This document shows, piece by piece, positions 1-64,000 of a DNA stretch of 64,000 bases. A model generated the notes under the pieces. That model searched no databases. It saw only the letters and a list, made by a program, of their open reading frames with translations, and was not told the origin of the DNA. The translations under genes and the position numbers were made by a program. Positions within the stretch are counted from its first letter, which is position 1. Each line of letters opens with the position of its first letter. The stretch covers positions 50,056 through 114,055 of the forward strand of contig JBKAGT010000006.1 of the NCBI GenBank assembly GCA_046290495.1, in the 5' to 3' direction. This stretch comes from Chlorobiota bacterium (GTDB lineage Bacteria; Bacteroidota; Ignavibacteria; Kapaibacteriales; UBA2268).

Positions 1-1267
1 CGAATGCATCATCTAAGTTTATAAGAGCGTTGAAGTTGTGCCAAGTGATATCGACACCAGATTTAATTACATGGTCATCGTAAGCTAAGTATTCTGCATT
101 TCCTTTTACTACTACATCACGAATACGTGAACCAGTGTTAAAGTTTGCTTCATCATCACCAAAGTCAGCATTGAATACATAGTCAGTATAAACTAATGAG
201 AAATTAGTGAATAGCTCTGGGTTTACTATGTGCATCCATCTGATATTAGCAGTACTATTTCCCCAGTTTATTCCAGCGTTTTCGTCTGTTTCTTCATCTA
301 AGTCAAAGACATCGCGGGCGAAGTATCCACTTACATATACTACATCGTTTTCTGATAGTTTGTAGTTTGCCTTAGCGTTGAAATCGTAGAAATAGTAATC
401 CGGTGCATCATCTTCAATCATACTGAGTAATAAATCGAAATAGAATCTTCGTCCCGATATCATGAAAGAAGAATTTTCATCAATTGGCCCTTCCAGTGTC
501 AATTTGGAACTTATTAGTGATAGACCTGCCTTACCAGATAGTTCATCTTTCGTACCTTCTTTCATAGTCAGATCGACTACACTCGATAACCGTCCACCAT
601 ACTCAGCAGGAAATGCTCCTTTTATCATTCTTACATCTTTGATTGCGTCATTGTTAAAAGAGCTAATAAAGCCAGCCAGATGTGACGGATTGTAAACAGT
701 CACTCCATCGAGTAATATCAAATTTTGGTCTGGCGAACCACCTCTTACATACAGCCCACTAGATAGTTCCGAGGCTGATGAGATACCTGGCAAAAGCTGA
801 AGAGTACGAAATATATCCACCTCGCCACCAAACGCCGGCATTTTTGATATAAAAGAGGGGGTTATATTTACTGAGCTTATTTTACTTGTTGTGTTTGTCT
901 CCCTGTCAGCTGTTACTACTAATTCTTCTGTCTGTACAGATGAAGTCAGCAACTGTGAGTTTAGTCTAACATCAGCACCTTCTAAAGTAATTCTATAGAC
1001 ACCTTTTTTGTACCCGATAGAGGAAATGTACAGATAGTATTCACCGTTCTGAAGGTTTGTTAGTGAATAGAAGCCAAACTTATTACTATATGTACCTTTT
1101 ACTAATGTCTCTGTTGAGGGTATGCTGTCAGTATAGAGGGCAACAGATGCTGAGATTATTGCTTCCTTGCTCACTGAGTCACTAATAATACCACTGATTG
1201 AGTATTTCTCTTGGCTGCACAAGATTGCAGGGATTAATAAAAGGAATAGTATTAGGTTTCTTTTCAT
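1..1267 (-). CDS. TonB-dependent receptor, N-terminal part (partial; 3' end lies beyond window start)
   Basis: Minus-strand reading frame open from the window edge to an ATG at 1267. Translation begins MKRNLILFLLLIPAILCSQEKYSISGII, with a signal peptide, a CarboxypepD_reg-like N-domain, then a TonB plug-like stretch (DGVTVYNPSHLAGFISSFNNDAIKDVRMIKGAFPAEYGGRLSSVVDL). Absent from the ORF track because there is no stop in the window. Confidence 0.8.
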   Translation of the reverse strand, partial: MKRNLILFLLLIPAILCSQEKYSISGIISDSVSKEAIISASVALYTDSIPSTETLVKGTYSNKFGFYSLTNLQNGEYYLYISSIGYKKGVYRITLEGADVRLNSQLLTSSVQTEELVVTADRETNTTSKISSVNITPSFISKMPAFGGEVDIFRTLQLLPGISSASELSSGLYVRGGSPDQNLILLDGVTVYNPSHLAGFISSFNNDAIKDVRMIKGAFPAEYGGRLSSVVDLTMKEGTKDELSGKAGLSLISSKLTLEGPIDENSSFMISGRRFYFDLLLSMIEDDAPDYYFYDFNAKANYKLSENDVVYVSGYFARDVFDLDEETDENAGINWGNSTANIRWMHIVNPELFTNFSLVYTDYVFNADFGDDEANFNTGSRIRDVVVKGNAEYLAYDDHVIKSGVDITWHNFNALINLDDAF

Positions 1268-1339
1268 ATATCTGTTGAAATTATTTCGATGAAAATAAGT
1301 ATTTACTATAGATTTTCAAAGTCTTATATTAATAAAAAA

Positions 1340-1366
1340 CCTGCTCCCCCCGTAAAGAGAAGCAGG
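1340..1366 (-). terminator. putative rho-independent terminator downstream of the 1394..3469 gene
   Basis: CCTGCT/AGCAGG 6-bp stem with a long loop, followed on the minus strand by a T-run (plus-strand A-run 1333-1339). Confidence 0.35.
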
Positions 1367-1393
1367 CCATTTGGGCTTAATCAAATGATGGGG

Positions 1394-3469
1394 TTATTCT
1401 ATTATAATTCTTTGTAGAGCTTGTTCACCTAGGTCTGACTTTACCACAACATAGTACAAGCCAGGATTAATACCAGTCAGATCAATTGGTTTTACTAATT
1501 GCCCTTTTGCATATTGCGTAGGGTTACCAATTCGTTTTATTAACTTACCTGATAGATTGTATACTGCCATAGATAGACTTCTGTCTTCCTTCAACGACAG
1601 CTCAACTGATGATTGGTCAACTGCTGGGTTCGGGTATAGCTTCATACCTTGTATTGCACCCGAACAACCACTCCATACATCCATAACTGCATCATCTTTT
1701 TTCACTGGCTCGTTGTTACAGTGTTCCGCTTGATCGTCAGCAGCATTCAGCTCAGGATTGATTTTCTGTATCAATCTGCTCGGTAATTTTTCTAAGAACT
1801 CATCTGTTGCTTCGTACCAAACTATGAAATCTGTTTTGTCGCCACCTAAGCTCACCTCTATTGGTATCAGCTTGTTTATATCATGTTTGATTAAGGAGAA
1901 TGACATATTGGATAATCCATCGAGTTTATTGAGACTGTTTAATTCACTTAGCTTAGATAAATCTAACGCTGAACCATTTAATACTTTAGAATTAACATTT
2001 ACTGATTTTAGTTCTTTTATGTCAACATTATCTCCTGACCTCTGTAGCAAATCGCGTACATATACATCGTCGTCGAGTTGAGTATCATATACTGTATTTG
2101 CAGATACAGAATCGTAAAGTCTAATTAATTGCTCATCTGTAATCTCATTGCTATTATTGCTAACAATCTTAATTTTCTTTCCTTCTCTGAGACTCTTTAT
2201 AGGCATGTGTATAGTACTACCGTTGCTATTACTTGAACGAACATCAGCATCAGTTTCCACTAACACTATCCCGTCTCCATCAAGTGAGTCTAATGAAGTA
2301 ATCATTATTTTCTCTATGTCCTCATCACTTAAATCTTCAGATGTTAGGTTGACTTTTCTATCTATCTTCTTTTGAACATATCTAAACTCATTCCTAGTTC
2401 CATCTTCACTGTTTACATCCATTTCGACTTTCATGGTGATATCATCTTCTACTTCGCCTTCGAGTTCTTTTATCTTCATAAATTTCTCAATAGCATCAGG
2501 TGACATTTCTCCGCTTTTTAGCAAGTCTTTCAACTTGAAAGTCATTTCCTTGTCACCTATCTTCAGTTTGATATCTTCTAGACTCTCAATTCTATTAATC
2601 ACTTTTGCTGAGTCTTTGTGACCTGAAAGCATTGTTTTATAATCATCGAAGCTCATTTCACCGAATTTGAATTCTGGTAGATTCTCATCTATATCAAAGT
2701 CAACTTCAGATTTTATTTCAGTAGTCATTCTCAAAGACTGTGAATCACCATCTTCAGATTTCACTCGATCTACAATTGCTTCCAGTCCATCACTTTTGAA
2801 TAAGGTTAGTGTCTTAAAACCGCTTGCTGTTGTTACCATAGCCGGTGTAGGATATGCTTTTTCATCATTTTTATAAGGATTTCTTTCTTTGTTATTATCC
2901 TCATAGATAGTGAATGTGTATTTATCAAAAGCATTTACCTTAAAATTATCTTTATCAATGCTGATACCTAAGTTATCTAGTTCGTCAGCTGAGAGAGTAA
3001 GTGTATTAACTTGCTTTACATCTACCTCATCACTAGTCCAGATGTTATCTTTTGAATCCAGTTTAACCCTTTTAATTTTAGTTCTTCTAGCTAAACTGTC
3101 ATCATTTGGCTTAGGTGGATTCTTTTTCTCAAACTCTTTCTCTTTCTTGTGGTCGCGAGTTTTTGGCTCATTGTCATCGACTGGGATTATACCATCTTCG
3201 CCGTTGTCAGCTATTATTTCTATCTTATTTTTCGAATCGACTATATTTTCATTTGTTGGTTCAGTAAACTGAGAGAGCATAAGCACCCCAACAATTGCAG
3301 CCGAAGTAATTAAAGTCGTTATCATAGGATATGTCCGTATTTTGTTTAACAAATTAGTTGCAATGCCCCCATCACTCAATTTGCCTGCAAGAATCTTTCT
3401 CGTTTCTTCCTGACTTATGCCTGGTTCCACGTTTCTTGCTTTTTCAAAATATTTATCCAAATTATTCAT
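1394..3469 (-). CDS. putative anti-sigma-factor-like single-pass membrane protein with a long acidic extracytoplasmic region and a T9SS C-terminal sorting domain
   Basis: 691-aa ORF whose ATG overlaps the sigma factor stop (ATGA at 3466-3469). Short N-terminal cytoplasmic segment, one TM helix (ITTLITSAAIVGVLMLSQF), about 550 aa of D/E/K-rich low-complexity sequence, and a C-terminus (YPNPAVDQSSVELSL...VYNLSGKLIKRI...IDLTGINPGLYYVVVKSD..QRIIIE) matching the Por_Secre_tail/T9SS CTD pattern. Confidence 0.6.
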   Translation of the reverse strand: MNNLDKYFEKARNVEPGISQEETRKILAGKLSDGGIATNLLNKIRTYPMITTLITSAAIVGVLMLSQFTEPTNENIVDSKNKIEIIADNGEDGIIPVDDNEPKTRDHKKEKEFEKKNPPKPNDDSLARRTKIKRVKLDSKDNIWTSDEVDVKQVNTLTLSADELDNLGISIDKDNFKVNAFDKYTFTIYEDNNKERNPYKNDEKAYPTPAMVTTASGFKTLTLFKSDGLEAIVDRVKSEDGDSQSLRMTTEIKSEVDFDIDENLPEFKFGEMSFDDYKTMLSGHKDSAKVINRIESLEDIKLKIGDKEMTFKLKDLLKSGEMSPDAIEKFMKIKELEGEVEDDITMKVEMDVNSEDGTRNEFRYVQKKIDRKVNLTSEDLSDEDIEKIMITSLDSLDGDGIVLVETDADVRSSNSNGSTIHMPIKSLREGKKIKIVSNNSNEITDEQLIRLYDSVSANTVYDTQLDDDVYVRDLLQRSGDNVDIKELKSVNVNSKVLNGSALDLSKLSELNSLNKLDGLSNMSFSLIKHDINKLIPIEVSLGGDKTDFIVWYEATDEFLEKLPSRLIQKINPELNAADDQAEHCNNEPVKKDDAVMDVWSGCSGAIQGMKLYPNPAVDQSSVELSLKEDRSLSMAVYNLSGKLIKRIGNPTQYAKGQLVKPIDLTGINPGLYYVVVKSDLGEQALQRIIIE

Positions 3470-4014
3470 TTTGAGACCTTCTCACCGAAAGCTTTTACGT
3501 TATCGCTTTCATTAGTTAATGTTTTTTTTTCTACTAATATATTAGTTAGTTTTTCTCTGCCGCGTTTTAGTTGCGACTTCACTGCTGAGATCGAGCTGTC
3601 TTGCATTTTTGCAATTTCTGCTATCTTGAAGCCAGATATTTCGAATAATATTATGGCTTCCTTCTGATTGTCGGGTAGCTTGCCCAACGCCCAATATAGC
3701 CGCTCTACATCAGCGTCCAAATCCCCTCTATTTTCAGTAGTAAGATGATAATCATCAATGGAATCGCTGTACTCCATTCTACTTTCTTTGGCCTTCCTAG
3801 CGTTGTTTGTTCTTGTAGCTATAGTAAATAGATAACTTTTGAATGCAGAAGGTTTTTGTAGCTTGTCAAAACTTTGGTAAGCTGCCAAAATGGTTTCGCC
3901 AATCAAGTCATTACCCGCAAACCTGCTACCAGTCATAGCCATGCAGAAGCGTGACAAATCAGCTCTAACTGGTTCGAATAATTCTAAAAATTGTTTCTGT
4001 TTTCTTCTGCTCAT
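3466..4014 (-). CDS. RNA polymerase ECF-type sigma-70 factor
   Basis: 182 aa with sigma-70 region 2 and region 4 features (..LFTIATRTNNARK.., ..EAIILFEISGFKIAEIAKMQDSSISAVKSQLKRGREKL). Translationally coupled to the downstream membrane protein. Confidence 0.9.
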   Translation of the reverse strand: MSRRKQKQFLELFEPVRADLSRFCMAMTGSRFAGNDLIGETILAAYQSFDKLQKPSAFKSYLFTIATRTNNARKAKESRMEYSDSIDDYHLTTENRGDLDADVERLYWALGKLPDNQKEAIILFEISGFKIAEIAKMQDSSISAVKSQLKRGREKLTNILVEKKTLTNESDNVKAFGEKVSK

Positions 4015-4084
4015 TTTATCTATTTTTATTCGCTACATAATATAAGTGGGTTGAAATCTGAAAAAGTTGCAAAGGGGTATAAAA

Positions 4085-4117
4085 AAACCCAATCTTTTAT
4101 TCAATTCGACTGGGTTT
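4085..4117 (-). terminator. weak candidate terminator after the 4144..4455 gene
   Basis: AAACCCA...TGGGTTT inverted repeat with a long loop, followed on the minus strand by TTTTTTT. Confidence 0.3.
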
Positions 4118-4143
4118 AGGTGTGAAATCATTTTGTTCTATAC

Positions 4144-4455
4144 TTACTTGCCACCGAGTATTATCGCCATTATTGCTCCCCAAAACATAATCATAATTAA
4201 TATACCTAAAGCAGCAGCTATCAACATCCATAATAATGTTGCTTTGGCGTAGTTTGCTTTATTTTGGTTGGTGTCATTTCCAAAAGCCCAGATGAATAAC
4301 ATAACAAAACCAACAATTGGAATAGAAGTGATTAGAAATGTTACAATCCAATCACCAACTGACATAACACTATTGTCTACTGGCATCTGATATGGGTTGT
4401 AATGTCCACCTTGTTGGTTCGGTTGTTGGGGTTGTTGGGGGTTTTCTGTTTCCAT
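4144..4455 (-). CDS. small Pro/Gln-rich membrane protein (2 predicted TM helices), hypothetical
   Basis: 103-aa ORF with ATG start. N-terminal PQQPQQPNQQ region, then two hydrophobic helices. Confidence 0.55.
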   Translation of the reverse strand: METENPQQPQQPNQQGGHYNPYQMPVDNSVMSVGDWIVTFLITSIPIVGFVMLFIWAFGNDTNQNKANYAKATLLWMLIAAALGILIMIMFWGAIMAIILGGK

Positions 4456-4609
4456 TTCTAGGAACTCCTTGTAGATTAGTTGATTAAGATTTTAGTCAAA
4501 TTAAAAATTTTAGAAGATATTGTCAAATCAATTTTCATTTCAATTGTCATCTACACTAATTATGGTTATATTACTACTTTATACGAAAACTAACTTATAA
4601 TTTATTTAT

Positions 4610-5692
4610 ATGAGTAGAACGATATTAATAATTTCATTGTTATTCATTCTTTTCGGCTGCGAGAACCAAAATGAATACATTACCCCCGAAAAGGAAAATC
4701 TTACCGTTTCAGTATATGCTACTGTTCTGATAGAACCAAAAGATAAATACAATGTTTTCACTGTCACACCTGGTATAATTAGCGAAATCTTTGTCAACGA
4801 GGGTGATCAAGTAAGCGCAGGTGATTCTATTGCTCTTATCACATCGGACAAAGCTGGTATCGAACGAAATAATGCCCAATTGAATTACGAATTGGCTAAG
4901 AGTAAATACAAGAGCAGTTATTCGGATTTAGATAATCTTGAGAATGAAATAAAATCCAGTCAAGAAAAGCTCTCCCAAGATTCACTAGAATATATGAGAA
5001 GAATTAGATTGTTTAAGAAGAGTGTAGGCAGTAAGACTGCTGTTGAACAAGCAAAGTTGGCTTATGAACTTAGCAGAAATAATCATAATACTCTTCTGAA
5101 TAGAAAGAAGCAGCTCAAAACGGAATTAAAAACTAACTACAAGCTGTCGAAAAACAGATTGGAAAAATCAAAACTTGATTTAGATGACTTCGTCATAAGA
5201 GCTAAAATAGATGGAACTATTTACTCGCTAAACAAGGAAGCTGGTGAGATAATAACTACTCAGGAACCAATAGCTATGCTTGGCAAAACAGATGAGTATA
5301 TTATCACTATGGAAGTAGATGAAGTTGATATCTCTCAGGTTGAACTCGGTCAAATGGTGATAATCTCTTTAGACGCCTATAAAGGAGAAACTTTTGAAGG
5401 GGAAATATCGAAAATTTACCCACTGAAGAATCAGAAGACACTTTCATTTATGGTAGAAGCTCAGTTTACCGATATGCCAAGTAAGCTTTATGCTGGTCTA
5501 GCAGGGGAAGCTAATATAGTGATTGAGAAGATTAACGATGTAATGACCATTCCTGTTGAGTATTTGTCTGAGTCTAATAAAGTACAGACTAAAGACAGTG
5601 TAGTGAAAGTTAAAGTAGGTAAAAAAAATATGCAGAAAGTAGAAATATTGGAAGGCATAGATTACGACACTAAATTAGTTTTACCAGAGTAG
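4610..5692 (+). CDS. efflux transporter periplasmic adaptor subunit (HlyD/MacA family), lipoprotein
   Basis: 360 aa with a lipoprotein-type signal (LFILFGCEN), coiled-coil-rich middle and beta-barrel C-terminal region typical of membrane fusion proteins. First gene of an adaptor-permease-ATPase trio with adjacent or overlapping stop/start. Confidence 0.8.
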   Translation: MSRTILIISLLFILFGCENQNEYITPEKENLTVSVYATVLIEPKDKYNVFTVTPGIISEIFVNEGDQVSAGDSIALITSDKAGIERNNAQLNYELAKSKYKSSYSDLDNLENEIKSSQEKLSQDSLEYMRRIRLFKKSVGSKTAVEQAKLAYELSRNNHNTLLNRKKQLKTELKTNYKLSKNRLEKSKLDLDDFVIRAKIDGTIYSLNKEAGEIITTQEPIAMLGKTDEYIITMEVDEVDISQVELGQMVIISLDAYKGETFEGEISKIYPLKNQKTLSFMVEAQFTDMPSKLYAGLAGEANIVIEKINDVMTIPVEYLSESNKVQTKDSVVKVKVGKKNMQKVEILEGIDYDTKLVLPE

Positions 5693-6955
5693 ATGCGTAA
5701 CCTAAAGATAATATTAAGCATAACCAGAACACACTTGCTTTCCAGAATAAAGCAAACTTCAGTCGCAGCACTTGGAGTGATGTTTGGTATTAGTGCCTAT
5801 ATTATAATGATGGGTTTTATGACAGGTCTAAATGGTTTACTTGATGGATTAGTTCTGAACAGGACCCCACATATTCATATATTCAATGAGATTGAACCTA
5901 GTGACACGCAACCTATTGATCAGACAGAGATATTTGGTAATGACTTTAATGTTGTGCGTTCAATTAAACCAAAAGTGAGTTTAGAAAAAATACATGATGC
6001 CTTGCCACTAGTTGCAAACCTGAAAAAAGATAGCAGAGTAAAAGGAGTTACTGCACAAACAACTGCTATGGCGTTCTATGTGGCTGGCTCTATACAGCTA
6101 AATGGTTCGGTAATTGGAATCTCTCCTTCAGAAGAGGAGTCACTGTTTAATTTTGGTGATTATGTTGTTGGTAGTACACCAATGGAATTAGCGAAAAATA
6201 AAAATGGGATTTTATTAGGTGCTGGCGTAGCAAAAAAGATGTCACTGGATATAGGGGATAAGGTAACCATCCAATCATCAAGTGGCAACTCTATTCCACT
6301 CAAGATAGTTGGACTGTATCAGAGTGGACTTGCTGAAGTTGATAACATTCAAAGCTATGTCAATCTATCAACAGTACAAAAGCTATTGGGTAAAGGTAGG
6401 AGTTATATAACGGATTTGAACGTAAAGCTCTTTGATATGGAAAAGGCACCAAAAATGTCTAAGAACATTGAAAGTAATTACAATTTGAGTGCTGTAGATA
6501 TACAAACAGCAAACGCTCAATTTGATACAGGTAGTGAGATAAGAAATTTGATTACTTATGCTGTCTCAATAACGCTGCTAATTGTAGCCGGATTCGGTAT
6601 ATATAATATCCTTAATATGCTAATCTACGAGAAAATGAATGACATCGCTATACTCAAAGCAATTGGCTTTACTGGGGTAGATGTAAAACATATTTTTATA
6701 AGTCAAGCTCTTATTATCGGTTTTGTAGGAGGGATGTTAGGACTTCTTGTTGGCTACTTAGGTTCACTAGCTATTGACTACACTAGTTTCGAAACAGAGG
6801 CATTGCCCACTATAAAAACATATCCTATTAATTACGATATTATGAACTATGTTATAGCTGTAATATTTGCCTTGGTATCGACTTTTTTAGCTGGTTACTT
6901 ACCATCGAGAAAAGCTGAGAATATTGACCCAGTAGAAATAATAAGGGGGCAATAA
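5693..6955 (+). CDS. ABC transporter permease, FtsX/MacB-like
   Basis: 420 aa. N-terminal TM, large periplasmic domain, then three C-terminal TM helices (FtsX-like). TAG-ATG junction with the upstream gene. Confidence 0.85.
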   Translation: MRNLKIILSITRTHLLSRIKQTSVAALGVMFGISAYIIMMGFMTGLNGLLDGLVLNRTPHIHIFNEIEPSDTQPIDQTEIFGNDFNVVRSIKPKVSLEKIHDALPLVANLKKDSRVKGVTAQTTAMAFYVAGSIQLNGSVIGISPSEEESLFNFGDYVVGSTPMELAKNKNGILLGAGVAKKMSLDIGDKVTIQSSSGNSIPLKIVGLYQSGLAEVDNIQSYVNLSTVQKLLGKGRSYITDLNVKLFDMEKAPKMSKNIESNYNLSAVDIQTANAQFDTGSEIRNLITYAVSITLLIVAGFGIYNILNMLIYEKMNDIAILKAIGFTGVDVKHIFISQALIIGFVGGMLGLLVGYLGSLAIDYTSFETEALPTIKTYPINYDIMNYVIAVIFALVSTFLAGYLPSRKAENIDPVEIIRGQ

Positions 6956-7627
6956 ATGGCTGTACTCAAATCAGAAAAAGTCAATAAATATTTCCACAAG
7001 CCAGTAGAATTCCATGTTCTTCGAGATATATCACTTGAAATAGACCATGGTGAATTTGTTTCAATAATGGGCAAATCAGGATGTGGTAAATCAACTTTGC
7101 TGTACATACTGTCAACGATGGACACCGATTATACAGGTGAGTTGTATCTCTCTGGCGAGAGAATAACAGGCAAAAAACAAAGAGAATTAGCTACACTAAG
7201 AAGCAAACACATAGGATTTGTATTCCAGTTTCATTACTTATTGCCAGAGTTTACAGTGCTCGAGAATGTAATGCTCCCAGCTAAGAAATTAGCCCTGAAA
7301 AGCGACAAAGAGATAGAACGAGATGCCATGGAGAAGCTAGAGTTGCTAGGTATAGAGGGGCAAGCAAAAAAGAAAGCTAGCATGATATCTGGTGGACAAA
7401 AACAGAGAGTCTCTATTGCAAGGGCATTAATCAATGATCCAGATATAATAATGGGTGATGAACCAACAGGAAATTTGGATAGTAAAAACTCTGAGAATGT
7501 ATTCAATATATTTAAAGACCTTAGTCATGAAAAAAATATGTCTTTACTAGTTGTTACTCATGACAAGGATTTTGCTGATAAGACTGATAGGATTATCGAG
7601 ATGGAAGACGGGGTAATTATAAGTTGA
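6956..7627 (+). CDS. ABC transporter ATP-binding protein (LolD/MacB-type ATPase)
   Basis: Walker A GKSGCGKST, ABC signature LSGGQKQRVSIARAL, Walker B IIMGDEPTGNLD. Confidence 0.9.
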   Translation: MAVLKSEKVNKYFHKPVEFHVLRDISLEIDHGEFVSIMGKSGCGKSTLLYILSTMDTDYTGELYLSGERITGKKQRELATLRSKHIGFVFQFHYLLPEFTVLENVMLPAKKLALKSDKEIERDAMEKLELLGIEGQAKKKASMISGGQKQRVSIARALINDPDIIMGDEPTGNLDSKNSENVFNIFKDLSHEKNMSLLVVTHDKDFADKTDRIIEMEDGVIIS

Positions 7628-7719
7628 GTCTTTTATGATAATCTATTCATTTTAGTCCAATATTTCTTAAATTGGTAGTCAGCATTATATCAGAAAAAGA
7701 TTAAGTATTTAGCTAAATT

Positions 7720-9354
7720 ATGAGTGAAAAAAAAGAATTTTTAGTGACTGCGCGTAAGTGGCGACCACACCTATATTCAGATGTAGTAGGTCAAGAACAC
7801 ATTACTCGTACGCTAAAAAATTCAATTGAGCAAGATAGAATCCACCACTCATATTTGTTTAGTGGTCCTCGTGGCGTTGGTAAGACAACTACTGCACGTA
7901 TCCATGCCATTGCACTCAACGCTCATACCGATGATTTTGAACCTGATTTGGAATCAGAGATTGCTAAGCAACATGCACAAGGTAGAGCATTAGATATAAT
8001 TGAAATAGATGGTGCTTCTAATAATAGTGTTGATGATGTAAGGCGATTGCGAGAGAATGCAAAATACCCACCTGCTAACGGAAAGTACAAGGTTTACATT
8101 ATTGATGAGGTGCACATGCTCTCGGATTCAGCATTTAACGCATTGCTGAAGATAATAGAAGAGCCGCCTCCGCATTTGGTGTTTATATTTGCAACTACTG
8201 AGCCGCAGAAGATACCAGCAACTATCCTCAGTCGTTGCCAGAGATATAATTTCCGTAGGATGGAGATAGAGGAGATAGTGGAACAGCTATCAAAAATATC
8301 CGATGCCGAAGGTATAAAGATTGATGAAGAGTCGCTACAGATTATCGCTCGCAAAGGTGATGGTTCTATGCGTGATAGCCAGTCGATCTTTGACCAAGCT
8401 ATTGCTTTTTGTGGCAGAGATATAAAATATACTGAGCTTGCTAATGCGCTTAATCTGATAGATGAGATGTTCTATTTCCGTATCAGCGATGCAATTAATA
8501 ACAATGATATCAAGGATATTTTTGCTCTTAGTAATGAAATAGTAACTCAAGGATATGACGTTAAAGAGTGTATGGGTGGACTTCTGGAGCATTTCAGAAA
8601 TACACTAACGGTAATTAGCACAGGTGGTACAAACCTTATAAATACTTCAAAATCTTTTAAAGAGAAGTATATACAACTGGCTCACATTATGAGTCAAGCC
8701 GATTTGCTTAGACTTATGGATTTGGCTTCAAAAACTGAAAATGATTTGCGTTTTGCTAGCTCACCAAATGTTAAGTTTGAGACAGCTTTGGTTCAAATGG
8801 CTTCTATGGATAAAGCTAAGGATATTAAAACATTGCTACAAGAAGTTCAAAAGCTAAATACTATTGAGGTTAGTAGCGAAGAACCAGAAAAAAAAAAGAC
8901 TAAACGGGTAGTAGAAGAAAGTGAGATATACAAAGCTACACCCACTCAGCCAGTAGTCACAGAACCTGAACCAAATATTGAGCAAGAGCCAAACGCAATA
9001 AAAAGTACCGTAAGAGTAGAAAATAACAGAACTTTAGAAGAAAATTGGAAGCTATTCGTCAACTCAGAAAAAATAACAGGAACAGATATTTCTTTGGCAC
9101 GTGATGTAAGAACAGTACTTTACGAAGACAACTTACTTAAGCTAGTTATATCGGACCAATTCATATACGATAATTTGCTCAGCCACTTGAATCAGTTAAT
9201 ATCTGAGTTTCAATCAATTACTGGCAGTGGAGCAAAGATTGAGTTGATAAAAAAACAAAAAGTGAAAAAGGTAGAAGAGAAAAGAGAACTTCACCCGATT
9301 GAAAAAAAAATAGTAGAAGAATTCAAAGCTATTGAAGAAAAAACAAGAGATTAA
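7720..9354 (+). CDS. dnaX: DNA polymerase III subunit gamma/tau
   Basis: 544 aa. AAA+ clamp-loader motifs (GPRGVGKTT; YKVYIIDEVHMLS; SRC sensor). Confidence 0.9.
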   Translation: MSEKKEFLVTARKWRPHLYSDVVGQEHITRTLKNSIEQDRIHHSYLFSGPRGVGKTTTARIHAIALNAHTDDFEPDLESEIAKQHAQGRALDIIEIDGASNNSVDDVRRLRENAKYPPANGKYKVYIIDEVHMLSDSAFNALLKIIEEPPPHLVFIFATTEPQKIPATILSRCQRYNFRRMEIEEIVEQLSKISDAEGIKIDEESLQIIARKGDGSMRDSQSIFDQAIAFCGRDIKYTELANALNLIDEMFYFRISDAINNNDIKDIFALSNEIVTQGYDVKECMGGLLEHFRNTLTVISTGGTNLINTSKSFKEKYIQLAHIMSQADLLRLMDLASKTENDLRFASSPNVKFETALVQMASMDKAKDIKTLLQEVQKLNTIEVSSEEPEKKKTKRVVEESEIYKATPTQPVVTEPEPNIEQEPNAIKSTVRVENNRTLEENWKLFVNSEKITGTDISLARDVRTVLYEDNLLKLVISDQFIYDNLLSHLNQLISEFQSITGSGAKIELIKKQKVKKVEEKRELHPIEKKIVEEFKAIEEKTRD

Positions 9355-9357
9355 ATA

Positions 9358-9828
9358 ATGGCAATAGAAGTAGGAAACAAAGCACCGAATTTCAAAGCAA
9401 AAGCAAATGGTGATAAAGAGATAAAACTATCTGATTACAAAGGTCAATGGCTTGTTCTTTATTTTTATCCAAAGGACAACACTTCTGGTTGTACGAAAGA
9501 AGCTTGTGGTTTTAGCGAAAATATAAAAGCATTCGAAAAACTAGATGCCGCAATATTAGGTGTTAGCCCTGATTCTGTGAAATCTCACGATAATTTCATT
9601 GCAAAACACGACTTGAAATTTGATTTGCTTAGTGATCCCGAGAAAGAAATTGCAGCAGACTATGATGCTTACGGTGAGAAAAAAATGTATGGAAAGACAT
9701 ACATGGGTATTATCCGCTCCACTTTCATTATTGACCCTATGGGGAAAATAGCTGCTGCGTTCAAAAATGTGAGAGTAAAAGGGCACGTAGAAAAAGTCAT
9801 GGAAAAACTAGAAGAGCTAAAAGCATAA
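9358..9828 (+). CDS. bcp: thioredoxin-dependent peroxiredoxin Bcp (AhpC/TSA family)
   Basis: 156 aa. Peroxidatic Cys context FYPKDNTSGCTKEACGF. Typical Bcp length. Confidence 0.9.
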   Translation: MAIEVGNKAPNFKAKANGDKEIKLSDYKGQWLVLYFYPKDNTSGCTKEACGFSENIKAFEKLDAAILGVSPDSVKSHDNFIAKHDLKFDLLSDPEKEIAADYDAYGEKKMYGKTYMGIIRSTFIIDPMGKIAAAFKNVRVKGHVEKVMEKLEELKA

Positions 9829-9831
9829 TTG

Positions 9832-11277
9832 ATGATAGATACTCACGCACACATAGACACAGAGAGATTTGAAGAAGACTTTGATGAAGTGATCAACAGG
9901 GCAAAAGAATCTGGGGTTGAAAAAGTAATAATACCAGCTATCGAGCCAGCTGCATTTGATAGAATAGTAGAATTAGCAGAAAAGTATGACGAAATATACT
10001 TCGGTATTGGAGTACATCCACACAGTGCAGATAAATATGATGATGAGGTAGGTGCTAAAATATATGAAATAGCTTCCTCTCATCCGAAATGTGTAGCTGT
10101 CGGTGAAATCGGACTTGATTATTTCTATGATAATTTACCTGATAGAAGAGTGCAGCAACATGCTTTCAGAGAACAAATTAAAATAGCAAAGAAAGTTGGG
10201 AAGCCAATAATCGTTCACAATCGGGATTCAGATGAAGATCTTATTACATTGCTTTCTGATGAAAAAGATGAAAATTTGGATGCAGTATTGCACTGTTTCC
10301 CTGACTCAGTAGATTTACTAAAAAATGCCATGGATTTGGGGTTTTATGTATCATTTACTGGTAATATTACGTTTAAGAAGTCTGAACATAAAGAAGTTTT
10401 GGAACAAGTACCTATGGATAGGTTTATGATAGAAACTGATTCGCCATATATGGCACCTGTACCAAATAGAGGTAAAAGAAATGAACCAAGCTTCGTAACT
10501 GAAATAGCAAAAAAAATATCTGAGGTTAAAAATATGAAATATGAAACTATTGTAGAGCAAACAATTTCGAACACAAAGAAGTTCTTCGGAATTGCAACTC
10601 TTCTAATAGCTATGTTGGCTATGTCAACTACAGCTTATTCGCAAGATGAGGAATATTACTACGACGATGAGGAAGACGATTCACCTGTAGAAATTTACGA
10701 GGAAGCACCTTATCCAAAATTCATCGGAATTGGTGGGTTCGTTGGTACTAACACAATCGTGGAAAGCCAAACATTTATTGAAGATGAGAATAAAGAAAGT
10801 GAGAATATCTCTTACGAAGGTATCATTGCTTTTGGTGGAACAGTTACTTTTGGTGGTATAGCTGATTACTTGATTCTTCAAGCTGGGTACTCTTACTCAA
10901 AAAATGAAAAACCAGTAATTACTGCTGGTGCGTTAGAGCCGAATATACACCAAATTATTGAGCTTTCAAGTTTATGGATTCCTAATCCCCACAATAAAAT
11001 TAATGTATATGGTATATTAGGACCAAGTTTTATCATGAATTCAATCAATGGAAATGAAAACTCTCAACTTGGTATTAATACCGGAGTGGGTTTTATTCTT
11101 AATATTCCGTTAGGCAATATTGGTTTGCTAAACTTAGCTGCTGAGTGGAAATTGAATTTTGAATTGACTTCTGTAGAGAGAGAACTTTTAAAAGCTGATA
11201 ATGAATTTGAAACTATAGAGTCGAACAACTTCTACTCTATACCAAGACTGAATCTGATATTCTATCCGAATTTCTAG
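9832..11277 (+). CDS. TatD-family metal-dependent hydrolase fused in frame to a signal-peptide-bearing outer-membrane beta-barrel-like domain
   Basis: ORF-track start 9829 is TTG; the first ATG is 9832 (MIDTHAHID..). Residues about 1-255 are TatD-like and end ..NTKKFFG, where TatD proteins normally stop. The frame continues without any stop into IATLLIAMLAMSTTAYSQ (signal-peptide-like). It then runs through an acidic linker and about 200 aa with alternating-hydrophobic strands ending ..LIFYPNF (terminal Phe). Confidence 0.7.
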   Translation: MIDTHAHIDTERFEEDFDEVINRAKESGVEKVIIPAIEPAAFDRIVELAEKYDEIYFGIGVHPHSADKYDDEVGAKIYEIASSHPKCVAVGEIGLDYFYDNLPDRRVQQHAFREQIKIAKKVGKPIIVHNRDSDEDLITLLSDEKDENLDAVLHCFPDSVDLLKNAMDLGFYVSFTGNITFKKSEHKEVLEQVPMDRFMIETDSPYMAPVPNRGKRNEPSFVTEIAKKISEVKNMKYETIVEQTISNTKKFFGIATLLIAMLAMSTTAYSQDEEYYYDDEEDDSPVEIYEEAPYPKFIGIGGFVGTNTIVESQTFIEDENKESENISYEGIIAFGGTVTFGGIADYLILQAGYSYSKNEKPVITAGALEPNIHQIIELSSLWIPNPHNKINVYGILGPSFIMNSINGNENSQLGINTGVGFILNIPLGNIGLLNLAAEWKLNFELTSVERELLKADNEFETIESNNFYSIPRLNLIFYPNF

Positions 11278-11281
11278 AACA

Positions 11282-12544
11282 ATGCAGTTGTCAAGTGCAT
11301 TAAAATCGTTAGGTCCGGGGCTGCTCTTCGCTGGGGCAGCCGTTGGCGTATCTCACTTGGTACAATCTACTAGAGCAGGTGCTACTTATGGCTACGAATT
11401 AGTCTGGGCAGTTCTGCTAATCAATCTCCTCAAATACCCTTTCTTCGAAATTGGTCAAAGATACACCACAGTAATGGGCGAAAGTATCATTCGTGGATAT
11501 TCTAGGTTAGGTGACTGGGCTGTTAAGCTATATCTAGCACTTAACATTGTGCTATCTGTATTTACAGTGGCCGCAATTACATTCGTGGCCTCTGCTATGT
11601 TCAACTTTCTGTTTTTCAATTTCACAGGAAACACACTGTCAAACGAAGTTACGTCAGTAGTTTATCTTGGTATAGTTCTAGTTATTTTAAATGCTGGAAA
11701 GTATAATCTTTTCGAGAGCTTTGTGAAATACCTTACTCTTTCACTCAGTGTGTTGACCCTTATCTCTTTTATTATTGCTCTAACCATAGGTGGGCAACAC
11801 AGCACAGATTTCATTCCACCAGAAATATTGAACCAAGCAGGAATTGGATTCCTGTTAGCACTAATGGGTTGGATGCCGGCACCCTTAGAACTCTCTAGTT
11901 GGACTTCTATGTGGTCACTAGAAAATGATAAAGCAAACAAAAGCAAAAAATCATTGTCGGACTCTTTGTTTGACTTTAATGTAGGGTATATAGTCAGTGT
12001 CGTATTAGCAATATGTTTTTTGGGGCTTGGAGCTTCTGTAATGTATGGTAGTGGTGATACTATATCTGGCAAGGCTGTTGTTTTTGCATCTCAATTGCTA
12101 TCACTTTACACCGAAGTAATCGGTTCTTGGAGTAAGACTATAATTGCATTTATTATGTTTGCCACTATGCTCTCAACAGTTATTACTTGTGTAGACGCAT
12201 ATCCACGAGCATTGGCTGAATCACTTGGGATAATAAGAAATACTGACTCAGATAAATCGAAGAAAAAATATCTCCTAGTTTTTCAGCTATTTGTAGCCAT
12301 TGTTTCTTCGGTGCTAATAGTATTTTTTACCCAATCGCTCACTCTTTTCGTAGATTTGGTGACAATAATTTCGTTCATTTCATCTCCAATTGTAGCATTG
12401 CTCAATTTCATGATAGTGAGAAAATCTTTTTTCCCTGCTGAGTATCAGCCCTCCAAATGGCTCAATTATTTGAGCTATATTGGTATTGCATTCTTCTTCG
12501 GCTTTGTAGCTCTCTTTTTATACAGCAAATTATTTATGTCATAA
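11282..12544 (+). CDS. Nramp-related (MntH-like) polytopic membrane transporter
   Basis: 420 aa, 10-12 TM helices. N-terminus aligns with MntH (LGPGLLFAGAAVGVSHLVQSTRAGATYGYELVWAVLL vs [37 protein letters not shown]), but DPGN is replaced by GVSH. Confidence 0.55.
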   Translation: MQLSSALKSLGPGLLFAGAAVGVSHLVQSTRAGATYGYELVWAVLLINLLKYPFFEIGQRYTTVMGESIIRGYSRLGDWAVKLYLALNIVLSVFTVAAITFVASAMFNFLFFNFTGNTLSNEVTSVVYLGIVLVILNAGKYNLFESFVKYLTLSLSVLTLISFIIALTIGGQHSTDFIPPEILNQAGIGFLLALMGWMPAPLELSSWTSMWSLENDKANKSKKSLSDSLFDFNVGYIVSVVLAICFLGLGASVMYGSGDTISGKAVVFASQLLSLYTEVIGSWSKTIIAFIMFATMLSTVITCVDAYPRALAESLGIIRNTDSDKSKKKYLLVFQLFVAIVSSVLIVFFTQSLTLFVDLVTIISFISSPIVALLNFMIVRKSFFPAEYQPSKWLNYLSYIGIAFFFGFVALFLYSKLFMS

Positions 12545-13119
12545 TGAATTCTGTTTACGAAGATGAAGATCTGATATATATAGAGTCTGCAATAGATTCG
12601 GATTATTCCTACCAGTTAATGGATCAGTTGAAAAAGAGTATAGATTGGACTCAAGATGAGATTTTTATGTTTGGCAGGAAAGTAAAAATACCTCGCTTGA
12701 GCAGTTGGTACGGTGACCCGAATGCAAACTATAGCTATTCTGGTTTGCAGCTAACACCAAACAAATGGACGGAAGAACTAATTGAAATAAAGACAATAGC
12801 TGAGAATCAATCCAAACAGATTTATAACAGCGTATTACTAAACTTTTATCGCGATGGAAATGACTCTATGGGTTGGCACTCAGATGATGAGAAAGAGCTA
12901 GGAGTGAATCCTGCAATAGCATCGGTTTCGCTGGGAGGTGAGCGGAGATTTCTCATTAGAGAAAGAAAAGACCACAAGAATAAGAGAGAAATAACACTAA
13001 AAAATGGTAGTTTGTTGATTATGAAAAGTGGATTCCAAAGCAGATATCAACACTCAATACCGAAAACGAGGAAAAAAGTAGGGGAGAGAATTAACTTGAC
13101 ATTCAGGAGGATAGTATGA
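12544..13119 (+). CDS. alkB: alpha-ketoglutarate-dependent dioxygenase AlkB (DNA/RNA repair 2OG-Fe(II) oxygenase)
   Basis: Start ATG overlaps the upstream TAA (TAATG). The track's 12457 start lies inside the previous gene. Motifs ..LLNFYRDGNDSMGWHSDDE.. and ..IPKT.R.NLTFRR. Confidence 0.8.
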   Translation: MNSVYEDEDLIYIESAIDSDYSYQLMDQLKKSIDWTQDEIFMFGRKVKIPRLSSWYGDPNANYSYSGLQLTPNKWTEELIEIKTIAENQSKQIYNSVLLNFYRDGNDSMGWHSDDEKELGVNPAIASVSLGGERRFLIRERKDHKNKREITLKNGSLLIMKSGFQSRYQHSIPKTRKKVGERINLTFRRIV

Positions 13120-14243
13120 CTAAAGATTCTGAAATTTTTATAGGTGTGATGACTGGTACATCTATGGATGGAATAGATATAGCTGCTGCCAAGTTTAACA
13201 CGGACAATATTGAAATACTATCTATGGGAGAGTATAGCTTTAGTCCTGAACTGCAACAGTATCTGCTGAACCTAAAGGATAAGACCACCTTACAAGAAAT
13301 ATCGCAACTAAATGTAAGATTTGCTGATGAAGTGGCGAACGCAATAAATCTATTCTTGAAAGAGAATGGGATAAATAAAGAAGATGTTAATTCAATTGGT
13401 TTTCATGGTCAGACGGTATGGCATCAGCCAGATTCAATAGAATTTGTTGGCCAAAAAACGGCTTCCACTTACCAGATTGGTTCTGCTGCTCAGCTTGCAA
13501 TTAAGACAGGAATAAATGTAGTTTCAAATTTCAGAGAGGCCGACATAGCGCTCGAAGGTCAAGGGGCGCCACTTGTTCCAATATTCGACTATAGCTATTT
13601 GAAATTAGAATCTGAAGACACTATTGTTCTAAACATAGGTGGAATAGCTAACATAACATATCTGCCAAAAGGTGCTGGTAAAAGTGATGTGATTGCGTTT
13701 GATACTGGGCCAGGGAACTGCTTGATAGATATGATAGCGGCAAAATCATTTGGGAAGAGCTATGATGCAGGTGGAGAAATAGCAAAATCAGGAAAGCTTG
13801 ATGAATCTCTTCTCAGTAAATTGATGAATGAAGATTACATTTCCGCGAAATATCCTAAATCAACTGGCAAAGAGCTATTCAATAATGACTTTATTGACCG
13901 ATATAATACCCACGAACTGAAAGATGAAGATTTGCTATGCACTCTTACTCACTTTACAGCTAAGTCCATAGCACAAAATATAGGGCAAGTAACAAATAAT
14001 AATTATAGATTATTAGTTGCAGGAGGTGGAGCAAAAAATAATTTCCTTATAGAGCTAATAGAGAGCTACTCTAACCAAAAAACAGAAAGAATAGTGCTAG
14101 ACGGCAAAGATATAACAGGCAGCCGAGAGGCATTGCTGATGGCACAACTCGCATACTTGAGAGTGAATGAGTTGCCAGGCAATATTCCTTCAGTTACCGG
14201 TGCAAGAAGAGAAGTTGTTCTGGGTAGTGCTACTCTATCATGA
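13116..14243 (+). CDS. anmK: anhydro-N-acetylmuramic acid kinase
   Basis: 375 aa. N-terminus IGVMTGTSMDGIDIAAAKF. ATGA overlap with alkB. AGGAGG upstream. Confidence 0.9.
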   Translation: MTKDSEIFIGVMTGTSMDGIDIAAAKFNTDNIEILSMGEYSFSPELQQYLLNLKDKTTLQEISQLNVRFADEVANAINLFLKENGINKEDVNSIGFHGQTVWHQPDSIEFVGQKTASTYQIGSAAQLAIKTGINVVSNFREADIALEGQGAPLVPIFDYSYLKLESEDTIVLNIGGIANITYLPKGAGKSDVIAFDTGPGNCLIDMIAAKSFGKSYDAGGEIAKSGKLDESLLSKLMNEDYISAKYPKSTGKELFNNDFIDRYNTHELKDEDLLCTLTHFTAKSIAQNIGQVTNNNYRLLVAGGGAKNNFLIELIESYSNQKTERIVLDGKDITGSREALLMAQLAYLRVNELPGNIPSVTGARREVVLGSATLS

Positions 14244-14398
14244 ATTATAGGTGACAAATATATTCACTATTTTGATCTGCTATTACTCCTAGATTCTTCG
14301 GGTGCTACAACACCCTCTGAATAGACGACACTCCAATTCTGATGTATAGAAATTCTTGATATAACCATCATTTCAGATTATAGCTCAGCACTGACAAA

Positions 14399-15469
14399 TC
14401 ACTTCCCATTTATCCAATTAGCTATGTCTTCAAGCACTACTGGTGCTATTGTTTGCTCTATTGTCGAATATTCTTGAGGCATACCTGTTTCGCTTTCTTG
14501 CATTAGGTGGTTTAGCTTGTCATATTTCTTTATTGTTAATTGATTGTTTCCTGCCAGTTTTAGTCCTTTCTCTATTCCGGCTAAGTTCTCGTCAGGTAAT
14601 ACTTGTAGGTCATTCTTGCCATTCAGAGCTAATACTCTACAATCTATATTTTTCAAATAGTCAGCAGGGTCAATGCGTACATATTCAACAAACCAAGGAG
14701 CTGTTAGTTGATCAGTTATTGCCTTTAGCTGTGTTGCAGGTAATTGACCATTATACAACTTGTTGAAGTAGCTTGAAACTAATAATCTTAACTTCTTATT
14801 TGTTTTCTCAGTATTCTTGTTTATTATGTCATAAGCGCCTTCTATCTGTTTGCCACTTGCTTCTACTTGCATCTCTGTCATTCCCATTTTTCTCTCAATA
14901 GCTACTTTTTGAAGTAGCATAAGCTTGTCGCCTTTTATCCCTCCACTTGCCATCAGAACCATGAAGTCAATATCCTCTGAGTTACTAGTCATAATAGTTG
15001 CTATAGCGCCACCTAAGCTATGTCCCAAAACACCAACTTCGCTTATATTCAAGTCCTGAGATTTTACATAGTCTAATGCCGCCTGAGCATCTGCTACAAA
15101 ATCGAACAATGTCGCAGTGCCATACTCACCGCCAGTACCACCTACGCCCCTGTCATCCATTCTCAATGTAGCTATACCATTTCTAGAGAGGTGATCAGCT
15201 AATACCCAAAATGGCTTGTGTCCCAAAATTTCAGAGTCTCTGTTTTGAGCACCACTACCATTGAGTAGAATTATCAGCGGATAATCACCATCACCCTCAG
15301 GTATGGTGAGTGTGCCTGCAATATTGATATTGTCCTTTTCATTCTTAAACACTACCTCTTTTACCTCATACGGAAATGGTTCTTTGGGGTCTTGCGGCTT
15401 AGAAACTAGCACAGAACAAGAGAGAATTGTAAGTACAATCCCGGTTAACAAAGTATAAAACTTATTCAT
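14399..15469 (-). CDS. alpha/beta-hydrolase (S9/prolyl-oligopeptidase-like) lipoprotein
   Basis: 356 aa. Lipobox ILSC. Nucleophile elbow GHSLGG. ATGA-coupled to the upstream SdpI-like gene. Confidence 0.8.
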   Translation of the reverse strand: MNKFYTLLTGIVLTILSCSVLVSKPQDPKEPFPYEVKEVVFKNEKDNINIAGTLTIPEGDGDYPLIILLNGSGAQNRDSEILGHKPFWVLADHLSRNGIATLRMDDRGVGGTGGEYGTATLFDFVADAQAALDYVKSQDLNISEVGVLGHSLGGAIATIMTSNSEDIDFMVLMASGGIKGDKLMLLQKVAIERKMGMTEMQVEASGKQIEGAYDIINKNTEKTNKKLRLLVSSYFNKLYNGQLPATQLKAITDQLTAPWFVEYVRIDPADYLKNIDCRVLALNGKNDLQVLPDENLAGIEKGLKLAGNNQLTIKKYDKLNHLMQESETGMPQEYSTIEQTIAPVVLEDIANWINGK

Positions 15470-16113
15470 TTCTTTTCTCCTTTATAAATTAGATATGAGT
15501 GCACAATTGGTGCTAAAGTTATGATAATAGTTATTCCAATGAATACTATAAAATTAATTTCGATAGGTAAGAAAAAGCTCAATGCAATAATTACTAAGCC
15601 ACCAATAAACCAAAGCTTACTAGCAGATTTATGGGTTTTTCGCCATACATCTTCACTTTCTAATGTCCATGGAGTTCTGATTCCTATAAAGTAATTAGGC
15701 TTCAAAGTCTTTATGTAGTTCCCAAGAATTATAAAGAAAACTCCGAATATAATTGTAATAGTTGCTGAGCCAAAACTTTCTGCTGTTTTTGAAGCATACA
15801 ATATGTATAGAGCCATCGCTGACATAACTCCCGTAAGCAATAATTTCAAACTCTGGTATTTCCTGTTGTCAGCATCTAATCGTTTTTTAGGGTCTATCAT
15901 AGGAGCAAATAAGAAGACTATAAATGTTAGCATAGGCAATGCAAAAGGTATAGCAATAAGTATTCCTTTGCTGCCATAGTCATCTATCTCACCCTCTATG
16001 TTCCAATGAATAGGAACCGTATCTGGCAATTCACCCCATATAGTTGCTAAGTATATGAATGGAATTGCTATCAAAATAATTGCAATTATATCATAACGTA
16101 GATTAAGTCTCAT
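15466..16113 (-). CDS. SdpI/YhfL-family (DUF1648-like) membrane protein
   Basis: Multi-TM protein with a PIHWNIEGEIDDYGSKG motif. Start taken as ATG 16113, forming an ATGA overlap with the ArsR stop; the ORF-track start 16140 lies inside the ArsR gene. Confidence 0.7.
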   Translation of the reverse strand: MRLNLRYDIIAIILIAIPFIYLATIWGELPDTVPIHWNIEGEIDDYGSKGILIAIPFALPMLTFIVFLFAPMIDPKKRLDADNRKYQSLKLLLTGVMSAMALYILYASKTAESFGSATITIIFGVFFIILGNYIKTLKPNYFIGIRTPWTLESEDVWRKTHKSASKLWFIGGLVIIALSFFLPIEINFIVFIGITIIITLAPIVHSYLIYKGEKK

Positions 16114-16370
16114 TTCTTCTCCTTCAAGTTTACTACCCAATTGAACAAGTCGTCCAAAACACTGGTATTAAGTGAATAGACAAGGAACTGACCCTTCTTT
16201 TCTGAAGTAACTAAGTCAGCTCGTTTTAGTATTTCTAAGTGATGGGAAATGCTGGGTTTTGTCATTTCAAACTCGTCAGCGATTTCACCAGCACTCAAAT
16301 CTCCATTTTTTAATAGCTCAATGATTCGTCTTCTAGTCTTATCATTGAGCGCTTTGAATAAATTATTCAT
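16110..16370 (-). CDS. ArsR/SmtB (SdpR-like) family transcriptional regulator
   Basis: wHTH: FKALNDKTRRRIIELLKNGDLSAGEIADEFEMTKPSISHHLEILKRADLV. The ORF-track start 16394 is TTG; the first ATG (16370) gives 86 aa, typical for this family. Confidence 0.8.
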   Translation of the reverse strand: MNNLFKALNDKTRRRIIELLKNGDLSAGEIADEFEMTKPSISHHLEILKRADLVTSEKKGQFLVYSLNTSVLDDLFNWVVNLKEKK

Positions 16371-16378
16371 ATTGCCAT

Positions 16379-16402
16379 TTAGATATTTAGACAAATATCT
16401 AA
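16379..16402. promoter_or_regulatory. perfect 10-bp inverted repeat directly upstream of the ArsR-family gene (candidate autoregulatory operator)
   Basis: TTAGATATTT-agac-AAATATCTAA. It lies 9 nt 5' of the ATG at 16370 on the coding strand, with an AT-rich -10-like TATAAAAT just beyond. Confidence 0.45.
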
Positions 16403-16455
16403 ATACTTTTTATAAAATCAAAATTTCTCTAAGAAAATCTTTAAGAAATCTCGGA

Positions 16456-17295
16456 TTATCTTATTAAAAAACCACGGATATTATTGCCTATACGCAGGGC
16501 AGGGAGGGGAACTTTATATTTTTCTAATATATTTATTATTAACTGTAGATAGTAGCTGTCTTTGACAATATCGAATTGCTTGAAGTAATTCCAATTGACA
16601 TCGAGTCCGAGATAAAACTGATGATGTCCAGCTCCATCTCTATCTATTCCACTTACACTATGACCTAGTGCCAGACCGAATGCGTTGTACCAATCGGTGG
16701 TCAGTTCGTCAGACATTGACCAAACATCAAAGCTGAACCAATGATTTGTAGCATTGTAATCATTGAAGACTGTTCTGTACTCCTCAGAGGAATAAGGATA
16801 ATAACTAATCTTTGGGGTTATGTTATTTAAATAAGGGTAATAATATTGCCCAACACTATAAGAAGCACCGAGTATGTTCGCAACCATATCGCCACGACTA
16901 AATCCTAAATAAGGCCTTCCATCAGAATACCCGTCATATATTTCGACAGCTGTTTGATGTAGCATAGATATACCAAATCCTATCCATGTGCCTATTTCAC
17001 GGTCTAGTCCACTCCATTCGGTTACTTTACTGAATGAATTTGCAAGAGCATAGGAGAAGTAGAAATGCCCAAGCTTATCTGCCATTAGTGCGTCATCATA
17101 TTCTAATCTCCAGCTTACTAAGTGCCACTCTGCTGGGTCATCCCAATACTCATTGCTTTGGAAATTATAAGAAAGTGCTATACCGCCAATAGTGCCGGCA
17201 CCCAAAATAGCAGCCCTTGTGACAGACAATGAATCTTCCGCCCTAATGTTTGAAGAAGTGAATAGTAGTATGAGTATGATTAAAAGCTTTTTCAA
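16456..17295 (-). CDS. hypothetical secreted protein (Tyr/Trp-rich)
   Basis: 279 aa. TTG start giving MKKLLIILILLFTSSNIRA signal peptide, with no in-frame ATG alternative. Possibly DUF2279-like, but that name is from memory only. Confidence 0.5.
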   Translation of the reverse strand: MKKLLIILILLFTSSNIRAEDSLSVTRAAILGAGTIGGIALSYNFQSNEYWDDPAEWHLVSWRLEYDDALMADKLGHFYFSYALANSFSKVTEWSGLDREIGTWIGFGISMLHQTAVEIYDGYSDGRPYLGFSRGDMVANILGASYSVGQYYYPYLNNITPKISYYPYSSEEYRTVFNDYNATNHWFSFDVWSMSDELTTDWYNAFGLALGHSVSGIDRDGAGHHQFYLGLDVNWNYFKQFDIVKDSYYLQLIINILEKYKVPLPALRIGNNIRGFLIR

Positions 17296-17338
17296 ATAAG
17301 TGTTAGTAAATGAATTGAATTATTCAATATAAAGAAAA

Positions 17339-17364
17339 AGCTACCCATTCTGAAATGAGTAGCT
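17339..17364 (-). terminator. hairpin downstream of the SulP gene
   Basis: AGCTACCCATT-ctga-AATGAGTAGCT (11-bp stem, one mismatch), followed on the minus strand by a T-rich tract. Confidence 0.5.
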
Positions 17365-17393
17365 TTAAAAAACTAAAATTAAGTATATTAAAG

Positions 17394-18989
17394 TTAGACT
17401 TTTGCTACAGCATCATCAAAATCTTTCAATGGATTTTGTTTGATTTGACCACCATTCAGCCCAATAACTTCTACTGTTACATTTATTGTTTTAGCATGTT
17501 CCTTGTAATCTTCTATTATTTCTATCACATCAGGGTGAATAGATTTAGTCTTGCTTCCATCAATAGTAATAGAAGAATTCTCAGGAATTTGATCTAATGT
17601 TCTCATTATCCCTGCTTTATTTAGGAAACTTACTTCTTGTGCTAAGTTTAATATATATTTATTTTTAGCACCATCGGTATTACTACTTACTTCATAAGGA
17701 GTTTTGTAATTGTTCCAAAGAATATATACTATTGCAACTGCTAGACCAAGTGAAATACCGATTAATAAATCTGTAAAGACAATACCTAAGATAGTAACAA
17801 TAAATGGTAAAAATTCTGCCCATCCTTTTTTATACATTTCTTTGAATAAGATTGGCTTAGCTAATTTGTAACCAACTACGAATAATATAGCTGCCAAACT
17901 TGCCAAAGGAATCATATTCAGAATGTTAGGGATAGTGATAGCACTGATAAGTAGCAATATACCATGCACAATAGCAGATATTTTAGTTTGCCCACCTGAC
18001 TGTATGTTTGCAGAGCTACGTACAATAACTTGAGTGATAGGTAAACCACCTATCAGACCAGAAACCATATTACCAACACCTTGAGCTGTTAGCTCTCTGT
18101 TAGTTGGAGTTACTCTTTTTTGTGGGTCTAACTTGTCAGTTGCTTCCACACAAAGTAATGTTTCCAAACTTGCGACTATGGCAATGGTAAATGCGGTCAT
18201 ATAGACGGCTGGATTAGTTAAAGCACCAAAATCAGGAGTTGTAAACTGGCCGAAAAAACCAGACAATGAGTCAGACACGGGAATGCTAACCAACTGATCA
18301 GACATTAGAGCTAGGCTCGGATTGTCTTGGAATACTATTCCCAATACTATACCAACAATTACAGCTACCAAAGGGCCTTGTATTAATTTAAGAGCGCTAA
18401 TACGCTTCATAAATGGTCTTTCCCAAAGGATTAATATTGCTAACGATACTGCCGCAATGATAAGTGCACCTGGACTTATGAAATCAATCATATTAATCAG
18501 TTCACTGAATGTATTTTGACCGTCTGGTTGCATGAAAGCTAAATCACCTTCAGGATCTGCATCATATCCAAATGCATGTGGTATTTGTTTTAGGAATATA
18601 ATTATACCTATACCAGCTAACATACCTTTTATAACCGAAGAAGGGAAGTAATAACCAATTACACCAGCTCTTGCTATACCTAATAAAATCTGGAAAGCCC
18701 CAGCAAGTACAACAGCCATTAGGAATACTTCAAAGCTACCTAGGTCTTGGATTGCAACTAATACGATAACTGCTAGACCAGCTGCAGGTCCACTCACTCC
18801 TTGAGCTGATTTGCTAATAGAGCCAACGACAATACCGCCAACTATACCAGCTATAATCCCAGAGAATAAAGGCGCTCCAGAAGCCAACGCTATTCCCAAA
18901 CAAAGTGGAATAGCCACTAGAAGAACAACTATACTTGCAGGTATATCGCTCTTCAAATTATTTATAAAATTATCTTTATTCGAATTCAT
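17394..18989 (-). CDS. SulP-family anion (sulfate/bicarbonate) permease with C-terminal STAS domain
   Basis: 531 aa, about 11 TM helices, C-terminal STAS-like fold (..ITIDGSKTKSIHPDVIEIIEDYKEHAK..). Confidence 0.9.
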   Translation of the reverse strand: MNSNKDNFINNLKSDIPASIVVLLVAIPLCLGIALASGAPLFSGIIAGIVGGIVVGSISKSAQGVSGPAAGLAVIVLVAIQDLGSFEVFLMAVVLAGAFQILLGIARAGVIGYYFPSSVIKGMLAGIGIIIFLKQIPHAFGYDADPEGDLAFMQPDGQNTFSELINMIDFISPGALIIAAVSLAILILWERPFMKRISALKLIQGPLVAVIVGIVLGIVFQDNPSLALMSDQLVSIPVSDSLSGFFGQFTTPDFGALTNPAVYMTAFTIAIVASLETLLCVEATDKLDPQKRVTPTNRELTAQGVGNMVSGLIGGLPITQVIVRSSANIQSGGQTKISAIVHGILLLISAITIPNILNMIPLASLAAILFVVGYKLAKPILFKEMYKKGWAEFLPFIVTILGIVFTDLLIGISLGLAVAIVYILWNNYKTPYEVSSNTDGAKNKYILNLAQEVSFLNKAGIMRTLDQIPENSSITIDGSKTKSIHPDVIEIIEDYKEHAKTINVTVEVIGLNGGQIKQNPLKDFDDAVAKV

Positions 18990-19129
18990 TTTTGTTCACA
19001 CTTTTTTTGTCACCTGTTGTATAACATACGTGACATTTAAATTACTAATAACATAGTACCACCATATTGGCAGTCTATCTTTCTATTTATATAAATTAAT
19101 CAACATAACGAGTGTTTGAAATAACCGTG

Positions 19130-19450
19130 TTAGGCTTCGGGTGGAGGTGTGTGAACTTCTGGATAATGATCCGAGTGTTTTTTATTATAATATATTATTG
19201 ATTTTATGTTTGTCTCGTGCATAGATAGAAATTTTTGTAGGTCATCTATACAGAAAGAACCAATTTTGTTTTGATTCTTATGATTTGTTTCGTTCTCTTC
19301 CTCATTTATCTCGTTAATAGTTATATTTGCTTTTACTAGTAACTGATTGAAATAAGGGTAAGTAGAAGTTGATAGGAACAACATAATCCCAACCAAGAAA
19401 AGCGACCTAATCTTGGATGTCTTGAAAAAATATGTTCTTAAATACTTCAT
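19130..19450 (-). CDS. hypothetical small protein with N-terminal hydrophobic segment
   Basis: 106-aa ORF with ATG start. No recognisable family. Confidence 0.45.
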   Translation of the reverse strand: MKYLRTYFFKTSKIRSLFLVGIMLFLSTSTYPYFNQLLVKANITINEINEEENETNHKNQNKIGSFCIDDLQKFLSMHETNIKSIIYYNKKHSDHYPEVHTPPPEA

Positions 19451-19527
19451 AATGTCGAAAAAAAATCTTTCTAAATATATTTATAATTATATTGAAGTTC
19501 AAATATACAAAATATTAAACAAAAGAC

Positions 19528-20370
19528 TTGACAAATCAAAAACATACTATTTCTATTGCTACTGTTAACACATTTTTTGATGGTATTAGCACTAAAAATA
19601 TGTCTTTCGCCAAATGGATATGGGTGCATCTCTACACATTTCTTAGAATGAGATTCAAAATTAGGAGAGAACAGATAAAAAGGAAAGATGATCATCCTAT
19701 AGAGCACGTGATAAAGTATCACAACCCAACTATCATAAATGCAAATGAGGTGATAAATGCCAAATGGGGCAGCGATTCTTTTAATTTACTAAAAAATAGT
19801 GGCTATGAGCAGATGGTAGTTGGAGCGTCTCCAACACCAAAGAATAATCTGACTAGATTAAATTTGGTTGCTTGCCGCGCTCCTGGTAAAAGAATAAGAA
19901 TGGGAATTGAGAATGAAGACGGTGGTAGATTTTGTTGTTTTGAGTTGGAAAGGACTGGCACACAGATAATTGGTGTGTTGGCGTCTCCTTTTTACCCAAC
20001 TCCTAGAACTAAACAAATAAAAGGTGTAATAGAGTATGGTATAGAGCAGATGAATAATGGTAAAAGAGTAGTAATTATGGGAGATATGAACTGCGAGTTA
20101 GAGAATTTACCATTCTACGATAAAATTACTGAGCATTTCCAAATTGTAACAGACGGTACATTCCCAAATCCTGAGTTGATGGAGGCAATTAATAGAGTAT
20201 GGCAGCCATTCCGCTGGCTAGGGAAATATGTTCTATCTATAAATAAAGGATATCAGAAATTAGACTATATACTAATTCCAAAGTCAGTGAAAATATATGC
20301 TACACACACCGTAACTACGGTATCTGACCACAAGAGTATAGTTGTTGAAGTGGATCCTGATGAGCTGTAG
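19528..20370 (+). CDS. endonuclease/exonuclease/phosphatase (EEP) family protein
   Basis: ORF-track start is TTG; the first in-frame ATG is at 19600. N-terminal ISIATVNTFF resembles the first EEP beta-strand with a metal-binding Asn, which favours the upstream start. C-terminal GDMNCE and SDHKSIVVEV fit EEP catalytic motifs. Confidence 0.7.
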   Translation: MTNQKHTISIATVNTFFDGISTKNMSFAKWIWVHLYTFLRMRFKIRREQIKRKDDHPIEHVIKYHNPTIINANEVINAKWGSDSFNLLKNSGYEQMVVGASPTPKNNLTRLNLVACRAPGKRIRMGIENEDGGRFCCFELERTGTQIIGVLASPFYPTPRTKQIKGVIEYGIEQMNNGKRVVIMGDMNCELENLPFYDKITEHFQIVTDGTFPNPELMEAINRVWQPFRWLGKYVLSINKGYQKLDYILIPKSVKIYATHTVTTVSDHKSIVVEVDPDEL

Positions 20371-20380
20371 CGATTAGGGG

Positions 20381-20923
20381 CTAGTTCTTTATCTGAAAAC
20401 TATTCATAATTTGTTCACCCAATTGTTGGAAGTCATCGAATTCTTCTTGCCTACAAGTCAATGTCAGAACGTAAACTTTTGGTCCTCTCATTATGTAAAA
20501 TTGCTCAAACTTTAAGTCATAGACTCCTTGCTTACCTGTAAATATTAATTTCTGATATTGATTAGATTCCGTTGTTACCAAATCACTGAAAACAATTTTG
20601 CTATCGATAATCATAGTTTTAATTTGCTTCTCAGAAAGTTCAACATACTGATCAAAAGTTATGTTGTAGGCTGATACATCTTGAATTATGAGGTTAATAT
20701 TTGTATTGAAATTTTCATTCAGTTTATCGACTGGACTAAAAAGGATAAAGCTTGTTCCCATATTGCCACTTTCATCCAATTCCCAATCAGATGGGTATTC
20801 TATTTTAAATTTTTCATTCTCTAATACAGCAATTTCAACTTCTTTTTCTTTAGAAAAAGACACTGTAATAAGAGAAAAGATAAAAATTAAAAATGTAAAT
20901 TTTAATGAGTTTATTTTGTACAT
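20381..20923 (-). CDS. hypothetical secreted protein
   Basis: 180 aa. Signal peptide MYKINSLKFTFLIFIFSLITVSFS. Confidence 0.55.
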   Translation of the reverse strand: MYKINSLKFTFLIFIFSLITVSFSKEKEVEIAVLENEKFKIEYPSDWELDESGNMGTSFILFSPVDKLNENFNTNINLIIQDVSAYNITFDQYVELSEKQIKTMIIDSKIVFSDLVTTESNQYQKLIFTGKQGVYDLKFEQFYIMRGPKVYVLTLTCRQEEFDDFQQLGEQIMNSFQIKN

Positions 20924-20980
20924 TTTTTGCCCTTTTGAGTTTTTCGTATGACAAGCTAAGTATATTCATAATATAAAAAA

Positions 20981-21000
20981 AGCCGGCATCTCTGCCGACT
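20981..21000 (-). terminator. rho-independent terminator after the 21034..21570 gene
   Basis: CGGCA-tctc-TGCCG stem, followed on the minus strand by TTTTTTTT. Confidence 0.5.
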
Positions 21001-21033
21001 TAATCAAAGGTAATTATTCTTGAATCTTAGTTA

Positions 21034-21570
21034 TTAACCTCTATCAGAATCTTCGTCATTATCTTCATCTTCATCGTCATCGCCTTCATCATCTCTGTCA
21101 TCAGTATCCTTTCTGTCATCGTGTTTCTTATCAGAGCCAACTTTCTTCACATAGAAATGAGCAACTAATTGAGGAACATCACTTCTAGGGCTAACTATTC
21201 TTTCTACACCTTTCAAATGAATAACACAGCCGCCAACCATGAAGCTAGGGTTTTCTTTTGTAAGTGTGATAGACTGCATACCGTCTTCTGTTCTTACATT
21301 CACTATTACCACAGTATTACCAGCGTCATCTACACTAATAGATTCTACCATAAAAATGCCATCACAAGGAGTAGTAACTACATCACCTTGCATTCCTCTT
21401 AGCATTACTACGTCAGTACGTCCTCCACCTTTGCCGTCTCCTTTGCCATCACCGCGTCCATCTCCGCCACCAGTGCCACCACCTGGGTTCCAATCTGCTG
21501 GGTTGAAGTTACAAGCTGCCATAGCAAGCACTAACATCGTCATTAGCGATAGTTTGAATAAATTTTTCAT
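21034..21570 (-). CDS. lipoprotein with Gly-rich N-region and poly-acidic C-terminus, hypothetical
   Basis: Lipobox LAMAAC; GGGTGGGDGRGDGKGDGKGGGR; C-terminal DDRKDTDDRDDEGDDDEDEDNDEDSDRG. Confidence 0.6.
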   Translation of the reverse strand: MKNLFKLSLMTMLVLAMAACNFNPADWNPGGGTGGGDGRGDGKGDGKGGGRTDVVMLRGMQGDVVTTPCDGIFMVESISVDDAGNTVVIVNVRTEDGMQSITLTKENPSFMVGGCVIHLKGVERIVSPRSDVPQLVAHFYVKKVGSDKKHDDRKDTDDRDDEGDDDEDEDNDEDSDRG

Positions 21571-21683
21571 TTCTATACCTTAATATTTTGTTATGAATAA
21601 GTTTAATTTTCCTAGATTCTATTATACTAACACGTCACCATGAAAATGGTAACAAAAAAGTGAATATTTTTTTAAGATTACAA

Positions 21684-22163
21684 TTACAATGAATACCCAA
21701 ACTTGAAACTCACTGGATAAAATGGAATATTTTCCATAGAGTAAGTAGGGCAAATGGCACCACCAATAAACCAATCATCTCCTATTGTATGCCGGAATCC
21801 TAAAGTGAAACTAATTGAAGTTGCTGTATTGAAAAAATCACCTGGGTCATTAGTGTCATAATACTCTTGTACTATTGCTATTCCAATGTCTAGTTTCCTT
21901 TTTAATCCTGAAATGTAATGGAACCCAAGCAAGTAACTAGGCTGTGGCTTAAATAAAACCAAAGTCATTAAAGAAACTCCTAATCTAATTCTTATACTTT
22001 GTTCATTCACAGAGTCATTAGACATTTCAATAAATTTATACTCAAGATTTGGAGATATCAACCCTTTCTGAGGTCCTTGAAATTCATTGTATATGAAGAC
22101 ATTCTTATCATTCTTCGAAAATGAGACACTGTATAAAATCAATAGTAAAAGAAAATATTTCAA
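21684..22163 (-). CDS. small secreted beta-barrel-like protein, family B copy 1
   Basis: 159 aa, TTG start. Signal peptide. C-terminus ..AICPTYSMENIPFYPVSFKFGYSL is paralogous to 23656..24135. Confidence 0.6.
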   Translation of the reverse strand: MKYFLLLLILYSVSFSKNDKNVFIYNEFQGPQKGLISPNLEYKFIEMSNDSVNEQSIRIRLGVSLMTLVLFKPQPSYLLGFHYISGLKRKLDIGIAIVQEYYDTNDPGDFFNTATSISFTLGFRHTIGDDWFIGGAICPTYSMENIPFYPVSFKFGYSL

Positions 22164-22486
22164 AAGCTGTACCCCATACTTAAACCAATGTAATGTGTTA
22201 GGACTCCTTCTTCATATTCTGATTCAATAATAAATGAGGGTGTATATGTTATTCTATAAATAATATTATCAGAATATAATCTATACCCTATTTCAAAACC
22301 AATTGCATTGTAGTCATCTTTTGATGCCACACGCTCAGAACGTGGCAAACTTTTATTTAAAAAATCACGATGGTATCGTTCAAAATAATTTATCCCTAAA
22401 TCTATTCCCTCATCAGTACCTAAGTATTGTATAAAGCCTATAATTGGATAACTATACACTAAAACCACGTCATAAAAACCAAACAT
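22160..22486 (-). CDS. family A copy 1, N-terminally truncated paralog (no signal peptide; possible pseudogene)
   Basis: 108 aa. Aligns only to the C-terminal two thirds of 24123..24632 (DDYNAIGFEIGYRLYSDNIIYRITYTP.. vs DNYDALGFNVGLREYSDSFFFRINYTP..). An in-frame stop lies 39 nt upstream of the ATG, so there is no room for the missing N-terminus. Confidence 0.45.
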   Translation of the reverse strand: MFGFYDVVLVYSYPIIGFIQYLGTDEGIDLGINYFERYHRDFLNKSLPRSERVASKDDYNAIGFEIGYRLYSDNIIYRITYTPSFIIESEYEEGVLTHYIGLSMGYSF

Positions 22487-22565
22487 TGATGAACCGTATT
22501 TAATATGAAGATAATATGAAAATTGTCAAGATTATATATTTAGAAAAACTGTTCAACTATGAATT

Positions 22566-23618
22566 TTACTTTTTAATAAACTTAATGAATTCATCATCTA
22601 TATTGAGAACATAACAACCACTAACAAGGTTTTTTATATCTAACTTATAGTCAGAATTAGGGATATTACTTAATTCTTTAACCAAGTCTCCAGATAGGTT
22701 GTAAAGCTTTATGCTATAGGGTAATTTATTGCTATTAACAATTAAGTATTCTTCAGCTGGGTTTGGGTAAACAATAAAAGAAGCTGACTTAGTATTTTCT
22801 ACTGATGAAATAGGTTCTAATTTGGTTTTGGAAATAACACCAGTATTATACTCACTTACATACATATCATCACCATTTATAATAAATCTAGTAGGCCCAC
22901 TATATGAATCAGTAAAGAATTCTGGGTAAGGGTTTGAATCAGTTAAGTCTAATTTAAATATTAACCCACTATTTGTATTACAGACATATAAATAATTTTC
23001 TCTTATTCTGACCCCATAAACACCTCCTAAGTCAGTTGCTAAGTCTTCAATAATGGGATTTTCTATAGTAATGTCAATTTTCGATATTTTTTTTGCTCCA
23101 TATTCACAAATAAATAAATCATCACCATCTATTGCTAATCCCTCTGGTTCATCGAGACCATAGACAACATCTGATAATACTGGATTCTCTTCGGTAATAT
23201 TTATTTTAGAAATTTTTCCTGCCCTGAATTCACTAATAAATAAATAATTTCCACTATGTGCTAATCCTGAAGGCCCATTTAATCCAGAAACAACTTCAAT
23301 TGAAACAGGGTTATTTGCTGTAATGTCAACCTTAGAAATTCTACCAGCAAAAAATTCAGAAATATAAAGATAATTTCCAATTAGAATTATCCCGCTAGGT
23401 GAATTCAATTCAGAAACAACTTCAATTGGGGTAGGTTCAACCTCAGTAATTTCAATTTTTGATAACTTCTTAGCATCACTTTCAACAAAGTATAAAAAAT
23501 CACCATCGATAGCTAACCCATAGGGTCCCTTCAGAAATTTTAAGATATCTGTTGTTTGAGGTAAAATTACTGTAAAGCTACAGATAAAGATAACAGTAAA
23601 GATTATAAATTTTCTCAT
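22566..23618 (-). CDS. secreted six-bladed beta-propeller protein with T9SS C-terminal sorting domain
   Basis: 350 aa. Signal peptide. About 6 repeats of about 43 aa (..GLA.DGD.LY..E....KISKI.IT..NP..). C-terminus VYPNPAEEYLIV...LYNLSGDLVKEL...LDIKNLVSGCYVLNIDDEFIKFIKK. Confidence 0.8.
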   Translation of the reverse strand: MRKFIIFTVIFICSFTVILPQTTDILKFLKGPYGLAIDGDFLYFVESDAKKLSKIEITEVEPTPIEVVSELNSPSGIILIGNYLYISEFFAGRISKVDITANNPVSIEVVSGLNGPSGLAHSGNYLFISEFRAGKISKINITEENPVLSDVVYGLDEPEGLAIDGDDLFICEYGAKKISKIDITIENPIIEDLATDLGGVYGVRIRENYLYVCNTNSGLIFKLDLTDSNPYPEFFTDSYSGPTRFIINGDDMYVSEYNTGVISKTKLEPISSVENTKSASFIVYPNPAEEYLIVNSNKLPYSIKLYNLSGDLVKELSNIPNSDYKLDIKNLVSGCYVLNIDDEFIKFIKK

Positions 23619-23655
23619 TTCGAGTACCTAAAGATTTAAATGGAAAAAAAATTGC

Positions 23656-24135
23656 CTAGAATGAATAGCCAAATTTAAAACTCACAGGATAAAATGGCTT
23701 ATTTGTAATTCCATAAGTAGGGCATATTGCAAACCCTACAAAGTAATCATCATCAAGATCATGCCTATAGCCAACATTAAAAGATACTGATGTTCCTGTA
23801 TTCATCACATATTTCTCTTGTAAAACTTGATATAATATGTTTACTCCTAGATCTAACTTATGTTCATCACCTCCAATATAGTGAAATCCACCAAGAAAGC
23901 TTGGGTAAAAAGTAAATAATGATAAACCTGTAATCCTAACAGCCCCTCTTAATCTCAAATCACCTTCATTAAGTAGCATACTATCCATCGAAAGTAATTT
24001 CATTTCATAATTCACTGAAAAAAGTGATTCCTGGGGGCCGTAAAATTCTGTGTATAAAAACATATCACTTTCTTCACAAAACGTGATGGAATATGAGAGC
24101 AATATTAGTATAGTTAAGTATTTCAAAAGCCCCAT
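23656..24135 (-). CDS. small secreted beta-barrel-like protein, family B copy 2
   Basis: 159 aa, ATG start, signal peptide. C-terminus ..FAICPTYGITNKPFYPVSFKFGYSF. Alternating hydrophobic strands. Confidence 0.6.
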   Translation of the reverse strand: MGLLKYLTILILLSYSITFCEESDMFLYTEFYGPQESLFSVNYEMKLLSMDSMLLNEGDLRLRGAVRITGLSLFTFYPSFLGGFHYIGGDEHKLDLGVNILYQVLQEKYVMNTGTSVSFNVGYRHDLDDDYFVGFAICPTYGITNKPFYPVSFKFGYSF

Positions 24136-24632
24136 CCAAAACTAAAACTAACAATTCCTCTAAACTCTTTATCTGTCAAATTATATAAAGGGGTATAATT
24201 TATCCTAAAAAAGAATGAATCTGAATATTCTCTTAAACCTACATTAAACCCTAACGCATCATAATTGTCCAATTCATACATTGAGTTAACTTCTACAAAA
24301 TCTCCATAGAAATCACTTTTATACTGACGAAAGTAGCTAGCTCCAAATTCTACACCAAACTCATCACCTATAACATGGTTTATACCTACTATAGGTGAAG
24401 AATACGCTGTACGATATCCTAGTCCAAACATAGATGCACCAAGTGTAAGATATGTTGTCTGAAGTCCTCCAAATAGCTCGAAACTGTTTACATTGTATTC
24501 CAATGTAGGTTTGAGTAGCGGCGAGTAGCCTAATATTTCACAATAAATATTGATAGTCTTTTCTTCAGATTTTAATGATAATGAAGAAAGAATGAAAAAT
24601 ACTAAAACGATATACATTGAAAATCTGTTCAA
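24123..24632 (-). CDS. small secreted beta-barrel-like protein, family A copy 2 (full length)
   Basis: 169 aa, TTG start giving MNRFSMYIVLVFFILSSLSLKS signal peptide. C-terminus ..FRINYTPLYNLTDKEFRGIVSFSFGWGF. Confidence 0.6.
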   Translation of the reverse strand: MNRFSMYIVLVFFILSSLSLKSEEKTINIYCEILGYSPLLKPTLEYNVNSFELFGGLQTTYLTLGASMFGLGYRTAYSSPIVGINHVIGDEFGVEFGASYFRQYKSDFYGDFVEVNSMYELDNYDALGFNVGLREYSDSFFFRINYTPLYNLTDKEFRGIVSFSFGWGF

Positions 24633-24752
24633 GTGTGAGCTGTTTAAATAATTGAATTAAACTAAGTTAAAAAAAAACAACTATTTGCCAAACTTTAATG
24701 ATCAAAAAAAATAAATTTCGGTATTCAAAGTCTTTTATTATATTTGAATATT

Positions 24753-25073
24753 ATGAAAACGATAGCAATCATATTACTAATTCTTGTAAACACCTTTGTG
24801 GCGTTTCCTTGCACCGACGACCATTCGTCTGAACAGGAACACCAAAGTGAGTTAGTAGAAGTTGATTGTTCTGAATTACATACCGAATTCAACGAAAATG
24901 AGGCAGAAACCTGCACTCCTTTTTGTGTATGTAGCTGCTGCCACACTCAGATAGTAGAACTAAGTAAGCAAAACTGTTGCAAGCCAATCGTATACAAACC
25001 AGACTATACTGAAAGACATTTCAATACTTTAGATTATTACAAACAACCAGACCCCTCTCCTCCAAAGGTATAA
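24753..25073 (+). CDS. small Cys-rich secreted protein preceding the heavy-metal RND pump
   Basis: ORF-track start 24744 is TTG; the first ATG is 24753 (MKTIAIILLILVNTFVAFPC). The mature part contains CTPFCVCSCCHTQ and NCCKP clusters (9 Cys in about 85 aa). Confidence 0.6.
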   Translation: MKTIAIILLILVNTFVAFPCTDDHSSEQEHQSELVEVDCSELHTEFNENEAETCTPFCVCSCCHTQIVELSKQNCCKPIVYKPDYTERHFNTLDYYKQPDPSPPKV

Positions 25074-25144
25074 ACTACTACCCAAAATTCGATTAGATGT
25101 AGTTTATAAAATCAAAAAATATTAGAAAATAATAGGTTAGTTCT

Positions 25145-28100
25145 ATGATTAATAGAATAATCGATTTCTCTGTTGAGAATCGTGTAGCTATTGGTGCACT
25201 TACTGTGTTGCTAATAGTAGCTGGTATATGGAGTATGAACAAAGTACCCATAGATGCAGTGCCGGATATAACCAACAACCAAGTTCAGATTATCACCCAA
25301 GCTCCAAATTTAGCGACAGTGGATATAGAGCAATTCGTTACTTACCCCGTGGAGTTAGAAATGTCTAACCTGCCAGGTGTTACCGAAATTCGCTCAGTTT
25401 CCAGATTTGGACTGTCAGTTGTTACGGTTGTGTTCGAAGATGATATGGGTACATATTTGCCCCGTCAGTTAGTTCAAGAAAAATTAGAAAAAGTAAGAGA
25501 TAAGATTCCAGAGCAATTTGGCTCGCCAGATATGGGACCAATTAGTACGGGACTAGGGGAAATATACCAATATAGTTTAGAGGTTGATAGTTCCATGAAA
25601 GGCAAGTACTCGCTAGCTGACTTGAGGAGTTTCCAAGACTGGATAGTGAACAGACAAATGGCTATGGTACCAGGAGTTGTTGAGGTAAATAGTTTTGGAG
25701 GTAAGATAAAGCAATATGAGATTGCAATAGAGCCAGAGAAGCTAAAAGCTATGAATCTTACCATTTCCGATGTATTTGATGCACTAAAGAGGAATAATGA
25801 GAATACAGGTGGTGCTTACATTGTCAAAAACCATTTGGCTAATTATATCCGTGGCGAAGGACTTATCAGAAACACCAAAGATATTGAGCGTATAAAGGTA
25901 GCCACCAAGGAAGGAATTCCGATTATGGTCGGTGATATTGCCATTGTCCAAATAGGTAGTGCAGTTCGCTATGGTGCATTCACAAGAAATGGTGAAGGTG
26001 AAGCAGTTGGTGGTATGGTTATGCTTCTTAAGGGGGCAAACTCCAATGAAGTAATTACAGCCGTAAAAGAAAGAGTAGAACAAATTCAATCATCACTTCC
26101 GAAAGGTATTAGGATTGTTCCATTTTTAGATAGAAGTGAATTAATTAGTGATACTACTAGCACTGTAGCTACTAACTTGATAGAAGGTGGGCTAATAGTG
26201 ATTTTCGTTCTAGTTATCTTCTTGGGTAACTGGCGTGGTGGATTAATAGTAGCTTCTACTATCCTGTTATCGCTGCTTTTTGCATTCATTATGATGTATG
26301 CCTTTGATGTCTGGGCAAACTTAATGAGTTTAGGCGCTATTGACTTCGGTATCATTGTTGATGGTGCAGTGATAATCGTTGAAGGTACGGTATTCGGCAT
26401 TACTCAAAAATTGAAAAAATCAGGCGAGAATATTGGTAAAGATGATATTAAAAATATAGCTAAGAGTTCATCTAAAAAAATGATGAATTCGGCATTCTTT
26501 GGTCAGCTTATTATTCTGATTGTATTTATTCCAATTCTCACTCTAGAGGGTATAGAGGGAAAGATGTTCAAACCGATGGCATTAACATTTGGTTTTGCTA
26601 TGTTGGGTGCTATGTTGCTATGTCTGACTTATGTTCCTATGATGTCAGCGACATTTTTAAAGAGTACGAACAAGGTTAGCATTGGTGATAAGATAGTACA
26701 TTTCCTTGAAAGATTGTACACCAAAGCATTGAGTTTTGTGATTCGCTTCTCTAAAAGCTTTATCATAACTTTAGGTGCATTACTTGGGTTTACAATTTAT
26801 CTGTTCACTAATTTGGGTGGTGAGTTTATTCCTCAGCTTGATGAGGGGGACATTGCTTTTCATATTATGCTGAAGCCTGGCTCCTCGATAGAGGAGTCAG
26901 TTAAAGCCGCAACAGAAGTAGAGAAATTAATAATGACCGAATTCCCAGAAATTGAACAAGCAATGTCAAAATTTGGTGTTTCAGAAGTTCCTACAGACCC
27001 AATGCCAATGGACATTGGTGATTGTATAGTAAAGCTAAAACCTAAAGATGAATGGTCTTCAGCGAGTACTAAAGATGAGTTGATTGCTAAAATGAAGAAA
27101 GTTCTACAAACTATACCAGGTTTGAACTATGAATTTTCTCAGCCAATTGAAATGAGATTCAATGAACTTATATCAGGTGTAAGACAAGACATAGCAATCA
27201 AAATATTTGGCGAAGATTTGGATTTATTGGCAGAGAAAGCTGAAGAAGTGCAGTCACTTTTAGCTGGTATTCAAGGAATAGGTGATATGTCTGTAGAAGC
27301 AACTTCAGGTCTATCACAGATTACAGTTGATTACGATAGAGCTAAATTAGCTCAATACGATATTGATATTTCAGAAGCAAACGAATTACTCAAAACTGCT
27401 TTTGCAGGTGGCAAAGCAGGTGTTATATTCGAAGGGGAAAAACGCTTCGATATGGTAGTTCGGCTGAATAGCGATAATAGAAAAAGCATAGAAGATATAA
27501 AGTATTTATATATAAATACACCTGAAGGGACACAGTTGCCACTTAGTGAAGTTGCTAACGTGCAATATGTGGAAGGCCCTATGCAAATTGGCCGCGACAA
27601 CACTAACAGGAGGGTTTACGTTGGAATAAACGTAAGAGACAGGGACATAGAAACCCTGATGGAAGAGATAAAAGCTAAGCTTAGCTCTGAGTTAGAATTG
27701 CCTGCTGGTTATTACATTACTTATGGTGGTGCTTTCGAGAATTTGGAAAGGGCTATGAGCAAGCTAACTGTTGTTATACCTCTTGTACTATTGCTTATAT
27801 TTATATTGATATACTTTGCATTGAAGTCATTCAAATATACTTCGCTTATCTTTTTAGCAATACCGTTTGCTACTATTGGAGGAGTGTTGTCGCTATGGTT
27901 GAGGGGCTTACCATTTAGTATATCAGCGGGGGTTGGTTTTATAGTGCTTTTTGGTGTTGCCGTTCTCAACGGATTAGTTCTACTTAATGGACTGGAAGAA
28001 CTAAAAGAAGAGCTACCAAATGCAGATATGGATGAGAGAATAAAAAAAGGAACTGTAAGAAGAGTTCGACCGATATTACTAACTGCTCTTACTGATGTTC

Positions 28101-29485
28101 TCGGATTTTTCCCTATGGCAATTAGTATGTCCGCTGGTGCAGAAGTACAAAGACCCTTAGCCACAGTTGTTATCGGTGGACTTTTTACATCTACTTTACT
28201 TACACTTTTCTTATTACCAATACTATACAGATGGCTGGAGACTTATAAGATGAAAAGAATTCCTAATGTTGCTACGGCTATAATAGCTATTTTCATTGTA
28301 CTGATTGGTTCTAATGATAAAGCATTATCACAAGATAAAATAGAGTTAGAGCAGTATGAGCAGATAACATTGCAAGAAGCAACTGAGATAGCTAAGAAAA
28401 ATTACCCTCTGATGAAAATAAGTGATTTGAAGGTAGAAAAGGCTAATAAGCAGAAGAAAAAAGCGATAAACTTTGGAACTACGCAGATATTCACTGGAGC
28501 AGAGGAGAGAGGAAATGGGCTCGATGGAGTAGAGAGTGTTATTGGGGTTAGTCAGAACAACATAGATTTATTCGGTTCTTTTGCTCGAGGAGATTATTAC
28601 TCAAAGAATAGTGAATTAGCTGAAGCAAGCAGAGCATTGACTGAACTAGAGCTTGAGAAGTTAGTAGCTAAAAGATGGGTAAATTTAAACTATGCTAAGA
28701 GCAGATACTATTTCTTCTATTCTCTTGATTCGTTGTTGAGTGGAGTAAATAAATATAATAATTCAAGGTATGAAGCAGAGGCAATATCTGGATTGGAGTA
28801 TTCTGTAACTAAATCAAATTATATAGAAATAAGGAATAAGCTATCCCAATCAAAGGCAGATGTGTTGAGTGCTACTCATTTATTTAATCAACTATTATCC
28901 GATGAACAAACCTACACTACAACAGGGGATAAATTTGAATTAGAGGAGATGACCTCTAATATTAGCTTGGAGCAGCATCCAATGTTGCAGTATCAGCAAA
29001 AACAAGTTGAACTTAGTGAGTCGAATTTAGATATAAATTACAGCAAGCTATACCCAAAGATAAATGGTCAATATAGAGTGCAAAATATACAAGGTCAGTC
29101 AGGATTCTATGCATATCAATTTGGGATTTCTGTACCACTAATATTCAATTCTGTATCTGGAGATATAGGAGCAGCTGAACAAGAAGTTATGATAAGAAAA
29201 GAAATGTATGAAATGCAACGATTGGAGCTGGAAGCCAATTACAAAGCTCAACTCGCTGAGTATGAGAAGTGGCGTGATTCCTATGTGTTCTACCGCTCAG
29301 AGGTTATACCATTGGCAAAAGAAATAAAAGACAAGTCATACTTACGCTACAAAAGTGGCGAGATTGACTATATGGACTTTGTTCAAAGTATAGAGAAAGT
29401 AGTAAAAATGGAAGAAGAGTATTTGAAATCGATGAGCAAATACTTTGAAGCTTATGTCAATATGAAATATTATAATAGCAAATAA
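25145..29485 (+). CDS. CusA/CzcA-family heavy-metal efflux RND permease fused in frame to a TolC-like outer membrane factor domain
   Basis: 1446 aa. Residues about 1-1035 are CzcA-like (12 TM helices, two large periplasmic loops, ending ..LLPILYRWLE). The frame continues with no stop into MKRIPNVATAIIAIFIVLIGSNDKALSQ (signal-peptide-like), then about 400 aa with OMF character (..ITLQEATEIAKKNYPLMK.. and coiled-coil-rich repeats). Confidence 0.85.
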   Translation: MINRIIDFSVENRVAIGALTVLLIVAGIWSMNKVPIDAVPDITNNQVQIITQAPNLATVDIEQFVTYPVELEMSNLPGVTEIRSVSRFGLSVVTVVFEDDMGTYLPRQLVQEKLEKVRDKIPEQFGSPDMGPISTGLGEIYQYSLEVDSSMKGKYSLADLRSFQDWIVNRQMAMVPGVVEVNSFGGKIKQYEIAIEPEKLKAMNLTISDVFDALKRNNENTGGAYIVKNHLANYIRGEGLIRNTKDIERIKVATKEGIPIMVGDIAIVQIGSAVRYGAFTRNGEGEAVGGMVMLLKGANSNEVITAVKERVEQIQSSLPKGIRIVPFLDRSELISDTTSTVATNLIEGGLIVIFVLVIFLGNWRGGLIVASTILLSLLFAFIMMYAFDVWANLMSLGAIDFGIIVDGAVIIVEGTVFGITQKLKKSGENIGKDDIKNIAKSSSKKMMNSAFFGQLIILIVFIPILTLEGIEGKMFKPMALTFGFAMLGAMLLCLTYVPMMSATFLKSTNKVSIGDKIVHFLERLYTKALSFVIRFSKSFIITLGALLGFTIYLFTNLGGEFIPQLDEGDIAFHIMLKPGSSIEESVKAATEVEKLIMTEFPEIEQAMSKFGVSEVPTDPMPMDIGDCIVKLKPKDEWSSASTKDELIAKMKKVLQTIPGLNYEFSQPIEMRFNELISGVRQDIAIKIFGEDLDLLAEKAEEVQSLLAGIQGIGDMSVEATSGLSQITVDYDRAKLAQYDIDISEANELLKTAFAGGKAGVIFEGEKRFDMVVRLNSDNRKSIEDIKYLYINTPEGTQLPLSEVANVQYVEGPMQIGRDNTNRRVYVGINVRDRDIETLMEEIKAKLSSELELPAGYYITYGGAFENLERAMSKLTVVIPLVLLLIFILIYFALKSFKYTSLIFLAIPFATIGGVLSLWLRGLPFSISAGVGFIVLFGVAVLNGLVLLNGLEELKEELPNADMDERIKKGTVRRVRPILLTALTDVLGFFPMAISMSAGAEVQRPLATVVIGGLFTSTLLTLFLLPILYRWLETYKMKRIPNVATAIIAIFIVLIGSNDKALSQDKIELEQYEQITLQEATEIAKKNYPLMKISDLKVEKANKQKKKAINFGTTQIFTGAEERGNGLDGVESVIGVSQNNIDLFGSFARGDYYSKNSELAEASRALTELELEKLVAKRWVNLNYAKSRYYFFYSLDSLLSGVNKYNNSRYEAEAISGLEYSVTKSNYIEIRNKLSQSKADVLSATHLFNQLLSDEQTYTTTGDKFELEEMTSNISLEQHPMLQYQQKQVELSESNLDINYSKLYPKINGQYRVQNIQGQSGFYAYQFGISVPLIFNSVSGDIGAAEQEVMIRKEMYEMQRLELEANYKAQLAEYEKWRDSYVFYRSEVIPLAKEIKDKSYLRYKSGEIDYMDFVQSIEKVVKMEEEYLKSMSKYFEAYVNMKYYNSK

Positions 29486-30729
29486 TGAGAATAGAAATGA
29501 AATTAATAATAACAATACTAATATCGATATTTATGATTGCCTGTGGTAATGATGCAGGTCATAATCATGAAGAAGAGCATGGACATGATGAACATAATGC
29601 TCATGAAAGTGAAAGTGGTCATGATGACCATGGTGAGCATGAAGACCACGATGAGCATGGTGAAGAAGGAGTGGTAGAAATAAATACAGATGTATATAAA
29701 ACTATGGGAATAGTTTTGGATAGCTTAGCTACCAGGAATATGAGTGAAGCTGTCTATGCAACTGGTCACTTGAAAGTACCACCAAACAACGAAGCTACAG
29801 TAACGGCTATGGTAGGTGCTAATATCAAGTCAATTAGAGTGATAGAAGGCGATAAGGTTCGCAAAGGCCAAACATTACTTACTATGGAGCATCCTAACTT
29901 AATTGAAATGCAAACTGAATATGTAGAATTGTCAAGCCAATTAGAATATCTAAAAAATGAATACGAAAGAGAGGAGAAGCTCTATAATTCTGATGCTAGT
30001 TCTGGAAAATCATTTCAGAAAGCTAAATCGGAATATCTTACAACAAAGGCAAGATACTACGGACAATTGAAAAAGTTGAGAATGCTAAATATAGATACCG
30101 ATAAGGTATTGGATGGTGAGTTTTCCGATGTTATTTCTATCCGAAGTCCTATCGGTGGGTTCGTTAATAAAATATTAGCTAAGACTGGACAGTATATAAA
30201 TCCCAATGATGAGATAATACATATAGTAGATAACCATCATGTGCATGTTCATTTTATGGTGTTTGAAAAAGATGCTATAAAGATAAAGAAAGGGCAACAA
30301 GTAAGATTCACTACAGATTATGTGGAGGGCAAAGAGTTTGAGGCAGAAGTATATTCTGTGGGAAAAAGCTTTGAAGAAGATCCAAAAGCAGTGCATATTC
30401 ATGCAGAAATGTCAGACAATAAGTATGATTTGATTCCAGGTCTTTATGTAAAAGGTCAAATCTTAATTGATGAGCATAATGTAAAGGCACTACCAGAATC
30501 AGCTATAGTGAGTGACAAGGGTAAAGACTATATCTTTGTTTACTCAGGTAGTGATGAGGAGCATACTAAGTTTGAGTTGGTAGAAATTAAGACTGGGTTG
30601 AGAAAGGATGACTGGGTAGAAGTTAAGGCAATTCTGAGCGATGAAGACATAGATAAAATAGTATATAACAAAGCATACACTTTACAATCCGAAAAAGATA
30701 AAGGAGCTGGTGGTCACCATCACCACTAA
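29485..30729 (+). CDS. RND efflux periplasmic adaptor (CzcB/CusB-like) with His-rich metal-binding termini
   Basis: TAATG overlap with the upstream gene. Lipobox MIAC. N-terminal HNHEEEHGHDEHNAHESESGHDDHGEHEDHDEHGEEG, C-terminal GAGGHHHH. Beta-barrel and lipoyl-like adaptor core. Confidence 0.85.
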   Translation: MRIEMKLIITILISIFMIACGNDAGHNHEEEHGHDEHNAHESESGHDDHGEHEDHDEHGEEGVVEINTDVYKTMGIVLDSLATRNMSEAVYATGHLKVPPNNEATVTAMVGANIKSIRVIEGDKVRKGQTLLTMEHPNLIEMQTEYVELSSQLEYLKNEYEREEKLYNSDASSGKSFQKAKSEYLTTKARYYGQLKKLRMLNIDTDKVLDGEFSDVISIRSPIGGFVNKILAKTGQYINPNDEIIHIVDNHHVHVHFMVFEKDAIKIKKGQQVRFTTDYVEGKEFEAEVYSVGKSFEEDPKAVHIHAEMSDNKYDLIPGLYVKGQILIDEHNVKALPESAIVSDKGKDYIFVYSGSDEEHTKFELVEIKTGLRKDDWVEVKAILSDEDIDKIVYNKAYTLQSEKDKGAGGHHHH

Positions 30730-30741
30730 TTAAAAAATAGA

Positions 30742-30773
30742 ACACCCCACCTGACATAGTCAAAGTGGGGTGT
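30742..30773. terminator. bidirectional terminator between the convergent czcB and histidine kinase genes
   Basis: ACACCCCAC...GTGGGGTGT 9-bp perfect stem with an inner TGAC/GTCA extension, T-rich on both sides. Confidence 0.6.
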
Positions 30774-30797
30774 CCTTTATGTTATTTATCTCAGTTT

Positions 30798-32321
30798 TTA
30801 TTCTGTGTTTTCTTCAGCTTCAGTAGTTACTAACTTTGATTGTACTTTGTTGTTAACTGGTATAGAGAATGCGAATGTAGAACCTTCATTCTTTTTGCTC
30901 TTTACCCAGACATACCCGTCATGAGCTTCTACCATTTTCTTTACAATCCAAAGTCCCAAACCAGTTGCAGACTCACCGCCAGTTGGCTTGCTACTCAGAG
31001 TTGCACCTTTTTGGAATGTACGCTTAATATCCTCTTCTGAAAGGCCTTGACCCGTATCGCTAACACTGAATATCACATGTTTTTTATCTTTATCATAGTC
31101 AGTTTCTACTAACACTGAACCACCCTTTTCAGTGTATTTGATAGCATTTGAAATTAGGTTATCCATTACTTCATCTATTCTCAGGACATCTAAGTTTATT
31201 TCTGGCAAATCTTCGCCTAGTACTGATTCGTAAGTAAGTTTCTTGTTTCTAGCATTGAAAGTATTTCTCATGAATACGTCTTGTGCTATATCATTCATAT
31301 CTACTAAGTCATATTCCAAATTGAGCCCAGTGCCTTCTAGAGCCATAATTTTACTTATTTCAGAAGAAAGCTTCAGTATTCTGCTAGAGCTTTCTGCAAT
31401 ATCTTTCATTATATCATCGAAGTCATTGGCAGTACTGTCATAGTTGGTTAGTAGGTCAACTAACCCTTTAATTACTGATGCTGGATTTTTAATGTCATGT
31501 ACTATAACTGAGAATAACTCTTCTTTTTGTTTTTGAAGGTCTTCTAGTTCTTTCTTTGATTTATCAGTTTTATTCACTGTTTCTTGTAGTTCTTTGTTCT
31601 GAACCATTAGCTTTCTACTTTGCGATTGCATTTTATCTATCTGCAGTCTCAGAGCTTTTATTTCTTTTCGCAGGTCAGCATTTTCCTGCTCTATTGTTTT
31701 TTCTTCAGCACTCATGTTGCCCTCTGTTTGCTTACTTTTTAATTTATTTTTATTTCTTGGTCTGTTTTTTAAATAGATTAAAACGAAAATTGCGATAAGT
31801 GATATCAACACTATTAAAGCAATGTCAGCTAAATAAGAGACAAAGCCATTTTCATTTTCTAATTCATCTAACTTCTTCTGTAAATCTTGATTTAAAGATT
31901 CTTGATTTTCTATTTTAGTTATTAGTTTAGCTAACTCATTATCTACTATGAAACTAATCTCATCATCTTTTGCTACCCATGTGCCATCTTCACTTAGTGC
32001 ACTTATTTTAAATGTGTACTCTGCTTCCGGTAGATTAGCGTATCTAACTACTAAATTATCTACTAAATTGACAGAAGTATCTTGATTCATTATCAACATA
32101 GTTCTGTATCTGACAGTCTTTGTTTCTACTTTTGGTGATACAGTATATTCGAACACAATAGAATCTGAATCAGATATTACTATCTTATCCTTGAAAGTAA
32201 TCTGTGCAGGTTCGCCATTTACTTGCGCGTAATCAATTGTAGCTTTATAATCTTGAGCAAGCAATGCATTGCTACCAAAAATCAAAAACAATACGATGAA
32301 TAAATTAATTATTCTATTCAT
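30798..32321 (-). CDS. sensor histidine kinase (periplasmic Y_Y_Y-like domain, single TM, HisKA+HATPase_c); no response regulator nearby
   Basis: H-box FSVIVHDIKNPASVI; N, G1 and G2 boxes (NLISNAIKYTEKGG; DTGQGLSEED; GLGLWIVKKM). Start taken at the internal ATG (MNRIINLFIVLF.. signal peptide). The ORF-track start 32381 would overlap the upstream gene by 68 nt. Confidence 0.8.
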   Translation of the reverse strand: MNRIINLFIVLFLIFGSNALLAQDYKATIDYAQVNGEPAQITFKDKIVISDSDSIVFEYTVSPKVETKTVRYRTMLIMNQDTSVNLVDNLVVRYANLPEAEYTFKISALSEDGTWVAKDDEISFIVDNELAKLITKIENQESLNQDLQKKLDELENENGFVSYLADIALIVLISLIAIFVLIYLKNRPRNKNKLKSKQTEGNMSAEEKTIEQENADLRKEIKALRLQIDKMQSQSRKLMVQNKELQETVNKTDKSKKELEDLQKQKEELFSVIVHDIKNPASVIKGLVDLLTNYDSTANDFDDIMKDIAESSSRILKLSSEISKIMALEGTGLNLEYDLVDMNDIAQDVFMRNTFNARNKKLTYESVLGEDLPEINLDVLRIDEVMDNLISNAIKYTEKGGSVLVETDYDKDKKHVIFSVSDTGQGLSEEDIKRTFQKGATLSSKPTGGESATGLGLWIVKKMVEAHDGYVWVKSKKNEGSTFAFSIPVNNKVQSKLVTTEAEENTE

Positions 32322-33033
32322 ATTTGTAGGCATTTTTAGCATTGACTGTTGCTCTATTTCTTTTTTTAAATGAGTTTTCATTTATCTTCTTTTCTAATAT
32401 TCTCTTTACATCGAAAAAAGTTTTAAAATTATAATGTGGTAAACTATTCTCGTTGCAATGTGTAGCTAAGTACTTCTTAGCAAAAATTATATCGCAATGT
32501 TCGGCGGCACAAAAATCAGAATATCCATCTCCAATATATATTTTGAGAGAACTCTCTGTACTTGTGTTTAGAACAAAATTTCTTTTGCAATTGGCCGAAT
32601 AGCAATTGCATGATTCTGATGCAAAAGTATATTCGGGCTGCAAATGACTTTCTTTTTCAATTAACTTATTACTGACAACAGGTAGATCCAGTCCATTTTG
32701 TTCTAGAATCTGATTAATGTAAAAGTCGAAACCGTCACTTACTACATATAAATCCAATTTGTTGTCTTTGCAGTACTCAACAAAGCTTACAAAATACGGG
32801 TCAATATCAAATGCTTTTGCCTGTTCTCGTAAGTCACTTAGAGTAGTGCTATTAGGTAAACTCTTACAAAGTTTGTGCCAATATTTATATATGCTTAGTT
32901 TGCCTTCACGAAACTCTTGGTTTAGCTCTTCAAAGTGTCCTACTCTTTCGAACAACTTGTTCCCAACATCTTTGAGAGTTATTGTGCCATCGAAATCACA
33001 AAATACCTTAACATCTGTATATTTAATAGACAT
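32314..33033 (-). CDS. HAD-family phosphatase, MtnX-like (2-hydroxy-3-keto-5-methylthiopentenyl-1-phosphate phosphatase family)
   Basis: 239 aa. FCDFDGTIT, DGFDFYINQILE, Cys cluster SCNCYSANCKRN, IYIGDGYSDFCAAEHCDIIFAKKYL. These align along the full length with B. subtilis MtnX as recalled from memory. Confidence 0.65.
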   Translation of the reverse strand: MSIKYTDVKVFCDFDGTITLKDVGNKLFERVGHFEELNQEFREGKLSIYKYWHKLCKSLPNSTTLSDLREQAKAFDIDPYFVSFVEYCKDNKLDLYVVSDGFDFYINQILEQNGLDLPVVSNKLIEKESHLQPEYTFASESCNCYSANCKRNFVLNTSTESSLKIYIGDGYSDFCAAEHCDIIFAKKYLATHCNENSLPHYNFKTFFDVKRILEKKINENSFKKRNRATVNAKNAYKYE

Positions 33034-33069
33034 TTTTTGTTATATTTTCATTTTAATTTTCGGTAAATT

Positions 33070-33909
33070 ATGAAAGAGTTAGGAAAAAGAGTACTTACTG
33101 CTGCAATTGGTATCCCTGTCGCTTTATTTTTATTTATTTATGGAGGGCACCCATTTGCTGTTGCTTTGCTTATAATAGCTGGTTATGGAATGCATGAGTT
33201 CTATAATATGGCGAAAACAAAGGGGTTCAATCCAATTGCAAATATCTCAATAGTACTTACTATGATTCTAGGGGGCTATTTTTATTTAGCTTTTACTGGC
33301 TCTGTTTCTCTTCCTCATGAATCTATGTTCATGCTTTTACCAACTCTAATCGGCACAGTACTATTACTAGCGGGATTATTTAAAGATAAATTTTCAGCTA
33401 TTCCTGATATTTCAATTAGCATAGGTGGGATGTTATATATAGCTTTGCCACTTTTTTCGCTTATTGCAATCCGAGAGTTCAACGAAATGATTGATACATC
33501 TATGGAAATGGGATATTTTGTGCTTTCTATGTTTGTAGCAATATGGGTCTGTGATAGTGCGGCTTATTTTATAGGTAAGGCTATAGGTAAGAATAAACTA
33601 TTTCCTAAGCATAGTCCTAAAAAAACTTGGGAAGGTGCAATAGCTGGTTTTATCTTCGGTGCTGTCGCTTTTGTTGGATTTAACCTATGGTTGAATCCAA
33701 GTTCGAGTCTACTTACTAGTGCGGTTATAGGCTCGGTTATCAGTATATTTTGTCAAGTTGGTGATTTGATTGAATCTCATTTCAAACGTGACGCTGGAGT
33801 GAAGGATAGTTCTAATTTCTTTCCTGGTCATGGAGGTTTTTTGGATAGGTTTGATGGAGTTATTTATGTTTCACCGATAGTGCTTGCAATACTAATTATT
33901 ATGGCTTAA
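33070..33909 (+). CDS. cdsA: phosphatidate cytidylyltransferase (CDP-diglyceride synthase)
   Basis: 279 aa polytopic protein. C-terminal signature FKRDAGVKDSSNFFPGHGGFLDRFDG. Confidence 0.9.
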   Translation: MKELGKRVLTAAIGIPVALFLFIYGGHPFAVALLIIAGYGMHEFYNMAKTKGFNPIANISIVLTMILGGYFYLAFTGSVSLPHESMFMLLPTLIGTVLLLAGLFKDKFSAIPDISISIGGMLYIALPLFSLIAIREFNEMIDTSMEMGYFVLSMFVAIWVCDSAAYFIGKAIGKNKLFPKHSPKKTWEGAIAGFIFGAVAFVGFNLWLNPSSSLLTSAVIGSVISIFCQVGDLIESHFKRDAGVKDSSNFFPGHGGFLDRFDGVIYVSPIVLAILIIMA

Positions 33910-33993
33910 TTCTTAGAGTTACAAGAATTAGTATTATATATCGTTTCAGTATAGACACACAAGAATAGAAAATCAGAATTTAAATTATAGAAT

Positions 33994-34233
33994 ATGAGTA
34001 AGATATTATTTTTCCTGGCGTTGCTTTTAGCTTTAGTTTTCTTCTTCTTTAAGGGGGCAACAAATTTTATATTAGCGCTAACAGGACTAAAAAAGACAAA
34101 GAATAAGCAAGCTAAAGAGCCCACAACCCAATCATACCAAAGAAATTCTAATGATGAAGTGATATTCGAAAAGGAAGGAACTAAAGTTTTCAAAGGGGAT
34201 GCTGGGAAGAAAAAATCACAGGAAAACCAATGA
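33994..34233 (+). CDS. small membrane protein, hypothetical
   Basis: 79 aa. N-terminal TM (ILFFLALLLALVFFFF) and Lys-rich tail. Stop overlaps the ppx start (ATGA). Confidence 0.45.
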   Translation: MSKILFFLALLLALVFFFFKGATNFILALTGLKKTKNKQAKEPTTQSYQRNSNDEVIFEKEGTKVFKGDAGKKKSQENQ

Positions 34234-35768
34234 GCTCACCCATAATATCTGCTATAGATGTAGGCACCAATTCATTCCACATGGTCACTGCTTCAGTTGA
34301 TGACAATGGAATGCTGAATATAATATCACGAGACAAAGAAATAGTAAGATTGGGCTCTAGCAGTGGTGATATGAGGTTTTTGCAGCGCGATGCTGTCAAA
34401 AGAGCAGTCAATTCTCTGAAAGCATTCTCAAAACTTGCTGCCCACGAAGGGGCATTGGTTCGAGCAGTTGCTACTTCAGCTGTGAGAGAGGCGAAGAACA
34501 GCGATGAGCTAATAGATAGGGTCAAGAGAGAAACTGGCATCGAAATAGAAGTTGTATCTGGAGTAGAAGAAGCTAGGCTGATCTCTGTTGGAGTGAACCA
34601 CGCACTACCTATACTAAATGATAAGAGCTTAATAATAGATATTGGAGGTGGTAGCACAGAGACTATTATCACTCACAACAATGAGACACCACACTTACAA
34701 AGTAATAAATTAGGTGCTATTAGACTTACAAAGAAGTATTTTGATGGTGTTAACTCCACACCTGAGTTAATAGAGAAATGTAAGAACTTTATCCGAGGGG
34801 AATGGGCACAAACATTAGATAAAATAGAATCAATTGGCTTTACTAAGTGTGTCGGTACCTCAGGAACTATGACTACACTAATTGGTATGGCCTACCTTAG
34901 ACGAAACAAGGAGTTACCCAATATACTAAATGGTATAAGTGTAAGTTCAAAAGATGTATTAAAAGTAATAAATAAAATAAAGAAAGCTTCCTCACCTAAG
35001 AAGATTGCAAAAATCAAGGGTATGGATATTTCTAGAGCTGATATAATAACTGCAGGTGCTTTAATAGTTGAGGTTGCAATAGAGGAACTGGGAATAGAAG
35101 AATTTGTAGTTTCAACCTATGCTCTTCGAGAAGGTGTTCTATTTGATACTATTGCCAAGTCAGAAAGTCTATCACAAAAGAACAAACTATCCAACCTTAG
35201 ATTTAAAACTGTAATAGCATTGTCAGAAAAATATGGTGCAGATATAAAACACTCTGAGCATATCTCGAAACTTAGCACCAAACTATTCGATGAGCTACAA
35301 CCACTACACAATGGCTCGCATTATGAAAGAGAAATATTAGAAGCAGCTAGCTATTTACATGATGTTGGTTTTCATATATCACACGACAAACATCATAAGC
35401 ATAGTTTCTATCTAATAAAAAATAGTGTTATGACTGGTTTCACTAATACTGAAGCCGAGCTAATAGCAAATGTAGCCAGATACCATAGAAAAAGTCACCC
35501 AAAGAAGACACACAAAAGCTATAGTATGCTTAGTAGCGACAAACAAAAAACAGTTTGGTTGCTAGGAGGAATACTGAGAATAGCAGAGGGGTTAGACCGA
35601 AGACAAATCCAAAATGTAGATGATATCGACATCACCTACAATGAAGAACAAATTAAAATTACGTTATTAAGTAACGACAATGAATCACCCGATATTGAAA
35701 AATGGGGTGCAGACCGAAGAAAAAACATGCTAGAAGAGGCATTAGCCAAAGAAATCATAATAAATTAA
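34230..35768 (+). CDS. Ppx/GppA-family exopolyphosphatase / guanosine pentaphosphate phosphohydrolase with C-terminal HD domain
   Basis: 512 aa. N-terminus AIDVGTNSFHMV (ASKHA-fold phosphatase) and C-terminal HD-domain His cluster (HDVGFHISHDKHHKHSFYLI). Confidence 0.85.
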   Translation: MSSPIISAIDVGTNSFHMVTASVDDNGMLNIISRDKEIVRLGSSSGDMRFLQRDAVKRAVNSLKAFSKLAAHEGALVRAVATSAVREAKNSDELIDRVKRETGIEIEVVSGVEEARLISVGVNHALPILNDKSLIIDIGGGSTETIITHNNETPHLQSNKLGAIRLTKKYFDGVNSTPELIEKCKNFIRGEWAQTLDKIESIGFTKCVGTSGTMTTLIGMAYLRRNKELPNILNGISVSSKDVLKVINKIKKASSPKKIAKIKGMDISRADIITAGALIVEVAIEELGIEEFVVSTYALREGVLFDTIAKSESLSQKNKLSNLRFKTVIALSEKYGADIKHSEHISKLSTKLFDELQPLHNGSHYEREILEAASYLHDVGFHISHDKHHKHSFYLIKNSVMTGFTNTEAELIANVARYHRKSHPKKTHKSYSMLSSDKQKTVWLLGGILRIAEGLDRRQIQNVDDIDITYNEEQIKITLLSNDNESPDIEKWGADRRKNMLEEALAKEIIIN

Positions 35769-35925
35769 AAAAAATATTTACTTTTTTGTTACAAAACCTC
35801 AATTGCTTTGTTGTTATTTAATACAAAGTATATCGAAATTTATGTTGTTATAATTATTTTTTGTAAATTTAGCAACTTAGACAGAATATAAAATTATATA
35901 AGTTATTAATTAATAGAGGCGTATT

Positions 35926-38900
35926 ATGAAACAATCGTTTACTAAATTGGCATTTATGCTACTTTTAGCTTTAACTATGGCACTTCCAAGCACTTTGTTT
36001 AGTGGTGTAGATGAAGCTGAAATGACTGAAAAGCTACCTGCTTTACTTGGTCAAGACAATATGGGGCGTGAATTTTGGTTCGCGATTCCACCAGTATATG
36101 AAGAAGTAGCTGGTGATAACTTCGTTAGAGTCTTAGTGACAAGTGATGTAGAGACAGATGTTGTCATTCAAGTAGAAGGTAAAGGGGTTTATAAGAAAAA
36201 AACTACAATCCCAAATAGTGTAATTGACTTTGAATTGAATCCTGCACAAGCACAACCGATTCCACATAGATTGGGTACTCATATTTCACCACCAGCAAAA
36301 ATATATAAAGGTGCAGGTGTACAAGTATCAGCAGACCAACCAATCGTTGTTTATGTAGTAATCAAATACAAATATACTTCAGATGGTTTCCTAGCTCTTC
36401 CTGTTTCTGGATTAGGTGATAGATACATCAATATGGTTTACCAAGATCCAGCTTTGGGTGGTGCTAATAGCCACGCACCAGCATTCACTTGTGTTACGGG
36501 TGTTTATGACAATACTCAAGTCAATATGACTATGGGTGGTGGCCCTATGGGTAGTGATAAAATGAAGTTAGATGGTGGTAGAGAATTAGCAACTGGTGAC
36601 CAAACATCATTCTTCTTAGATAGAGGTGATGTATGGATGGGTGCTTCTAGTGGCCATTTTCAAGATATTTCTGGTTCATTGTTCGAAGGTACGAAGCCAT
36701 TCGCAATAGTTTCTGGTATGCACTGTGCTAACTTCCCGGTTGGGAATGCTTGGTGTGATTATACAGTAGAAATGGAATTACCAACTTATGCTTGGGGTAA
36801 ACAATACTATATTACTCCTATGGAAGGTAGAACTTATAATGGTATAATCAGAATTTATGCCGCAGAAGACAATACTACAATTTATAGAAATGGTCAAGTA
36901 ATGGGTTTACTTACTCATGGTGGTGGTAATACGATAGGTAAAGCTTATATGGAGATGAGAGTCTGGCCAAAACTTGATGACTTCGGCCAAGCAATAAGAC
37001 CAAAAATTGCTACTATCCATGCTGACAAACCAATTGCAGTGATGTATTATAATACTGGTACACAAGAAGATGTTGGTACTGCAGATAGTGATCCATTCCA
37101 ATTATTCTTTACTCCTATTGAGCAATTCCAAACGGAAATATTATTCCCTTCACCTAATGCATTAGGTGGGACAGATTTTTATACTAAGAATTATGTGAAC
37201 ATTGTTTATGAAATGCACGAGGATTTCATACCTCAAGATTTAATGTTTGCTAAAATGGAAGTTGGAAGAGATCCGGACTGGAAACCAGTTTCTCAAGTAG
37301 TGGCTGGTGCTCCTAGAGTATTTACTGAAAAATACCAAGGAAAGGAATTTGGTACTTCTACTCTATCCTTACCTACAGAAGGTGTGTTTTCACTAAGGTC
37401 AGACTCAACTAAATTTGTTGCGTATTCTTATGGGTTTGCTTCATACGAGTCTTACGGTTTCCCTACTTCTGCTGCACTTCGTGATTTATCTTCACCTGAC
37501 ACGAACGCTCCAGTTCCTAATTACGTTCAAGAATGTAATGGTGATGTACTAAAAGACATGGGTACAGTAACTGATATGCCAGAAGATGATGAAGTAAGAT
37601 CAAATATGGCAGATTTATACCTAATAGAAAACTTAAATGATAATTATGTACTAGACTATAGAATACCGGGAACTAACAATAAAGATTTCATTCCTGGTGA
37701 GCAAAGAACATTATCATGGTGGTTAACTGTAGTTGACAAAACTCAGCCTGCAAGAGCTACTATAGCTTTCTTAGATAGAGCTGGTAATGACACTACTATT
37801 ACGATTAGCTACGATCCACCTGAGTTTGAAGTAGTAAGCGGTAATGCATTTGGTGTTATGGCTGCTTCTGATGCTCCTGTGGTAATGCAAGATACAATAA
37901 GAAACTTATCTACTACAGTACCTCAGTATATAACTAAGGTTGAGTTGCAAGATGGTGGTCAAGGATTTAGTATAGCTAGTTTTGAACCTGCTGGTTGGAC
38001 GCCGCCAATGGAAATTGGTCCAGGTGAAGAAGTTATTGTAAATATAGAGTTTGATCCAGCGGCTGCTGCTGCTAGTGGAGAAAAAGCAATTTACATAGAC
38101 TCGCTTGGTGTAGGTTATGGAGATGAGGATTTCAATGAGTGTGGATTTGCTTACTTCACTGAACAATCTGGTTCTCTGGGAGTTCCAGTAATCGAAGTAA
38201 CTGATTGGGACTTCGGCACAAGAAATATAAACGAAGTAACTCCTGACACTAGAATTATGACTATAACCAACACTGGTGATGAGATGCTAAGAATTACAGG
38301 TATCTCACAAGATTTACCTGCTGGTTCTATGTTCACTCATAACTTCATGACTTTATTCCCTGATGTATCTGTTGATACACCTTTAGAAATTGCACCAGGT
38401 GACTTAGTAGAGTTTCAAGTAGGATTTATGCCTACAGCTGTTGGAACTTATGCTGAAAACATTGTATTTGATAATAATACTAAAGATGGTAATACTACAG
38501 ATCATATCTGTGAATTGAAAGGTGTTGGTACTGATGCCCCTGTTTCTGCTGATGGTTATGTATGGCAAGGTGTTTTAATTAATAGACCTGCTACATTCCC
38601 TGCTGGACCTTATGATGTTGATGTAGATAGTCAACATGATGGATTCATAGTAAAGAATCTTGGTGATGCTGATGGAGACATAGCGCAAGTTGTTTCTATA
38701 AATATTGTTAGCGAAACTCCAAATGCAAGAGAATACTTCAGAACGAAGAACGGTGACGAAAATATCGTTGACTTCTTAAATAATAGTATTAGAGGACTAA
38801 ACTTAGCTGGAGATGTTACTAGAGAAGAAGCTATAGTCTTTAATCCTACTGAAAAAGGTCTTCACAGAATTGAGTTTGAATTAGTATTCAATGAAGAAAC

Positions 38901-40521
38901 TGGTAATGCAACATTACCTGTAGTTTATGAAGGTATTGGTGAAGCACCAAATGTCGAGGTAACAAATGTAACATTTGCACCTATGTTAGTTAACGATGAA
39001 GCTAATGCTCAAACTACTGGTGTGATGACAATTACTAATACTGATGATGAATATGGTCATCCTCTGAATATAACTGGAATTTCATTCGATAATGCTATTG
39101 TTAGCGATGATATTGCTGATTTCCAAGGACTAACATTCAGATATGATGGTAATTTATATCAAGACTTAGTAGATGGTAATATTATTCTGAATAAAGGTCA
39201 AAGTTTAAACATCCCAGTACATTTCGTAGCAAGACAAGTAGGAAATAATTCTGTAGTTGCAACGATTGAGTCGAATGCATACGTAGATGGTCCTGATTAC
39301 GATAATGATTCTGATTGGAATGGTGTAGGTACAGATCTAATTGTAAATATTAGTTCTCCTTATACTCTATTATGTCTAAATGAAACTGAATTTATTAATA
39401 TTACATTATCAAATCCTGGAACTGATAACCCAGTAACCATAAATGAGTTATCATTATCTGATTATGATTTAGACGGAGACGGTGTTGATGACTTATTCAT
39501 TACTTCTCCAACAACTAACGTAACAGTACCAGTGAATGGTGATGTCAATGTAGTTGTAGAATACACTCCTACTGGTTTAATCAACAGACAGTTTGTAGAG
39601 CTTATTATCGATCATGATTATGGTAATAATTTGGCAATCAATGGTGCAGATGAAGCATTAGAAGTTGAATCAGAATTCTTCGTTGGTAATACTCAGACAA
39701 ATGTAACTGGTGCTAGCAGTAGTAATCCTACAAATCCTGATTATGATACAGAGTATATGGTGTCAATTGGCGATGAATTCGAATATCAAATTGGATTAAC
39801 TGGTAACGCATCAGGAACTGATGCACAGACAATTACTGTAAATATTAATTATAATAGTTTGTTTACATCACCTTTGATTGAAGAAGGTAACAATATGCCT
39901 AATATTACTAGTGAAGCTAGTGCAGAAGTACAACCGGGATCTTATTCCGTAGCTCCTGATGCGAACGGCCCTAAAGGTAGTATGGTTATGACATTTACTC
40001 TACAAAGCACAGATGGTAGTTCTATATTTGCTAACAATAATATAATTGCTAGTGTTCCATTCAGAGTTGTACTTCCTGCAGTAAATGAGGAAGGTGCTCT
40101 AGGTGAAATTGGACAAGATGACGATTCTTATGGAAGATTCGATATGAGTCATACTCTAACTGATTTACCAACTTGTTATGCACACACTGAAGACGATGTG
40201 TTATTAGCAATCGAAGAGATTTGTGTTGGTGATTACAGAGCACTTTATGTTAGTGACTTTAACTTCGGTGAACCAAATGTAACTCCTAACCCTGCAAGTT
40301 CTGCAGCGACTATAGAGTACACGGTGCCTTATGATATGCCTGGTGAGATTATATTGTATAACTCAGCTATGCAACAAGTTAAGACACTTTACAGTGGTGA
40401 GATGAAAGAAGGTGTTAGAACAGCTGATGTTCCTGTTAGTGAACTTTCAAATGGTACTTACTTCTTCACTGTTAAGATTGGTGAAAAACAACAAATGGGT
40501 AGAATAGTTATTGAGAAATAA
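35926..40521 (+). CDS. giant secreted surface/adhesin-like protein with IgGFc-binding-N-terminal-like domain and T9SS C-terminal sorting domain
   Basis: 1531 aa. Signal peptide. N-terminal region (..GREFWFAIPPVYEE..VLVTSDVETDVVIQV..) paralogous to the N-terminus of 56254..58617. Long beta-rich middle. C-terminus VTPNPASSAATIEYTVPYDMPGEIILYNSAMQQVKTLYSGEM...GTYFFTVKIGEKQQMGRIVIEK. Confidence 0.8.
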   Translation: MKQSFTKLAFMLLLALTMALPSTLFSGVDEAEMTEKLPALLGQDNMGREFWFAIPPVYEEVAGDNFVRVLVTSDVETDVVIQVEGKGVYKKKTTIPNSVIDFELNPAQAQPIPHRLGTHISPPAKIYKGAGVQVSADQPIVVYVVIKYKYTSDGFLALPVSGLGDRYINMVYQDPALGGANSHAPAFTCVTGVYDNTQVNMTMGGGPMGSDKMKLDGGRELATGDQTSFFLDRGDVWMGASSGHFQDISGSLFEGTKPFAIVSGMHCANFPVGNAWCDYTVEMELPTYAWGKQYYITPMEGRTYNGIIRIYAAEDNTTIYRNGQVMGLLTHGGGNTIGKAYMEMRVWPKLDDFGQAIRPKIATIHADKPIAVMYYNTGTQEDVGTADSDPFQLFFTPIEQFQTEILFPSPNALGGTDFYTKNYVNIVYEMHEDFIPQDLMFAKMEVGRDPDWKPVSQVVAGAPRVFTEKYQGKEFGTSTLSLPTEGVFSLRSDSTKFVAYSYGFASYESYGFPTSAALRDLSSPDTNAPVPNYVQECNGDVLKDMGTVTDMPEDDEVRSNMADLYLIENLNDNYVLDYRIPGTNNKDFIPGEQRTLSWWLTVVDKTQPARATIAFLDRAGNDTTITISYDPPEFEVVSGNAFGVMAASDAPVVMQDTIRNLSTTVPQYITKVELQDGGQGFSIASFEPAGWTPPMEIGPGEEVIVNIEFDPAAAAASGEKAIYIDSLGVGYGDEDFNECGFAYFTEQSGSLGVPVIEVTDWDFGTRNINEVTPDTRIMTITNTGDEMLRITGISQDLPAGSMFTHNFMTLFPDVSVDTPLEIAPGDLVEFQVGFMPTAVGTYAENIVFDNNTKDGNTTDHICELKGVGTDAPVSADGYVWQGVLINRPATFPAGPYDVDVDSQHDGFIVKNLGDADGDIAQVVSINIVSETPNAREYFRTKNGDENIVDFLNNSIRGLNLAGDVTREEAIVFNPTEKGLHRIEFELVFNEETGNATLPVVYEGIGEAPNVEVTNVTFAPMLVNDEANAQTTGVMTITNTDDEYGHPLNITGISFDNAIVSDDIADFQGLTFRYDGNLYQDLVDGNIILNKGQSLNIPVHFVARQVGNNSVVATIESNAYVDGPDYDNDSDWNGVGTDLIVNISSPYTLLCLNETEFINITLSNPGTDNPVTINELSLSDYDLDGDGVDDLFITSPTTNVTVPVNGDVNVVVEYTPTGLINRQFVELIIDHDYGNNLAINGADEALEVESEFFVGNTQTNVTGASSSNPTNPDYDTEYMVSIGDEFEYQIGLTGNASGTDAQTITVNINYNSLFTSPLIEEGNNMPNITSEASAEVQPGSYSVAPDANGPKGSMVMTFTLQSTDGSSIFANNNIIASVPFRVVLPAVNEEGALGEIGQDDDSYGRFDMSHTLTDLPTCYAHTEDDVLLAIEEICVGDYRALYVSDFNFGEPNVTPNPASSAATIEYTVPYDMPGEIILYNSAMQQVKTLYSGEMKEGVRTADVPVSELSNGTYFFTVKIGEKQQMGRIVIEK

Positions 40522-40550
40522 TAGCTAGCACTCAATATTAGAATTAACAA

Positions 40551-40579
40551 AGGTAGTCAGAAATGGCTACCTTTTTTTT
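40551..40579 (+). terminator. rho-independent terminator after the 1531-aa gene
   Basis: AGGTAG-N10-CTACCT followed by TTTTTTTT. Confidence 0.6.
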
Positions 40580-40848
40580 GTCTTATGATTAAGGTTTCCG
40601 AACTGCAGTGTAAGTCTATTAAGTATATCTACTTAGGAAATCATATCCACAGTGTGGCATCAGTTTCACAAATAGAAAAAAATTAAAATTTGTAGTGAAT
40701 AAAATGCGATCTTGTAAGTTGTTGTTGTGTAGTTATTTAAGCAGAATACCGATTTGTCATTGGTTCTCTGGCATTAAATTTCTATGTAACTAAATAAATA
40801 GAATAATGTATATAGAAGTAATATTAACAACTAACACAAGGAGATAGC

Positions 40849-41238
40849 ATGAAAAAATTAGCAATAGTTGCTATGGTAATAGCTCTCGGTATGATATCGA
40901 GTGTAAACAAGACTGAAGCTCAGTTCATTAACGTGGTGCTATCAATTACTGGAAATGTAGTTGATAAAGTTACAAATAACCCAATCGAAATGCGTGTAGA
41001 AGCATTCGATGATAATGGGAATAGAGTTTACTATGGCAGAACAAAATCAGAAAACGATGGATACTATTTTATAACTGGACTAAAGCCAGGTAAAGACTAT
41101 AAATTGAAATTAAGTGACAATAAAGATTATGAAGATTATGAGGAAGTGGTATCATTGCCTGATGTAGATAGCTATATGGAAATAGAAAAGAATATAGAAG
41201 TGGCTAGTGCTAATGAAACCGCTTCACCAGGAAAGTAA
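40849..41238 (+). CDS. small secreted protein with CarboxypepD_reg-like (transthyretin-fold) domain
   Basis: 129 aa. AGGAG RBS 7 nt upstream. Signal peptide. ..ITGNVVDKVTNNPIEMRVEAFDDNGNRVYYGRTKSENDGYYFITGLKPGKDYKLK. Confidence 0.6.
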   Translation: MKKLAIVAMVIALGMISSVNKTEAQFINVVLSITGNVVDKVTNNPIEMRVEAFDDNGNRVYYGRTKSENDGYYFITGLKPGKDYKLKLSDNKDYEDYEEVVSLPDVDSYMEIEKNIEVASANETASPGK

Positions 41239-41262
41239 GTTAGATAAATATAATACTAATAG

Positions 41263-41293
41263 AAAAGGGTCATTTATTATGACCCTTTTTTTT
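41263..41293 (+). terminator. strong rho-independent terminator
   Basis: AAAAGGGTCA-tttatta-TGACCCTTTT followed by TTTTTTTT. Confidence 0.75.
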
Positions 41294-41369
41294 ATTGTAA
41301 TATTCGTAACAATCTGCATTTTTAATAGTTTATAGGTAAACAAAAGCCATTTAAATTCTACTTAATACA

Positions 41370-43691
41370 ATGAAACAGTTAATAAAAGTCTTATTTCTAC
41401 TCTTTTCTGTTAGTTTCCTTTATTCTCAACCGGATAATTTTACCTCAAATTATGACAAGTATAATTGCTTTGCATTCGATGACGACAACTACTATGTGGG
41501 TCTAGTCAATGGCTTTGTAGTGCAAGATAGGGAAACGGGGGAATATAAATATTACTCTACACTCAACTCGGATATGAAAGGTAATAATGTGAGTGATATT
41601 GATGTGTATAAAGGTAAGGTGTATTTTACTTCTAATAGGGGTGTCTATAGTTACAGTAATAGCATTGTAGAAAGTCTGGGTTATGATTCTTTATTTTTTT
41701 CAGGCATACAAAAAGATGAAGAAGGTTACCTCTGGTTTTACAGTAATGATTTAATATTTGGTTTTGATGGCAGTTATTTCAAGTATTTCGACCTCTCATT
41801 ACATACGTCTAGGTATGCTGAATTAAATAAAATATATACTCATGAAGAGTATTTGTGGCTTTCTTTTAAAACTTATAATAATAAGTATTCTTATGTCTTG
41901 ATAAATGTAAATGAAGATACTCTAAAAGCATTTGAACCAGTGGAGATTGGATTTGAAGATAATTATACGAAACTTATTGCTTTTTCAAATGGAAAAGCTT
42001 GGCTCAAATCTACAAGCAACGAAGTTTTTAATTATACTTTTTCCTCAAGTGAATGGAGCGAAGAAAATACTAAGTTTATCACTCCTTATGGCTATCAAAT
42101 AGTACCATATATAATTACAAACCAAAAGGGGAAGATGTGGTTTATAATGTTCGATAAAGTTGGTGAAGGAGTACGGAAAGTAGCCACTTTTGAGAATGAT
42201 CAATATGTCGTTGAAACAAAATTTGAGGAGTTAGCTGCTAATAATGGCAAAACCTGGAATAGGTTATACAAATTTGATGACGAATTAATACTATCAACTG
42301 TATCGGGTGAGTATTACAGAATAGAAGATGAAATTCTTGAGTTAATTGCTGAAGCAGATACAAATGCTAAATTAACACAAGAAACTAATTTTTATAAAAA
42401 TGAGGATGAATTATTTAGATTAGCTAGAGTAACTAGAAACGAGACTTCTGCATTTGAAATTATTGATATAGAAAACAATAAAATAGACGAATTTAGAATT
42501 ACAAATAAGACTTATTTTCCATACCTTACATTAGGTAGTTACTATAAGATAGATGGAATGGAGTTTATTTCAAGGTATTATAACAATATATCCCGTGTCA
42601 ATAAAGATGGCATTTGGAATGGGGTTTCAACAATAGGTGTTGTAAATGATGATGGGGTCGTTGTTAAGAAAGATGTAAAGGGGGACTACTATTTTTACGA
42701 TGATTATCTATACAAATACAAAAATGGCAATGCTGAAAAGCTTTTCCGTTTTTCTCCTGAATATTTAAGAGGTATAGAAATTCATAATAACAACTCTTAT
42801 TTTTATTATTCCTATAAAATAGGTAATCATTATGTTGAGTTTAATCTAAATAGGAAGTTCGGAGTTAGGGTTGGGGCGTATGATCCAAAAGGAGAAAAGA
42901 TAAATGAAATATCTGATGAGGATGATTGCATAAACAATTGGTATGAGTATGGGAAATACTCAACATATTATTATGGGTCAGTACCTTCAGATATTAAAAT
43001 AGACAATAATAGTAATATATGGCTTTTAACATGGACTTCTCTCTATTATTTGGAAGAAAATAGCAACTGTACTTATTTTAAGTTTGAAAGTGATGAAGAT
43101 GATGAAGCAATAAAGCCAAACCAAATTGCTTATTCGAGATATCAAGGAAAGATGTATGGTAAAAGAGACAATTTGGTTTATAGCTTTAATGAAAGTGACT
43201 TTAAGACTGCTGACTCTAAAGATATGGTTGACGGGGAACTAAACTTTATCGGTGAATGTAACGATGGTTTGGTTTATGTAGCTACAACTGATGGTCGTCT
43301 GTTTAGACTAAATACTATAGATAGTTGGGAGAAAATACCCTTGGTAGAAGGGAAAGAAAGCATTCACGCTAATATTCGTAATGTATTTAGAAGTGAAGAT
43401 ACCCTGTATGTATCTACAGAAATTGGTTTAATCAAAGTTCATCAGAAGATTACATCGTTTGCAGAAGGAACGACTAAAGTTGACGATATTAATGTATATC
43501 CAAACCCTGTTGGAAGTGAGCTAACTGTAGTTGGCTATGAAGGCAAGGCCACGATTTTTAATTCTTATGGTACTGAAATTAAAAACATTGAGATTGATAA
43601 TAGCAATATTGACGTAAGTGGTTTAGTGCCTGGAATATATTTCATTTCAGATATTTATGGGAAGCAAATAGCTAAATTTGTTAAGGAATAG
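41370..43691 (+). CDS. secreted beta-propeller-repeat protein with T9SS C-terminal sorting domain
   Basis: 773 aa. Signal peptide. Reg_prop/Y_Y_Y-like repeats in the N-terminal region. C-terminus INVYPNPVGSELTVVGYEGKATIFNSYGTEIKNIEI...GLVPGIYFISDIYGKQIAKFVKE. Confidence 0.75.
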   Translation: MKQLIKVLFLLFSVSFLYSQPDNFTSNYDKYNCFAFDDDNYYVGLVNGFVVQDRETGEYKYYSTLNSDMKGNNVSDIDVYKGKVYFTSNRGVYSYSNSIVESLGYDSLFFSGIQKDEEGYLWFYSNDLIFGFDGSYFKYFDLSLHTSRYAELNKIYTHEEYLWLSFKTYNNKYSYVLINVNEDTLKAFEPVEIGFEDNYTKLIAFSNGKAWLKSTSNEVFNYTFSSSEWSEENTKFITPYGYQIVPYIITNQKGKMWFIMFDKVGEGVRKVATFENDQYVVETKFEELAANNGKTWNRLYKFDDELILSTVSGEYYRIEDEILELIAEADTNAKLTQETNFYKNEDELFRLARVTRNETSAFEIIDIENNKIDEFRITNKTYFPYLTLGSYYKIDGMEFISRYYNNISRVNKDGIWNGVSTIGVVNDDGVVVKKDVKGDYYFYDDYLYKYKNGNAEKLFRFSPEYLRGIEIHNNNSYFYYSYKIGNHYVEFNLNRKFGVRVGAYDPKGEKINEISDEDDCINNWYEYGKYSTYYYGSVPSDIKIDNNSNIWLLTWTSLYYLEENSNCTYFKFESDEDDEAIKPNQIAYSRYQGKMYGKRDNLVYSFNESDFKTADSKDMVDGELNFIGECNDGLVYVATTDGRLFRLNTIDSWEKIPLVEGKESIHANIRNVFRSEDTLYVSTEIGLIKVHQKITSFAEGTTKVDDINVYPNPVGSELTVVGYEGKATIFNSYGTEIKNIEIDNSNIDVSGLVPGIYFISDIYGKQIAKFVKE

Positions 43692-43707
43692 TACATTTTT
43701 AATAAAA

Positions 43708-46038
43708 CTACATCGACTTCAATCTTAGTCCTAAATATGTAGTACGTGGGAGTCCTGGACCATAAATGAAGTTGCTATCGCGATTTTTACTTATGTCAAA
43801 GTTCTCTTGGTAAGAGTTTAGAATGTTTTTCATACCTCCAAATATCTCCAGTCCAGTGCTAGTTTCATCCAGCTCGATAGTATAACCTACTCGCAAACCA
43901 ATATCATAAAACTCTGGACTAGTGAAGTATTGATCAAATTTTTGACCTGTGCCTTCTCCACCGAAGTGAGCGATTAGCATCGGACCAGTATAAGTTATAT
44001 TCGTACTCATTGTTAACATCTTACTTGGTGTGTAGCTCAATGTAGCATAACCATAATTGTTTGGTGTTCTGAGAAATTCTCTCCTCTTTTCAAGACCCTC
44101 TATTGTCTCTCTAGCATCATTGAACATACTACTCTGAATTGTAAAACCTGCTTCCATTTCAAACAGATAATCATAATTAGCTCTTCCTTCTACAGTAATT
44201 CCTTGAACAACTGCACCACTACCATTGCGTTTTTCAAACCTTTCTCCAAACTCATCTTCACCTAAAGGGAATAGAAAGAATGCATTACTTAGCTCAGTGT
44301 GAAATCCTTCGATTGTAAAGCCAGCTATATAATGTTCAGTGGCTTTATCATAGTTGATAGAAGCAGTGTAGCTATTCGAACGTTCTTCTTTCAGATTTTC
44401 ACTTAGTGAAATACGTGAAACTCCGCCACCTGCAAATGCAATATGCAGATCTGTATCGAACGCTTGAGGAGCTCTGAATCCAGTTCCCCAACCCAAACGG
44501 AATTGTGTGTTTTCCATCGGTTTGTATAGTAATGAAAGACGTGGACTAAAAATTGGATCCTCAACTAAGTTGTGCTTATCTAACCTAATACCTGCTAATA
44601 GATTTAGTTCAGAATATATATCCCAATCATGCTGAACGAATGCACCTAGGTCCGTAGTTGTCTGATCTATCAGATAATTGAAGGGTTCAATCTCATCATA
44701 AACATCATCGTAAACATATTCACTTCCGAATGTTAGCGTGGCATCACCACCAAAGAAATTCTCGAATCTGTTATTAAATTGAAATCCACCTTGGTGTGTT
44801 ATCACATCTGATATACCATAAGGTGGAGCTGCCAAGAAATTGTTTAATTCATTTTCATTATCTGGAATAATACCAGTATAGTGTGTTCTGTCTGTTTTTT
44901 GTCCACCATAGTAGATGGATAATGAATTCCTTTCTTCATTGAAATTGATTTGATAGTCCAATGAACCCATCAGTACATTGTGTGTTCGCTCTTCTGATTG
45001 CTGTGCTAAGTGTGCAGGACCATCTACTAGCTCACCTCCATATCTGTATTCGTATATGCTACTAAGACTAAATGATAGTTTTTGGTTATCACTTGGTAGG
45101 TAGAATAAGTTAGTACCAAATGAATTATCTCTTAATTCTGGTAACTCTGAAAAATTATCATCATTAATATCGTAAGCTTCTCTGTTCCTATTGTTTAAGA
45201 AAAATGATGCTCCTGCATTTCCAGTTTCGTTTATGAAAGAAGCATTCGCGGAAAGTATATTATCTGTTGCAGCTCCATATATAGACTGAAAAGTATTAGT
45301 CACGTTGTAGCTGTTCTCACTAGGTAGCTTTGTAATTATATTCACTGTTCCACCTATAGCACTAGATCCGTATAATGCTGAGACTCCACCCCTTACTACC
45401 TCTATTCTATCAATCATATTAGTAGGTATTTGCTCCAGTCCATAAAGCCCAGTAAGTGGGCTGAAAATTGGTCTGCTATTTACCAATATCTGTGAGTAAC
45501 CACCTTCCAAACCATTCATTCTTAGCTGTGTGTAGTTACATGTTTGGCAATTATTTTCGACTCTTAATCCAGACTGGAAATTTAGTCCCTCGCACAGATT
45601 AACTGCATTTACTTGCTCTAAGTGCTTGCTATCTATTATATCAACTATGACAGGAGAATCTGTTTTTCTTTTTGCCGTTCTGGTTCCAGTTACAACAACT
45701 TCATCAAAATTAATGTTCTCTTGGTTAAGGGTTATTGATATGTCAATCCCTATTTCTTTTTTTAAATCTAAGGTAAAAGTAGTATCGTTATATCCAACCG
45801 AGCTAATTCTAAGCTGATACTCACCTAATTCTAAGTTATCTATAACAAACAACCCTTTGTTGTTAGTATAAGTGCCTTTCTTGGTGTCTACAAGTGAAAC
45901 AGTAGCAGATATAACGGGTTCGCCATTGCTGTTAGAGACCTTACCTTTAATACTAGACGAACTAGCAGTAGAAACACTAAATATAAATATTAAAAGTAGT
46001 ATGTTTAGTTTTGTTAACATTTTATCGAGTTTTGTCAA
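43708..46038 (-). CDS. TonB-dependent receptor with N-terminal CarboxypepD_reg domain
   Basis: 776 aa. TTG start at 46038, with an alternative ATG at 46020. Plug and 22-strand barrel features. Terminal ..LGLRLKSM. No SusD-like partner downstream. Confidence 0.85.
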   Translation of the reverse strand: MTKLDKMLTKLNILLLIFIFSVSTASSSSIKGKVSNSNGEPVISATVSLVDTKKGTYTNNKGLFVIDNLELGEYQLRISSVGYNDTTFTLDLKKEIGIDISITLNQENINFDEVVVTGTRTAKRKTDSPVIVDIIDSKHLEQVNAVNLCEGLNFQSGLRVENNCQTCNYTQLRMNGLEGGYSQILVNSRPIFSPLTGLYGLEQIPTNMIDRIEVVRGGVSALYGSSAIGGTVNIITKLPSENSYNVTNTFQSIYGAATDNILSANASFINETGNAGASFFLNNRNREAYDINDDNFSELPELRDNSFGTNLFYLPSDNQKLSFSLSSIYEYRYGGELVDGPAHLAQQSEERTHNVLMGSLDYQINFNEERNSLSIYYGGQKTDRTHYTGIIPDNENELNNFLAAPPYGISDVITHQGGFQFNNRFENFFGGDATLTFGSEYVYDDVYDEIEPFNYLIDQTTTDLGAFVQHDWDIYSELNLLAGIRLDKHNLVEDPIFSPRLSLLYKPMENTQFRLGWGTGFRAPQAFDTDLHIAFAGGGVSRISLSENLKEERSNSYTASINYDKATEHYIAGFTIEGFHTELSNAFFLFPLGEDEFGERFEKRNGSGAVVQGITVEGRANYDYLFEMEAGFTIQSSMFNDARETIEGLEKRREFLRTPNNYGYATLSYTPSKMLTMSTNITYTGPMLIAHFGGEGTGQKFDQYFTSPEFYDIGLRVGYTIELDETSTGLEIFGGMKNILNSYQENFDISKNRDSNFIYGPGLPRTTYLGLRLKSM

Positions 46039-46122
46039 TTGTTATTATATGCAAACTATAATAATTATTAGAATCTAACAAAAAAAGTTAGTTATGGCTA
46101 ACAAGAATTTGAACATAAAAAA

Positions 46123-46150
46123 AGAGCAACTTTTTTGAAAGCTGCTCTCT
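46123..46150 (-). terminator. terminator after the alpha-oxoamine synthase gene
   Basis: AGAGCA...TGCTCT hairpin flanked by A/T runs on both sides. Confidence 0.5.
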
Positions 46151-46170
46151 AAAAAAAATTCTAATTTAGA

Positions 46171-47364
46171 CTATTTTATTAGACCAAACTCATGTCCCAC
46201 TTCACCAAATACTTGAAGTATTTTGTCTAAGTGTTCTTTTTCGTGAGTAGCCATATAGCTAGTTCTCATCATACTCATTGTAGGTGGTACACCAGGAGGT
46301 ATAAATGCATTCACAAATACTCCAGCATCGTATAAGCGTCTCCACATCATAAGTGCTTTTTCTACATCTCCAACAATAACCGGAACAATTGCCGTTAAGC
46401 TATCAAGTACTTCGAATCCTAATTCATTGAATCCTTTACGCATGTAGTCAGCATTATCTTTAAGCTGAGTAACTCTCTCAGGTTCTCTTTCCAATACATT
46501 CAGCGCTGCCAAAGTAGCTGCACATGATGAAGGAGTCGGACTAGCAGAGAATATAAGAGCAGGAGAAGTGTGTTTTACAAAATCAATTACTTTACTAGGA
46601 CCAGCAACAAAGCCACCAAGTGAAGCAAAAGTTTTTGAAAAAGTTCCCATAATCATATCAGTTTCAGATGTTTTACCATAGTGACTAGCAGTACCTCTAC
46701 CACCTTCACCAACAACACCAGTAGCGTGAGCATCATCAATCAAAACTCTTGCATTGTATTTTCTTGCAATTTCAATAAGCTCAGGAAGATGTACTAACTC
46801 ACCAGTTACAGAAAACACACCATCAGAAACGATAAGCTTACCTGCATCCATTGGTAAAGAGCTCAGCACTCTTTCCAAATCATTCATATCATTATGTTTG
46901 TATCTTTTGAAATCTACGAAAGCGCCTTTAGCCATCATAGCACCATTAATCAAACATGCATGATTCTCTTTGTCCATTATTATGTATTCACCCTTGGTAG
47001 GTAAAGCTGATATAGTACCAATACCAGTCTGGTAACCTGTACTAAATAACAATACTTCTTCAAATCCAAGGTATTTTGCCAATCTTTCTTCAAGTTCGAT
47101 GTGCAGGTCCAAAGTACCAGTTAGATATCTGGATCCCGAACAACCCGTTCCATATTTTTCTATTGCTTTTATTCCTGCTTCGCGTACTTCTGGGTGAGCT
47201 GTTAGACCTAAGTAGTTGTTGGATCCAGCCATAATGACTTTTCTTCCTTCCATACTAACTACAGGGCCTTCATTCTCTTCTACAGCACGGAAATAAGGGT
47301 ATATACCTTTTTCCTTTGCTTCGTCAGCCACATGAAAATGATACGCTTTTTCGAATAAATCCAC
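46171..47364 (-). CDS. PLP-dependent alpha-oxoamine synthase family acyltransferase (serine palmitoyltransferase / Kbl / BioF-like)
   Basis: 397 aa. GTG start, which aligns with the Kbl N-terminus. GSNNYLGL, DDAHATGVVG, GTFSKTFASLGG (PLP-Lys motif closest to SPT-type). Confidence 0.8.
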   Translation of the reverse strand: MDLFEKAYHFHVADEAKEKGIYPYFRAVEENEGPVVSMEGRKVIMAGSNNYLGLTAHPEVREAGIKAIEKYGTGCSGSRYLTGTLDLHIELEERLAKYLGFEEVLLFSTGYQTGIGTISALPTKGEYIIMDKENHACLINGAMMAKGAFVDFKRYKHNDMNDLERVLSSLPMDAGKLIVSDGVFSVTGELVHLPELIEIARKYNARVLIDDAHATGVVGEGGRGTASHYGKTSETDMIMGTFSKTFASLGGFVAGPSKVIDFVKHTSPALIFSASPTPSSCAATLAALNVLEREPERVTQLKDNADYMRKGFNELGFEVLDSLTAIVPVIVGDVEKALMMWRRLYDAGVFVNAFIPPGVPPTMSMMRTSYMATHEKEHLDKILQVFGEVGHEFGLIK

Positions 47365-47465
47365 ATTAACCTCTTTTACATATCTTATGTTCTATTTTTA
47401 AAAAACAAATATACTGAATATTCCCTTAACTCAAAAAACATAAATTACTAACTCAAGTGGATAAA

Positions 47466-47780
47466 CTAGTCTAATTCTTTTGGTATCCATCTGTGAGTTT
47501 TCATATCAACTGAATCACCAACAAAAGCTACACCCTCAGCTTCCAACAGATCTCTCATAAATGTAGGAGTAGGGAAGTGCATACGTCCTGTTAGTTCGCC
47601 ATTTCTATTCACAACTCGGTGTGCAGGAACTTTCATATCTCCTTTGCCAGAGTTGAGAACCCACCCAACATAACGAGCAGAAGAACGCATACCAATAGCT
47701 TTGGCTATGTCGCCATAAGTGGTTACTTTACCAACTGGTATTGATGCCACTATTTTATTTATTTTTTCGTTTACAGTCAT
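47466..47780 (-). CDS. MGMT-family alkyltransferase-like protein (DNA-binding domain; active-site Cys replaced, PAHRVV)
   Basis: Start taken at ATG 47780 (MTVNEKINKIVASIPVGKVTTYGDIAKAIG..). The track's 47852 start is TTG. PAHRVV replaces PCHRVV, as in ATL/YbaZ-type proteins. Confidence 0.65.
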   Translation of the reverse strand: MTVNEKINKIVASIPVGKVTTYGDIAKAIGMRSSARYVGWVLNSGKGDMKVPAHRVVNRNGELTGRMHFPTPTFMRDLLEAEGVAFVGDSVDMKTHRWIPKELD

Positions 47781-47865
47781 AGTTATGAGTAATAATAATA
47801 TATTTTTTGATTTCTTACATGAGCGTATGTCTGGTGATTTGCCAGGTGCCAAAGCTCATATTAAA

Positions 47866-48423
47866 ATGGCTCCATTTGGTGATTTGGAAAGGTTGGAAAA
47901 TAACAAACCTAGGCCTAATTCCAAAAGGAGTGCAGTATTGCTATTACTTACGGAAAATAAGGATGTTTTGTTCACTTTAAGAAGTAGCAAGTTAAGAAAA
48001 CATAGTGGCCAAATTTCATTCCCTGGTGGAAGACAAGACCCAAATGAAACTGACGAAGAGACTGCACTTAGAGAGACGGAGGAAGAAGTAGGAATACCAC
48101 CAAGTAACATAGATGTAATGGGTACATTATCTCACTTATATGTACCACCTTCTGATAGTGTAATTCAACCTGTTGTAGCAAGATTAAACAAGCCATCACC
48201 TATTAAAGTAAATCCTGATGAAGTTGACGAGGCATTTTTTGTTAATCTCAACAAATTTGAGGGAGAAGAGAAATTAAAAGTTAAGAGCACAGAATATAAA
48301 GGTAAGCCTTTTTCATTTCCATATTGGGATGTCCATCACAAAGTGCCACTTTGGGGTGCAACCGCTATAATTATGAGTGAATTTATGCATTTAGTAGATG
48401 AATTTACTCATAAAAATTCTTAA
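47866..48423 (+). CDS. NUDIX hydrolase, CoA pyrophosphatase (NudL-like)
   Basis: Nudix box GGRQDPNETDEETALRETEEEVGI, preceded by ..RSAVLLLLTENKDVLFTLRSSKLRKHSGQISFPGG aligning with NudL. The track's GTG start at 47719 overlaps the divergent MGMT-like gene; ATG 47827 is an alternative start. Confidence 0.7.
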   Translation: MAPFGDLERLENNKPRPNSKRSAVLLLLTENKDVLFTLRSSKLRKHSGQISFPGGRQDPNETDEETALRETEEEVGIPPSNIDVMGTLSHLYVPPSDSVIQPVVARLNKPSPIKVNPDEVDEAFFVNLNKFEGEEKLKVKSTEYKGKPFSFPYWDVHHKVPLWGATAIIMSEFMHLVDEFTHKNS

Positions 48424-48435
48424 TTTGCCTAGACT

Positions 48436-49830
48436 ATGAATGACAAAAATGATAATAAAGTAAATTGGTCTATTCCGCCAATAAGTGAAGATATTCCTTT
48501 GTTTGAAGCACCAAAAATTAAGAGAATTCCTCTTGATAAAGATGCAGAGTTGATGCATTATCACAATGACTCTCATCCTCTGGTTTCTTTCAAGATTATA
48601 TTTCACAAAGGAACTGCACAAGAAGAGTATCCTGGTATTTCTAAAGTGATGTTTGAGTTACTCTCTTCTGGAACACAAAAAAGAACTGCTTTCGAATTCG
48701 CATCAGAATTGGACTACCTCGGAGCTTCTATCAACTTCAATGAAAGTAAGGATTATGCTGTGGCGAGATTAAATACGTTATCAGAAGTCTTCGAATCCTC
48801 TTTCGAGCTTTTTTTGGAATCACTATTAGAACCCAAATTTGACGAGAAGGAAGTTGAAAAAACAATCCGAAAATTAATTTCTGCTAAACAACAGGAAGAA
48901 TCTGATTCGAGCTATTTATCCTCAACAGCTATGATGACTGCACTGTTTCGTGAGCACCCATATGGCTCACCCGAATACGGTTATGCTGATCAGATAGATA
49001 ATATCAACAGAAAAAATATAAAGAATAATTGGGAATCTTATGTTAACGAATCAAAGATTTCGATTGTAGCAACTGGCGCTATTAGTGAATCGGATGCTGT
49101 TCGGTATTCCCAACAAATAGTTGATAAAATGTGTTCCGATGTAATAGACAAAGAAATTGAAGAGATTCCTAAAAGGGAGCAAAACAAATTAGTACTAGTT
49201 GATTATGATTCGGAGAACCAATCGCTAATTAGGGTTGGCAAACCAACTATAAATATCTTAGATGAAAACTATGCTGCTCTTAGTTTGCTAAATGTTATTT
49301 ATGGTGGCTACTTTATGTCTCGTTTGAATAACTTAATAAGAGAGCAAAAGGGACTAAGCTATGGGGTACATTCATCTTTGAGTTCTGCAAAGTGTACTGG
49401 TCTTCTTGGTGTAGGTACTTCTGTAAAAGCAGCCAACACTCAGGAAGTAGTTAATGATATAATAGAAGAAATGTCGCTTCTATCAAATGAAATGCTTGAA
49501 GAAAAAGAGCTAAAAAGAGCTAAGAATTATTTTTTAGGAAGTTTCCTAAGAAGTGCAGAGAGTTATAAGCAGATATCAAAAATGCTTGTTACCATGACTA
49601 TAAATGGATTAGCTGTTAATTATTATGATGAGTTTTATAACAAGATTAGAAGAATCAGAAGTGATGATTTGTTCAGCGCACAAATAGATTTACTGAAACC
49701 AGAAGGGTTGGTAATAGCAATAGCTGGTAAAGTGGATAATATTGCTCCACAGTTTGACCAATTTATAGATAAATATGATCTACTCGATGCAGAAGGAAAA
49801 ATACTAAATAGAACTGAAAACAATAGTTAG
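48436..49830 (+). CDS. M16 (pitrilysin) family peptidase-like protein without the HxxEH zinc motif (probably non-catalytic)
   Basis: 464 aa. M16 fold-like halves. No HxxEH or inverted zinc-binding motif found. Confidence 0.65.
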   Translation: MNDKNDNKVNWSIPPISEDIPLFEAPKIKRIPLDKDAELMHYHNDSHPLVSFKIIFHKGTAQEEYPGISKVMFELLSSGTQKRTAFEFASELDYLGASINFNESKDYAVARLNTLSEVFESSFELFLESLLEPKFDEKEVEKTIRKLISAKQQEESDSSYLSSTAMMTALFREHPYGSPEYGYADQIDNINRKNIKNNWESYVNESKISIVATGAISESDAVRYSQQIVDKMCSDVIDKEIEEIPKREQNKLVLVDYDSENQSLIRVGKPTINILDENYAALSLLNVIYGGYFMSRLNNLIREQKGLSYGVHSSLSSAKCTGLLGVGTSVKAANTQEVVNDIIEEMSLLSNEMLEEKELKRAKNYFLGSFLRSAESYKQISKMLVTMTINGLAVNYYDEFYNKIRRIRSDDLFSAQIDLLKPEGLVIAIAGKVDNIAPQFDQFIDKYDLLDAEGKILNRTENNS

Positions 49831-49889
49831 TTCTTTTCGTATTGTTTTGGTGATAGGAATAAATAAAAAGAAAATAAACAAGAGAAAGA

Positions 49890-50861
49890 ATGGGAAAAGA
49901 TATAGAGCTGCTAAAAGAGTTAGCCGACTCAATCGGAAAAGTAAAATCAGAGGTATCGAAAGTAATAATTGGTCAACAAACTGTAGTTGAGGAGTTGTTG
50001 ATTTCTTTGTTTGCTAAAGGTAACTGTTTACTTGTTGGTGTACCAGGATTAGCAAAAACATTACTTATCAAATCACTTTCCGAATCACTACACCTAGATT
50101 TCTCTCGTATTCAATTTACTCCAGATCTGATGCCGGGTGATATAACTGGTACAGAAGTAATAGAGGACGACCGCACTACTGGTGGTAAGGTGTTTAGATT
50201 TGTAAAAGGCCCAATATTCTCGAATATAGTCTTGGCAGATGAGATAAATAGAACTCCTCCTAAAACCCAAGCTGCTCTTCTAGAAGCCATGCAGGAGCAT
50301 GAAGTAACAGCTGCTGGTCAGACACTTAAGTTAGATGAACCATTCTTTGTGTTGGCTACTCAAAACCCAATAGAACAAGAGGGGACATACCCATTGCCCG
50401 AAGCGCAATTGGATAGATTTATGTTTAACATTAATCTGGATTACCCATCTCAACAAGAAGAAATGGAAATAGTAAAATCCACTACAATCGAAAGAACCGA
50501 ACAGATAAATCAAGTCTTAGCCGCTGATAAGATTATTGAATTTCAAAACCTAATAAGAAGAATACCAGTTGCAGACAATGTGATTGAGTATGCCGTAAAT
50601 CTAGTCCGTAACACTAGACCAAAGCATACTGAAAACGAGATGGTTAAGAAATATATCAGCTATGGTGCTGGCCCAAGAGCAAGTCAATACCTTATATTGG
50701 GAGCAAAATCAAGAGCTGGTATTCGTGGTAATGCTACACCTGAGATTGATGACGTAAATGCAGTAGCAAACTCAGTGCTTCGCCACCGTATAGTTACTAA
50801 CTTCAACGCAGAAGCAGAAGGGATAGATACAGTAGATATTATAGCTAACTTGATTAAGTAG
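49890..50861 (+). CDS. MoxR-like AAA+ ATPase
   Basis: 323 aa. Walker A GVPGLAKT, Walker B LADEINR. Typical MoxR length and C-terminal lid. Confidence 0.9.
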   Translation: MGKDIELLKELADSIGKVKSEVSKVIIGQQTVVEELLISLFAKGNCLLVGVPGLAKTLLIKSLSESLHLDFSRIQFTPDLMPGDITGTEVIEDDRTTGGKVFRFVKGPIFSNIVLADEINRTPPKTQAALLEAMQEHEVTAAGQTLKLDEPFFVLATQNPIEQEGTYPLPEAQLDRFMFNINLDYPSQQEEMEIVKSTTIERTEQINQVLAADKIIEFQNLIRRIPVADNVIEYAVNLVRNTRPKHTENEMVKKYISYGAGPRASQYLILGAKSRAGIRGNATPEIDDVNAVANSVLRHRIVTNFNAEAEGIDTVDIIANLIK

Positions 50862-50895
50862 AACGATAGATAGAAAATAGAAAAGCAAATTAAAA

Positions 50896-50924
50896 AGCCA
50901 CTCAGAACGTAATTCTAAGTGGCT
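50896..50924. terminator. bidirectional terminator between convergent MoxR and TonB receptor genes
   Basis: AGCCACTCAGAA-cgtaa-TTCTAAGTGGCT (12-bp stem, 11 pairs). Confidence 0.6.
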
Positions 50925-50949
50925 TAATAGTTTTAATACTTCTATTTCT

Positions 50950-53418
50950 TTAGAAGTTATAACTCACCCTCATAGTAGTAAGTCTAGGAATTGGAGTACC
51001 ACCAAATACCTGATAGTGGAACTGGTTGAAAACATTATAGATGTTCAATCCTAATTCCATATTTGGTAATATATGGTAGCCTGCACTTAGATTTAGCAAA
51101 GTATATGAAGGAATTTGTCCTACGTTTATACCTGCTAACCAGTCATATCCTTCTACGTGATTTACCTGTAAACTAACGTCAAATTCCTCTGGTACATCGT
51201 ATGTTATTGATGCGTTTACTCTGTGAGGTGATGCATTTGGTAACAACTCTGGGTCATCTTCATCTAAATTGATAATGGCATCATAGTAAGTATAATTTAG
51301 TGTTAGTTTTAGTTCATCAGTGAAGTAATAATTAGCTCCTAATTCCAATCCGTATTGCTCTACGCTACCGATGTTACCATTCGACAATGCATGCAATGGA
51401 GTTCCATCAAGCTGAACAAGAGGTGCATTGTTCGCATAGTTTTCTAAAGCTTCATAGACCATATCAGTAGCGAGCTGGTTGTACTGTGCGAAATCACCAC
51501 TCAAAGAAGCTCCCCATTTCTCAAGATCTTCGTTCGCATTTGGGACAAAAACTGTAACGAAATCACGTATTTGATTGTAATAAACATCGGCAGTGATATA
51601 TAACTTTTCACTGATAATACCTTTGTAGCCAAACTCATATCCTAAGTTTTTCTCCAATTCTAATTCCTCATTACCTAATGCACGTGAAATAGGTTGCGGC
51701 AAATTGTTTGCGAATTGTGGATTTCTAGGGTCGTTAGTTATTAGGTTTAAGCTCTCACCTGAGGCATCTTGTCCTGAGAGAGTGGAAATAGAATCCAAAA
51801 TATCGGCTTGAAGTTCATTATAGTTAAATAGTCCATTTGTTGAGTATTTTTCTCCTGTTGCAAAAGCTGGAGCTATAGGTGACCATCTGAAATACTCATT
51901 ATAAGTGGGTCTTTGGAAACTTCTACTAACACTTAACCTTAGTGTGTGGTTTTCATCAGCATCGTAAACTAATGCAGCACGAGGAGAGAAGAAGCTGTCA
52001 TGAATGTTTGATTGGTCCATTCTAGCAGATGCTACAAATTTGAAATCATCAGTCATTTCCCAAGACATTTGTCCATAAAGACCATAGAAATCAGCATCTA
52101 CATCACGAGACAATGTTCTGTTTTGAGCTAAGAGTTGTTTGTCATAGCTTGCTCCAAAAATTAAGTGAATATCTTCATCTTCATCAGCATAGAAATTATA
52201 CTGAGCATCAATTAGCATATCGTGCTCATCATTTTGCGTGAAAAAGTCAGCGTGTAAGAACCAAATAGAATCTCTACTATATCTGTTCGTGTAGTGAGTG
52301 TGCAAATTGAAGTTCTCTGAATTGTACTCTAGTCTAGCATATGGCTTGTAAAGGTCTTTCACAAGTACTCTTCCTAGGTTGAATGAATATGTATCATTAC
52401 CAGAATTAGACATACCTACTTCAGCTACAACTCTTTTGTCAACGTCAAAATCATAGTCCATTCTAAATGTACCATAAGTCGCAAATGTCTCTCTCTCATC
52501 TGGTGTCAATGCTCTTCTTTCAAGTTGTAATCCATCGTATTCTAATTGAGATTCTTCAACTCGACTTCTGGAAAGGTTCAAACTTTGACTACGACCTAAA
52601 GTTAATTTATAGCTTAAATTATCATTGATTAAACCAGCATGTCGCAAATCTAATCTACCTGTTTGATAATCTCCGCCAGTAAGAGTTACTTTCGTTCCTA
52701 ATACATCTCTTGGAGAAAAACTCTTCATATTGATAACACCGTTGAAGGCATTTGCACCATATAATGCAGCGTTAGGACCACGGACGAATTCAATTGTTTC
52801 AAATTCATCTGCTGGTAATTGGAATGAATTCCACTCTTGTGCAGATAATAACATCAAGTGGTTCTCTCTACCGTCTTGAAGAACTAAAACACGTTTGTTC
52901 ATTGTGTTCGCAAATCCACGAGTGTTTACAGTGTAGTCTGTTGTACCACTTCTGAGTACTTCTACACCAGTCATTCCTTCGAACGCAGCCCCGAGCTGGT
53001 TCATACGAGCTTTCTCTTGTATCTGCTCAGCGTACATTACGTCAATAGAGCCAGGTGATTCTGTCACCTTTTCTAGCTTTTTAGAGCTGGCAGTAACCTC
53101 CAGATCATCGAATTTATATGTTTGGTAATCTAACTCTACTAGGACGTCTGCGCCATTATCTGCATCTACAGTTCTGGTGTATTTTTGAAAACCATTTTCT
53201 TTTATGAAAATAGTTTTCTCACCAGAGTACTCTTCATAGAATGAAAATATGCCGTATTCATCAGTAACAGCTATGTCACCAGTTTCAACTATCTTAACAA
53301 CTACTTTTTTCATAGCTTTTCCAGTGTTTGCGTTTACTACTTTACCAGTTATGTTAGCAAACAGACTAGAAATGGTTATGAAATAGACAATAGCAGTAAG
53401 TAATATTAGCTTTTTCAT
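50950..53418 (-). CDS. TonB-dependent receptor with N-terminal CarboxypepD_reg domain
   Basis: 822 aa. Signal peptide. Plug. C-terminal ..RVSYNF (terminal Phe). Start overlaps the MFS stop (TAATG). Confidence 0.85.
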   Translation of the reverse strand: MKKLILLTAIVYFITISSLFANITGKVVNANTGKAMKKVVVKIVETGDIAVTDEYGIFSFYEEYSGEKTIFIKENGFQKYTRTVDADNGADVLVELDYQTYKFDDLEVTASSKKLEKVTESPGSIDVMYAEQIQEKARMNQLGAAFEGMTGVEVLRSGTTDYTVNTRGFANTMNKRVLVLQDGRENHLMLLSAQEWNSFQLPADEFETIEFVRGPNAALYGANAFNGVINMKSFSPRDVLGTKVTLTGGDYQTGRLDLRHAGLINDNLSYKLTLGRSQSLNLSRSRVEESQLEYDGLQLERRALTPDERETFATYGTFRMDYDFDVDKRVVAEVGMSNSGNDTYSFNLGRVLVKDLYKPYARLEYNSENFNLHTHYTNRYSRDSIWFLHADFFTQNDEHDMLIDAQYNFYADEDEDIHLIFGASYDKQLLAQNRTLSRDVDADFYGLYGQMSWEMTDDFKFVASARMDQSNIHDSFFSPRAALVYDADENHTLRLSVSRSFQRPTYNEYFRWSPIAPAFATGEKYSTNGLFNYNELQADILDSISTLSGQDASGESLNLITNDPRNPQFANNLPQPISRALGNEELELEKNLGYEFGYKGIISEKLYITADVYYNQIRDFVTVFVPNANEDLEKWGASLSGDFAQYNQLATDMVYEALENYANNAPLVQLDGTPLHALSNGNIGSVEQYGLELGANYYFTDELKLTLNYTYYDAIINLDEDDPELLPNASPHRVNASITYDVPEEFDVSLQVNHVEGYDWLAGINVGQIPSYTLLNLSAGYHILPNMELGLNIYNVFNQFHYQVFGGTPIPRLTTMRVSYNF

Positions 53419-54593
53419 TATGCTAAATCCTTATTTTTGTATGTGAATGTAAAAATTAAAAATATTGTTATCGAAAATAATATTGCTGTATAGTAAACAC
53501 CGTTTATACCTATACTATCTGAGTATAGTGTGAAAATTATACCAGCTAGCACTGGGCCTAAAGCTTGACCTACTTGTGATATCATTCTGTTGAACGACAT
53601 AAGTAAAGCACGGTTATTTTCAGTGCTGAATTTTATTATCATTGATTGCGAGTTTGGTAGTACAAATGAATGTGCAACTCCAAAAATTGCTGTAGATACA
53701 AACAGCATGTACCAATCTGAATAGAATGGTATCAGCCCAAGAGCTAAACCATAACCAAGTAATCCAATTTGAAGTAAAGATTTGTGTCTATATCTTTTAA
53801 GTATCTTACCGAGAAAATATGCTGTGAAAGAAGTACAAAGGGACATACTAGCAAGTATAATGCCTATGGTTGACGGTTCTAGAGAAAACCGTTCTTTGGC
53901 TACAAATGGGACATAAGTCAAAAATGGCCCCATAAGAATAATGAATAGCGATACGCTTACTAAGAGCAAGACTACTAAGTTCTTATCTTTCAGCACACTT
54001 GTGAAGCTTTTAAAATATAAGCCAAATTGACTTCGTTTGGTTTTAATATTAATATCTAGAAAAAGTGCTATATAAATAGCAATTGGTATAGCTGCCAGTG
54101 GCATATAGAATACATATCGATAAGATATGTCAGAAAGTAATCCACCAATAATAGGAAAAGCTCCAGTGCCTAAGCTGAGTATACTATGATTGAAACCCAT
54201 TATTTTTGGCCTTGACTCTGGAGGGAAAATATCTCCAATTAACGCTACATTAAGAGCACCTAGTGATGCTGCTCCCACACCTTGTAAAAATCTGAATGAC
54301 AATAGTAAATTAAAAGTATCTGCTACGGAACATAAGAATCCAGCAATACCAAACAAAAGTAAAGCAGGAACAACTACTATTTTTCTTCCGAATTTGTCAG
54401 ATAGAAACCCGAAGACTGGTGTTAATAATATACCTGGAATCGCAAATACTGCTATTATTAATCCATAATCCTTATCTGCTACGTTGAATTCCGATGCAAT
54501 ATCTGGTAGCGCAGGCGATACGGATGCGATACCCAGAACAGCCATCAATGTGATAGAGAATATGATTATGAAGTATCGTAGCTTAAAGTCCAA
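53418..54593 (-). CDS. MFS transporter
   Basis: 391 aa, 12 TM helices. TTG start preserves TM1. Overlaps the menA 3' end by 11 nt. Confidence 0.8.
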   Translation of the reverse strand: MDFKLRYFIIIFSITLMAVLGIASVSPALPDIASEFNVADKDYGLIIAVFAIPGILLTPVFGFLSDKFGRKIVVVPALLLFGIAGFLCSVADTFNLLLSFRFLQGVGAASLGALNVALIGDIFPPESRPKIMGFNHSILSLGTGAFPIIGGLLSDISYRYVFYMPLAAIPIAIYIALFLDINIKTKRSQFGLYFKSFTSVLKDKNLVVLLLVSVSLFIILMGPFLTYVPFVAKERFSLEPSTIGIILASMSLCTSFTAYFLGKILKRYRHKSLLQIGLLGYGLALGLIPFYSDWYMLFVSTAIFGVAHSFVLPNSQSMIIKFSTENNRALLMSFNRMISQVGQALGPVLAGIIFTLYSDSIGINGVYYTAILFSITIFLIFTFTYKNKDLA

Positions 54594-55461
54594 TTAATAT
54601 TCCTACGGTTAGTAAAGTAGAGTTCAAAATCATAAGAAGTGCAGTAAGTGCCAATACTTTGTTGTATTCTCTACCTTCTGCTAAGATTAGTTTTTTGACC
54701 ACTATGGCAGCCAAGGGAATAGTAATCAAAGGCAAAAGCAGTAAGTAATCAGTCTTTATTATTGCGAGGTAGCACTCTATTACAAAAACTAAAAACGTTA
54801 AAATTACATAAAGAGCGATGGACTTCTTTGGTCCAATTTTTACTGCCAATGTGTTTTTATTCACAGCTTTGTCAGTTTCTATGTCTCTAATATTATTCAC
54901 GGATAATATATTCATAGACAGTATACCTGGCACAAATGAGCTAGCTAAAATGAAATTATCAATATATCCAGCATAAACATAGAAAGTACCACAAACAGCA
55001 ACTAGACCAAAAAACAATAGAACAAATACATCACCTAGACCATTGTAAGCAAGTGGATAAGGACCACCAGTGTAAGCCCAGCTAAATATTAGTGACAATA
55101 TGCCAATTATAAGAATTGAATAATCTGAGATGGAAACAAGGTAGAGACCAGCTATAAATGTAATTATTATTAATAACGCAGAGACGATCTTCATCGTCTT
55201 AGAACTTATAGCACCAATTGAAACAGAACGAACTGAACCTAATCTATTTTCGTTGTCTGCACCTTTTTTAAAATCATAAATTTCATTGATGAAATTTGTT
55301 ACTATTTGGATAGACATTGCGCAAAAAAGAATCACAATGAATGGCAACCATCTAAACTCACCTATGCTATGAGCATAAGCCGAACCTATAATCACAGGTG
55401 AAACACTAGCTGATAAAGTCTTCAAACGTAAGGCTGTTAGCCAGTCGGAAGCAGTAGCCAT
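54583..55461 (-). CDS. menA: 1,4-dihydroxy-2-naphthoate polyprenyltransferase (UbiA superfamily, MenA-like)
   Basis: 292 aa. NFINEIYDFKKGADNE (Asp-rich motif 1) and NNIRDIETDKAVNKNTLAVKIG, aligning with E. coli MenA NNLRDINSDRENGKNTLVVRLG. Confidence 0.8.
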   Translation of the reverse strand: MATASDWLTALRLKTLSASVSPVIIGSAYAHSIGEFRWLPFIVILFCAMSIQIVTNFINEIYDFKKGADNENRLGSVRSVSIGAISSKTMKIVSALLIIITFIAGLYLVSISDYSILIIGILSLIFSWAYTGGPYPLAYNGLGDVFVLLFFGLVAVCGTFYVYAGYIDNFILASSFVPGILSMNILSVNNIRDIETDKAVNKNTLAVKIGPKKSIALYVILTFLVFVIECYLAIIKTDYLLLLPLITIPLAAIVVKKLILAEGREYNKVLALTALLMILNSTLLTVGILIGL

Positions 55462-55572
55462 TTTTACTTTTGATATTAGTTAATAAGACAACTCACAAAA
55501 CTAAATAATATTAACTAATTATTTGAATGAAACTTATATGAATTGAATTTATTGATTGTAGTATTGTTAAAA

Positions 55573-56244
55573 TTAATCTTTGTAAATGAAATCAAAAAGC
55601 AAATACGAAGCAGTAGCAATTGCTCCCCCGTAAGCAATTATCTGATTAACATCAGCATATATTCTATCAAAGGATGCACCTACGATGCTTAGAATAGTTG
55701 CATCTATAGCTAAAAGTAGTATGGGTAGCAATAGTGGAAATGCTAGTACTGGGAACAATGCACCCTTGGATGATGATTTAGCAATTAATGCAGATATGAT
55801 TGTAGAAGATGCTGATATACCAAAACTACCTACTAATATGCAGAGCCAAAATAAATCCAGATGCATGATTTCGAAATTGGAGTTGAACAATATAAGTAAG
55901 AATACTCCTAGTGAGTTTGCTATCAGTCCAAATAATATATTATATAATATTTTACCAAAGAAAATACTTGTAGAATCAGAGTTTATTTTAAGAAATAACC
56001 ATGTATCTCTTTCTTCTTCATTAACAAAAATTCTCGATTGCCCTATCATAGAAGTGAAGAAAATTAGTACCCAAGTTATACCTGCGAACAGTTCGTCAGA
56101 TATATGCTTGGCAGATATAGCATAGCTAATAATAATAACAGAAGTTAGAACAAAAAGAAAAACAGCAGATGCAGAAGACAGATTTTTAATTTCAGTCTTA
56201 AGCTCTTTTTGAAGAACTCCATTTATTCTTTTTAGTGCTTCCAT
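55573..56244 (-). CDS. CcmB-like (heme exporter protein B / ABC-2-type) membrane protein
   Basis: 223 aa, 6 TM helices. Weak but collinear similarity to E. coli CcmB (..ALFPVLAFPLLLPILLLAIDATI.. vs ..SILVLPLTIPLLIFATAAMDAAS..). No ccmA or ccmC adjacent. Confidence 0.5.
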   Translation of the reverse strand: MEALKRINGVLQKELKTEIKNLSSASAVFLFVLTSVIIISYAISAKHISDELFAGITWVLIFFTSMIGQSRIFVNEEERDTWLFLKINSDSTSIFFGKILYNILFGLIANSLGVFLLILFNSNFEIMHLDLFWLCILVGSFGISASSTIISALIAKSSSKGALFPVLAFPLLLPILLLAIDATILSIVGASFDRIYADVNQIIAYGGAIATASYLLFDFIYKD

Positions 56245-56253
56245 GTTCTTACA

Positions 56254-58617
56254 TTATAGTGGGAATCTGAAACCAGCTCTGACACCAAATGTTGACACAC
56301 TCCAATCTGCATCATCAACCATATTAGTAAGTCTGTTTGAATAGGTAGCTTCAAAGAAAGTCTGAGTGCTATTATAGACATTAATCCTAAATCCAATACC
56401 TATATTTGCTGCGATACCAATAGTATTTAAAGACGAAAGCTCAGTTTGAGGTAAATCTAAAGTATTAGTCTGATTCTCAAAAACATAGTCCTCTGGTATT
56501 ATTATCTCTTTCTCAGCTTCTATCGTACTACTGAGTGGAATATCGAATTGCAAACCACCATGTAAGTAAATATTGTTTGTCATTAGGTATTCAAGCCCAA
56601 TAACAACATTTGTAAACAGTCCTGTCAATTCAAAATTTACAGATTCTTTATAGTCGTCTAACTCACCTGTGTTGGGATTTCTTGTTGAGCTCGTTGTTGA
56701 ATCCGGTGCTTTTAGCTTACCGTCATAATTCATGAAATTCAAGCGTCCAATTAGATTGAGTTTCTCGTCTACTCTATACGCAGCCAATGCTCCAAACTCC
56801 ATAGAAGTGGATGCAATATCACTAAAAGTACCTTTAGATGTAATATTACCTGTATTACTGAAATCAGCGCTATGGTTCACATAGTTATAACCAATTGAAA
56901 CACCTATTTCCCACGGTATAGTTTCAGCACAGCTTACTTCGTGTCCTTCTTGTAGCTGATACTGATATCTATTGGCTACCTGATTGAATGTATAGCAGAG
57001 TGTATATTTTGATTTATTGCCAGCCATGTCAGTAGCTATTAATTTCACTGATTGGTTTTTCGAATATTTATTACTTCCAAAGTTACTTATTACCAATGGT
57101 GTACCTGGTTCATATTCTAAAGTCTCGAAATCAAAACCCGTGTTGTCCGTGAACTCGACATTTGCAACACCGCGGTCATTATTTCTATCATCTCTAATCA
57201 ATAGTTTGAACCCATCTGCACCGTTATCATAGTCAACTAGAGGAGCTTCTGTATCTGGTGCTTCTATGTATTCCATAAATGACTGGCCACCCAGTGAGCC
57301 ATAAGCATCATACCTATCATCACCAAAACCAAAGCCGTAACTTGTCATACCGAATGGTTCGCTACACTCTATTACGTGTGTTCCGTAATTTACACCAACT
57401 TGTGCAAATGAATAACGGCTATTGCCTAATTTCCTGAAGCTATTGACGTCAAGTCTAATTCCATTTAATCTAATTGATTCTAATGCATTAGTTGGTGCCA
57501 CTACATTCACGAAGTGCTCCCATGAGCCATCTACAGGGGTGGCGAATCTATACTTTTTCAAAAACTGCTGGGTAGGACTAATAAGCAACATCATTGGGTC
57601 ACCAATTCTATCACCATTGTCAAACCCTTGTGAAAATTGTGCCACAAGTACTGGGTTAGTTGCCGTTATTTGAACAGATTTTTTAGTTTCTCTTTCTAAG
57701 TGTTGACCAGCATTCAGCGTTCCAATAAGCTTGTTATTCTCAAAAACTTTTGTGCCATCTTCGTTTGCCAATACTCTATAATTGTAAAAACTTCTCTTTT
57801 TGAAAGCTCCTATGTAGAAGTGCTTACCCCAAGAATTCAATGGTGGTACTTGCTCAACCAAGTGATTACAAGCAATTACATCTGTTGGAACATAAGCACA
57901 CTGGTGCCCACTAAATACAGCTATTTTTTTGTTTGATTCAACAAGTGAGCCAGTCAAATCACAGTCATCAATACATTTTTCATAATTAGCTGCTGCAACT
58001 TGGTAAACATCACCTTTATTAAGTACCACTTTAAATGGTACACCTCTTTTGTGTCCACCATCAGTATCAACAGTTGGAGTTATAGTTACTTCTGTTTTGT
58101 CTTCAGTTGCTACTATTGCAAACTCTGCCATTAGTTTTATTGAAACATCATAACACATAACTCTATAGGTTTGCCCTAATACATTAACAGGAAATCCCAT
58201 AAATGTATCAGTAGTCAATTTCCTTCTGTTCAGACCATATACAGATATAGGAACATCTGAAGTAACGTGTATTCCTCTTCCACTCTCTATTATTTCTGAA
58301 CTAGTAACTTGTGCGAGATTAGATATTTGTATTGCTTTTACAGTGCCACCTTTAACAAAAATGTCCTCACTGAAACCAATGCTTTTAATTCTAATCTTTA
58401 CATTTGCATCCTTGTCAGAAGTTAGGAAAAGCTTAAGGTCTAATGGTGTTACATTCGGGTTGTCGCGCGTTGCATTATTATGATTTCGCATAAAACACAG
58501 CCAAAATTCTGTCCCTTCTGGGCTTTTTTCAGTTAATATTTTATCTCTATCAACTTGAGCGAAAGCAAAAAAAGAAGTAGCTATGATTAGTATTATTATT
58601 ATGGCAATCTTTCTCAT
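56254..58617 (-). CDS. secreted protein with IgGFc-binding-N-terminal-like domain and C-terminal outer-membrane beta-barrel-like domain (autotransporter-like architecture)
   Basis: 787 aa. Signal peptide. The N-terminal half is paralogous to the 35926 gene N-terminus (EFWLCFMRNHN.. / ..GDVYQVAAA). The C-terminal about 230 aa has alternating amphipathic strands ending ..STFGVRAGFRFPL. Confidence 0.75.
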   Translation of the reverse strand: MRKIAIIIILIIATSFFAFAQVDRDKILTEKSPEGTEFWLCFMRNHNNATRDNPNVTPLDLKLFLTSDKDANVKIRIKSIGFSEDIFVKGGTVKAIQISNLAQVTSSEIIESGRGIHVTSDVPISVYGLNRRKLTTDTFMGFPVNVLGQTYRVMCYDVSIKLMAEFAIVATEDKTEVTITPTVDTDGGHKRGVPFKVVLNKGDVYQVAAANYEKCIDDCDLTGSLVESNKKIAVFSGHQCAYVPTDVIACNHLVEQVPPLNSWGKHFYIGAFKKRSFYNYRVLANEDGTKVFENNKLIGTLNAGQHLERETKKSVQITATNPVLVAQFSQGFDNGDRIGDPMMLLISPTQQFLKKYRFATPVDGSWEHFVNVVAPTNALESIRLNGIRLDVNSFRKLGNSRYSFAQVGVNYGTHVIECSEPFGMTSYGFGFGDDRYDAYGSLGGQSFMEYIEAPDTEAPLVDYDNGADGFKLLIRDDRNNDRGVANVEFTDNTGFDFETLEYEPGTPLVISNFGSNKYSKNQSVKLIATDMAGNKSKYTLCYTFNQVANRYQYQLQEGHEVSCAETIPWEIGVSIGYNYVNHSADFSNTGNITSKGTFSDIASTSMEFGALAAYRVDEKLNLIGRLNFMNYDGKLKAPDSTTSSTRNPNTGELDDYKESVNFELTGLFTNVVIGLEYLMTNNIYLHGGLQFDIPLSSTIEAEKEIIIPEDYVFENQTNTLDLPQTELSSLNTIGIAANIGIGFRINVYNSTQTFFEATYSNRLTNMVDDADWSVSTFGVRAGFRFPL

Positions 58618-59300
58618 TTCATCACCATAAATCTTTGTTTCAATACTTTGAAATCTGTCTGAATAACTAGTAAATAAGCTCCAGCAGCAAGCGCATAGCT
58701 GTCATTTCTTAGCTCTAGTGTGTATTCTCCAGGCATTAGTAACTCTGTGCCATCGTATGTATTGCCTTCACTGTCAATGAGCTTGAAGTGCCTTTCTAAG
58801 CAATCTTCATAACAGAAATTACTTAGCATATTAGAACCACCAATATTATAAGTGGCTATCTGGATTCTAGTTGGTTTAGTTAGCTCTATTTTAGCTTGTG
58901 AAAACACATTAAACGGATTCGGATAGAAGTCAGAAATGTAAGATTTGTCGACTTCTTGTACTGGTTCAGGGATTGTAATAACACCTGAGTCAAAGTTTGT
59001 ATTTGCATTGCTCTGATTTAATGTAAAGCTAACTAGATTTACTTTGCTGTTTCATCTGTATGTAATATTTCGAATTGAATATAAAGTATACCTTCATCAG
59101 AGGTGAAAGCCATATTCAAAATTTATCTAAACTAGATGCTGAAATTTTCATTTTAACTGATTTACAAATGTTACACCTTGATTTCAGTACATTCCATGAC
59201 ATAGACTTCATTTCCAACATAAGCATTGTACTCTAACTCCAAATTGAAAGAGTTATCAGTATCTAAATAGATATAATCATCTATATCATTGATATAACAG
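58614..59300 (-). pseudogene. decayed T9SS-cargo gene remnant (orphan T9SS C-terminal domain preceded by frameshifted fragments)
   Basis: The 58614..58907 ORF begins with GTG and encodes only ..FYPNPFNVFSQAKIEL...LIDSEGNTYDGTELLMPGEYTLELRNDSYALAAGAYLLVIQTDFKVLKQRFMVMK (a T9SS CTD). That frame is open upstream to a TGA with no start. Further upstream, coding-like fragments (MAFTSDEGILYIQFEILHTDETAK; ..DDYIYLDTDNSFNLELEYNAYVGNEVYVMECTEIKV) sit in other frames. Confidence 0.5.
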
Positions 59301-60091
59301 TATGTTTATAATCTCTTTGGGTGGTATGTATGATGGAAAATGTTGTAGCAAGCCAAGATAACTAATTGAAAAATAAAATTGTATAAATGAGCTTCATATA
59401 TAACTTTTGTCGTTTTATTGTTCCTTTTATCTACAAAAATATAATATTTTGTATTTTTTATTTCTGTTTTTTCTTCTTTGCAGCCTGACAAAATATTATT
59501 AAGAATTAGTTGTAACCAGGAAATTTTTGTGCAAGTAAATCAGTTGGAGGTCACCAATGCCATGTCTATAATCTTCATGGTTTACCTATAAAATTATGGA
59601 CTGAATTACATGAATATCGGACTTCATTTGTTTCTCTTCAGCTAATATTGTAACTGATTTCTTAATCTTCTCTTTAGCAAATGTTGTTGTCCCAAATCAT
59701 GCACAATACCCGTGCATTGAGTTAGCAGTGGGAACAGGGTCATATTTTGCAGAAAATCCGAACAGAGTAAAGTAATCACTCTCAGGATTGTCAATGTATA
59801 ACGACATCAATGTCAGAATATTCATTTCGGCTGGGTTCATTCTTAGATTAAAATCCTTGAAAGAAATGTACTAGTTAATCAAGCTTACTCTGAGCATCTG
59901 GGTTTGGCATCGCCATCCATCATCGAAGCAAATTCTATCATTTCAGCCAGCGCAAGGCAATATCGTAAGAATCAGCAGAGCACAGCGAATAGAAATCACC
60001 ACGGCTACATATTCTTTGATTGTCTTGCTACGAAGCTTCATTGTGAAACTTAGAATACCGTTCGAGCATGTTTTCGTTGAGCTACTTGTTG

Positions 60092-60637
60092 TTACCAAGG
60101 GTAATTTCTATAATTCGCCCAGAACTTACCAACTGACCTGTGAAATCTCGTGTGCAAATGAAGCCAATCATAATCTTTTAGCTTTCCTTTTAGAACATCT
60201 TCGTCCCACACCATGTCATACTCCACCTCAGCATATTCCAAAGCCATACGGACGGCATCGTCCCACGGTTGTGTCCCTTTTGGTACATACACTGCTATTT
60301 TCGGTGTTTTTTCTAATTTCACTACGTCTTGGTTTACATTGTCCGCTTGCACTTGTGAGTATATTTCACTCGCATTTCCGTCAGATACTTGCTCAAAAGA
60401 CACACCTCTGATTCTACATTCCAGAACGATTTTTTCATTCATGTCCATCATAAATGAGCCATCGCGGTAGTTGAGTAACCAATCTACTGGCTGTCCATTT
60501 TTAATTACCCAAAAGGCAATCCCATATGCTTTCAGGTGGTTTGTTTGTGCCAAGTCCATTGGTATCAATAGTTTTTCAGCGCGAACAGCTCCAAGCGATA
60601 AGATTCCTATTAATAAATATAGTAATGTTTTTTTCAT
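60092..60637 (-). CDS. hypothetical secreted protein, probably a C-terminally truncated gene
   Basis: 181 aa. Signal peptide MKKTLLYLLIGILSLGAVRA. Downstream (59550..60091), further minus-strand coding-like fragments in shifted frames suggest the original gene was about twice as long. Confidence 0.5.
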   Translation of the reverse strand: MKKTLLYLLIGILSLGAVRAEKLLIPMDLAQTNHLKAYGIAFWVIKNGQPVDWLLNYRDGSFMMDMNEKIVLECRIRGVSFEQVSDGNASEIYSQVQADNVNQDVVKLEKTPKIAVYVPKGTQPWDDAVRMALEYAEVEYDMVWDEDVLKGKLKDYDWLHLHTRFHRSVGKFWANYRNYPW

Positions 60638-60735
60638 TTTATATGTTGTATTATTCTCGTTTTGACTTTGTACATGAATGAAACGATTATGTAATGAAAA
60701 TGTTAGGTTAGTAGGGAAGTTGTATTATCCTTTTA

Positions 60736-61629
60736 TTAGGACTTACTCTCAAAGTTTTTCACTACTGTCTGTACTTTTCGTAATTTCTTTATTTTGAATA
60801 ATTGGTAGAGAATGACAAGCAGCAAAATAAAAACAGCTACCGAAAGGTAAGAAATTATGTTTCCTCCTTGTTTATATGATTCTATCTTTGTTTGAGCAAT
60901 ATCTTCTTTGTGCTTTTCTTTTAGTTTTTTAATGTCTTCTCTATGCTCTTCTTCTAATTTTTCTATTTCCTCTCGATGCTCTTTATGTAATGAACTTCTG
61001 TTACTCCAAAGATATTCCTTATGATACTTCAATGCAGTCTTATAGTCACCAATTTCTATGTATGCTTCATGTAAAAATTTATCACTTAGTCCCATATAAT
61101 AAGGCATATCCAACTCAGAAAAAATATCTTTAGCTTTTAGAAGATTAGAAACTATATCTTCTAAAACATCATCATCACTTGACTTTAAAATCTCTAAGTT
61201 GTAGATTCCCATAACAGCATGACTTCTACCAAACTGAATTGAATCTTTTGAATCGATGCTAAGTTTCAAGGCTATTTTGCAAATTTCAATAGCTTTATAA
61301 TGATCTTCATAATAATTAGAATAGCAAGCTGCTAATGCAAAATAGCTATCTATTTCACCTCTAGACCAATTAATATTATTTGATAAATCAATTCCTTTTT
61401 GAGCATATTCGATACTTTTTTCAGGAATGGTGTCTTTTAATAATCTACTAAGCTCTATATAAACTTTAACTTTATTAGAATCAATAGTTATTGTATCTAG
61501 TTTGCTTTCCAGTAAACTATACGTTCTTTCAAAACTTGGAGGGTCCAAAGACAAAGCAGATAAATGATAGCTCTTGTCACTGCAATTAAAAAGGGTAATA
61601 AATAATATGGTAATTGCTATATATTTCAT
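60736..61629 (-). CDS. TPR-repeat lipoprotein with C-terminal coiled coil and TM anchor, hypothetical
   Basis: 297 aa. Lipobox LFNC. TPR-like repeats (YFALAACYSNYYEDHYKAIEICKIALKL..). EHREEIEKLEEEHREDIKKLKEKHKEDI, then a hydrophobic helix. Confidence 0.65.
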   Translation of the reverse strand: MKYIAITILFITLFNCSDKSYHLSALSLDPPSFERTYSLLESKLDTITIDSNKVKVYIELSRLLKDTIPEKSIEYAQKGIDLSNNINWSRGEIDSYFALAACYSNYYEDHYKAIEICKIALKLSIDSKDSIQFGRSHAVMGIYNLEILKSSDDDVLEDIVSNLLKAKDIFSELDMPYYMGLSDKFLHEAYIEIGDYKTALKYHKEYLWSNRSSLHKEHREEIEKLEEEHREDIKKLKEKHKEDIAQTKIESYKQGGNIISYLSVAVFILLLVILYQLFKIKKLRKVQTVVKNFESKS

Positions 61630-61758
61630 AATTCAAAGTTTCCTGTCATTGTCATATTATTGTTGACAAATAAGTTGAAAATAAGTTACAGATAGAGTAA
61701 TATACACATACTTTCATATATTTGCTGAAAGAAAATTATAAAACCATCGATTAATTTA

Positions 61759-62367
61759 ATGTTAGATTTATCACAGATTTTAGACTTAAAACGAAAAGTT
61801 GTTCTCGCTTCTGCTTCTCCGAGAAGAAAGAAGTTATTGGAGCAAGTAGGCCTGCAATTCGATATTATACCTGCTAATATAGATGAAGACGACATTGAAA
61901 TAAGCTCTCCTGAACAATTTGTCATTGAACTGGCTCGACGTAAGGCACTGCATATTGCGAAAAATCAAGCTACTCAGAACATAGTCATCGGTTCTGACAC
62001 AACTGTTTATCTTGGCGATGAGTTGCTAAATAAACCTGCTACGGAAAAAGAAGCGTATGATATGCTCACTAAGCTGAGTGGCAATACTCATCAGGTATAT
62101 ACTGGTGTGTCGTTTGTGGTCGATGAATTAGGGAAGGAAAGCACTTTCTACGTTAAGACAGAAGTTACTTTCAGGGAGTTGGGCGAGAAGGAAAAGATAG
62201 CATACATTGCTACTGGCTCGCCTATGGATAAAGCAGGAAGCTATGGAATACAAGATGACTTCGGTTCGGTGTTCGTAAGTAATATCTCTGGGTGCTATTA
62301 TAATATTGTGGGATTCCCACTTTCACGATTCTTCGAAGAAATAAAGAAATTTAATGCTGAATTATAG
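61759..62367 (+). CDS. maf: Maf-like nucleoside triphosphate pyrophosphatase (septum formation protein Maf)
   Basis: 202 aa. VVLASASPRRKKLLEQVGL. Confidence 0.85.
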   Translation: MLDLSQILDLKRKVVLASASPRRKKLLEQVGLQFDIIPANIDEDDIEISSPEQFVIELARRKALHIAKNQATQNIVIGSDTTVYLGDELLNKPATEKEAYDMLTKLSGNTHQVYTGVSFVVDELGKESTFYVKTEVTFRELGEKEKIAYIATGSPMDKAGSYGIQDDFGSVFVSNISGCYYNIVGFPLSRFFEEIKKFNAEL

Positions 62368-63235
62368 GAATAAGGAACGGCTCAATATAATGATATTGCT
62401 ATTACCGTGGTTGCTCACGTTTTTAGTATTTTGGGCGTACCCTATTGTCTATTCCTTTATTCTCAGCTTATCCGAATACAAAACGCTTACGAATGAGCTT
62501 ACATTCATCGGATTGGATAACTACACCTCGCTTTTCAGTGATGAGGTATTCCTCAAGGCACTCGGCAATACTCTGCTCTTTGTAGTAATTACTGTGCCGA
62601 TAACTACTACTTTGGCTACTTTGCTAGCAGTGGCTGTTGATCAAACCAATGGAAAGATAAAAGAGCTATTCAAAGCGGCTTATTTCCTACCTTCAGTGAC
62701 TTCGCTAGTTGTAGTGGCTTTGATTTTCAAGAATCTATACAGCAAAGATGGCTATATTAATACGCTAATGCAAATGGTTGGTGCAGAGGGGCAACCTCAA
62801 GGTTGGCTGCAATCTGTAGAGACAGCATTGCCCTCAATTATGGCAATGGATATATGGATAGCAACTGGCTACTATATGATTATTATCTTAGCGGGATTGC
62901 AGACCATTCCCAAAGATTTGTACGAAGCTGCTGAAATATCAGGTGCAACGGCTTGGCAAAAGTTTAAGAGTATTACTGTGCCTATGCTTCGTCCAACATT
63001 GCTGTTTATTTTGGTGGTAAATACTATCAAGTCATTCCAAATATTCATAGAGATATACGTAATGACTAAGGGCGGCCCACTGAACGAAACAGTGACAATG
63101 GTATATCTTGTTTACCGTGATGCATTCGAGAAAGCTGACTCTATGGGCTATGCTTCTGCAGTGGCTTATGTGTTATTTTTTATTATTTTGATAATCTCCG
63201 TAGTACAAATGAAATTATTAAAGGAAAAATATTAG
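62354..63235 (+). CDS. carbohydrate ABC transporter permease (MalF/UgpA-like)
   Basis: 293 aa, 6 TM helices. EAA-like loop (..EAAEISGATAWQKFKSITVPMLRP..). Alternative start ATG at 62390. Solute-binding protein and ATPase are not in the window. Confidence 0.8.
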   Translation: MLNYRNKERLNIMILLLPWLLTFLVFWAYPIVYSFILSLSEYKTLTNELTFIGLDNYTSLFSDEVFLKALGNTLLFVVITVPITTTLATLLAVAVDQTNGKIKELFKAAYFLPSVTSLVVVALIFKNLYSKDGYINTLMQMVGAEGQPQGWLQSVETALPSIMAMDIWIATGYYMIIILAGLQTIPKDLYEAAEISGATAWQKFKSITVPMLRPTLLFILVVNTIKSFQIFIEIYVMTKGGPLNETVTMVYLVYRDAFEKADSMGYASAVAYVLFFIILIISVVQMKLLKEKY

Positions 63236-63874
63236 ATGGAAGGATTTATATCAGCTGTTATTGGCTATCTGCTTGGCTCTATTGCTTTCTCCAAAATAAT
63301 AGTGAAGCAAGCAACTGGACTTGACTTATCGGTAGAGGGTAGCAAAAACACAGGGGCAATGAATAGCTTTGAAACTACTGGCAAAAAATGGATTGGAGTT
63401 GTTGTTTTTATACTCGATGCTCTGAAGGGTTATGCCGCTTGTATGATTGTTTACCATCTGTTTCCAGATGCGGAGAATATGATGACTCTGCTGTCCTACG
63501 CCGGTGTATTCGCTGTTATCGGTCACAACTTTAACCTATGGCTAAGAATGAAAGGTGGTCGAGGATTAGCAACTAGTGTTGGAGTATTGTTGTTTATTAA
63601 TCCATTGGCTATTCCACTATGGGGAATATGTTGGTTGATTTCATATTATGGAGTAAGAAAGCACGTTCACGTAGCAAATGCATTAGCTACAGTTGCGACT
63701 CCAATTATGGTATTAGTTACACCAGATTTGATGATAGAAATTACTACTTTAGTAGCTTTCGATGAAGCTGCTAGGTATTTCCAACTGGTATCTATTTTAT
63801 GTATTGTTATTTTCATGAAGCATATAGAACCGATACAAGAGTTATTAAAAGCAAAAAAATTATTCAACGAATAA
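63236..63874 (+). CDS. plsY: glycerol-3-phosphate acyltransferase PlsY
   Basis: 212 aa. GSKNTGAMNSFE and LDALKGYAA match PlsY signatures. Confidence 0.85.
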   Translation: MEGFISAVIGYLLGSIAFSKIIVKQATGLDLSVEGSKNTGAMNSFETTGKKWIGVVVFILDALKGYAACMIVYHLFPDAENMMTLLSYAGVFAVIGHNFNLWLRMKGGRGLATSVGVLLFINPLAIPLWGICWLISYYGVRKHVHVANALATVATPIMVLVTPDLMIEITTLVAFDEAARYFQLVSILCIVIFMKHIEPIQELLKAKKLFNE

Positions 63875-63892
63875 GAACACAGGATTTATATT

Positions 63893-64000
63893 ATGTCTAG
63901 ATTTTTTATGATTGATGGAATGTCTCTAGTTTTCAGAGCTTACCACGCTATGTTTCGCTCAGGTTTGTCCAATTCGGAAGGTGAGCCAACTGGTGCTGTG
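63893..64000 (+). CDS. polA: DNA polymerase I, N-terminal 5'-3' exonuclease domain (partial; continues beyond window)
   Basis: MSRFFMIDGMSLVFRAYHAMFRSGLSNSEGEPTGAV matches the PolA/FEN N-terminus (LIDGSSYLYRAYHA...GEPTGAV). Confidence 0.8.
   Translation, partial: MSRFFMIDGMSLVFRAYHAMFRSGLSNSEGEPTGAV

Follow-up and report, generated by a model that had tools for sequence, protein, structure and literature searches.

A single open reading frame (ORF) in the window, the whole 64,000-nucleotide stretch of Chlorobiota DNA analysed here, encodes a full-length RND permease (CusA/CzcA type) at residues 1-1030, followed by a junction of 32 residues and a full TolC/CusC-type outer-membrane factor (OMF), all within 1446 codons. 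Selection maintains this fusion, which is either ancient or recurrent and represents the common arrangement in Bacteroidota. Judged from its sequence, an intact type-I signal peptide makes up the junction, matching those found at the N-termini of stand-alone OMF relatives. Signal peptidase I probably cuts here after S1062; the products would be a free OMF and a pump carrying one additional C-terminal helix, in a 1:1 ratio. The ORF, its parts and its neighbors are as follows:

24744..25073, + strand: small DUF6660 protein (Pfam DUF6660, E 4.7e-07), upstream of the fused ORF
25145..29485, + strand: fused czcA-OMF ORF, 1446 codons plus a TAA stop, with full-length homologs
25145..28234, + strand: RND permease part (CusA/CzcA, HME-RND), residues 1-1030 (ACR_tran, TIGR00914, TM4 motif, dN/dS)
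28235..28330, + strand: junction, residues 1031-1062, putative internal type-I signal peptide (n-h-c layout in 184/184 sequences, AF2 helix at low confidence)
28328..28333, + strand: predicted signal peptidase I site S1062/Q1063 (TCA/CAA), from conservation of a small residue at -1 and Gln at +1
28331..29482, + strand: predicted mature OMF, Q1063-K1446 (384 residues), TolC/CusC/CzcC type (OEP, AF2, Foldseek, PDB profile, dN/dS)
29485..30729, + strand: czcB-like periplasmic adaptor (MFP) (HlyD_D23, TIGR01730 RND_mfp)

A permease and an outer-membrane factor in one frame

The preliminary description of this DNA reported a single 1446-residue CzcA-OMF ORF without an intervening stop. The ORF listing and translation bear this out, with Pfam and NCBIfam domains as described: 25145..29485 (+) starts with ATG and contains zero internal stops, and the junction DNA (...TGG CTG GAG ACT TAT AAG ATG AAA AGA...) lacks an in-frame stop. 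At 35% G+C, we calculate that stops are expected approximately every 14 codons; some 410 extra open codons, encoding an OMF that folds confidently, therefore exclude an accidental extension of the ORF.

The permease half aligns to Pfam ACR_tran across residues 5-1031, covering profile positions 1-1020 of 1021 (E 5e-275). Its membership of the CusA/CzcA family follows from NCBIfam TIGR00914, which matches residues 1-1034 with 1166 bits against a cut-off of 701. The C-terminal end is formed by the TM12 motif ...LLPILYRW, and the conserved end lies at W1030/E1032, a small correction to the earlier estimate of about residue 1035. HME-RND permeases possess a TM4 proton/cation relay with the consensus D-x5-D-x6-E ('DFG..DGA..VE'). 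This acidic relay motif is present in TM4 of the window protein (AIDFGIIVDGAVIIVEG), and the segment 'AIDFGIIVDGAVIIVE' contains D400, D406 and E413, which are invariant in 29 sequences. The residue following the Glu is Gly, rather than the Asn of CzcA. Like CzcCBA and CusCBA, the window pump presumably exports metal cations across both membranes, and is presumably proton-driven. Hints at a metal substrate are indirect: the permease belongs to this family, CzcB has a His-rich N-terminus, and the neighboring DUF6660 protein is rich in Cys and His.

The C-terminal half features the hallmarks of an OMF protomer, namely two OEP repeats, four β-strands and long α-helical hairpins. Pfam OEP matches two stretches extending to residue 1443 (E 4e-28), and the AF2 monomer model (pLDDT 82.5) places the strands at model positions 82-91, 99-110, 275-285 and 288-299, alongside long hairpins with helices of approximately 70 residues. 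Foldseek searches with this model recovered CusC (3PIK), TOprJ1, SilC, OprM and TolC at a probability of 1.0 and a TM score of ~0.7, and PDB profile matches comprised OprJ-like proteins and SilC. The Sec signal is not at the N-terminus of a separate OMF pre-protein; the predicted signal is internal, at residues ~1036-1062.

The fused ORF ends in the TAATG junction that the preliminary description had placed before czcB, at positions 29483-29487. The czcB gene starts either at this overlap (29485) or at an in-frame ATG at 29497; the latter may be the true start, being the call made in a relative with 96% identity (L081). CzcB itself carries a lipoprotein signal (…IFMIAC), and its N-terminal stretch is rich in His. 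Of the 80 best loci, 76 have an MFP gene downstream of the fused ORF. The RND, MFP and OMF components are thus encoded together, but not as three separate cistrons. Upstream, the DUF6660 gene likely starts at an ATG at 24753 and encodes a protein with a hydrophobic N-terminal segment, in which Cys, His, Asp and Glu are abundant. A DUF6660 homolog is found directly upstream in 13 of the 80 best fused loci, and also in L081 and the split operon L085, making it an occasional conserved operon partner.

Conservation of the fusion and its split counterparts

The preliminary description proposed an ortholog comparison of CzcA proteins of ~1440 residues versus separate genes, and this came out for the fused form. 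All of the best 120 protein homologs are 1422-1466 residues long, with 57-96% identity and 98-100% coverage. Likewise, the best 80 genome loci all match approximately residues 1-1443, and 79 of them feature uninterrupted frames of at least 1446 codons. These 80 loci span Flavobacteriales, Cytophagales, Chitinophagales, Sphingobacteriales, Bacteroidales and Balneolales. The fusion is present in independent assemblies at 96%, 86% and 84% identity, and its carriers were drawn from Logan, JGI, ENA and NCBI assemblies, including complete genomes and plasmids. Comparison with the 96% relative (dS ~0.5) gives a dN/dS of 0.032 for the permease and 0.065 for the OMF; both halves are under strong purifying selection. 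The junction differs from that of the same relative by four replacements, all of which are hydrophobic swaps.

The fusion is not confined to 'this lineage', for which the preliminary description considered it, but is the common state in Bacteroidota. The loss of a stop codon as a lineage-specific accident or artefact, also raised at the outset, is refuted by this distribution across several orders and by the purifying selection. That the czcA stop was removed by a recent mutation, or by an error in sequencing or assembly, leaving a meaningless long ORF, has a negligible probability: one split locus (L083) differs by a single nucleotide, so one error could create or destroy the fusion, but the independent assemblies, complete genomes and plasmids, the 79 uninterrupted loci and the selection acting on the OMF refute an artefact. 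Curated records, including those from plasmids, label the fused protein merely as a "CusA/CzcA family" transporter; the layout has already been catalogued under a generic name, but seemingly never studied.

Split DUF6660-czcA-OMF-MFP operons with identical gene order occur in other Bacteroidota (L083, L084/L085, L086 and L088), where the czcA/OMF boundaries measure -11, +1, +24 and +39 nt. They share the families and order of the window operon, with CzcA 61-65% and OMF ~28-33% identical, and their OMF signals also end in A/Q; they differ in that czcA and the OMF gene are kept apart by a stop codon or by a frame offset of 1 nt. In L083, the sole boundary difference is a TGA in place of the conserved Trp codon (TGG), with the frame unchanged. 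To judge from these boundaries, the fused and split forms interconvert by stop-codon or frame changes.

The junction and the fate of the polypeptide

In the junction, M1036 is encoded at window positions 28250-28252 and opens the signal-like segment, M1036-S1062; the codon of Q1063 lies at 28331-28333. The reading of MKRIPNVATAIIAIFIVLIGSNDKALSQ as signal-peptide-like was right: LETYKMKRIPN forms the basic n-region of the junction, VATAIIAIFIVLIG its hydrophobic core and SNDKALS its c-region, and this n-h-c layout is conserved in 184/184 unique fused sequences, with a mean n-region net charge of +3.3 and a mean core KD of 2.7. A small residue at -1 followed by Gln at +1 was likewise found in 184/184 (Ala at -1 in 160), a count that overstates the number of independent observations since these sequences are related, and for which the cleavage site was assigned by a simple rule. 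As a control, the same small-then-Gln pattern follows only 10.8% of TM-like segments within the permease. Gln at +1 is at least 90% conserved in set A1, whereas the remaining junction sequence is poorly conserved. Moreover, stand-alone OMF relatives feature the same small/Gln pattern at their true N-termini in 48 of 50 cases. A lipobox Cys occurs in the OMF signal of just 2 of the 184 fused sequences, and the window OMF has none.

In Bacteroidetes, the Q-rule describes Gln at +1 after signal peptidase I cleavage, which is converted to pyroglutamate in proteins of the periplasm and outer membrane (PMC5837995; PMC10653852). The conservation of Gln at +1 is explicable only if this residue becomes a free N-terminus. 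Among the non-lipoprotein signal peptides of the window, a small sample, approximately 5 of 12 have Gln at +1, an enrichment over the 5% background. The lineage itself is probably one of Kapaibacteria-like Bacteroidota. No CzcA entry was found in the supplements of the Q-rule paper (PMC5837995), and our search found no proteomic or experimental evidence of cleavage.

From these data we infer the membrane topology, cleavage, pyroglutamate formation and stoichiometric rationale of a two-gene heavy-metal RND efflux operon, in which czcA is fused in frame with the OMF gene and followed by a separate czcB. One 1446-residue chain would be translated, and the 12 TM helices of the permease would insert so as to leave the C-terminus in the cytoplasm. 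RND permeases with 12 TM helices have both termini on the cytoplasmic side, and exporting a C-terminal domain therefore calls for just such an N-in/C-out segment. The basic tail would remain inside while the OMF signal peptide (~1036-1062) inserts N-in/C-out as a 13th span, threading the OMF via Sec to the periplasm. Signal peptidase I would then cleave after A-L-S1062, and Gln1063, now N-terminal, would cyclise to pyroglutamate in the manner of other exported proteins of Bacteroidetes. The freed OMF would be delivered to the outer membrane and trimerise there, whilst the signal peptide would stay on the permease as an additional C-terminal helix. The predicted outcome is a pump of the conventional 3:6:3 composition, with permease and channel necessarily synthesised 1:1 and in the same place.

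It is unlikely that the fused frame is instead incidental, with the OMF made mainly as its own pre-protein from a start within the junction (M1036) and the operon behaving as a split one. The ATG at 1036 is kept in the window and in the relatives closest to it (96-84% identity), with a GGAG 9 nt upstream, and the equivalent in-frame ATG is the OMF start in the split locus L083; some internal initiation may thus occur in the window's own clade. However, the n-region lacks Met in 93 of the 184 fused sequences and an in-frame ATG is found in only 27 of 69 loci, which rules out internal initiation as the general mechanism; relatives naturally have Leu or Ile in place of M1036. The GGAG simply results from the conserved Trp-x-Glu codons, and internal initiation leaves the absent upstream stop in nearly all relatives unexplained. 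Moreover, read-through from the czcA start would still be produced, and would still need processing.

A permanently tethered OMF is similarly unlikely. Here, the junction would act as a signal-anchor or permanent 13th TM helix, leaving the OMF covalently attached so that one polypeptide bridges both membranes, with consequences for pump assembly. The ORF is indeed continuous and conserved, and the polar-free stretch of the junction (median 17, and at least 20 in 14%) exceeds that of stand-alone OMF signals (median 14). Permease TM helices have a median of 19; the junction is thus intermediate, and length alone cannot tell a cleavable peptide from an anchor. AF2 models the junction helix at low confidence and with no confident placement, also when modeled with the permease. 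Against a tether, the invariant small/Gln site amid a variable linker has no rationale if the bond is left uncut, and it takes the same form as the cleaved N-terminal signals of stand-alone relatives. In the AF2 model, the hydrophobic core and the first ordered element of the OMF lie only ~19 residues apart; judging from the published AcrAB-TolC and TolC architecture, we estimate this to be too short to bridge the gap between the inner membrane and the equatorial domain of the OMF. Split operons, furthermore, encode the same parts as separate proteins. The tether does have a bacterial parallel in uncleaved internal signal peptides, such as that of the Streptomyces Rieske protein (PMC13186574).

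The preliminary proposal of a genuine fusion with an internal signal or anchor thus holds at the gene level. Its suggested implications for tripartite assembly are weakened, since the signal peptidase I/Q-rule site seen in every fused sequence means that the polypeptide is most likely cut to an ordinary pump and an ordinary channel.

Known systems and wider meaning

CzcCBA of Cupriavidus metallidurans and CusCBA of E. coli comprise the same three components, with a TIGR00914 permease featuring an acidic TM4, an MFP and a CusC/TolC-fold OMF. They are encoded by three ORFs in the order C-B-A, whereas the window has two ORFs in the order A-C-B. CusC and OprM have a lipobox Cys, which the window OMF lacks, as it does a start codon of its own. 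A parallel to the proposed processing is the FbcH cytochrome b/c1 precursor of Bradyrhizobium japonicum, which Thöny-Meyer et al. reportedly showed by experiment, in about 1989-91, to be cleaved into two subunits. FbcH combines, in one ORF, a polytopic inner-membrane protein ending in the cytoplasm with the signal peptide of a partner from the same complex, a layout that the window sequence would fit. Unlike the window protein, whose OMF would be bound for the outer membrane after a predicted cleavage, both FbcH products stay at the inner membrane, and their cleavage is experimental.

The Streptomyces Rieske protein also uses an internal signal peptide in a polytopic protein to export a C-terminal domain, but via the Tat pathway and uncleaved, such that the domain stays in the same protein (PMC13186574). 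Q-rule substrates (Bochtler et al. 2018, PMC5837995; PMC10653852) share the n-h-c layout as well as the -1 small residue and the +1 Gln. The window signal differs from these in that it follows 12 TM helices and lies ~1035 residues inside the protein; that work did not consider internal sites (PMC5837995).

The second case of this kind mentioned in the preliminary description, tatD, is also present: ORF 9829..11277 comprises TatD_DNase (residues 3-254) and a 228-residue extension. This TatD-β-barrel fusion follows the same pattern as CzcA-OMF. The 64-kb window thus holds two such candidates, one joining a pump to an outer-membrane channel and the other a cytoplasmic nuclease to an outer-membrane protein.

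We tentatively suggest, at somewhat less than even confidence, that Bacteroidota routinely make two differently localised proteins per ORF by means of an internal, Q-rule-marked signal cleaved by signal peptidase I. If so, these bacteria would be using a 'polyprotein' strategy, which holds the partners at 1:1 and ties their membrane insertion together both spatially and temporally. The upstream protein would also gain a C-terminal membrane helix, which might matter in itself, anchoring TatD to the membrane or acting as an accessory helix in the pump.

A single reading frame for permease and channel

The fused gene is one ORF of 1446 codons with an ATG start and 0 internal stops (25145..29485, +). 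The preliminary description of an RND permease and an outer membrane factor (OMF) in a single ORF was correct by ORF listing, Pfam and NCBIfam, with small corrections to its numbering: the permease's conserved end lies at W1030, the Met beyond it at residue 1036, and the signal-like segment runs from M1036 to S1062. ACR_tran spans residues 5–1031 (profile positions 1–1020 of 1021, E 5e-275), two OEP stretches reach residue 1443, and the CusA/CzcA heavy-metal RND model of NCBIfam (TIGR00914) is matched at 1166 bits, above its cut-off of 701. Across the junction the DNA runs TGG CTG GAG ACT TAT AAG ATG AAA AGA, with no in-frame stop.

Features of the window (coordinates, strand, description)
9829..11277, +, tatD fusion: TatD_DNase (residues 3–254), predicted internal signal peptide, ~200 further residues
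24744..25073, +, small DUF6660 protein, upstream of the fused gene
25145..29485, +, fused czcA–OMF gene, single ORF
29485 or 29497 to 30729, +, RND adaptor (czcB; HlyD_D23, TIGR01730)
30798..32381, −, histidine kinase with Y_Y_Y domain (HisKA + HATPase_c), convergent to czcB
1394..3469 (−), 22566..23618 (−), 35926..40521 (+), 41370..43691 (+), 56254..58617 (−), type IX secretion cargo (Por_Secre_tail), IgGFc_binding-domain proteins and CarboxypepD_reg-TonB receptors

The permease carries the TM4 acidic motif (AIDFGIIVDGAVIIVE), in which D400, D406 and E413 are invariant. The C-terminal 384 residues are modeled by AF2 with a mean pLDDT of 82.5 as four β-strands and long helical hairpins; this model matches CusC (3PIK), TOprJ1, SilC, OprM and TolC with probability 1.0 and TM ~0.7, and OprJ-like and SilC chains were also matched by sequence profile search. 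In function and family the system resembles CzcCBA and CusCBA, being of the HME-RND type, but it differs from them in comprising two cistrons, in the gene order A-C-B, and in a predicted OMF signal that is internal rather than N-terminal.

DUF6660 genes recur upstream of fused operons and of split operons alike. In the window, the DUF6660 protein has a hydrophobic N-terminus followed by Cys/His/Asp/Glu-rich sequence (…AFPCTDDHSSEQEHQSELVEVDCSELHTE…), and the CzcB N-terminus (29497..29640, +) comprises a lipoprotein signal with a lipobox, then a His-rich run (GNDAGHNHEEEHGHDEHNAHESESGHDDH); both look like periplasmic metal-binding elements. The Y_Y_Y histidine kinase is kept beside the operon in a metagenome contig at 96% identity, and not in one at 84%; in the window, no adjacent gene for a response regulator was observed. 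A promoter and terminator scan gave no enrichment with a σ70 consensus, which is ill-suited to Bacteroidota. Elsewhere the window features many type IX secretion cargo proteins with Por_Secre_tail C-terminal domains, two very large IgGFc_binding-domain proteins (1531 and 787 aa) and two CarboxypepD_reg-TonB receptors, a content that fits an environmental Bacteroidota genome of ~35% G+C.

Distribution of fused and split genes

In a database of 5.8 billion proteins, the best 120 matches to the fused protein are all 1422–1466 aa long, at 98–100% coverage and 57–96% identity, and include named isolates of Salegentibacter, Christiangramia, Cellulophaga, Tenacibaculum, Echinicola, Cecembia, Roseivirga and other genera. 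Long fused CzcA proteins thus run throughout the best matches in the ortholog comparison that the preliminary description had proposed as a check. In a species-representative genome set, tblastn matched approximately residues 1–1443 in 80/80 of the best loci, drawn from Flavobacteriales, Cytophagales, Chitinophagales/Saprospiraceae, Sphingobacteriales, Bacteroidales (Prolixibacteraceae, Marinilabilia and a Prevotella MAG) and Balneolales. As tblastn may bridge stops, each locus was checked for an unbroken frame, and one of at least 1446 codons was found in 79/80; an MFP (adaptor) gene lies downstream in 76/80. The longest frame of the remaining locus (L074, match 4784–9108) has 1305 codons despite a tblastn match over 1–1443, and this copy may be frameshifted or interrupted. 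The best identity in the genome set is only 59%, so the window's lineage is poorly represented there.

The fused gene is also present on two independent metagenome contigs, one at 96% identity with the window's synteny and one at 84% with different flanks. At a synonymous divergence from the former of ~0.5 per site, dN/dS comes to 0.032 in the permease and 0.065 in the OMF part; all four junction replacements exchange one hydrophobic residue for another. By these sequence comparisons, sequencing error, recent stop loss and a decaying pseudogene are excluded as the origin of the fusion; the lost stop or artefact that had been entertained for it is refuted by the 120 full-length best matches, the 79 open loci and the low dN/dS. 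Nor is the fusion special to the window's lineage, being an ordinary arrangement in Bacteroidota.

Fused copies are plasmid-borne in Pontibacter, Adhaeribacter, Hymenobacter, Spirosoma linguale DSM 74, Runella, Chryseobacterium and others, each annotated as a single CusA/CzcA feature. Junctions are identical across Leeuwenhoekiella, Autumnicola, Christiangramia, Aequorivita, Zunongwangia and Mesonia (L024, L026, L028, L029, L070, L080), and a second identical group joins Mesonia and Flagellimonas (L035–L038, L040, L061); within the latter, L036, which matches the Flagellimonas copies exactly, is a MAG labelled as the alphaproteobacterium Parvularcula. Together with the plasmid copies, these shared sequences point to recent horizontal transfer, or, for L036, to bin contamination. 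Several shorter database proteins were assessed separately. Those of ~500–1160 aa with an OMF from about residue 390 were considered as another kind of fusion, for example MFP–OMF, and by Pfam are N-terminally truncated copies of the same fusion; the apparent stand-alone OMFs P0121, P0127 and P0128 are fragments that start within TM12 or directly behind it. Among the fusion's cluster representatives, three (P0130, P0135, P0183; 772–779 aa) all start at ACR_tran profile position 660; rather than random contig truncation, this suggests that gene callers repeatedly chose a conserved internal Met as start.

Split operons with the order DUF6660, czcA, OMF, MFP occur in relatives, their CzcA being 61–65% identical to the window's permease part. 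At their czcA/OMF boundaries the genes overlap by 11 nt or are separated by 1, 24 or 39 nt, and the split-form CzcA tail ('...PILYMWVESKKFKNSRNEK*') is the counterpart of the n-region in the fused junction. In one split operon (L083, 4300–4345), czcA ends with a TGA at precisely the Trp (TGG) position of the 'Y-x-W-x-E' motif conserved in fused proteins, and the OMF ATG follows 9 codons later in the same frame; were the TGA read as Trp, a continuous protein of 1446 aa would result. A single-nucleotide change thus seems sufficient to convert the fused form into the split form or the reverse. Among the complete genes of the L083 contig no other ends in TGA; a nonsense mutation, a sequencing error and local recoding are all conceivable as its origin, and look alike in a single TGA. 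In a crude NJ tree without support values, split operons fall at two separate positions among the fused, a hint of repeated switching.

The junction as a candidate internal signal peptide

For the junction, 184 unique fused sequences were compared, with the conserved TM12 end as anchor and the site called by a simple rule. The linker is variable in sequence and constant in form: a basic n-region (mean net charge +3.3), a hydrophobic core (mean KD 2.7), then a small residue followed by Gln in 184/184, the small residue being Ala in 160. By comparison, this pair follows only 10.8% of TM-like segments within the permease, and Gln makes up 5% of residues overall. A lipobox is found at the junction in 2/184. 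Among true stand-alone OMF relatives the same pattern lies at the real N-terminus in 48/50, and the junction is thus read as the OMF's own signal peptide, retained. In Bacteroidetes, signal peptidase I cleavage exposes a Gln at +1 that is cyclised to pyroglutamate, the 'Q-rule' (PMC5837995, PMC10653852), and on sequence grounds the small/Gln junction is the signature of such substrates. The supplements of the Q-rule paper contain no CzcA entry, and neither an experiment nor a proteomic record of cleavage at the junction turned up. Within the window, ~5/12 of non-lipoprotein signal peptides also expose Gln. The predicted site in the window's protein is ...ALS|QDK..., after S1062, so that the mature OMF would begin at pyroGlu1063 (<Q-DKIELEQYEQITLQEATEIAK). 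Our strongest argument for cleavage is the invariant small/Gln pair within a linker that otherwise drifts freely; in hydrophobic length the junction falls between signal peptides and TM helices, so this measure is only weakly informative on a cleavable versus an anchoring segment. At the gene level the data support a genuine fusion, as had been proposed, but its product is probably processed into a conventional pump and channel.

RND permeases span the membrane with 12 TM helices, and both of their termini are cytoplasmic. A C-terminal extension can therefore reach the periplasm only via an N-in/C-out segment, and a signal peptide is such a segment. Under the proposed mechanism, the basic n-region would obey the positive-inside rule, the retained signal peptide would insert as a 13th span, and the OMF part would be translocated by Sec. 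Signal peptidase I would then cut after S1062, freeing the OMF, with pyroGlu1063 at its N-terminus, to travel to the outer membrane, while the signal peptide would stay on the permease as an extra C-terminal helix. The outcome would be an ordinary 3:6:3 pump whose permease:channel supply is fixed at 1:1; the adaptor, of which more would be needed, is translated on its own. The Bradyrhizobium FbcH cytochrome b/c1 precursor, which is reportedly cut at an internal signal peptide, offers a mechanistic precedent. In the Streptomyces Rieske protein, the internal signal is Tat-dependent and uncleaved (PMC13186574).

The OMF might instead arise mainly by internal initiation, which we consider unlikely. 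An ATG with an upstream GGAG is conserved in the window's own clade, where such a start is conceivable, but the route cannot be general: the Met noted in the preliminary description is real at residue 1036 but is not conserved, a Met occurring anywhere in the n-region of only 91/184 fused sequences and an in-frame ATG in the junction of 27/69 loci. Internal initiation would also yield the same mature OMF, and the full-length product would still need processing. Quite improbable, too, is an uncleaved tether in which the OMF stays attached to the permease, since this would leave the conserved cleavage motif unexplained and is at odds with the length of the linker. In the AF2 model, ~19 residues separate the junction's hydrophobic core from the first ordered OMF element, a stretch that, by our estimate from published AcrAB-TolC and TolC structures, would not extend as far as the OMF equatorial domain once the pump is assembled; this is a second, geometric argument for cleavage. 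AF2 placed the junction helix confidently with neither the OMF nor the permease, and the model of permease plus helix (mean pLDDT 67.6, helix <50) is uninformative on docking. That the fusion reflects artefact or decay has next to no probability, being refuted by the comparative data.

Cleavage at an internal signal peptide may extend to the tatD gene, which had been put forward as a second case and indeed follows the same pattern in a conserved fusion. After TatD_DNase its ORF continues '...KKFFGIATLLIAMLAMSTTAYS|QDEE...', then ~200 β-rich residues ending '...IFYPNF'. The 118 full-length homologues (471–512 aa, down to 42% identity) feature a small/Gln site in 115/118 and a C-terminal Phe in 72/118, and some have an OMP_b-brl Pfam match; the C-terminal part looks like an outer-membrane β-barrel. 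A cut would leave the cytoplasmic nuclease tethered to the membrane. Named homologues of this fusion are Kapabacteria or Ignavibacteriae MAGs, and through tatD the window's closest named relatives are Kapaibacteria-like Bacteroidota. The presence of two unrelated cases within 64 kb suggests that internally signalled fusion proteins form a wider class in the phylum.

Implications for pump assembly and annotation

We found no description of a natural RND–OMF fusion in the open-access literature, an absence that is no proof of its being undescribed. Its sequences and Pfam architecture are abundant in databases, and the fusion is therefore catalogued but apparently uncharacterised, rather than categorically new. 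NCBI names the fused proteins 'CusA/CzcA family heavy metal efflux RND transporter' and nothing more. Pipelines that label 1440-aa proteins only in this way render the outer-membrane component invisible in Bacteroidota gene inventories, plasmid-borne metal-resistance loci included, and signal-peptide predictors restricted to N-termini will miss such exported domains.

In all characterised tripartite RND pumps, to our knowledge, permease, adaptor and channel are translated separately, and debate continues on how cells match the amounts of these parts and bring them together. A phylum-wide, selected fusion with a retained, putatively cleavable signal constitutes a natural experiment on pump assembly. 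From it one would expect permease and channel to be made co-translationally at 1:1, the permease to have a 13th helix, and export of an outer-membrane protein to start at the C-terminus of a polytopic inner-membrane protein. We know of few documented examples of internally cleaved Sec substrates in bacteria, and the TatD–β-barrel protein, as a second unrelated case, suggests that the class is larger than recognised. If no cleavage occurs, the finding would be more surprising still, an uncleaved tether being the most interesting outcome. Overall, the fusion is ordinary for Bacteroidota, and raises a clear question, on cleavage at internal signal peptides and on how pumps assemble, that can be tested.
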